From NCBI GenBank assembly GCA_032718475.1, contig JAUCBJ010008126.1, positions 1 through 64,000 of the forward strand: a DNA stretch of 64,000 nt, given 5' to 3'. Positions 1 to 64,000 of the stretch are shown here, one piece after another. The notes below the pieces were generated by a model. It made no database searches and was not told where the DNA came from. It saw nothing but the letters and a program-made list of their open reading frames with translations. Position 1 is the first letter of the stretch, and each line of letters starts with the position of its first letter. Source of the stretch: Nemertoderma westbladi. Its lineage: Eukaryota; Animalia; Xenacoelomorpha. The translations under genes and the position numbers were made by a program.

Positions 1-2911
1 AAACCTACCATAGTTAGGTAACTAAACCTACCATAGTTAGGTAACTAAACCTACCATAGTTAGGTTACTATGAACCTCCCAATAGTTAGGTAACTAAACT
101 TACCATACTTAGGTTATATAAACTCCCAATGGTTAGGTAACTAAACCTACCATAGTTAGGTAACTAAACCTACCATAGTTAGGTTATATGAACTCCCAAT
201 AGTTAGGTAACTAAACCTACCATAGTTAGGTTATATAAACTCCCAATAGTTAGGTAACTAAACCTACCATAGTTAGGTTATATAAACTCCCAATAGTTAG
301 GTAACTAAACCTACCATAGTTAGGTAACTAAACCTACCATAGTTAGGTTATACTAAACTCCCAATAGTTAGGTAACTAAACCTACCATAGTTAGGTAACT
401 AAACCTACCATAGTTAGGTAACTAAACCTACCATAGTTAGGTTATATAAACTCCCAATAGTTAGGTAACTAAACCTACCATAGTTAGGTAACTAAACCTA
501 CCATAGTTAGGTAACTAAACCTCCATAGTTAGGTAACTAAACCTACCATAGTTAGGTAACTAAACCTACCATAGTTAGGTAACTAAACCTACCATAGTTA
601 GGTAACTAAACCTACCATAGTTAGGTAACTAAACCTACCATAGTTAGGTTATATAAACTCCCAATAGTTAGGTAACTAAACCTACCATAGTTAGGTTATA
701 TAAACTCCCAATAGTTAGGTAACTAAACCTACCATAGTTAGGTTATATAAACTCCCAATAGTTAGGTAACTAAACCTACCATAGTTAGGTAACTAAACCT
801 ACCATAGTTAGGTAACTAAACTACCATAGTTAGGTAACTAAACCTACCATAGTTAGGTAACTAAACCTACCATAGTTAGGTAACTAAACCTACCATAGTT
901 AGGTTATATAAACTCCCAATAGTTAGGTAACTAAACCTACCATAGTTAGGTAACTAAACCTACCATAGTTAGGTAACTAAACCTACCATAGTTAGGTAAC
1001 TAAACCTACCATAGTTAGGTAACTAAACCTACCATAGTTAGGTAACTAAACCTACCATAGTTAGGTAACTAAACCTACCATAGTTAGGTAACTAAACCTA
1101 CCATAGTTAGGTAACTAAACCTACCATAGTTAGGTTATATAAACTCCCAATAGTTAGGTAACTAAACTTACCATACTTAGGTTATATAAACTCCCAATGG
1201 TTAGGTAACTAAACCTACCATAGTTAGGTAACTAAACCTACCATAGTTAGGTTATATGAACTCCCAATAGTTAGGTAACTAAACCTACCATAGTTAGGTT
1301 ATATAATCTCCCAATAGTTAGGTAACTAAACCTACCATAGTTAGGTTATATAAACTCCCAATAGTTAGGTAACTAAACCTACCATAGTTAGGTAACTAAA
1401 CCTACCATAGTTAGGTAACTAAACCTACCATAGTTAGGTAACTAACTACTACTAGGATCGGCATGCTGCATTGCAGCTGCATTTTTAAGAATGCTGTGCC
1501 GGCTTACTAAACCTAACCTAACCTAAAGGTAACTAAACCTACCATAGTTAGGTAACTAAACCTACCATAGTTAGGTAACTAAACCTACCATAGTTAGGTA
1601 ACTAAACCTACCATAGTTAGGTAACTAAACCTACCATAGTTAGGTAACTAAACCTACCATAGTTAGGTAACTAAACCTACCATAGTTAGGTAACTAAACC
1701 TACCATACTTAGGTTATATAAACTCCCAATGGTTAGGTAACTAAACCTACCATAGTTAGGTTATATAAACTCCCAATAGTTAGGTAACTAAACCTACCAT
1801 AGTTAGGTAACTAAACCTACCATAGTTAGGTAACTAAACCTACCATAGTTAGGTAACTAAACCTACCATAGTTAGGTAACTAAACCTACCATAGTTAGGT
1901 AACTAAACCTACCATACTTAGGTTATATAAACTCCCAATAGTTATGTAACTAAACCTACCATAGTTAGGTAACTAAACCTACCATAGTTAGGTAACTAAA
2001 CCTACCATAGTTAGGTAACTAAACCTACCATAGTTAGGTAACTAAACCTACCATAGTTAGGTATCTAAACCTACCATAGTTAGGTAACTAAACCTACCAT
2101 AGTTAGGTAACTAAACCTACCATACTTAGGTTATATAAACTCCCAATGGTTAGGTAACTAAACCTACCATAGTTAGGTTATATAATCTCCCAATAGTTAG
2201 GTAACTAAACCTACCATAGTTAGGTTATATAAACTCCCAATAGTTAGGTAACTAAACTTACCATAGTTAGGTAACTAAACCTACCATAGTTAGGTAACTA
2301 AACCTACCATAGTTAGGTAACTAAACCTACCATAGTTAGGTAACTAAACCTACCATAGTTAGGTAACTAAACCTACCATAGTTAGGTAACTAAACCTACC
2401 ATAGTTAGGTAACTAAACCTACCATACTTAGGTTATATAAACTCCCAATAGTTATGTAACTAAACCTACCATAGTTAGGTTATATAATCTCCCAATAGTT
2501 AGGTAACTAAACCTACCATAGTTTAGTTAGGTAACTAAACCTACCATAGTTAGGTAACTAAACCTACCATACTTAGGTTATATAAACTCCCAATAGTTAT
2601 GTAACTAAACCTACCATAGTTAGGTTATATAATCTCCCAATAGTTAGGTAACTAAACCTACCATAGTTTAGTTAGGTAACTAAACCTACCATAGTTAGGT
2701 AACTAACCTACCATACTTAGGTTATATAAACTCCCAATAGTTATGTAACTAAACCTACCATAGTTAGGTTATATAATCTCCCAATAGTTAGGTAACTAAA
2801 CCTACCATAGTTAGGTAACTAAACCTACCATAGTTAGGTTATATAAACTCCCAATAGTTATGTAACTAAACCTACCATAGTTAGGTTATATAATCTCCCA
2901 ATAGTTAGGTA
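1..2911. repeat. 23/24-bp minisatellite, block 1 (AGTTAGGTAACTAAACCTACCAT; variant AGTTAGGTTATATAAACTCCCAAT), open at window start
   Basis: Tandem units read directly. Two unit types are interspersed, and the array is interrupted at ~1445-1526. Confidence 0.97.
1445..1505 (-). mobile_element. Severely 5'-truncated (~60 bp) copy of the RTE LINE 3' end, inserted in the minisatellite
   Basis: ACTACTACTAGGATCGGCATGCTGCATTGCAGCTGCATTTTTAAGAATGCTGTGCCGGCTT is identical to ~21988-22048, the tail and 3' UTR of the long RTE copy. Confidence 0.93.
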
Positions 2912-3005
2912 GCTTCCCATTATGTTGTGGCCAGCCTGTGCTACGAATACTGTAGGTCACTATAGGTACTAAGTGTATTATGTTAATAAATTGTCCTTTA
3001 ACTAG

Positions 3006-3197
3006 GCGAAGCTAGTTAAGAAACGAGGCGGCAAAATTAACAAAGAGTTACGTAAACAGTTAAAAGAAGATATAGAAGAGTGGAAGACGACAAGAACTAT
3101 AAAACAACGTAATGAATTAGCCGTAGAAATGAAAGAGAAATACCTAGAAACGAAAGACAAGAAAGGGTTCCGAAGTTTTTTCAGGAAACAAAAATGA
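3006..3197 (+). CDS. Putative terminal coding exon (63 aa, AKLVKKRGGKINKELRKQLKEDIEEWK...FRSFFRKQK*), probably a divergent alternative last exon of the SNAP-25-like gene
   Basis: Acceptor TTGTCCTTTAACTAG|G in phase 0, open frame to TGA at 3195-3197, AATAAA at 3237-3242. The first 19 aa share L3, K5, R7, N12, K17 and L19 in register with the exon at 12271. Confidence 0.55.
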   Translation, partial: AKLVKKRGGKINKELRKQLKEDIEEWKTTRTIKQRNELAVEMKEKYLETKDKKGFRSFFRKQK

Positions 3198-3890
3198 TCT
3201 TTGTAAAATGGAAAAAGGTGAAGGAAACACAAACGAAATAAAAACTGCCTGTTTTTATTTACTCATTGGCCTACTGATATAGTCAATGGAAATTATTTCC
3301 TAAAATCAGATGGGGAGGAGGGTAGGGGGGGGGGGGGGGGTGGGGTTATCCAATTTAAATTCATCCTTCTCAAGGGGAAATGAGAGCATAAGTGAAACTG
3401 AAACCTGTTGTATTAGCTTTAGTTTATTGTTTTGGTTAGAATAACCGCTGTTATCTGCTCCTTTACCGTTTCACCTTTTCTGCTCATTATCTTTATCCCG
3501 ACATTTGCGACTAATTTCTTTGGACTATTGTGCGTGGTCGGGATTTGTAAGACTTGACGACGTCTTTAATTAACGAATTGTTGAGTTGAAATGATATGAT
3601 TTCACAATAATGATGGATTCTACCAATTAACAATTATACCTAATTATACCAATATATTATATCTGTTTTGCTGAATAGATAAACTTTTACAATCATTAAT
3701 TAGTGAATAATTTAATCCAAACTACTGTGACTTAGTGTCCTATTCGAAAATATGCTTAAAAGAATAATTAACAATTGGATTAAATATTCTTTATGTATGT
3801 CTTTTTCTTACTATAAGAAATTCAATAATAGTAACTTGTAAAATTTTAATCGGCAAGTTATCTGATAAATTGGAAGCTAGGGATGGGCAG

Positions 3891-5908
3891 CTTACGATGG
3901 TTAGGAAACGAATCTTACGATAGTTAGGTAACTAAACCTACTATAGTTAGGTAACTAAACCTACCATAGTTAGGTAACTAAACCTACCATAGTTAGGTAA
4001 CTAAACCTACTATAGTTAGGTAACTAAACCTACCATAGTTAGGTAACTCAACCTACCATAGTTAGGTAACTAAACCTACTATAGTTAGGTAACTAAACCT
4101 GCCATAGTTAGGTAACTCAACCTACCATAGTTAGGTAACTAAACCTACCGTAGTTAGGTAACTAAACCTACCATAGTTAGGTAACTAAACCTACCATAGT
4201 TAGGTAACTAAACCTACCATAGTTAGGTAACTAAACCTACCATAGTTAGGTAACTAAATCTACCATAGTTAGGTAACTAAACCTACCATAGTTAGGTAAC
4301 TAAACCTAGTATAGTTAGGTAACTAAACCTACCATAGTTAGGTAACTAAACCTACCATAGTTAGGTAACTAAACCTACCATAGTTAGGTAACTAAACCTA
4401 CCATAGTTAGGTAACTAAACCTACCATAGTTAGGTAACTAAATCTACCATAGTTAGGTAACTAAACCTACCATAGTTAGGTAACTAAATCTACCATAGTT
4501 AGGTAACTAAACCTACCATAGTTAGGTAACTAAACCTAGTATAGTTAGGTAACTATACCTACCATAGTTGGGTAACTAAACCTACCATAGTTAGGTAACT
4601 AAACTTACCGTAGTTAGGTAACTAAACCTACCATAGTTAGGTTATATAAACTCCCAATAGTTAGGTAACTAAACTTACCATAGTTAGGTAACTAAACCTA
4701 CCGTAGTTAGGTTATATAAACTCCCAATAGCTAGGTAACTAAACCTACCATAGTTAGGTAACTAGACTTACCATAGTAGTTAGGTAACTAAACTTACCAT
4801 AGTTAGGTAACTAAACCAACCATAGTTAGGTAACTAAACTTACCATAGTTAGGTAACTAAACCTACCATAGTTAGGTAACTAAACCTACCATAGTTAGGT
4901 AACTAAACCTACCATAGTTATGTAACTAAACCTACCATAGTTAGGTATCTAAACCTACCATAGTTAGGTTATATAAACTCCCAATAGTTAGGTAACTAAA
5001 CCTACCGTAGTTAGGTTATATAAACTCCCAATAGTTAGGTAACTAAACCTACCGTAGTTAGGTTATATAAACTCCCAATAGTTAGGTAACTAAACCTACC
5101 ATAGTTAGGTAACTAAACTTACCATAGTTAGGTGACTAAACTTACCATAGTTAGGTAACTAAACTTACCATAGTTAGGTAACTAAACTTACCATAGTTAG
5201 GTAACGAAACCTACCATAGTTAGGTAACTAAACTTACCATAGTTAGGTGACTAAACTTACCATAGTTAGGTAACTAAACCTACCATAGTTAGGTTATATG
5301 AACTCCCAATAGTTAGGTAACTAAACCTACCATAGTTAGGTAACTAACTAAACCTACCATAGTTAGGTAACTAAACTTACCATTGTTAGGTAACTAAACT
5401 TACCATAGTTAGGTAACTAAACCTACCATAGTTAGGTAACTAGACTTACCATAGTTAGGTAACGAAACTTACCATAGTTAGGTAACTAAACCTACCATAG
5501 TTAGGTAACTAAACCTACCATAGTTAGGTAACTAAACCTACCATAGTTAGGTAACTAAACCTACCATAGTTAGGTAACTAAACTTACCATTGTTAGGTAA
5601 CGAAACCTACCATAGTTAGGTAACTAGACTTACCATAGTTAGGTAACGAAACTTACCATAGTTAGGTGACTAAACCTACCATAGTTAGGTAACTAAACCT
5701 ACCATAGTTAGGTAACGAAACCTACCATAGTTAGGTAACTAAACCTACCATAGTTAGGTAACTAAACCTACCATAGTTAGGTAACTAAACCTACCATAGT
5801 TAGGTAACTAAACTTACCATAGTTAGGTAACTAAACCTACCATAGTTAGGTAACTAAACCTACCATAGTTAGGTAACTAAACTTACCATTGTTAGGTAAC
5901 GAAACTTA
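3891..5908. repeat. 23/24-bp minisatellite, block 2 (same family and orientation as 1-2911, more point variants)
   Basis: Same unit read directly. The first units are degenerate (CTTACGATGGTTAGGAAACGAAT). Confidence 0.96.
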
Positions 5909-6079
5909 CTCTTATTTATAAACTTAGAATAATTATAATATTTAGTATAATTAACTGGTATAATTTAGAGTACAACTTTTAAAAATCTTTGGTTTTCTAT
6001 TGGTGCGTTTGTACACTAGCTGAGACTCTCATAATACTGTAATAATATTATATAATGCAAAACTGTTACTACAGTTTGC

Positions 6080-9000
6080 TTTAATGAAACATATAACGCG
6101 TGTATGTGTGGGGTACCTACTCTTATTTAATGAAACATATATAACGCGTGTATGTGTGGGGTACCTACTCTTATTTAATGAAACATATATAACGCGTGTA
6201 TGTGTGGGGTACCTACTCTTATTTAATGAAACATATATAACGCGTGTATGTGTGGGGTACCTACTCTTATTTAATGAAACATATATAACGCGTGTATGTG
6301 TGGGGTACCTACTCTTATTTAATGAAACATATATAACGCGTGTATGTGTGGGGTACCTACTCTTATTTAATGAAACATATATAACGCGTGTATGTGTGGG
6401 GTACCTACTCTTATTTAATGAAACATATATAACGCGTGTATGTGTGGGGTACCTACTCTTATTTAATGAAACATATATAACGCGTGTATGTGTGGGTACC
6501 TACTCTTATTTAATGAAACATATATAACGCGTGTATGTGTGGGGTACCTACTCTTATTTAATGAAACATATATAACGCGTGTATGTGTGGGGTACCTACT
6601 CTTATTTAATGAAACATATATAACGCGTGTATGTGTGGGGTACCTACTCTTATTTAATGAAACATATATAACGCGTGTATGTGTGGGGTACCTACTCTTA
6701 TTTAATGAAACATATATAACGCGTGTATGTGTGGGGTACCTACTCTTATTTAATGAAACATATATAACGCGTGTATGTGTGGGGTACCTACTCTTATTTA
6801 ATGAAACATATATAACGCGTGTATGTGTGGGGTACCTACTCTTATTTAATGAAACATATATAACGCGTGTATGTGTGGGTACCTACTCTTATTTAATGAA
6901 ACATATATAACGCGTGTATGTGTGGGGTACCTACTCTTATTTAATGAAACATATATAACGCGTGTATGTGTGGGGTACCTACTCTTATTTAATGAAACAT
7001 ATATAACGCGTGTATGTGTGGGTACCTACTCTTATTTAATGAAACATATATAACGCGTGTATGTGTGGGGTACCTACTCTTATTTAATGAAACATATATA
7101 ACGCGTGTATGTGTGGGTACCTACTCTTATTTAATGAAACATATATAACGCGTGTATGTGTGGGGTACCTACTCTTATTTAATGAAACATATATAACGCG
7201 TGTATGTGTGGGGTACCTACTCTTATTTAATGAAACATATATAACGCGTGTATGTGTGGGGTACCTACTCTTATTTAATGAAACATATATAACGCGTGTA
7301 TGTGTGGGGTACCTACTCTTATTTAATGAAACATATATAACGCGTGTATGTGTGGGGTACCTACTCTTATTTAATGAAACATATATAACGCGTGTATGTG
7401 TGGGGTACCTACTCTTATTTAATGAAACATATATAACGCGTGTATGTGTGGGGTACCTACTCTTATTTAATGAAACATATATAACGCGTGTATGTGTGGG
7501 GTACCTACTCTTATTTAATGAAACATATATAACGCGTGTATGTGTGGGGTACCTACTCTTATTTAATGAAACATATATAACGCGTGTATGTGTGGGGTAC
7601 CTACTCTTATTTAATGAAACATATATAACGCGTGTATGTGTGGGGTACCTACTCTTATTTAATGAAACATATATAACGCGTGTATGTGTGGGGTACCTAC
7701 TCTTATTTAATGAAACATATATAACGCGTGTATGTGTGGGGTACCTACTCTTATTTAATGAAACATATATAACGCGTGTATGTGTGGGGTACCTACTCTT
7801 ATTTAATGAAACATATATAACGCGTGTATGTGTGGGGTACCTACTCTTATTTAATGAAACATATATAACGCGTGTATGTGTGGGGTACCTACTCTTATTT
7901 AATGAAACATATATAACGCGTGTATGTGTGGGGTACCTACTCTTATTTAATGAAACATATATAACGCGTGTATGTGTGGGGTACCTACTCTTATTTAATG
8001 AAACATATATAACGCGTGTATGTGTGGGGTACCTACTCTTATTTAATGAAACATATATAACGCGTGTATGTGTGGGGTACCTACTCTTATTTAATGAAAC
8101 ATATATAACGCGTGTATGTGTGGGGTACCTACTCTTATTTAATGAAACATATATAACGCGTGTATGTGTGGGGTACCTACTCTTATTTAATGAAACATAT
8201 ATAACGCGTGTATGTGTGGGGTACCTACTCTTATTTAATGAAACATATATAACGCGTGTATGTGTGGGGTACCTACTCTTATTTAATGAAACATATATAA
8301 CGCGTGTATGTGTGGGGTACCTACTCTTATTTAATGAAACATATATAACGCGTGTATGTGTGGGGTACCTACTCTTATTTAATGAAACATATATAACGCG
8401 TGTATGTGTGGGGTACCTACTCTTATTTAATGAAACATATATAACGCGTGTATGTGTGGGGTACCTACTCTTATTTAATGAAACATATATAACGCGTGTA
8501 TGTGTGGGGTACCTACTCTTATTTAATGAAACATATATAACGCGTGTATGTGTGGGGTACCTACTCTTATTTAATGAAACATATATAACGCGTGTATGTG
8601 TGGGGTACCTACTCTTATTTAATGAAACATATATAACGCGTGTATGTGTGGGGTACCTACTCTTATTTAATGAAACATATATAACGCGTGTATGTGTGGG
8701 GTACCTACTCTTATTTAATGAAACATATATAACGCGTGTATGTGTGGGGTACCTACTCTTATTTAATGAAACATATATAACGCGTGTATGTGTGGGGTAC
8801 CTACTCTTATTTAATGAAACATATATAACGCGTGTATGTGTGGGGTACCTACTCTTATTTAATGAAACATATATAACGCGTGTATGTGTGGGGTACCTAC
8901 TCTTATTTAATGAAACATATATAACGCGTGTATGTGTGGGGTACCTACTCTTATTTAATGAAACATATATAACGCGTGTATGTGTGGGGTACCTACTCTT

Positions 9001-10197
9001 ATTTAATGAAACATATATAACGCGTGTATGTGTGGGGTACCTACTCTTATTTAATGAAACATATATAACGCGTGTATGTGTGGGGTACCTACTCTTATTT
9101 AATGAAACATATATAACGCGTGTATGTGTGGGGTACCTACTCTTATTTAATGAAACATATATAACGCGTGTATGTGTGGGGTACCTACTCTTATTTAATG
9201 AAACATATATAACGCGTGTATGTGTGGGGTACCTACTCTTATTTAATGAAACATATATAACGCGTGTATGTGTGGGTACCTACTCTTATTTAATGAAACA
9301 TATATAACGCGTGTATGTGTGGGGTACCTACTCTTATTTAATGAAACATATATAACGCGTGTATGTGTGGGGTACCTACTCTTATTTAATGAAACATATA
9401 TAACGCGTGTATGTGTGGGTACCTACTCTTATTTAATGAAACATATATAACGCGTGTATGTGTGGGTACCTACTCTTATTTAATGAAACATATATAACGC
9501 GTGTATGTGTGGGTACCTACTCTTATTTAATGAAACATATATAACGCGTGTATGTGTGGGTACCTACTCTTATTTAATGAAACATATATAACGCGTGTAT
9601 GTGTGGGGTACCTACTCTTATTTAATGAAACATATATAACGCGTGTATGTGTGGGGTACCTACTCTTATTTAATGAAACATATATAACGCGTGTATGTGT
9701 GGGTACCTACTCTTATTTAATGAAACATATATAACGCGTGTATGTGTGGGTACCTACTCTTATTTAATGAAACATATATAACGCGTGTATGTGTGGGTAC
9801 CTACTCTTATTTAATGAAACATATATAACGCGTGTATGTGTGGGTACCTACTCTTATTTAATGAAACATATATAACGCGTGTATGTGTGGGGTACCTACT
9901 CTTATTTAATGAAACATATATAACGCGTGTATGTGTGGGGTACCTACTCTTATTTAATGAAACATATATAACGCGTGTATGTGTGGGGTACCTACTCTTA
10001 TTTAATGAAACATATATAACGCGTGTATGTGTGGGGTACCTACTCTTATTTAATGAAACATATATAACGCGTGTATGTGTGGGTACCTACTCTTATTTAA
10101 TGAAACATATATAACGCGTGTATGTGTGGGGTACCTACTCTTATTTAATGAAACATATATAACGCGTGTATGTGTGGGGTACCTACTCTTATTTAAT
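6080..10197. repeat. Near-perfect 48-bp minisatellite (~86 copies; TTTAATGAAACATATATAACGCGTGTATGTGTGGGGTACCTACTCTTA)
   Basis: Tandem units read directly. After the first unit the only variation seen is GGGG vs GGG. Confidence 0.98.
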
Positions 10198-10375
10198 AAA
10201 ACAACTAATTTATTAAATTTACTAAAATATCTACTATAATTATTGTCAGAGATACAGTATAGCGTTGGGTACTACCGGCCCGGCACTCATACCATAATAA
10301 TTAATTACTGTGGAACGAAATAATTTATATGATAATTTGTTCTGCTAATATTATCAATTGACGTTGTTTATTCAG

Positions 10376-10444
10376 GCTGCGCTCAACAAAACCCGCATTG
10401 ACCGAGCCAACGTGCGGGCTTCCGATATCCTAAAGAACGCTTGA
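10376..10444 (+). CDS. SNAP25: SNAP-25-family terminal exon copy B (AALNKTRIDRANVRASDILKNA*)
   Basis: Acceptor TTGTTTATTCAG|G in phase 0. The peptide aligns without gaps to the SNAP-25 C-terminus ADSNKTRIDEANQRATKML. Stop TGA; AATAAA at 10872. Confidence 0.85.
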   Translation, partial: AALNKTRIDRANVRASDILKNA

Positions 10445-11618
10445 AGGTTTGCCGCAAGCAATCGCAGCGTGACATAACGCGCACAATCCACATAGCTTAA
10501 CGTTATTTATAACGTTATGTATTTATAACGTTATTCATAGCTCATTGAGTACTACTTACTACATACGGTACCATATTAACGTCACGCCCCCAGGTGACAA
10601 CTGTGGTATTTTATATGTACTAGACACTGTTAAGTGAAGTCTATCATGATTGGTCATTGATCTCATTTCCATGGTAATGTGTAATCGGGTAAAAAAATTA
10701 TTCTGTCCAAAATGCCCAATATTTAAATTTTTGTATAACTTTCTTAAACAGTATTTGGGGCTTTTCACTAATTGTCAGCTTATTAAAGAAAATGTCACCT
10801 TAAAATATTTTTTTTTCTAAAAAATCCATCTTTTGTCGGAAGTAAGAGGCAACTAAGTAAATTTTTGTTCCAATAAAAAAAATAATTAATATATTTTATT
10901 CGAAAAATTCAATTTATCCTTTACCATGGAAACAAGTAGGTAAATGACCAGTAATTTAATTGATTTTTAATCAACTTTACTAACTAATAATGTCCGCATC
11001 ACATCAAAAAATCAAGGATACCATTGTCACAAGGGTAATGAATTATTAATATGGTGCCGTCTATATGCGTTATATGGTATTCCACGGCCTAGGCCTGTTC
11101 AAACATCACTATCATTTCGCAGCAAAATCTGTTTAAACCATTTTGTTCTTTGGGCTTCTTATCCACTGGTTATCAACTCAATATTTCAACAGCTTGATTA
11201 ATTACAGCTGACTTACTGTATGTATCATTTGGTGATATCATTACTAATTGTAAGCTTCTGATTGGCTATTATATTGGTCTACTACTACTAATGGTTTGGG
11301 GTCTCAAATCGACTGTTCGACTCAATAATATTAAAACTGAATTAATTTTTTGAGCTACTAAGTAAACAATGTTACATAATATAAAGTAAATAACTATTGT
11401 TTTGTTTATATTATATTCCTTTATATTTTACTATTTAGAATATAATACTTTACAGTCTTTTTTCCCCTTTCTATCAGTTTAATCTAACTTAAAAAAGTTT
11501 TTTTTGTACTTTTTGTAGCTGGTTAATAAATTATATCCCTGTACGTCTGTTAAAAGTTACCTCTCCTGTCAATTAGTTAACAATGTTAAACATACGTCCC
11601 CAAAATTATAGATTCATC

Positions 11619-11710
11619 TATTAAACCAGTCGGTGTTTGTTTATTAAACCAGTCGGTGTTTGTTTATTAAACCAGTCGGTGTTTGTTTATTAAACCAGTC
11701 GGTGTTTGTT
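11619..11710. repeat. Short tandem repeat, 23 bp x4 (TATTAAACCAGTCGGTGTTTGTT)
   Basis: Read directly. Confidence 0.9.
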
Positions 11711-11768
11711 TTTCACAACTATTTTACTTAGTGGTTCAAGGTATCATTTATCATAAATTTTTCTCGGC

Positions 11769-11846
11769 TTGGGTGGAGTCATTCCCATTTGGGATGGAGT
11801 CATTCCCATTTGGGATGGAGTCATTCCCATTTGGGATGGAGTCATT
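11769..11846. repeat. Short tandem repeat, 21 bp x~3.7 (TTGGGATGGAGTCATTCCCAT)
   Basis: Read directly. Confidence 0.88.
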
Positions 11847-12270
11847 CACATTTGAACGATCAAACTGCTTACTTTACTTTCTGTAATTGATATGGTTTCA
11901 TTTGGTAATTTTTCTGCTAAATTATTTACCTCCTGCGTAAATATTATGTGAATTACATAATGAACATTTATTATACCCATCCCATACTACTAGTAACGTA
12001 GCCAAGTATATTAGTGACACATAACTCTGGTGTTTATCAATAAATATAAATATAACAGTACTTCTCTCCGTGTAGGTTACATTATTTGATTCCTAACAAT
12101 TATTAAATATATCCAACATTTATTTGCCAACATTTTAACGCGACTTATTCAATAATATTTCAATTGTAATTAAATAATTATTCAATTAGGTTGATATTTT
12201 ACATTTTTAGTAGATTTATATAAACCCATCGGATTTCACTCACAAACTAAACGTTAACATTTCATTTCAG

Positions 12271-12333
12271 ACGCAACTCAACAAGATGCGTATCGAACAG
12301 GCTAACCAACGGGCGACCAAACTGCTCACCTAG
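12271..12333 (+). CDS. SNAP25: SNAP-25-family terminal exon copy C (TQLNKMRIEQANQRATKLLT*)
   Basis: Acceptor CATTTCATTTCAG|A in phase 0. NKxRIxxANQRATKxL matches the SNAP-25 C-terminus. Stop TAG; AATAAA at 12721. Confidence 0.88.
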   Translation, partial: TQLNKMRIEQANQRATKLLT

Positions 12334-13386
12334 AGGGGCTCTGCGTACATGCTCACTACTCAATATGTGCTGTACGCTCCATCGGAATTAGCTACTCTGT
12401 CTCCCTTATCGGTAAACTCATGGCCGATAAACCGAGACTTTTGTTTCTTTTGTGTGAAATTCACATTAACGACATTCCTTTCTGTGTATTTCGTTTCTCA
12501 TTGCCGCTAAATTATTTTCAGTGGCTATTTGCCATGGTTTATATTTTGGTTGCTATGGTTTACATTGGGTGTAATTAATTATAAGTTTAATTGTTTCGGT
12601 GATTGAGTCAGATTGACACGATCCAATATTTAATTCGTGCAATTATTTCGGTAAGTGGGTAACTTATTATTAGCCTAAACTGTCTTTGATCATATTTATA
12701 AAAATTTAATTTTTCATTATAATAAATTATTGTGTTAGTATCTGTAAATAGGCCTTAGAATATAATTTAATCTCAGTAAGGATGTTTTAATTCTCACCCA
12801 AACTAGTTGAGGTAACGCGTGGGTGTCTCATATATACCACGACACAGTCATTATAGAATGTTTATTAGACAAACAAAAATCATTACTAATCTTATTCATC
12901 TGTTAAAGTTAACTGCCTGTAAATTTGATACATCAAATTGTCTTTGTGAATTGACAATTAATTATTGTTTAGCTGCTAGAAATTATTAGTTAACGTAATT
13001 AATTCGTGTAAATTAATCACAGCGTTTTAAAAAATGTTCGCTTATAGTTTAGAACTGCTTCTACACAGTCAGTTAGTCTTCCAGTTAATTCGGTCAGCTT
13101 CGTAACAAGAACGCGGTATAAATAGTGGATGGAAGACCACACTTTATTGCTTTTTTTTTTCACTGGGTTGTTTTCTCGTGTTATAATATTTCAGATTTAC
13201 TTTGCTATCATCGCTACCCAAACACAGACGCCTCTAGCCGTTCTCATTTACAGTAATAATATAATGTATTTCATTTAGGTATTAGCTCAGTTACCTCGTC
13301 ATATTGTCTACATCTATGGCTATTTTATTTAACTTTTATTTGCTGCGAGTAACAAACAGTCTGTACTGAATAGTTTTACGTATATA

Positions 13387-14262
13387 CACCATGTCCTGGA
13401 ATATAGTGTCCTTATTCTGGTACTGATACCCCCCCCCCTTTTTTTTTTTTACAAATCTTAATGAGATTGCATGAACTTTGAAACAGAGATAGTTTCACCT
13501 CCCGACCACTGACTGGGTGAGCCAGAATTTTTATTTGTGCTTTCGTTCTTTAGCTACAAGTATTTGAAAAAGGTGTCTCTGTTGATATTGCACCAGTTAC
13601 ACCGCAGTTATTCTTCAAACATTTAGTGATTTGTTAGTACTAGTGGAAAGCTGGCCATGCAAGGATTCCAAATATGTAAAAATGTGTGAATTTGGTTGGG
13701 AAATAGCTGAGATATGGGCATTCGAATGTTGCATGTATTTGTTTCCGCTGCAGGCCATTTATTCTATTTAATAAATAAACAATGTTCTAGAACATTTTGA
13801 TTATGTATGAATATCCATGTACTAGTATTATCATGTAGGCATTGTATTGTTGCCAAGCTACTTATGAGATAAACAAAATGTTCTAGAACATTGTATATTT
13901 ATTAATAGAATAAATGGCCTGCAGTGGAAGCAAATACATGCGAAATTCGAATGCCCATATCTCAGCTATTTCCTAACTTGCATAGCCAGCTTTCCACTAG
14001 TACAGTCTACACAAATCACTATAAGGTTGAAGAATAACTGCGGTGTATCTGGTGAATTAGCGACGGAGACACGTTTTTTAAATGCTTGTAACTACAGAAC
14101 GAAAGCAAAAATAAAAATTCTGGCTCACCCAGCAAGGAGGATGGAGATGAAACTATCTTTATTTCAAATTTCATGCAATCTCATTACGATTTGTAAAAAA
14201 ATTAGGGGGGGGGGGGGGGGTCCAGGTACTTCAATAACGACACTATATTCCAGGACATGGTG
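13387..14262. mobile_element. Palindromic MITE/foldback element, Tc1/mariner-like (TA target duplication)
   Basis: TA|CACCATGTCCTGGAATATAGTGTC ... GACACTATATTCCAGGACATGGTG|TA. The two halves are imperfect reverse complements almost to the centre (~13830-13860). No transposase ORF. Confidence 0.88.
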
Positions 14263-15581
14263 TAAGCCGAGAGGGATTCACTGATTGGTGCTTGATTGTT
14301 AATTAAAATGGATTCTTTGTAATTTTGTAAAATATTGCCAAATTTAATGAAGGCCTATGTACAATATTATTATTAGTATTAGTATTATACTTTATGTTTT
14401 ATTAGTTAATTTGTATTTCATTTAAAACCTATCTCTTGAATGTTGCACTAACAACAATACCAATTGGTGATTTGTTTTGTTTTAAAAATTTAAAACTAAA
14501 TATTTTATTCCGATTTTTCACTTTCAGCCACGTATCCGAGTTGCTCTACTGTGTCACTCGTCCTCCGATTTCTCACTTAATGTTGTTCCATTTTTGTGAT
14601 TTTTACTAAAACAAAAAGTACGATTTTTAATTTTGTTGAGCTGCAGGCATATCGAACTTTTGTATTGTAATACTTTTAGCCAGATTGCATTTGTTTTAGC
14701 TAGGGGCTTTGGTTTATTGCCGCTTCAACCACAGAAATTCCAGTATATTTATCTTTAACTCTTTCTTTTGTTATCCTTTGCTTTATCGTTTTGTCCAACA
14801 GTCAGCATACATTTTGTTGTAAAATTGTAACTTATTGACATTCTGTATTTTTTAGCAATTTGTAATTTTTTTTGTAAACGTTATCTTTCTTTGCTGTATG
14901 TCATTTATTTTCCTCTGATTTATTTAATTATTAAAATATAAACTTACCTATTTAGTAACCTATGGAACTCTCTCACTCACATTCGCAGTAGCGCATACCA
15001 TTTATTTTACAGTTTGTTGTGACCGGCCTGTAATTTAATATTATTTACTGTTATTTGGCTGTGGTAATTGTAATGTTTGCAGTTTGTTTCACCACAGTTG
15101 CAAGAAATTATTCTCGTTCGTGGGTCCTTCGCGCAGCACGAGGCTCAGCTATGAGATACAAATTAAAATTAAGCAATTCTATCACAAAATCGGTACTTAA
15201 GAAATTCAAACAAACAGCCAATAAGAATAAATCAAAGAAGAGAGAAAAGTTCCCCCCTTCAACCCCCCTCTTAATCTGCAACATCCCAACCCAAAGGCAC
15301 ACAGAGGATTAATGAAAGGCAGAGGTATTAACTGTGGTGGCAATCCAATGCGGAAAAATTATTAAAGCGTACCTTATGCCGATTAATAACACATTTCTTA
15401 AAGTAAATCACTTGAACTAATTTAAAACTATAATGGAATGGGGTATGGGGATTACAGCTGTATAATTTTTAAGTATAATTATTTAAATCTTATACTAGAA
15501 AATAATTAATTACCATTAAAGGGCTGGCAGAAAAATGCTGTTTTTTACCGTAATCAACTCAATTAACTAATTAACTGCTAT

Positions 15582-15794
15582 TATCTTAGCTTCTCGAAGG
15601 CCACACGAAAATTAAACTTGTAAAATTTCTAAGTTTTCGCCAAACAACATGTGTACCAAGTTTGGTTAGATTTCATTTGTCCGAGTTATTAACGTTTAAA
15701 ATTATTGAACACAACAGAACGACAGACACACCGATTGAGTTAGTGGTACCCGTATGTGCTAAGCTCGCTTACTTTGGTGGCTCGCCCCACAATT
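15582..15794 (+). mobile_element. Dispersed non-autonomous repeat fragment (Helentron/DINE-1-like), copy 1
   Basis: Reverse-complement similarity to 24763-25153: TATCTTAGCTTCTCGAAGG, CAAACAACATGTGTACCAAGTTTGG and GTGGCTCGCCCCACAAT. The family assignment is inferred from motif style only. Confidence 0.6.
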
Positions 15795-16373
15795 AATTCC
15801 CGCCACCCAAATTTAACAAAACTGTCACTTTAACACTCGTGAATATTTGTGCGGAGATCTCTCTTGACCTAAATCCACCTACAAATCCTTCGGATACTCG
15901 TAACGCCAACCAATAGGTTTCGATATCTCTTCCCGATTTATTAGTTATTTTAAAAAAATTCTACCTGTTAAAAATTTCTGAGATTATTTCTTGCACCTGC
16001 CATACTATTATTTAAAAGTACATATTTTTATTACATTAATATTTATGTAGCCCAACATTAATTAAGTTATCTATCTCAGCTGCTGATTTACTCCATTTCT
16101 GATTAATTTACCCATTGGTATATTATTCTAAATAATCATAAATAAATACTTAATACTTACACATTTGATATTTTTTATTATTTTTAAACATTCAATAACA
16201 TAGATTCCAAATTCTTGCTTGTGACTACAGTATGACTAATGGCAATATATTTATTAATTATTGTGTCTTCTTTTGGAATTCTCGCATTCAATGCGGTAGT
16301 TCTCTTATCGTACGGCCGCCATTAGTAGGCGTTCACTGGTCAACCTAATATTGTAAGGAAAAGTGACGGAAAA

Positions 16374-18088
16374 GAGTATAAAAAAGGTGGCAAATATAAA
16401 TGAGTATTAAAGAGGGGCAAATATAAATGAGTATAAAAAAGGTGGCAAATGTAAATGAATATAAAAAAGGGGCAAATATAAATTAATATAAAAAAGGTGG
16501 CAAATATAAATGAGTATAAAAAAGGGGCAAATATAAATTAATATAAAAATAAAAAAGGTGGCAAATATAAATTAATATAAAAAAGGTGGCAAATGTAAAT
16601 GAGTATTAAAGAGGGGCAAATATAAATGAGTATAAAAAAGGTGGCAAATGTAAATGAATATAAAAAAGGGGCAAATATAAATTAATATAAAAAAGGTGGC
16701 AAATATAAATGAGTATAAAAAAGGGGCAAATATAAATTAATATAAAAATAAAAAAGGTGGCAAATATAAATTAATATAAAAAAGGTGGCAAATGTAAATG
16801 AGTATTAAAGAGGGGCAAATATAAATGAGTATAAATAAGGTGGCAAATGTAAATGAATATAAAAAAGGGGCAAATATAAATTAATATAAAAAAGGTGGCA
16901 AATATAAATGAGTACAAAAAAGGGGCAAATATAAATTAATATAAAAAAGGTGGCAAATGTAAATGAGTATTAAAGAGGGGCAAATATAAATGAGTATAAA
17001 AAAGGTGGCAAATGTAAATGAATATAAAAAAGGGGCAAATATAAATGAGTATTAAAGAGGGGCAAATATAAATGAGTATAAAAAAGGTGGCAAATGTAAA
17101 TGAATATAAAAAAGGGGCAAATATAAATTATTATAAAAAAGGTGGCAAATATAAATGAGTATAAAAAAGGTGGCAAATATAAATTAGTATTAAAGAGGGG
17201 CAAATATAAATGAGTATAAAAAAGGTGGCAAATGTAAATGAATATAAAAAAGGGGCAAATATAAATTAATATAAAAAAGGTGGCAAATATAAATGAGTAT
17301 AAAAAAGGGGCAAATATAAATTAATATAAAAATAAAAAAGGTGGCAAATATAAATTAATATAAAAAAGGTGGCAAATGTAAATGAGTATTAAAGAGGGGC
17401 AAATATAAATGAGTATAAAAAAGGTGGCAAATGTAAATGAATATAAAAAAGGGGCAAATATAAATTAATATAAAAAAGGTGGTAAATATAAATGAGTATA
17501 AAAAAGGGGCAAATATAAATTAATATAAAAAAGGTGGCAAATATAAATTAATATAAGAAAGGTGGCAAATATAAATGAGTATAAAAAAGGTGGCAAATGT
17601 AAATGAATATAAAAAGGGGCAAATATAAATTAATATAAAAAAGGTGGCAAATATAAATGAGTATAAAAAAGGGGCAAATATAAATTAATATAAAAAAGGT
17701 GGCAAATATAAATTAATATAAGAAAGGTGGCAAATATAAATGAGTATAAAAAAAGGGTAAATATAAATTAATATAAAAAAGGGGCAAATATAAACTAATA
17801 TAAAAAAGGTGGCAAATGTAAATGAATATAAAAAAGGGGCAAATATAAATTAATATAAAAAAGGTGGCAAATATAAATGAGTATATAAAAGGCGCAAATA
17901 TAAATTAATATAAAAAAGGTGGCAAATATAAATTAATATAAGAAAGGTGGCAAATATAAATGAGTATTAAAGAGGGGCAAATATAAATGAGTATAAAAAA
18001 AGGGTAAATATAAATTAATATAAAAAAGGTGGCAAATGTAAATGAGTATAAAAAAGGTGGCAAATATAAATGAGTATTAAAAAGGGGC
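16374..18088. repeat. A-rich 28-29 bp minisatellite (AAAAAAGG(T)GGCAAAT(A/G)TAAAT(G/T)A(G/A)TAT), ~60 copies
   Basis: Tandem units read directly, with higher-order alternation of variants. Confidence 0.95.
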
Positions 18089-19398
18089 TACAATATATGA
18101 TTATAATATTACTAATATTCTCGCACTGTTTATTCATCGCGCAGCACCAGTACCAGCACCAGCTGCCATTTATTAATCGATATTACATAGACAAGAATGG
18201 TCATGAGAGACTAATAAACTCGAAAACTGAAGTAAACATTACATATCTAAAAATGTAATAAGTGTCGGATATATAATACTGTAGTTTAAAATACGATCGT
18301 TTTCGATCGACGGTACATTTTTGAGTTCATAGTGAGTCTTACAAAGTTTTCGTTGCACTGATCCTCTGGGAGGTGAGCTTCTGCTGCTAATCGACTAAGG
18401 ATTTATAGTCAAAGTTCAAAAGCGAGCATTTGCTAATTCTTGCTTTTAATGAGCTATTGCTGATCGTATTGCTGTTTGTTCGTATGATAGGATATTTCTT
18501 TGCCCTAAATAGAAGTCCAAGGGAAGTGACGGAGTGAAGGGGACTCACAGTGGCATAGAATCCACTAACTCGTAGATGAGAGAGTTATTCGCATACCGCC
18601 TCAAACATAACAGGTTTCTGAAAATATGAAGATGTTTCCCATCTTACATGTCAATTGCTGTTGTTGACAGCGAGCCCAAATGGAATCTTAGACCACACAG
18701 GATTGATACCATACTGATACTTAGTAATTCGTACATAAACTACATATAATAACTGCGGTGTACTAACTGTAACTGCTGAAATATCACTGAAGACACCTTT
18801 TTTTAAACTCTTGTAGCTAAAGATTGAAATCGAAAATAATAATTTCTTATAGTTTAATAGATAGTATAATAGTTTCATAGGTCTTTGTTTTGTACACACA
18901 AGGTATCTGTCAGCTTTTAGAGCTTAGGTGTAGGTATGGCTGACTTAGTAACTGACGTCTATATAACTAATCTGATAAGAGTATGGAGTATTCGCCATAA
19001 AGTATGTTTCTAATTTCCTTTATACATGGCTAGTTCATTTGATTTTGGCTCGCGCCAATGTTTGATGAACATACACTTATATCCCTGACATCGGTGCCAG
19101 TTTATTGGTGTATAGTGGACACAGTTAATATTTCCATACCAATTAATTGGTATTAATCCGATTGGTTTGTGTTTAATAACTAATTATTCTTTGTTTTAAT
19201 TTCCGATAAAATGCGAGGTCTGTAACAGAGACGATCCGATCGAAAACTAATGGTATTCGAGATTGATAAAGTGTTTATTCCAAAATTGTAACATTACTCA
19301 ACGCCGTTAGTAACAGCGAGTTGTTATTTAGCACTTTACAACTTTAGAGGACATTACAGCATTGTATTGGCCTGTACATTTAGTATTATATTTGGTGT

Positions 19399-19489
19399 TA
19401 TTGTTTACGTGGTGACCCATGACGGCGTTAAGTAATGTCCACTAAGAGGGCATTACTTAACGCCGTCATTGGATACCACGTAAACAATA
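19399..19489. repeat. 91-bp imperfect inverted repeat (hairpin or mini-MITE)
   Basis: TATTGTTTACGTGG..ATGACGGCGTTAAGTAATG pairs with CATTACTTAACGCCGTCAT..CCACGTAAACAATA. Confidence 0.85.
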
Positions 19490-20379
19490 GGTGGAAATTT
19501 GCCTGACAGCCAGATAAGCCTACTGCAATACCTACCGGTAGGCGGGGTATAGCTATTAATAACCAGTAGGGCCTAGCCATATTATTATAACATGGCTCCA
19601 AACGCCACCATAAATATAAGCTAACTTATTTATAACATAATTTATGTCATTTTTACATTTATTTATACAGCAACTAATTTAATTTGTGCAGTTTCTATCA
19701 CTTATAATATAATTACAATCATATCGTAATGTTACAATATTGGAATAAAACTACATACATACTTGTTGCAAAGTACTTTACTGTGTTCTGATCCTCGTGG
19801 CTTTATTTTCACTCACTCACTAACGTTCGTTCGTGTAACAAAGCCACTCTGATCATCACATTATAAAGTGCTACTTTACACACAAGTATGTAAATAGTTA
19901 TTACAACGAATAATTATTTTATTTACAAACAAAATACCGGAAACCATAAACCATAATCGCTAAATGATATATGTAGCCTAAATTGATTTATCTTTATTAT
20001 TATTGTATTGTATTGTCAGTAGGTCGGGTTAGGATTAGGGTTAGGGTTAATATTATGATTAGGATGATTGAGAGTTAGGATTTGGCCCACTTAATATATA
20101 GACCTACCTCTAGATGAAATATGTAGTCAGTCATATATTACAGTGAAAATATTTATAATTAAAATAATATATTTTTTTTATGATTTATGTTTTAAATATT
20201 TTTCATTCAATAAAATATAATAGGCTATTATGCTTACAGCGCAATTTGTTTTTATTAGTATTTTCATGAATTAATTCTTAATTATTTTGCTTACAATAAA
20301 AATTTTAGGACTAAATAAATCAATCAGTAAAGTTAAAATTGCATTCCAATATTCGAGATTTCGTAAGCGTCTCTAGGCT

Positions 20380-21290
20380 ACTACAGTAGGTCAAGCGAGC
20401 TCGGACAGTGGAAATGAGATCCTTTCAGGCTTCCCGATTCTTCATAGTTGTCGCAATTTCGTTTTTCCCAAGTTCAGTATCCCTTTCAAGTTGATCTATA
20501 TATGTTATGGCCGGTCGTCCACGACTACGCTTTCCATGAGTTGGTTGCCAGAGAAGTAGATCTGGTATGACCTCGTCTTTACTTCGCCAACAGTGCCCAC
20601 TGAATCTTAATCTGCGTTCACGGAGGGTGGTTGATACAGGTGGTATTGTACCATAAAGCTCAGCGTTTGTCATGTGTTGTCTCCAGCTGATGGTTAGGGC
20701 TGCCCTTAGTAGTCTTGTGTAGCAACCATCAATTCGTTGTTCAAGTGATTTAGTCAGTGTCCAGGTCTCACCCCCGTATAAAAATACACTTTCCACTGTG
20801 GCTTGAAAGAAACTTTGTCTTCAGGTGCCTCGGAGAGATCTGATTTCCAGATGGTATCCATTTTTGATAAGAGTTTCCCATGCTTTAGATTACCTAACTT
20901 CTGTCTTTTGGTACTCGCTATCCATGATCCAAGGTACTGGAAGTCGTCAACCTTCCTTAGTTGATTATTATTAATTGTGGTCAGGTTTCCATCAACATTA
21001 AAAGTCACGAATTCTGTCTTGGGGGATATCGGCTACGCCTAGCTTATTCTACATTCGTGTGGTTTGAATCCAAGTTCTTTATGCAGCCCACGCTGTCTTC
21101 ATTGCGTATTACAATACAATTTTGAACAGTAATGGAGCTAATATGACAGGATTGTGAAGAACGCAACTTCATCTGTGTCACAATAACAATCAAATGCTAC
21201 AGTAGTAACGATTACATCTGGTATTCCATAAGCACCGGGTAGAGTCGAATGCTTTCTAAAGGCCACAAACCTGTTTCCCATACAGGTATC
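20380..21290 (-). pseudogene. Degraded RTE-clade LINE fragment (RT C-terminal region), a different subfamily from 21983-24429
   Basis: Frameshifted ORFs contain VDDFQYLGSWI, ESVFLYGGETWTLT, DGCYTRLLR, RRLRFSGHCWR and LLLWQPTHGKRSRGRP. An upstream remnant AYGIPDVIV lies near 21210-21235. Confidence 0.88.
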
Positions 21291-21722
21291 TTTGCAAGAA
21301 TTTCATTATTCATTTCTTTAATGCTTCGTTGTAATTTGGCAGTTGTAAATTCCTAAGTATCTATTGATAGCATCTTGTCATGTTTTCCTTGTAGGACTGA
21401 CCTTGACGAAGCTAAAGTATGCTGCTTTCAAATTTAAAAAATTGGCTATTTAATACCAAAACAATTTTATTAATGGAATTTTTATGATGGAATATTTAAT
21501 TTTCATAATTTAATCCGATTTTATTTATTTATTGTTTTATTGTATGTACAAATTCTATCCAATGTGGAATAAATAAAATCTTCACTTCATTAATGTAATT
21601 TTGCTAAGCTGGGCCCAACGATAATAATAAAATATTACATTAGTATTGTAACTATTTCTGCATAATACAGTAGGTGTAGGTCTAGTTTATTCATTTATTA
21701 AATATTGGGGAATCCATAGGAA

Positions 21723-21928
21723 ATGACCTCCTCCGATTGGTCAATGCTTAGAAAGTCTGGCAGTTCTTCGGCCGCCAGAGCCCAGAACACTTCCTGGGAA
21801 ATGAAACTAGACAGAGAAGTTAGCTATCTTTCTTTGGCACAAAAGTGGACTTATAATTCCATGACAAAGAACCAGCAGCGGATATCCAGACGAATGGATG
21901 AGTTGAATAGAATTCTAGAATCCAACAG
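21723..21928 (+). CDS. First coding exon of an uncharacterised multi-exon gene (N-terminal predicted coiled coil)
   Basis: ATG at 21723, MTSSDWSMLRK...RILESN. Donor AG|GTTCGT (phase 2), with an alternative donor TTC|GTAATA. Phase-compatible with the downstream exons. Confidence 0.6.
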
Positions 21929-21982
21929 GTTCGTAATAACGTAACACACTCCTTAGGCATAACAGGTAGTTGTCAAATACTA

Positions 21983-24429
21983 CTACTACTACTACTAGGA
22001 TCGGCATGCTGCATTGCAGCTGCATTTTTAAGAATGCTGTGCCGGCTTGTCAACAAAATTGCACCGCCACAACTCCCTATCACCCATGACATTTGCTAGA
22101 TCATCCGCATCTTTAAGGCCAGTGTCCTTTAAGATGCGTCTCAAGAAAGTCATGGGCTGTCCACCATGCTTATTCACTCCATGAGGCTGCCAAAGTACAA
22201 GATTATGCACTGGCTGGTCCTCACGGCGAAAGCAGTGTCCTGCAAAGCGGAGGCGATTTTGTTCTAGTGTCAAGCTTGGGGGAACCAATGAGACACCTCC
22301 AATGTTATATAGTGTCTGGTTGGAGATGTGTGCATTGTACTTGACACAATGAACCCGGCGTAGCATTCTTGTGAATGTGCCATCCAGAGATTTGGTGTCC
22401 TCAGCATTTAGAGCCCAGCATGGACTCCCGTAGAGGAGTACTGGAACTACTGCTGCTCTAAATAATCGGACCTTAAGTTTCCGATTAATTCTCGGTGACT
22501 TCCAAATCCTGGAAAGCCTATTCAAAGCTGCCCATGCCTTTCCCTTACGTATTCGAAGGTCCTCACCTGACTTCCGGATCCATGATCCCAGGTAACAGAA
22601 GTCGTCCACATGCTCAAGCATACCATCCTTTGAGCTTATGCTCATCCGATCAGAGACTTGCTGAGGACTTTCAAAGTTAACTGTCAGAATTTTGGTCTTT
22701 CTGGAGTTAATAAAAAGACCAACACTAGAAGCAGCATGTTCTAATGAGCCGAGGAGCCGTTGGGCTCCCTCTAATGATTCTGAGAGTACTCCTAAGTCAT
22801 CAGCAAAGTCTAGATCAGTTAGGTACTTGGCAGGATTTCCTCGACTTCTGGAGCCAGAAGGCGGAGTTATCATCACCCCATCATCATTATAATGATCTAA
22901 GGACATGCGTAGAACATAGTCAACCACAATAATGAACAAGAATGGTGCAAGTGTGTCTCCTTGGAGGACGCCCCATAACACTTCAAATGGTTCTGTGTCA
23001 CCGTCAACAGTAGACACAAATGTTGTCGAACCATCGTATACTGATCTGATTGCTGCAATAATTTCATCAGGAATCCCATATAATGAAAGTATGCTGAACA
23101 TACGTGAGCGAGAGACTGAATCAAAGGCCTTGAAGAAGTCAACAAAGATAACAGCCAGATGCCTGTCTTTCTTTTTTGATAACTCTTCAATTATCCTTCT
23201 AAGTGCCAAAGTGGGCTCCATGGTCCCACGACCTTTACGGAACCCATTCTGATTTCCACGGAGCAGTCTCTCCGTGGTCCGCCATTTAATAGAATCCTAT
23301 TGTATAGCTTTGCAGCAATCGAGATCAATGAGATTCCCCGAAAAGAACCATAGAGTGTTAGGTTGCCCTGCTTGGGAACTGGCACCAACTTATTTGTTTT
23401 CATTTCTTGTGGGACTCTTGTTGTTCGGTACATGTCTACTATGATGGGATAGATGAGCTTTAAACACTCAGGTATTTTAAAGACCTCAGGGGGAACACCA
23501 TCTACTCCACTGGCACGATTGGTCTTAATGCTCTTTGCAGCAGCCTTCACTTCTGCAAAGGAGATATCGCCAATGGGAATATCTGGGAGTACAGACTCAG
23601 ACACTTTTACTTCTATAAAGTTATCAGGCAATACCCTGTCATTATTGAGGAGCTTTTCAAAGTGGGCTTTCCAACCATTGAGGCGATTGGCTGGTGATTC
23701 AGCCTTAACCTTGGTGGTTGGTTGGCTTTTCCACCCAGTAAGCAGATTGATCGATTTCCATGCCTGGGATGATTGCCTGCTGTCGTCAGCATCATTGATG
23801 GCATCAACCTGTTGGTTTATTAGCTCCTGTAGATTAGCAGAGTACTGCCTGTTCAGGGACCTAGATGCAGCCTTAACTGCATTCTTGGCCGCTGTAGTCT
23901 GTTTGAGTCGGGACTCTTTCTGCGCCTTATGAAGGTCATTTCGGCACTTCTGAATTTTGTTGTCAGTCCAGGGGGCCCTTTTCCTGTTTCGGGGGTATAC
24001 AGGAACTGTTTCTGCAGCTGCTAACTTAACTGCTTCTGTAAAGGCAGTATAGCCCTCACAGTGATCTGCCGCCTCAGAGGCAAGAGCCTCATACCTGTTG
24101 CTCAGCTGTAGTGTGAAGCTGGATCTCACACTTGGCTGTTGCAATATGGAGGACCAGTCATGCCTTGGCAAGGCAGATTTCGTTGTTCTGCTAGCACGCA
24201 GACTAAGTCTTACCTTGGCCACAATAAGGCGGTGATCACTGGAGAAGGGTCGAAGTGTAAATGCATTATAGTCTTGTATAGAGCTCCTGTATTTCCTACG
24301 AAACAGAATATGGTCTATCTGGGACTTGTGACCACTGGGTCCACTATGAGTCCATAGCTTTCCAGTTCGCTTCTTGAACTGGGTTCCAGCCGAAAACAAT
24401 CCATTTCCAGAGATAAAATCCTGAACCAA
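21983..24429 (-). mobile_element. 5'-truncated RTE-clade non-LTR retrotransposon (APE C-terminus + RT) with one frameshift
   Basis: APE motifs SQIDHIL and SSDHRL. RT motifs NQNGFRKGR, FVDFFKAFDSV, GVLQGDTLAPFLF, DLDFADD and YLGS. Frameshift near 23280. (TAG)n tail at ~21978-21998. TSD TCAAATACTA at 21973-21982 and 24430-24439. Confidence 0.95.
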
Positions 24430-24553
24430 TCAAATACTAATCTAGTTACCGGTAGTCAATACATATGTGTGAAACTTATTATATAAAGTGAACATTATAT
24501 TACTGTGTCTCTTACATTATATTATTCCACCATTGATCATTTCAACTTCTCAG

Positions 24554-24672
24554 ACGCTCTTATTATCAAACCCTCGACCGGGATTTTCCCTGCAGCAGGT
24601 CCCGATAACGACATATGTAGGCCAAGTGAGACCACCCACAGCCACTGTCTACGGAACCGTTCAGCTGGTCAG
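24554..24672 (+). CDS. Possible internal exon of the uncharacterised gene (TLLLSNPRPG...RPPTATVYGTVQLV)
   Basis: Acceptor TTCTCAG| in phase 0 and donor AG|GTGAAC in phase 2. It fits only if exon 1 uses the phase-0 donor. The RPxTA motif matches the neighbouring exons. Confidence 0.35.
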
Positions 24673-24762
24673 GTGAACACCTTCGGATACGTAAGGGGAA
24701 GGCATGGGCAGCGTTAAATAAAAAAAATTACAATTATTATTCAATTATAATTATTATTTTTT

Positions 24763-25153
24763 ATTGTGGGGCGAGCCACGAAGTAAGTGAGCCTTACTAC
24801 TAGGATCGGCATGCTGCATTGTAGCTGCATTTTTAAGAATGCTGTGCCGGCTTGTCAACAAAATTGCACCGCCACAACTCCCTATCACCCATGACATTTG
24901 CTAGATCATCCGCATCTTCAAGGCCAGTGTCCTTTAAAATGCGTCTCAAGAAAGTCATAAAGTCAGAAAGTAGTGGTTCCATTAATCAACCTGTTGTTCT
25001 GTCGTTCTGTCGCTATTTTTCTGCAGTGTTCAATTTTGCACAATAATAACTCGGCCAATGCTCGATGAAATCTATCCAAACTTGGTACACATGTTGTTTG
25101 GCAAAAGTTTAGAAATTTTCCAAGTGGCCTTCCGCCTTCGAGAAGCTAAGATA
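24763..25153 (-). mobile_element. Dispersed non-autonomous repeat copy 2 (inverted relative to 15582-15794), interrupted by an RTE 3' fragment
   Basis: ATTGTGGGGCGAGCCAC ... CCAAACTTGGTACACATGTTGTTTG ... CCTTCGAGAAGCTAAGATA. Confidence 0.6.
24795..24958 (-). mobile_element. 5'-truncated (~165 bp) copy of the RTE 3' end
   Basis: Matches ~21990-22153 with about 3 substitutions and carries a short TAC-repeat tail. Confidence 0.93.
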
Positions 25154-25245
25154 AAAGTAAGATAAGCCACAATAAAAACAAATTTTTACCCTAATCAATA
25201 TATATTGATATACATATATTTATTGGATCCATATATTGATTACAG

Positions 25246-25356
25246 TGTTCGAGAGGGAACCCCTGGTCTCGCGGTTAATCCCCCAATGGTTGCCCTGGTA
25301 ACTCCTCCCTCGTCCAGTCGGCCATCCACAGCCAGATCCAACATTTCTACTGAAAA
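25246..25356 (+). CDS. Internal exon of the uncharacterised gene (VREGTPG...RPSTARSNISTE)
   Basis: TACAG| acceptor and AA|GTAAGT donor. 111 nt, phase 2-2, open frame, GC-richer than its flanks. Confidence 0.7.
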
Positions 25357-25541
25357 GTAAGTATAGATCAAACATATCTTCTGAGTAAGGTAAATAAGTA
25401 TACATCAGCTACTGAAAATCAACATATACACGATCACCAAGGTCTTCACAGTACTAAGGTAACTCTAGTTCCAACAGATCTACTTAATGTAATAATATAG
25501 ATGCAAAATGTTACCTGATTCAGATTCAATTATTTGTCTAG

Positions 25542-25711
25542 GAGACCCCAGTCGGCTGTTATTTCTACCAAGTACATAGAGAACTGTGATTGGCATTCAG
25601 TTCCCTACGCATGCACTTCCAATAGGTCTAAGAGTTGGGGATTCTTCCTTAGAGAAGGACGGAGGAGTGCTAGTTCATTGAAAAAACGACTTGCAGCAGA
25701 GTTAGATGAAA
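25542..25711 (+). CDS. Internal exon of the uncharacterised gene (RPQSAVIST...LAAELDE)
   Basis: TTTGTCTAG| acceptor in phase 2 and A|GTATGT donor in phase 1. Open frame. Confidence 0.68.
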
Positions 25712-25941
25712 GTATGTTAAATATAATTGTGTTAAATAAAGATTAAATACAAATAATGTTATATAAATTATTAATTTATTTCCAAATTTAATTCATTGTT
25801 CTTCTTATTACCTTATTGTTATTCAAATGGAGATAATTAACTTGATAATTTATATTTTCGTCTTGAATTGTTCGGAATTGTAGGTTTAGGTTCCTACTTT
25901 AAGACAACATCTCTAATAGTTTATTGTTGTTTATATTTTAG

Positions 25942-39432: not shown

Positions 39433-42400
39433 CCCACCCCATTCTTCACCTAAACACCATACAGATTCCACCGTAATGCCCAATTTTACTATATTTAATT
39501 AAGATTTCTATCTCCGCGAGATAAAAAAATAGCCGTTTAAATGTCTGACAGAAGCGAAGCGGAATCCACCGATATAATAATTGTCGATCCAACTCCAACA
39601 ATATTTGGAGAATCAATCGATACCGAGCAAACCTTCCTAATTTCGCTATGTAGATGGAGAGATAAAACACAATTGCAGAGTTGAGCTGGTGTACCTTAAA
39701 GCGCTATTCTATAAGTATGATGGATCCATGTGATATCATAAGTGTGCCAGTTAAGCGCCTTGAACAAACATTTACAGGCCCATTCTCCGAAGCAAACTGC
39801 CCCTATTTCAATGGGCCACTAATGCAATATGGCCATTGGGATGATAAAGCTTGTCATATAGAGAGCGGTCCCTGATCAGCGGCATGTCGGATAAAATCAA
39901 TTGTCGCGACAAAGATAAACTGGGTTTTTTTAACACAAGCGTTTTTGATGTACAGCTGCCTTATTTAGTGTTTAACGAGAAGATAAGAGTGAATTAAGGT
40001 AATTGATTAATATAAAGCGGAATTGGTATTTAAATGAAAATGGTTTACCTTTGTAAATACGATAACGTAATTTTGTTGTATTTAAAGGCGGCCTACTGAC
40101 TCCAATACAGTTAATATCTTTCTCGAAAAATATCATTGAGAGAGAAACTAGTCTAGCCAATAGATTTGAATTACCCCCGACGTTTTTTAATCCCGTTCGA
40201 ATGAGTATGTAAAAGTCTGGAAAACAAAACAAAACATTACGAAACCGACATGGGGAGACGTCAGGGCCATCCCAGTGGCGTGGTGGCCATACATCTATTC
40301 GGGAAAATCCCATCTTATATTAGTAATAACAATGTAATAAAGTAAAATAATGATAGCGATGAGCGTGAAACACGAAACACCGGAGACAACCCGAAGGCTC
40401 CTCTCTCTTGGCTGTTACCTATAAGCCAGGGAAGGCGCCACAATAACTCCCAAGGTAAACAAGCCAATCCCTTCTTTACGTCCCAGCAGAAGACAAGTTC
40501 CTATTGACCGATGGCTTAGCGTTACAGTTCACAGACGCGCAACAGAATGTATTAGCTATGGGCACAACAGTGCGAAATTACTTCAGTCTCTTTACCTGTG
40601 CCGACAAACACTTTTGTGAAAACAGACCAGGCGCTGTATTATTATCTATGTATTACCCCCCCCCCCCCCCCCCCCCCACCGCATTATTATTAATTCATTT
40701 AACGATAACGTCATGTTATAATTCCCCATATTGAGGGCAATATTTTAACAAAAGTATTCAAAAACTTTTTCAGTATCAAAATGTTATCTATTATTTCTCC
40801 ATCGTTTGGCAAGTGGCTCGCCCCCATTTGTTGCTCGACACATATTTACCACTGTAAGTTTAATATATCGAAAATATTGTTTAAAATAAAGGACACCGCG
40901 TGATATTTTGATGCTACTAAACTCATGTTCTATTTCTGAGTCCGTGGTATGTAAAACATAAATGAACCCATCAATACGGGAATACGGCGTTTAAAAATCA
41001 GATAAGAACAAAATGCGTGCTTTAGAACAGCGAAATATTGAGATTAGCTGGATAAAATAGTGAATAGCTTACGAAGGTGGGGCAATTTCTTTGGATTAGC
41101 GATGTAATTTATCCTAATGTTGACTTAAATTCGCGTATTAACAGCCTTAAACTGATGGTTTCAAAGGCTTCTTCATTAGCATAACTTACGCAAACTGGGC
41201 AGGGCAAAGCAAGCAGATAAGGATTCCTCGATGAATCAACGGCACCGTAAACTAAACGGATAAGATACTTTGGGTTTATAAAAATCGGCCATATTGAGGC
41301 AACATTACAGTATACGTCCAACATAGGCGATGTGATGATACGATTATTAGAACGCGGACGTGTGGGAGTTTCAAGTTTCTACGTTGGAACGGCGGGCAAT
41401 ATGGGCGGTTTAAACGAGGCAACTTGGTGAGCAACTCGGGTTGATCCATGTAAATACGAAGTTGGTGTAAAAAAGTTTCCATCCTTACAATGCAAATAAG
41501 CTAAGTTGTTAAAAATTAAGTTGCTAAGTTGCTGAACAAGTTGCCACGTATAAACCGGCCGGTGCGGTGGTTTGGATTATTTGTATAAAAGTTTATGTTT
41601 AGATTTACAACTTTTATTCTTTGCTACTTAAAGATGTTCACACTACAATATTATTCCCTGGCCTCTTGGTTTAATAATTTGGCATACAATAACAGGTGGT
41701 CAATTCCACCTGTACTATCAACACGAGAAGCAATGTAAGTTCGATTATTTTATTTTATGTGTGTGACTAACTTTTGGAAGGGATGTGACTTTCATATTTA
41801 TATTACCCTATTAATGGTGGAGGAAATTTTAATATACCGTCAATTATTGGATAACCCGAAAATGTTAGAGATTTCTACTCTGATGATGATTTTGGTGTTC
41901 TGTACAACGTATTGGAGTTGGAGTGGCTCACAGGTTGATACGTAGCTTATAAAAAGTTTCTTATAGCGCTCTAGTGTTGGCCTTTATGTAAAAAATAATG
42001 CAGGACAAACTCCTGACAGTGTGTATCTCACGCTCACCTATGGATCGCTATGTAGGTCACGTTGACGACTTCTGTCTCTAGAGTCATATAGGATTAGGGT
42101 TAGGGATAAAGTTAAGAGGAAACATGGTCTACCGTCGGACAGTTGTGGGAATTAGCCCAGTTGAGAAATACCTTACAAGTGGGACTTTCCCATACGGGAG
42201 TGCAGTCTACGCTTCTCAATGGCAGGGCAGCCCTGTTGGCTCTCACCACAGAACACACCAACTCCTTGGTACGAAACAAACCCCAGAATGTTAAAAGCCC
42301 CCCTTTGGTGTATTGGTGTTCGTTCAATCCTTTGACTTTATTCGCTTTTCTGGCTCAAGAGGTCGTGGTTTTGAGCGCATTAAGGGGGTCAGGAAAATTG

Positions 42401-43083
42401 TCATTTTAGGTTTAATGAATGCTTTAATGGAATAGCTAGGCAGAGGCCCTGTCTGTTCATGGTCTCTAAATGAGATGAGACATTATCGCCTGGCTGGTTT
42501 CCCACTGACTACTTCTCTCTCTCACTGTTCTGTTCCGGCCTATATTCTCAATTCCATCGACAAGCAGTAAGCTGAGTGTAACGACAAACTTTTAATTTAC
42601 TTTACTCACTGCACTACGCCCGTTCTTGCTACGTGTAACGTCTCTAAAGTGTTACATTACACATTAGCAATAAGTACAAAATTGGTATTACGGACTCCTC
42701 TTTGTTCCCAGCAGTTTCAGTTTATTTACCGCACACATTCTCACTCTCATGGGTTCTCACTTCTGCTCCACTACTGGCGCTTTAACTCCCGCTCATGGAC
42801 GGCTCTGCTGTTTCATCTTCACCCAATGAAAAGTATCCCAGCTACGCGTTTATGCCAGTAAATAAGATTATATTCCATTGGCTACTATTCGGTAATTGAA
42901 TTTATGCTATAGGCTAATTTATTTGGGCCCAAATCGAACAGCCAATTAGGACAAAACATCAGGTATTCTCATCCAACCAAACACAAGAAGCTCTAATATC
43001 TTTCATAATTCAATTACTTCCGATTAACTCTTTAATACGTTTTGCTCCACCCCCAACAGGCATTACTACTCGCTCATCTGTTG

Positions 43084-43090
43084 TATAAAA
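43084..43090 (+). promoter_or_regulatory. Candidate TATA box of the homeobox gene
   Basis: TATAAAA lies ~80 bp upstream of ATG 43167. CCAAT is present at ~42942. Confidence 0.45.
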
Positions 43091-43166
43091 GTTTCTGATT
43101 GCAATGGAACATTTTATTTCTGTAAACAGTTTCACTTCCCTAAACAGCTGTGTCAAAGAACCTATA

Positions 43167-43587
43167 ATGGATTCTGTCGCCTCAAACGAAATTCCAAGAC
43201 AATCGAAGTACTTACCATTCTCAATAGCATCTCTGTTAGATACACACCGGAAGGATGTTGAGGTAGGGAATCCCGAGTTGTCCGACAGTGAGGGGTGTCC
43301 GAGTCCAGATTCCGACGCACAGTATTCGGTCGGATCTCCGAACGATCATCACAAACACCCCATGATCCCGGTAATGTGCAACACAATGCGTCAACTCGAC
43401 ACCGCTGGCCCCAGTATGCCTGCGGCGGATGGAGACAGTTACTTTCAACCCAGACAATCCACTGCTGACATGCTTCCTGTTAGCGGTATACCCAGACTCC
43501 AATCTGCAACATTTCCTCAGCCAATCAACCCCCAGACTAATCATCATTGGCTATATACTTCCCGATACGACCATCAATATTTTCCAA
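43167..43587 (+). CDS. Nedx: Homeobox gene exon 1 with eh1/TN Groucho-binding motif (LPFSIASLL); upstream in-frame ATG at 43104 is an alternative start
   Basis: Open frame MDSVASNE...YFP containing an FSIxxLL eh1 motif. The donor A|GTAAGT (phase 1) joins in frame to the homeobox exon (A+AC = Asn). Confidence 0.85.
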
Positions 43588-43712
43588 GTAAGTTAAACTC
43601 CTACAATATAAATTTAATTAACATAAACTCTAACGTTGGGGCGTTCAATTTCTCGTTTATTTATTTAAGTTTTTTAATTTCTAGCCAAATCACATGCAGT
43701 AAAATACCTTAT

Positions 43713-44477
43713 CACCGCGTTTGTTTAACCCTATTAGCACCGCGTTCGTTTAACCCTATTAGCACCGCGTTTGTTTAACCCTATTAGCACCGCGTTTGTT
43801 TAACCCTATTAGCACCGCGTCTGTTTAACCCTATTAGCACCGCGTTTGTTTAACCCTATTAGCACCGCGTTTGTTTAACCCTATTAGCACCGCGTTTGTT
43901 TAACCCTATTAGCACCGCGTCTGTTTAACCCTATTAGCACCGCGTTTGTTTAACCCTATTAGCACCGCGTTTGTTTAACCCTATTAGCACCGCGTTTGTT
44001 TAATCCTATTAGCACCGCGTTTGTTTAACCCTATTAGCACCGCGTTTGTTTAACCCTATTAGCACCGCGTTTGTTTAACCCTATTAGCACCGCGTTTGTT
44101 TAACCCTATTAGCACCGCGTTTGTTTAACCCTATTAGCACCGCGTTTGTTTAACCCTATTAGCACCGCGTTTGTTTAAACCTATTAGCACCGCGTTTGTT
44201 TAACCCTATTAGCACCGCGTTTGTTTAACCCTATTAGCACCGCGTTTGTTTAACCCTATTAGCACCGCGTTTGTTTAACCCTATTAGCACCGCGTTTGTT
44301 TAACCCTATTAGCACCGCGTTTGTTTAACCCTATTAGCACCGCGTTTGTTTAACCCTATTAGCACCGCGTTTGTTTAACCCTATTAGCACCGCGTTTGTT
44401 TAACCCTATTAGCACCGCGTTTGTTTAACCCTATTAGCACCGCGTTTGTTTAACCCTATTAGCACCGCGTTGTTTAA
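43713..44477. repeat. 25-bp minisatellite in homeobox intron 1 (CACCGCGTTTGTTTAACCCTATTAG), ~30 copies
   Basis: Tandem units read directly; near-perfect. Confidence 0.97.
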
Positions 44478-45041
44478 ATAATCCAAAGCTCTTCTTCCGC
44501 TTATCAAATTAAAGTTATTTTAACAATTTGAACTTTCCAAGAGGACGACGCATCGACAATGTATATAAAGAAATACAATATCGCACATGTATTATTATTA
44601 TTATTATTACTTTTATTTAATCGGACCGTGGCCTATTGTACATACAATAAATGTTTTATAATTAATGATAATTAATTAATTTATAATTAATTATAGCACA
44701 ACAATATAATTATTACAAATAATTACGTTAGTAGTGTGTTACAACGGCCCCGAAGGACTGAATCAGATAAACCGTTATAACAAGCAGAAATAAGATAGTT
44801 ATTAGACTTCGATATACGATTCAACAGGGAGTAAATAGGTACCCGGAGTGTAGTCGTAAAGGTATTAACGCGATTTTGGACGAATATGGTGTCGGCATCG
44901 CCGTTTCTACTATATTTAAATAACTATTGTATTGCAATATTGAAAGGCAAAACACCAGATCTTTGGATCTTTCCACTTTATACTGGAATCGTTCTTCTAC
45001 TATATTTCACATGTAAATATAAATTATTCGTTCTTTGATAG

Positions 45042-45240
45042 ACCAGAAATCGTTCCCTCGACGTCCCCGCAAACCCGGTGTGGAACGGAAACCGAGACAG
45101 GCTTATTCCGCGAAACAGTTGGAACGATTAGAGGAAGAATTCCGCAAGGATAAATACCTCAGTGTCAGTAAACGACTAGATCTATCGGTAAATCTGGGGC
45201 TAACTGAAGTGCAAATAAAAACCTGGTTCCAGAACAGAAG
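45042..45240 (+). CDS. Nedx: Homeobox gene exon 2: ANTP-class NK-like homeodomain to residue 53, Nedx/lms/ceh-19-like
   Basis: TTTGATAG| acceptor. RKPRQAYSAKQLERLEEEFRKDKYLSVSKRLDLSVNLGLTEVQIKTWFQNR(R). The RKPRQAYS and DKYLSV signatures are as I recall for Drosophila lms and C. elegans ceh-19. Donor AG|GTAAGA is phase 2 within R53. Exon 3 is not in the window. Confidence 0.88.
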
Positions 45241-48200
45241 GTAAGACATACTGGTTCCAGAACAGAAGGTAAGACATAACGGTTCCAGAACAGAAGGTAA
45301 GACATAACGGTTCCAGAACAGAAGGTAAGACATAACGGTTCCAGAACAGAAGGTAAGACATACTGGTTCCAGAACAGAAGGTAAGACATACTGGTTCCAG
45401 AACAGAAGGTAAGACATAACGGTTCCAGAACAGAAGGTAAGACATAACGGTTCCAGAACAGAAGGTAAGACATACTGGTTCCAGAACAGAAGGTAAGACA
45501 TACTGGTTCCAGAACAGAAGGTAAGACATACTGGTTCCAGAACAGAAGGTAAGACATACTGGTTCCAGAACAGAAGGTAAGACATACTGGTTCCAGAACA
45601 GAAGGTAAGACATAACGGTTCCAGAACAGAAGGTAAGACATACTGGTTCCAGAACAGAAGGTAAGACATAACGGTTCCAGAACAGAAGGTAAGACATACT
45701 GGTTCCAGAACAGAAGGTAAGACATACTGGTTCCAGAACAGAAGGTAAGACATACTGGTTCCAGAACAGAAGGTAAGACATACTGGTTCCAGAACAGAAG
45801 GTAAGACATAACGGTTCCAGAACAGAAGGTAAGACATAACTGGTTCCAGAACAGAAGGTAAGACATACTGGTTCCAGAACAGAAGGTAAGACATAACGGT
45901 TCCAGAACAGAAGGTAAGACATAACGGTTCCAGAACAGAAGGTAAGACATACTGGTTCCAGAACAGAAGGTAAGACATAACGGTTCCAGAACAGAAGGTA
46001 AGACATACTGGTTCCAGAACAGAAGGTAAGACATACTGGTTCCAGAACAGAAGGTAAGACATAACGGTTCCAGAACAGAAGGTAAGACATACTGGTTCCA
46101 GAACAGAAGGTAAGACATAACTGGTTCCAGAACAGAAGGTAAGACATACTGGTTCCAGAACAGAAGGTAAGACATACTGGTTCCAGAACAGAAGGTAAGA
46201 CATACTGGTTCCAGAACAGAAGGTAAGACATAACTGGTTCCAGAACAGAAGGTAAGACATACTGGTTCCAGAACAGAAGGTAAGACATAACGGTTCCAGA
46301 ACAGAAGGTAAGACATAACTGGTTCCAGAACAGAAGGTAAGACATACTGGTTCCAGAACAGAAGGTAAGACATACTGGTTCCAGAACAGAAGGTAAGACA
46401 TACTGGTTCCAGAACAGAAGGTAAGACATACTGGTTCCAGAACAGAAGGTAAGACATACTGGTTCCAGAACAGAAGGTAAGACATACTGGTTCCAGAACA
46501 GAAGGTAAGACATAACTGGTTCCAGAACAGAAGGTAAGACATACTGGTTCCAGAACAGAAGGTAAGACATACTGGTTCCAGAACAGAAGGTAAGACATAC
46601 TGGTTCCAGAACAGAAGGTAAGACATACTGGTTCCAGAACAGAAGGTAAGACATAACTGGTTCCAGAACAGAAGGTAAGACATACTGGTTCCAGAACAGA
46701 AGGTAAGACATACTGGTTCCAGAACAGAAGGTAAGACATACTGGTTCCAGAACAGAAGGTAAGACATACTGGTTCCAGAACAGAAGGTAAGACATACTGG
46801 TTCCAGAACAGAAGGTAAGACATACTGGTTCCAGAACAGAAGGTAAGACATACTGGTTCCAGAACAGAAGGTAAGACATACTGGTTCCAGAACAGAAGGT
46901 AAGACATACTGGTTCCAGAACAGAAGGTAAGACATACTGGTTCCAGAACAGAAGGTAAGACATAACTGGTTCCAGAACAGAAGGTAAGACATACTGGTTC
47001 CAGAACAGAAGGTAAGACATACTGGTTCCAGAACAGAAGGTAAGACATACTGGTTCCAGAACAGAAGGTAAGACATACTGGTTCCAGAACAGAAGGTAAG
47101 ACATACTGGTTCCAGAACAGAAGGTAAGACATACTGGTTCCAGAACAGAAGGTAAGACATACTGGTTCCAGAACAGAAGGTAAGACATACTGGTTCCAGA
47201 ACAGAAGGTAAGACATACTGGTTCCAGAACAGAAGGTAAGACATACTGGTTCCAGAACAGAAGGTAAGACATACTGGTTCCAGAACAGAAGGTAAGACAT
47301 ACTGGTTCCAGAACAGAAGGTAAGACATACTGGTTCCAGAACAGAAGGTAAGACATACTGGTTCCAGAACAGAAGGTAAGACATACTGGTTCCAGAACAG
47401 AAGGTAAGACATACTGGTTCCAGAACAGAAGGTAAGACATACTGGTTCCAGAACAGAAGGTAAGACATACTGGTTCCAGAACAGAAGGTAAGACATACTG
47501 GTTCCAGAACAGAAGGTAAGACATACTGGTTCCAGAACAGAAGGTAAGACATACTGGTTCCAGAACAGAAGGTAAGACATACTGGTTCCAGAACAGAAGG
47601 TAAGACATACTGGTTCCAGAACAGAAGGTAAGACATACTGGTTCCAGAACAGAAGGTAAGACATACTGGTTCCAGAACAGAAGGTAAGACATACTGGTTC
47701 CAGAACAGAAGGTAAGACATACTGGTTCCAGAACAGAAGGTAAGACATACTGGTTCCAGAACAGAAGGTAAGACATACTGGTTCCAGAACAGAAGGTAAG
47801 ACATACTGGTTCCAGAACAGAAGGTAAGACATACTGGTTCCAGAACAGAAGGTAAGACATACTGGTTCCAGAACAGAAGGTAAGACATACTGGTTCCAGA
47901 ACAGAAGGTAAGACATACTGGTTCCAGAACAGAAGGTAAGACATACTGGTTCCAGAACAGAAGGTAAGACATACTGGTTCCAGAACAGAAGGTAAGACAT
48001 ACTGGTTCCAGAACAGAAGGTAAGACATACTGGTTCCAGAACAGAAGGTAAGACATACTGGTTCCAGAACAGAAGGTAAGACATACTGGTTCCAGAACAG
48101 AAGGTAAGACATACTGGTTCCAGAACAGAAGGTAAGACATACTGGTTCCAGAACAGAAGGTAAGACATACTGGTTCCAGAACAGAAGGTAAGACATACTG

Positions 48201-51200
48201 GTTCCAGAACAGAAGGTAAGACATACTGGTTCCAGAACAGAAGGTAAGACATACTGGTTCCAGAACAGAAGGTAAGACATACTGGTTCCAGAACAGAAGG
48301 TAAGACATACTGGTTCCAGAACAGAAGGTAAGACATACTGGTTCCAGAACAGAAGGTAAGACATACTGGTTCCAGAACAGAAGGTAAGACATACTGGTTC
48401 CAGAACAGAAGGTAAGACATACTGGTTCCAGAACAGAAGGTAAGACATACTGGTTCCAGAACAGAAGGTAAGACATACTGGTTCCAGAACAGAAGGTAAG
48501 ACATACTGGTTCCAGAACAGAAGGTAAGACATACTGGTTCCAGAACAGAAGGTAAGACATACTGGTTCCAGAACAGAAGGTAAGACATACTGGTTCCAGA
48601 ACAGAAGGTAAGACATACTGGTTCCAGAACAGAAGGTAAGACATACTGGTTCCAGAACAGAAGGTAAGACATACTGGTTCCAGAACAGAAGGTAAGACAT
48701 ACTGGTTCCAGAACAGAAGGTAAGACATACTGGTTCCAGAACAGAAGGTAAGACATACTGGTTCCAGAACAGAAGGTAAGACATACTGGTTCCAGAACAG
48801 AAGGTAAGACATACTGGTTCCAGAACAGAAGGTAAGACATACTGGTTCCAGAACAGAAGGTAAGACATACTGGTTCCAGAACAGAAGGTAAGACATACTG
48901 GTTCCAGAACAGAAGGTAAGACATACTGGTTCCAGAACAGAAGGTAAGACATACTGGTTCCAGAACAGAAGGTAAGACATACTGGTTCCAGAACAGAAGG
49001 TAAGACATACTGGTTCCAGAACAGAAGGTAAGACATACTGGTTCCAGAACAGAAGGTAAGACATACTGGTTCCAGAACAGAAGGTAAGACATACTGGTTC
49101 CAGAACAGAAGGTAAGACATACTGGTTCCAGAACAGAAGGTAAGACATACTGGTTCCAGAACAGAAGGTAAGACATACTGGTTCCAGAACAGAAGGTAAG
49201 ACATACTGGTTCCAGAACAGAAGGTAAGACATACTGGTTCCAGAACAGAAGGTAAGACATACTGGTTCCAGAACAGAAGGTAAGACATACTGGTTCCAGA
49301 ACAGAAGGTAAGACATACTGGTTCCAGAACAGAAGGTAAGACATACTGGTTCCAGAACAGAAGGTAAGACATACTGGTTCCAGAACAGAAGGTAAGACAT
49401 ACTGGTTCCAGAACAGAAGGTAAGACATACTGGTTCCAGAACAGAAGGTAAGACATACTGGTTCCAGAACAGAAGGTAAGACATACTGGTTCCAGAACAG
49501 AAGGTAAGACATACTGGTTCCAGAACAGAAGGTAAGACATACTGGTTCCAGAACAGAAGGTAAGACATACTGGTTCCAGAACAGAAGGTAAGACATACTG
49601 GTTCCAGAACAGAAGGTAAGACATACTGGTTCCAGAACAGAAGGTAAGACATACTGGTTCCAGAACAGAAGGTAAGACATACTGGTTCCAGAACAGAAGG
49701 TAAGACATACTGGTTCCAGAACAGAAGGTAAGACATACTGGTTCCAGAACAGAAGGTAAGACATACTGGTTCCAGAACAGAAGGTAAGACATACTGGTTC
49801 CAGAACAGAAGGTAAGACATACTGGTTCCAGAACAGAAGGTAAGACATACTGGTTCCAGAACAGAAGGTAAGACATACTGGTTCCAGAACAGAAGGTAAG
49901 ACATACTGGTTCCAGAACAGAAGGTAAGACATACTGGTTCCAGAACAGAAGGTAAGACATACTGGTTCCAGAACAGAAGGTAAGACATACTGGTTCCAGA
50001 ACAGAAGGTAAGACATACTGGTTCCAGAACAGAAGGTAAGACATACTGGTTCCAGAACAGAAGGTAAGACATACTGGTTCCAGAACAGAAGGTAAGACAT
50101 ACTGGTTCCAGAACAGAAGGTAAGACATACTGGTTCCAGAACAGAAGGTAAGACATACTGGTTCCAGAACAGAAGGTAAGACATACTGGTTCCAGAACAG
50201 AAGGTAAGACATACTGGTTCCAGAACAGAAGGTAAGACATACTGGTTCCAGAACAGAAGGTAAGACATACTGGTTCCAGAACAGAAGGTAAGACATACTG
50301 GTTCCAGAACAGAAGGTAAGACATACTGGTTCCAGAACAGAAGGTAAGACATACTGGTTCCAGAACAGAAGGTAAGACATACTGGTTCCAGAACAGAAGG
50401 TAAGACATACTGGTTCCAGAACAGAAGGTAAGACATACTGGTTCCAGAACAGAAGGTAAGACATACTGGTTCCAGAACAGAAGGTAAGACATACTGGTTC
50501 CAGAACAGAAGGTAAGACATACTGGTTCCAGAACAGAAGGTAAGACATACTGGTTCCAGAACAGAAGGTAAGACATACTGGTTCCAGAACAGAAGGTAAG
50601 ACATACTGGTTCCAGAACAGAAGGTAAGACATACTGGTTCCAGAACAGAAGGTAAGACATACTGGTTCCAGAACAGAAGGTAAGACATACTGGTTCCAGA
50701 ACAGAAGGTAAGACATACTGGTTCCAGAACAGAAGGTAAGACATACTGGTTCCAGAACAGAAGGTAAGACATACTGGTTCCAGAACAGAAGGTAAGACAT
50801 ACTGGTTCCAGAACAGAAGGTAAGACATACTGGTTCCAGAACAGAAGGTAAGACATACTGGTTCCAGAACAGAAGGTAAGACATACTGGTTCCAGAACAG
50901 AAGGTAAGACATACTGGTTCCAGAACAGAAGGTAAGACATACTGGTTCCAGAACAGAAGGTAAGACATACTGGTTCCAGAACAGAAGGTAAGACATACTG
51001 GTTCCAGAACAGAAGGTAAGACATACTGGTTCCAGAACAGAAGGTAAGACATACTGGTTCCAGAACAGAAGGTAAGACATACTGGTTCCAGAACAGAAGG
51101 TAAGACATACTGGTTCCAGAACAGAAGGTAAGACATACTGGTTCCAGAACAGAAGGTAAGACATACTGGTTCCAGAACAGAAGGTAAGACATACTGGTTC

Positions 51201-54200
51201 CAGAACAGAAGGTAAGACATACTGGTTCCAGAACAGAAGGTAAGACATACTGGTTCCAGAACAGAAGGTAAGACATACTGGTTCCAGAACAGAAGGTAAG
51301 ACATACTGGTTCCAGAACAGAAGGTAAGACATACTGGTTCCAGAACAGAAGGTAAGACATACTGGTTCCAGAACAGAAGGTAAGACATACTGGTTCCAGA
51401 ACAGAAGGTAAGACATACTGGTTCCAGAACAGAAGGTAAGACATACTGGTTCCAGAACAGAAGGTAAGACATACTGGTTCCAGAACAGAAGGTAAGACAT
51501 ACTGGTTCCAGAACAGAAGGTAAGACATACTGGTTCCAGAACAGAAGGTAAGACATACTGGTTCCAGAACAGAAGGTAAGACATACTGGTTCCAGAACAG
51601 AAGGTAAGACATACTGGTTCCAGAACAGAAGGTAAGACATACTGGTTCCAGAACAGAAGGTAAGACATACTGGTTCCAGAACAGAAGGTAAGACATACTG
51701 GTTCCAGAACAGAAGGTAAGACATACTGGTTCCAGAACAGAAGGTAAGACATACTGGTTCCAGAACAGAAGGTAAGACATACTGGTTCCAGAACAGAAGG
51801 TAAGACATACTGGTTCCAGAACAGAAGGTAAGACATACTGGTTCCAGAACAGAAGGTAAGACATACTGGTTCCAGAACAGAAGGTAAGACATACTGGTTC
51901 CAGAACAGAAGGTAAGACATACTGGTTCCAGAACAGAAGGTAAGACATACTGGTTCCAGAACAGAAGGTAAGACATACTGGTTCCAGAACAGAAGGTAAG
52001 ACATACTGGTTCCAGAACAGAAGGTAAGACATACTGGTTCCAGAACAGAAGGTAAGACATACTGGTTCCAGAACAGAAGGTAAGACATACTGGTTCCAGA
52101 ACAGAAGGTAAGACATACTGGTTCCAGAACAGAAGGTAAGACATACTGGTTCCAGAACAGAAGGTAAGACATACTGGTTCCAGAACAGAAGGTAAGACAT
52201 ACTGGTTCCAGAACAGAAGGTAAGACATACTGGTTCCAGAACAGAAGGTAAGACATACTGGTTCCAGAACAGAAGGTAAGACATACTGGTTCCAGAACAG
52301 AAGGTAAGACATACTGGTTCCAGAACAGAAGGTAAGACATACTGGTTCCAGAACAGAAGGTAAGACATACTGGTTCCAGAACAGAAGGTAAGACATACTG
52401 GTTCCAGAACAGAAGGTAAGACATACTGGTTCCAGAACAGAAGGTAAGACATACTGGTTCCAGAACAGAAGGTAAGACATACTGGTTCCAGAACAGAAGG
52501 TAAGACATACTGGTTCCAGAACAGAAGGTAAGACATACTGGTTCCAGAACAGAAGGTAAGACATACTGGTTCCAGAACAGAAGGTAAGACATACTGGTTC
52601 CAGAACAGAAGGTAAGACATACTGGTTCCAGAACAGAAGGTAAGACATACTGGTTCCAGAACAGAAGGTAAGACATACTGGTTCCAGAACAGAAGGTAAG
52701 ACATACTGGTTCCAGAACAGAAGGTAAGACATACTGGTTCCAGAACAGAAGGTAAGACATACTGGTTCCAGAACAGAAGGTAAGACATACTGGTTCCAGA
52801 ACAGAAGGTAAGACATACTGGTTCCAGAACAGAAGGTAAGACATACTGGTTCCAGAACAGAAGGTAAGACATACTGGTTCCAGAACAGAAGGTAAGACAT
52901 ACTGGTTCCAGAACAGAAGGTAAGACATACTGGTTCCAGAACAGAAGGTAAGACATACTGGTTCCAGAACAGAAGGTAAGACATACTGGTTCCAGAACAG
53001 AAGGTAAGACATACTGGTTCCAGAACAGAAGGTAAGACATACTGGTTCCAGAACAGAAGGTAAGACATACTGGTTCCAGAACAGAAGGTAAGACATACTG
53101 GTTCCAGAACAGAAGGTAAGACATACTGGTTCCAGAACAGAAGGTAAGACATACTGGTTCCAGAACAGAAGGTAAGACATACTGGTTCCAGAACAGAAGG
53201 TAAGACATACTGGTTCCAGAACAGAAGGTAAGACATACTGGTTCCAGAACAGAAGGTAAGACATACTGGTTCCAGAACAGAAGGTAAGACATACTGGTTC
53301 CAGAACAGAAGGTAAGACATACTGGTTCCAGAACAGAAGGTAAGACATACTGGTTCCAGAACAGAAGGTAAGACATACTGGTTCCAGAACAGAAGGTAAG
53401 ACATACTGGTTCCAGAACAGAAGGTAAGACATACTGGTTCCAGAACAGAAGGTAAGACATACTGGTTCCAGAACAGAAGGTAAGACATACTGGTTCCAGA
53501 ACAGAAGGTAAGACATACTGGTTCCAGAACAGAAGGTAAGACATACTGGTTCCAGAACAGAAGGTAAGACATACTGGTTCCAGAACAGAAGGTAAGACAT
53601 ACTGGTTCCAGAACAGAAGGTAAGACATACTGGTTCCAGAACAGAAGGTAAGACATACTGGTTCCAGAACAGAAGGTAAGACATACTGGTTCCAGAACAG
53701 AAGGTAAGACATACTGGTTCCAGAACAGAAGGTAAGACATACTGGTTCCAGAACAGAAGGTAAGACATACTGGTTCCAGAACAGAAGGTAAGACATACTG
53801 GTTCCAGAACAGAAGGTAAGACATACTGGTTCCAGAACAGAAGGTAAGACATACTGGTTCCAGAACAGAAGGTAAGACATACTGGTTCCAGAACAGAAGG
53901 TAAGACATACTGGTTCCAGAACAGAAGGTAAGACATAACTGGTTCCAGAACAGAAGGTAAGACATACTGGTTCCAGAACAGAAGGTAAGACATACTGGTT
54001 CCAGAACAGAAGGTAAGACATACTGGTTCCAGAACAGAAGGTAAGACATACTGGTTCCAGAACAGAAGGTAAGACATACTGGTTCCAGAACAGAAGGTAA
54101 GACATACTGGTTCCAGAACAGAAGGTAAGACATACTGGTTCCAGAACAGAAGGTAAGACATACTGGTTCCAGAACAGAAGGTAAGACATACTGGTTCCAG

Positions 54201-57200
54201 AACAGAAGGTAAGACATACTGGTTCCAGAACAGAAGGTAAGACATACTGGTTCCAGAACAGAAGGTAAGACATACTGGTTCCAGAACAGAAGGTAAGACA
54301 TACTGGTTCCAGAACAGAAGGTAAGACATACTGGTTCCAGAACAGAAGGTAAGACATACTGGTTCCAGAACAGAAGGTAAGACATACTGGTTCCAGAACA
54401 GAAGGTAAGACATACTGGTTCCAGAACAGAAGGTAAGACATACTGGTTCCAGAACAGAAGGTAAGACATACTGGTTCCAGAACAGAAGGTAAGACATACT
54501 GGTTCCAGAACAGAAGGTAAGACATACTGGTTCCAGAACAGAAGGTAAGACATACTGGTTCCAGAACAGAAGGTAAGACATACTGGTTCCAGAACAGAAG
54601 GTAAGACATAACTGGTTCCAGAACAGAAGGTAAGACATACTGGTTCCAGAACAGAAGGTAAGACATAACTGGTTCCAGAACAGAAGGTAAGACATACTGG
54701 TTCCAGAACAGAAGGTAAGACATACTGGTTCCAGAACAGAAGGTAAGACATACTGGTTCCAGAACAGAAGGTAAGACATACTGGTTCCAGAACAGAAGGT
54801 AAGACATACTGGTTCCAGAACAGAAGGTAAGACATACTGGTTCCAGAACAGAAGGTAAGACATACTGGTTCCAGAACAGAAGGTAAGACATACTGGTTCC
54901 AGAACAGAAGGTAAGACATACTGGTTCCAGAACAGAAGGTAAGACATACTGGTTCCAGAACAGAAGGTAAGACATACTGGTTCCAGAACAGAAGGTAAGA
55001 CATACTGGTTCCAGAACAGAAGGTAAGACATACTGGTTCCAGAACAGAAGGTAAGACATACTGGTTCCAGAACAGAAGGTAAGACATACTGGTTCCAGAA
55101 CAGAAGGTAAGACATACTGGTTCCAGAACAGAAGGTAAGACATAACTGGTTCCAGAACAGAAGGTAAGACATACTGGTTCCAGAACAGAAGGTAAGACAT
55201 ACTGGTTCCAGAACAGAAGGTAAGACATACTGGTTCCAGAACAGAAGGTAAGACATACTGGTTCCAGAACAGAAGGTAAGACATACTGGTTCCAGAACAG
55301 AAGGTAAGACATACTGGTTCCAGAACAGAAGGTAAGACATACTGGTTCCAGAACAGAAGGTAAGACATAACTGGTTCCAGAACAGAAGGTAAGACATACT
55401 GGTTCCAGAACAGAAGGTAAGACATACTGGTTCCAGAACAGAAGGTAAGACATACTGGTTCCAGAACAGAAGGTAAGACATACTGGTTCCAGAACAGAAG
55501 GTAAGACATAACTGGTTCCAGAACAGAAGGTAAGACATACTGGTTCCAGAACAGAAGGTAAGACATACTGGTTCCAGAACAGAAGGTAAGACATAACTGG
55601 TTCCAGAACAGAAGGTAAGACATACTGGTTCCAGAACAGAAGGTAAGACATACTGGTTCCAGAACAGAAGGTAAGACATACTGGTTCCAGAACAGAAGGT
55701 AAGACATACTGGTTCCAGAACAGAAGGTAAGACATACTGGTTCCAGAACAGAAGGTAAGACATACTGGTTCCAGAACAGAAGGTAAGACATACTGGTTCC
55801 AGAACAGAAGGTAAGACATACTGGTTCCAGAACAGAAGGTAAGACATACTGGTTCCAGAACAGAAGGTAAGACATACTGGTTCCAGAACAGAAGGTAAGA
55901 CATACTGGTTCCAGAACAGAAGGTAAGACATAACTGGTTCCAGAACAGAAGGTAAGACATACTGGTTCCAGAACAGAAGGTAAGACATAACTGGTTCCAG
56001 AACAGAAGGTAAGACATAACTGGTTCCAGAACAGAAGGTAAGACATACTGGTTCCAGAACAGAAGGTAAGACATACTGGTTCCAGAACAGAAGGTAAGAC
56101 ATACTGGTTCCAGAACAGAAGGTAAGACATACTGGTTCCAGAACAGAAGGTAAGACATACTGGTTCCAGAACAGAAGGTAAGACATACTGGTTCCAGAAC
56201 AGAAGGTAAGACATACTGGTTCCAGAACAGAAGGTAAGACATACTGGTTCCAGAACAGAAGGTAAGACATAACTGGTTCCAGAACAGAAGGTAAGACATA
56301 CTGGTTCCAGAACAGAAGGTAAGACATACTGGTTCCAGAACAGAAGGTAAGACATACTGGTTCCAGAACAGAAGGTAAGACATACTGGTTCCAGAACAGA
56401 AGGTAAGACATACTGGTTCCAGAACAGAAGGTAAGACATACTGGTTCCAGAACAGAAGGTAAGACATACGGTTCCAGAACAGAAGGTAAGACATACTGGT
56501 TCCAGAACAGAAGGTAAGACATACTGGTTCCAGAACAGAAGGTAAGACATACTGGTTCCAGAACAGAAGGTAAGACATACTGGTTCCAGAACAGAAGGTA
56601 AGACATACTGGTTCCAGAACAGAAGGTAAGACATACTGGTTCCAGAACAGAAGGTAAGACATACTGGTTCCAGAACAGAAGGTAAGACATACTGGTTCCA
56701 GAACAGAAGGTAAGACATACTGGTTCCAGAACAGAAGGTAAGACATACTGGTTCCAGAACAGAAGGTAAGACATACTGGTTCCAGAACAGAAGGTAAGAC
56801 ATACTGGTTCCAGAACAGAAGGTAAGACATACTGTTCCAGAACAGAAGGTAAGACATACTGGTTCCAGAACAGAAGGTAAGACATACTGGTTCCAGAACA
56901 GAAGGTAAGACATACTGGTTCCAGAACAGAAGGTAAGACATACTGGTTCCAGAACAGAAGGTAAGACATACTGGTTCCAGAACAGAAGGTAAGACATACT
57001 GTTCCAGAACAGAAGGTAAGACATACTGGTTCCAGAACAGAAGGTAAGACATACTGGTTCCAGAACAGAAGGTAAGACATACTGGTTCCAGAACAGAAGG
57101 TAAGACATACTGGTTCCAGAACAGAAGGTAAGACATACTGGTTCCAGAACAGAAGGTAAGACATACTGGTTCCAGAACAGAAGGTAAGACATACTGGTTC

Positions 57201-60200
57201 CAGAACAGAAGGTAAGACATACTGGTTCCAACATACTGGTTCCAGAACAGAAGGTAAGACATACTGGTTCCAGAACAGAAGGTAAGACATACTGGTTCCA
57301 GAACAGAAGGTAAGACATACTGGTTCCAGAACAGAAGGTAAGACATACTGGTTCCAGAACAGAAGGTAAGACATACTGGTTCCAGAACAGAAGGTAAGAC
57401 ATACTGGTTCCAGAACAGAAGGTAAGACATACTGGTTCCAGAACAGAAGGTAAGACATACTGGTTCCAGAACAGAAGGTAAGACATACTGGTTCCAGAAC
57501 AGAAGGTAAGACATACTGGTTCCAGAACAGAAGGTAAGACATACTGGTTCCAGAACAGAAGGTAAGACATACTGGTTCCAGAACAGAAGGTAAGACATAC
57601 TGGTTCCAGAACAGAAGGTAAGACATACTGGTTCCAGAACAGAAGGTAAGACATACTGGTTCCAGAACAGAAGGTAAGACATACTGGTTCCAGAACAGAA
57701 GGTAAGACATACTGGTTCCAGAACAGAAGGTAAGACATACTGGTTCCAGAACAGAAGGTAAGACATACTGGTTCCAGAACAGAAGGTAAGACATACTGGT
57801 TCCAGAACAGAAGGTAAGACATACTGTTCCAGAACAGAAGGTAAGACATACTGGTTCCAGAACAGAAGGTAAGACATACTGGTTCCAGAACAGAAGGTAA
57901 GACATACTGGTTCCAGAACAGAAGGTAAGACATACTGGTTCCAGAACAGAAGGTAAGACATACTGGTTCCAGAACAGAAGGTAAGACATACTGGTTCCAG
58001 AACAGAAGGTAAGACATACTGGTTCCAGAACAGAAGGTAAGACATACTGGTTCCAGAACAGAAGGTAAGACATACTGGTTCCAGAACAGAAGGTAAGACA
58101 TACTGGTTCCAGAACAGAAGGTAAGACATACTGGTTCCAGAACAGAAGGTAAGACATACTGGTTCCAGAACAGAAGGTAAGACATACTGGTTCCAGAACA
58201 GAAGGTAAGACATACTGGTTCCAGAACAGAAGGTAAGACATACTGTTCCAGAACAGAAGGTAAGACATACTGGTTCCAGAACAGAAGGTAAGACATACTG
58301 GTTCCAGAACAGAAGGTAAGACATACTGGTTCCAGAACAGAAGGTAAGACATACTGGTTCCAGAACAGAAGGTAAGACATACTGGTTCCAGAACAGAAGG
58401 TAAGACATACTGTTCCAGAACAGAAGGTAAGACATACTGGTTCCAGAACAGAAGGTAAGACATACTGGTTCCAGAACAGAAGGTAAGACATACTGGTTCC
58501 AGAACAGAAGGTAAGACATACTGGTTCCAGAACAGAAGGTAAGACATACTGGTTCCAGAACAGAAGGTAAGACATACTGGTTCCAGAACAGAAGGTAAGA
58601 CATACTGGTTCCAGAACAGAAGGTAAGACATACTGGTTCCAGAACAGAAGGTAAGACATACTGGTTCCAGAACAGAAGGTAAGACATACTGGTTCCAGAA
58701 CAGAAGGTAAGACATACTGGTTCCAGAACAGAAGGTAAGACATACTGGTTCCAGAACAGAAGGTAAGACATACTGGTTCCAGAACAGAAGGTAAGACATA
58801 CTGTTCCAGAACAGAAGGTAAGACATACTGGTTCCAGAACAGAAGGTAAGACATACTGGTTCCAGAACAGAAGGTAAGACATACTGGTTCCAGAACAGAA
58901 GGTAAGACATACTGGTTCCAGAACAGAAGGTAAGACATACTGGTTCCAGAACAGAAGGTAAGACATACTGTTCCAGAACAGAAGGTAAGACATACTGGTT
59001 CCAGAACAGAAGGTAAGACATACTGGTTCCAGAACAGAAGGTAAGACATACTGGTTCCAGAACAGAAGGTAAGACATACTGGTTCCAGAACAGAAGGTAA
59101 GACATACTGGTTCCAGAACAGAAGGTAAGACATACTGTTCCAGAACAGAAGGTAAGACATACTGGTTCCAGAACAGAAGGTAAGACATACTGGTTCCAGA
59201 ACAGAAGGTAAGACATACTGGTTCCAGAACAGAAGGTAAGACATACTGTTCCAGAACAGAAGGTAAGACATACTGGTTCCAGAACAGAAGGTAAGACATA
59301 CTGGTTCCAGAACAGAAGGTAAGACATACTGGTTCCAGAACAGAAGGTAAGACATACTGGTTCCAGAACAGAAGGTAAGACATACTGGTTCCAGAACAGA
59401 AGGTAAGACATACTGGTTCCAGAACAGAAGGTAAGACATACTGGTTCCAGAACAGAAGGTAAGACATACTGGTTCCAGAACAGAAGGTAAGACATACTGG
59501 TTCCAGAACAGAAGGTAAGACATACTGTTCCAGAACAGAAGTAAGACATACTGGTTCCAGAACAGAAGGTAAGACATACTGGTTCCAGAACAGAAGGTAA
59601 GACATACTGGTTCCAGAACAGAAGGTAAGACATACTGGTTCCAGAACAGAAGGTAAGACATACTGGTTCCAGAACAGAAGGTAAGACATACTGGTTCCAG
59701 AACAGAAGGTAAGACATACTGGTTCCAGAACAGAAGGTAAGACATACTGGTTCCAGAACAGAAGGTAAGACATACTGGTTCCAGAACAGAAGGTAAGACA
59801 TACTGGTTCCAGAACAGAAGGTAAGACATACTGGTTCCAGAACAGAAGGTAAGACATACTGGTTCCAGAACAGAAGGTAAGACATACTGGTTCCAGAACA
59901 GAAGGTAAGACATACTGTTCCAGAACAGAAGGTAAGACATACTGGTTCCAGAACAGAAGGTAAGACATACTGTTCCAGAACAGAAGGTAAGACATACTGG
60001 TTCCAGAACAGAAGGTAAGACATACTGGTTCCAGAACAGAAGGTAAGACATACTGGTTCCAGAACAGAAGGTAAGACATACTGGTTCCAGAACAGAAGGT
60101 AAGACATACTGGTTCCAGAACAGAAGGTAAGACATACTGGTTCCAGAACAGAAGGTAAGACATACTGGTTCCAGAACAGAAGGTAAGACATACTGGTTCC

Positions 60201-63200
60201 AGAACAGAAGGTAAGACATACTGGTTCCAGAACAGAAGGTAAGACATACTGGTTCCAGAACAGAAGGTAAGACATACTGTTCCAGAACAGAAGGTAAGAC
60301 ATACTGTTCCAGAACAGAAGGTAAGACATACTGTTCCAGAACAGAAGGTAAGACATACTGGTTCCAGAACAGAAGGTAAGACATACTGGTTCCAGAACAG
60401 AAGGTAAGACATACTGGTTCCAGAACAGAAGGTAAGACATACTGGTTCCAGAACAGAAGGTAAGACATACTGGTTCCAGAACAGAAGGTAAGACATACTG
60501 GTTCCAGAACAGAAGGTAAGACATACTGGTTCCAGAACAGAAGGTAAGACATACTGGTTCCAGAACAGAAGGTAAGACATACTGGTTCCAGAACAGAAGG
60601 TAAGACATACTGGTTCCAGAACAGAAGGTAAGACATAACGGTTCCAGAACAGAAGGTAAGACATAACTGGTTCCAGAACAGAAGGTAAGACATACTGGTT
60701 CCAGAACAGAAGGTAAGACATACTGGTTCCAGAACAGAAGGTAAGACATACTGGTTCCAGAACAGAAGGTAAGACATACTGGTTCCAGAACAGAAGGTAA
60801 GACATAACTGGTTCCAGAACAGAAGGTAAGACATACTGGTTCCAGAACAGAAGGTAAGACATACTGGTTCCAGAACAGAAGGTAAGACATACTGGTTCCA
60901 GAACAGAAGGTAAGACATAACTGGTTCCAGAACAGAAGGTAAGACATACTGGTTCCAGAACAGAAGGTAAGACATAACTGGTTCCAGAACAGAAGGTAAG
61001 ACATACTGGTTCCAGAACAGAAGGTAAGACATACTGGTTCCAGAACAGAAGGTAAGACATACTGGTTCCAGAACAGAAGGTAAGACATACTGGTTCCAGA
61101 ACAGAAGGTAAGACATAACTGGTTCCAGAACAGAAGGTAAGACATACTGGTTCCAGAACAGAAGGTAAGACATAACTGGTTCCAGAACAGAAGGTAAGAC
61201 ATACTGGTTCCAGAACAGAAGGTAAGACATACTGTTCCAGAACAGAAGGTAAGACATACTGGTTCCAGAACAGAAGGTAAGACATAACTGTTCCAGAACA
61301 GAAGGTAAGACATAACGGTTCCAGAACAGAAGGTAAGACATACTGGTTCCAGAACAGAAGGTAAGACATACTGGTTCCAGAACAGAAGGTAAGACATACT
61401 GGTTCCAGAACAGAAGGTAAGACATACTGGTTCCAGAACAGAAGGTAAGACATACTGGTTCCAGAACAGAAGGTAAGACATACTGGTTCCAGAACAGAAG
61501 GTAAGACATACTGGTTCCAGAACAGAAGGTAAGACATAACGGTTCCAGAACAGAAGGTAAGACATACTGGTTCCAGAACAGAAGGTAAGACATACTGGTT
61601 CCAGAACAGAAGGTAAGACATAACTGTTCCAGAACAGAAGGTAAGACATACTGGTTCCAGAACAGAAGGTAAGACATAACTGTTCCAGAACAGAAGGTAA
61701 GACATAACTGGTTCCAGAACAGAAGGTAAGACATACTGGTTCCAGAACAGAAGGTAAGACATACTGGTTCCAGAACAGAAGGTAAGACATACTGGTTCCA
61801 GAACAGAAGGTAAGACATACTGGTTCCAGAACAGAAGGTAAGACATACTGGTTCCAGAACAGAAGGTAAGACATACTGGTTCCAGAACAGAAGGTAAGAC
61901 ATAACTGGTTCCAGAACAGAAGGTAAGACATACTGGTTCCAGAACAGAAGGTAAGACATAACTGTTCCAGAACAGAAGGTAAGACATAACTGGTTCCAGA
62001 ACAGAAGGTAAGACATACTGGTTCCAGAACAGAAGGTAAGACATACTGGTTCCAGAACAGAAGGTAAGACATACTGGTTCCAGAACAGAAGGTAAGACAT
62101 ACTGGTTCCAGAACAGAAGGTAAGACATACTGGTTCCAGAACAGAAGGTAAGACATACTGGTTCCAGAACAGAAGGTAAGACATACTGGTTCCAGAACAG
62201 AAGGTAAGACATAACGGTTCCAGAACAGAAGGTAAGACATACTGGTTCCAGAACAGAAGGTAAGACATACTGGTTCCAGAACAGAAGGTAAGACATAACT
62301 GGTTCCAGAACAGAAGGTAAGACATACTGGTTCCAGAACAGAAGGTAAGACATACTGGTTCCAGAACAGAAGGTAAGACATACTGGTTCCAGAACAGAAG
62401 GTAAGACATACTGGTTCCAGAACAGAAGGTAAGACATAACTGGTTCCAGAACAGAAGGTAAGACATAACGGTTCCAGAACAGAAGGTAAGACATACTGGT
62501 TCCAGAACAGAAGGTAAGACATACTGGTTCCAGAACAGAAGGTAAGACATACTGGTTCCAGAACAGAAGGTAAGACATACTGGTTCCAGAACAGAAGGTA
62601 AGACATAACTGTTCCAGAACAGAAGGTAAGACATACTGGTTCCAGAACAGAAGGTAAGACATAACTGGTTCCAGAACAGAAGGTAAGACATACTGGTTCC
62701 AGAACAGAAGGTAAGACATAACTGTTCCAGAACAGAAGGTAAGACATACTGGTTCCAGAACAGAAGGTAAGACATAACTGTTCCAGAACAGAAGGTAAGA
62801 CATACTGGTTCCAGAACAGAAGGTAAGACATAACTGTTCCAGAACAGAAGGTAAGACATAACGGTTCCAGAACAGAAGGTAAGACATACTGGTTCCAGAA
62901 CAGAAGGTAAGACATACTGGTTCCAGAACAGAAGGTAAGACATACTGGTTCCAGAACAGAAGGTAAGACATACTGGTTCCAGAACAGAAGGTAAGACATA
63001 CTGGTTCCAGAACAGAAGGTAAGACATACTGGTTCCAGAACAGAAGGTAAGACATACTGGTTCCAGAACAGAAGGTAAGACATACTGGTTCCAGAACAGA
63101 AGGTAAGACATACTGGTTCCAGAACAGAAGGTAAGACATAACGGTTCCAGAACAGAAGGTAAGACATACTGGTTCCAGAACAGAAGGTAAGACATACTGG

Positions 63201-64000
63201 TTCCAGAACAGAAGGTAAGACATAACTGGTTCCAGAACAGAAGGTAAGACATACTGGTTCCAGAACAGAAGGTAAGACATAACGGTTCCAGAACAGAAGG
63301 TAAGACATACTGGTTCCAGAACAGAAGGTAAGACATACTGGTTCCAGAACAGAAGGTAAGACATACGGTTCCAGAACAGAAGGTAAGACATAACGGTTCC
63401 AGAACAGAAGGTAAGACATACTGGTTCCAGAACAGAAGGTAAGACATACTGGTTCCAGAACAGAAGGTAAGACATACTGGTTCCAGAACAGAAGGTAAGA
63501 CATACTGGTTCCAGAACAGAAGGTAAGACATAACTGGTTCCAGAACAGAAGGTAAGACATACTGGTTCCAGAACAGAAGGTAAGACATAACGGTTCCAGA
63601 ACAGAAGGTAAGACATACTGGTTCCAGAACAGAAGGTAAGACATACTGGTTCCAGAACAGAAGGTAAGACATACTGGTTCCAGAACAGAAGGTAAGACAT
63701 ACTGGTTCCAGAACAGAAGGTAAGACATAACTGGTTCCAGAACAGAAGGTAAGACATACTGGTTCCAGAACAGAAGGTAAGACATACTGGTTCCAGAACA
63801 GAAGGTAAGACATAACGGTTCCAGAACAGAAGGTAAGACATAACTGGTTCCAGAACAGAAGGTAAGACATACTGGTTCCAGAACAGAAGGTAAGACATAA
63901 CTGTTCCAGAACAGAAGGTAAGACATACTGGTTCCAGAACAGAAGGTAAGACATACTGGTTCCAGAACAGAAGGTAAGACATAACGGTTCCAGAACAGAA
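45223..64000 (+). repeat. 28-bp satellite CTGGTTCCAGAACAGAAG|GTAAGACATA derived from the homeobox exon 2/intron 2 junction, ~670 copies, open at window end
   Basis: The first unit is the genuine exon end (45223-45240) plus the first 10 intron bases. Repeats continue uninterrupted to 64000. Confidence 0.98.

Follow-up and report, generated by a model that had tools for sequence, protein, structure and literature searches.

How does a gene cope when the border between one of its exons and the following intron, with the 5′ splice site that it carries, has been copied hundreds of times? This question is raised by a 64,000-bp stretch of DNA (hereafter the window), in which an exon of a homeobox gene runs directly into such an array. 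We consider it probable that the array is a donor-spanning ('mirage') minisatellite that has reached satellite size, likely by neutral growth, and that the gene likely still splices at its first donor. The steps that lead to this reading, and the alternatives that bear on each of them, are given below.

A homeobox gene cut within codon 53

The gene lies on the plus strand directly upstream of the array (Table 1). Its first two exons are open and in phase with each other, with good splice signals at their borders. Exon 1 is an open frame of 421 nt whose phase fits that of exon 2, and exon 2 matches the Pfam Homeodomain family (E 9e-19), with 75–83% identity to nine aligned relatives and identities reaching 87% among relatives. 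Exon 1 matched no Pfam family, and its BLAST comparison with a hemichordate relative (P0008) gave nothing significant (best E 0.11). Its frame, its splice signals and an eh1-like motif make it a likely coding exon.

Table 1. Features of the homeobox gene and of the tandem array, with positions in the window
Feature	Position	Strand	Basis
Likely coding exon 1, Nedx/lms-like homeobox gene	43167..43587	+	ATG to donor CAA|GTAAGT, 140 codons + 1 base
eh1-like repressor motif FSIASLL	43218..43238	+	Translation; by-eye match to relatives
Intron 1	43588..45041	+	Acceptor with pyrimidine tract
Exon 2 (199 nt), homeodomain residues 1–53, cut in phase 2 of R53	45042..45240	+	Translation, Pfam
First (authentic) 5′ splice site AAG|GTAAGA	45238..45246	+	Sequence
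Tandem array of the exon/intron junction unit	45223..64000	+	TRF, motif count, read contigs; at least 669 copies
Run of 248 identical units	46984..53927	+	Units split at donors

A search among longer proteins returned 452 relatives at E ≤ 1e-15 from 651 candidates. Among the best 120 of these 452, the named ones were all from invertebrates, with crinoids, a hemichordate, other echinoderms and chelicerates on top and no vertebrate sequence; at least 17 of the 120 were named ceh-19 or ceh-19-like, and none carried the name Nedx or lms. We take a motif in helix 1 to be diagnostic of the Nedx family. This motif had no occurrence in a full-text search of the open-access literature or in the supplements of PMC6466738, PMC9977156 (in part) and PMC6107062. 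We call the gene a likely member of the Nedx/lms/ceh-19 family on its sequence, because of its ceh-19-named relatives and because CG13424, which is one of the two fly genes most similar to ceh-19 (available part of PMC3638342), is the same gene as lms/Nedx (available parts of PMC3002276 and PMC2982225). The family, as described in these three sources, shares with our gene an NK-like homeodomain and an N-terminal eh1 motif. For Lms the eh1 motif is putative (PMC3002276, in the part available); in our gene the eh1 (TN) motif of the family is represented by FSIASLL in exon 1, and the relatives have FSIxxIL close to their N-terminus.

Exon 2 stops short of the end of the homeodomain. In 119 of 121 stretches from the 120 listed relatives, WFQNR is followed by an R-T-K-W-K-like continuation, and the median length of protein past R53 is 70 residues. 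Since the protein continues in this conserved way, another exon, beginning like the R-T-K-W-K-K-Q of the relatives, should lie past the end of the array. This exon 3 and the far end of the array would be outside the window, whose view of the gene covers exons 1 and 2. The 18.8 kb of array without exon 3 would also suit a gene copy or allele that is dead or crippled, the array either marking the site where a break or an insertion severed exon 3 from the gene or blocking productive transcription. Loss of the gene may be tolerated, given that Drosophila lms nulls are viable (PMC3002276) and that vertebrates have lost the family (PMC2982225), as reported in the accessible parts of these papers. 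However, the two exons have kept their frame, their phase and their splice signals, exon 2 remains up to 87% identical to relatives, and fly genes with megabase introns are still expressed (PMC11207136, available part). A dead copy therefore seems improbable to us, and we proceed with a gene that likely still splices at its first donor.

The exon/intron border is repeated at least 669 times

TRF, run on the 64,000-bp window, reported 669.6 copies of a 28-bp period with 98% matches, in keeping with the start at 45223 and the ~670 copies given by the sequence-only reading; because the array continues past the end of the window, its 18.8 kb and at least 669 copies are lower bounds. The unit consists of 18 exon bases and 10 intron bases, as that reading had it, and the first unit is the end of exon 2 itself (codons W48-F-Q-N-R52 and two bases of R53) with the first 10 bases of the intron. 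The donor motif AAG|GTAAGA was found 668 times within the array and nowhere else in the window. The array thus shows two marks of a donor-spanning minisatellite: a head-to-tail arrangement whose first unit lies across an exon–intron border, and a splice signal that has stayed intact, with 668 motifs in ~669 copies.

When the array was split at its donors, 581 of the 667 resulting units had exactly the consensus sequence, and 248 of them follow one another without any difference. Nearly all variant units differ by 1-base indels that fall within the 3–5 bases joining the intron part to the exon part, and one 14-base partial copy is present. Variants are denser at the start of the array and beyond ~55 kb. 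The donor core is short of one base in one copy.

That the core is intact in all other copies, with the variants clustered at the unit junction, is not explained by neutrality; the independent variant events are too few for this pattern to be called selection.

Two other views of the unit were rejected. A coding role of the array on the plus strand is contradicted by stops in all three frames. A transposon origin fails on the 5′ side of the unit, which is continuous with homeobox coding sequence, and no look-alike was found in the rest of the window, where the best match had 10–11 mismatches of 28; the proposal that the array arose in place from the gene is supported. The predicted RNA fold across the first units (45180–45420) was no better than that of shuffled sequences (z 0.17).

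Sequencing reads support a large array

The sequence-only reading had itself raised the doubt that assembly might have expanded a small number of copies, and the reads refute this. Exon 1 was present in three runs, none of them recorded as RNA; two runs, X1 and X2, were marked as possible sources of this DNA. In each of these two, one contig starts in intron 1, crosses exon 2 and takes in the whole of unit 1 without a difference (depth 28.8 and 18.3, respectively). The summed contig depth on the unit in these runs was 14,000–52,000, or ~560–2,700× that of single-copy sequence; although such a sum is no copy number and is inflated by short overlapping contigs, a depth of this order cannot come from few copies. 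In run X3, which shares its sample with X1, the unit reached only ~50× single-copy depth. Run X5, from another sample under the same species label, gave no contig on exon 2 or the unit, though the dispersed repeat of intron 1 was covered, and a gap of this kind in contigs proves nothing. No loose contig ends at the unit were seen among those listed.

The depth ratio of the unit differed between X1, X2 and X3, and was hundreds to thousands of times that of single-copy sequence in two of these three runs that cover it. The array might be real but wrong in its assembled length, for example if identical units had been multiplied by the assembler. The 248 identical units in succession would fit such an error, as would the depth in X3, which suggests only ~50 copies. 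On the other hand, the depths in X1 and X2 are far higher, a junction variant of the window recurs in an X1 contig, and the unit has no GATC or GANTC sites, so that it could be thinned in an enzyme-cut library (the library type of X3 is not on record). We consider a length error of this sort unlikely and treat the array as a satellite-sized one.

The array arose among many others

Nine tandem arrays, this one included, occupy 42,031 of the 64,000 bases of the window. The other eight have unrelated units, and one of them, a 25-bp array of 30.8 copies (43709–44477), lies in intron 1 of the same gene, which also contains the dispersed repeat (~44707–44922). Two other arrays in the window likewise consist of one dominant unit and few variants. 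If the eight other arrays in 22 kb of non-array DNA are taken as a birth rate, ~0.6% of donors would fall inside a seed unit, which for 100,000 donors makes several hundred; this is a rough estimate from a single window that was picked for its arrays. Because unrelated arrays are this abundant, the neighbouring intron included, the overlap of an array with a donor is expected by chance and requires no selection.

The array could have started with a duplication at the pre-existing border of exon 2 and intron 2, by slippage or unequal exchange, after which recombination would have spread the units and homogenised them; the same neutral process as in the other arrays of the window likely produced it. 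As far as the evidence goes, it is extreme but nothing out of the ordinary for a genome in which tandem arrays form freely, and probably a harmless by-product.

This origin presupposes an intron at codon 53, and we looked at relatives for its age. Half of the short relatives (17 of 34) contain WFQNR; 10 of these go on beyond R53, 4 end there, 2 diverge after it, Capitella being one of them, and in 1 the sequence is cut at R52. Most of the remaining 17 stop earlier by a few residues. The proteins of the Lytechinus model and of another close relative also end at R53. Such ends give the age of the intron by way of proteins and not of DNA, and the short length class favours sequences that end there. 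Related metagenome loci (20, several of them near-duplicates) gave a different picture: codon 53 is read straight through, with no intron, in all 13 that contain the WFQNR codons, none of these 13 has an array at this site, and the 22-base junction pattern was found in 0 of the 20. Taken together, the protein and locus comparisons suggest that the intron at codon 53 is present in several lineages, old and patchily lost, but not universal.

The 13 intronless loci could also be read the other way, with the duplication itself having created the intron (Rogers-type intron gain) at a codon 53 that was uninterrupted before. Past the first four bases of the intron come seven that bear a loose likeness to the codons that should follow R53, seen by eye and after the fact. 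But in relatives from annelid, sea urchin and other lineages the protein ends or diverges precisely at this point, a splice that joins the first AG|GT to the AG of the last copy would retain the in-frame stop, and the array has no pyrimidine tract. We hold such a birth to be very improbable and retain an array that grew from an existing border.

The first donor is probably the one in use

The sequence-only reading had presented the array as a new puzzle, and had weighed the rule that the donor nearest to the acceptor often wins against exon definition and co-transcriptional commitment, which favour the first. Donor-spanning minisatellites are a described class, and for them the nearest-donor rule is the wrong default. 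According to the available part of the study by Borensztajn et al. (2006, PMC1557585), intron 7 of human F7 has a 37-bp VNTR with 5–9 identical donors, of which only the first, most upstream one was used in 50 constructs; when it was mutated, the next donor took over. The same part of that source gives, for other human genes, 25 pseudo-sites for 6-16, 15–20 for CBS intron 13, 10–15 copies of 100 bp for LMNB2 and 16–18 copies of 81 bp for PDGFA. Only the first donor is used in LMNB2 and PDGFA, and besides the first only the next two in 6-16 and CBS. The mirages of amphioxus are unstable in length and reportedly leave splicing undisturbed (PMC3087553, PMC3902484, as far as available).

By analogy, exon definition from the acceptor of exon 2, combined with first-come commitment, would select donor 1, which gives the 199-nt exon. 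Donors 2–4 correspond to exons of 227–283 nt, and their minor use is possible; from donor 5 on, the exon exceeds 300 nt. All further copies would merely fill the intron and be inert, because the array has neither a pyrimidine tract (the longest pyrimidine run is 4) nor an AATAAA or ATTAAA poly(A) signal, and the main effect of the array would be a longer intron. We infer use of the first donor with a possible minor leak to donors 2–4, the step from precedents with 5–26 copies in mammals and amphioxus to ~670 copies being an extrapolation.

What would follow from a leak can be derived from the reading frame. Read-through of donor 1 gives AGG TAA (45239–45244), so that any downstream donor would lead to a stop after residue 53 (TAA at 45242–45244), as had been claimed. 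The stop lies 24 nt before the exon junction for donor 2, 52 nt for donor 3 and at least 80 nt for the more distal donors. Junction-dependent decay acts on stops more than 50–55 nt before a junction, a rule that may not apply in this animal. The earlier expectation that products of downstream donors would be targets of this decay thus stands for the more distal donors and falls short for donors 2 and 3, which are below or at the limit. If this intron is the last one, the donor-2 product would escape junction-dependent decay.

Such an escape opens the possibility that the array works as a rheostat, in which a leak to donors 2–4 gives stop-containing mRNA and the length of the array sets the dose or timing of the regulator. 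The decay-resistant donor-2 form would be translated into a protein with the eh1 motif and homeodomain residues 1–53, and would lack the conserved C-terminal part that the relatives have after R53 (median 70 residues). The short distances of the donor-2 and donor-3 stops from the junction (24 and 52 nt), the size of the exons from donors 2–4 (below 300 nt) and the two extra donors used in 6-16 and CBS (PMC1557585, available part) would all allow for this. A leak to donors 2–4 would, however, be independent of the other 660 copies, F7 showed no competition even from stronger sites (same part of PMC1557585), and the unrelated arrays in intron 1 and the flanks indicate that expansion needs no function. 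We think a rheostat unlikely. A more elaborate form, in which a length-variable donor satellite sets the dose or timing of the homeobox gene, with hundreds of U1 sites delaying the nascent RNA and a donor-2 leak yielding a decay-resistant eh1-homeodomain(1-53) competitor, is slightly more doubtful still; it would also put first-come donor choice to a natural test at 25–100× the scale known from human genes.

Another conceivable consequence is that the nascent RNA serves as a sink for U1 snRNP that matters to the cell. The 668 donor motifs each have 7/11 matches to the U1-pairing consensus, which is not above the donor of intron 1 (8/11). The U1 pool of a mammalian cell comprises 10^5–10^6 particles. 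A few nascent transcripts with 700 sites each are small against such a pool, and we regard a sink of consequence as exceedingly improbable. We thus return to first-donor splicing across an array that is likely neutral.

Comparison with known systems and significance

The closest precedent is F7, in which the first unit also lies across the exon–intron border, so that the real 5′ splice site has identical ones behind it; it differs in having 5–9 copies against at least 669 here and a unit with 4 exon bases where ours has 18, and in that splicing was tested in F7, whereas here we have DNA alone (PMC1557585, available part). With 6-16, CBS, LMNB2 and PDGFA, the array shares a reiterated donor; these have ~25-fold or more fewer copies and are not homeobox genes (same part of PMC1557585). 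The mirages of amphioxus Adh3, globins, TnC and PGBD5 are similar in coming from an invertebrate, in spanning the exon–intron border and in having a homogenised middle, but those of the globins have 3–6 units of 150–160 bp and those of Adh3 units of 10–72 bp, whereas the array here exceeds 18 kb (PMC3087553 and PMC3902484, as far as available).

Very long introns are also known from the gigantic Y-linked genes of Drosophila. Their introns are rich in satellites and are not known to consist of copies of a splice site of the gene itself. Like the intron here they are very long, and the genes are still expressed; their introns are far larger (PMC11207136, in the part available).

What sets this array apart is the scale, ~25× that of the largest human case in the available part of PMC1557585, and the host, which is a conserved developmental gene. 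A narrow search of the open-access literature found no larger donor-spanning array, which we do not take to mean that this one is the largest known, and a similarly narrow search found no genome-wide survey of donor-spanning repeats by title among the papers listed. Should the gene turn out to be expressed and cleanly spliced, the rule that the first donor wins would extend from 5–26 to ~700 sites, in a non-chordate-like invertebrate, and the array would be a natural substrate for weighing commitment against proximity in donor choice. The significance would be much greater if the length of the array tracked expression or a trait. The locus also indicates that the exon border of a conserved gene can seed a satellite of tens of kilobases.

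Unit variants of the focal array

Nearly all unit variants of the focal array (45223–64000) were 1-base indels within the stretch of 3–5 bases in which the unit passes from intron to exon sequence, and these occurred in mixed combinations. The donor core was unbroken in all copies except one. On the minus strand, the array contained no stop codons in any frame over ∼6,259 codons; this is a property of the 28-bp unit, and it could mislead gene callers.

At the upstream edge of the array, the single-copy contigs of X1 and X2, two of the three sequencing runs that cover the locus, each extended precisely to the last base of unit 1 (position 45250) and no further, as expected either for a read graph entering the repeat or for an allele difference at unit 2.

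The public Lytechinus pictus model P0009, a relative of the host gene product, has R53 as its last residue, and its end coincides with the protein end predicted if the donor of the focal gene is read through. Termination of this model at R53 may reflect an annotation in which exon 3 was overlooked.

Sequence context of the array

Tandem arrays (six large and two small ones together with the focal array) made up 66% of the window; the units of the six large arrays, 21–48 bp in length, were unrelated.

Tandem arrays, mobile-element-like sequences and open frame outside the focal array
Feature	Position	Strand	Details
Large tandem array	1–5909		unit within 21–48 bp
Large tandem array	6080–10203		unit within 21–48 bp
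MITE- or foldback-like element	13385–14264		long nested inverted arms
Large tandem array	16370–18106		unit within 21–48 bp
Retrotransposon fragment	22028–24429	−	two overlapping frames; reverse transcriptase domain RVT_1, E 5e-20
Stop-free frame	25920–26804	+	294 codons, K/E/S-rich
Large tandem array	27070–32698		unit within 21–48 bp
Large tandem array	34505–39410		unit within 21–48 bp
Large tandem array	43709–44477		unit within 21–48 bp

The 294-codon frame, for which a Pfam search returned no matches, may represent an exon from a different gene or element. Close to the 3′ end of the retrotransposon fragment lies a 164-bp piece with a second copy (98%) at 24795–24958, and the inverted arms of the MITE- or foldback-like element measured 54, 206 and 74 nt, with 85–93% complementarity.
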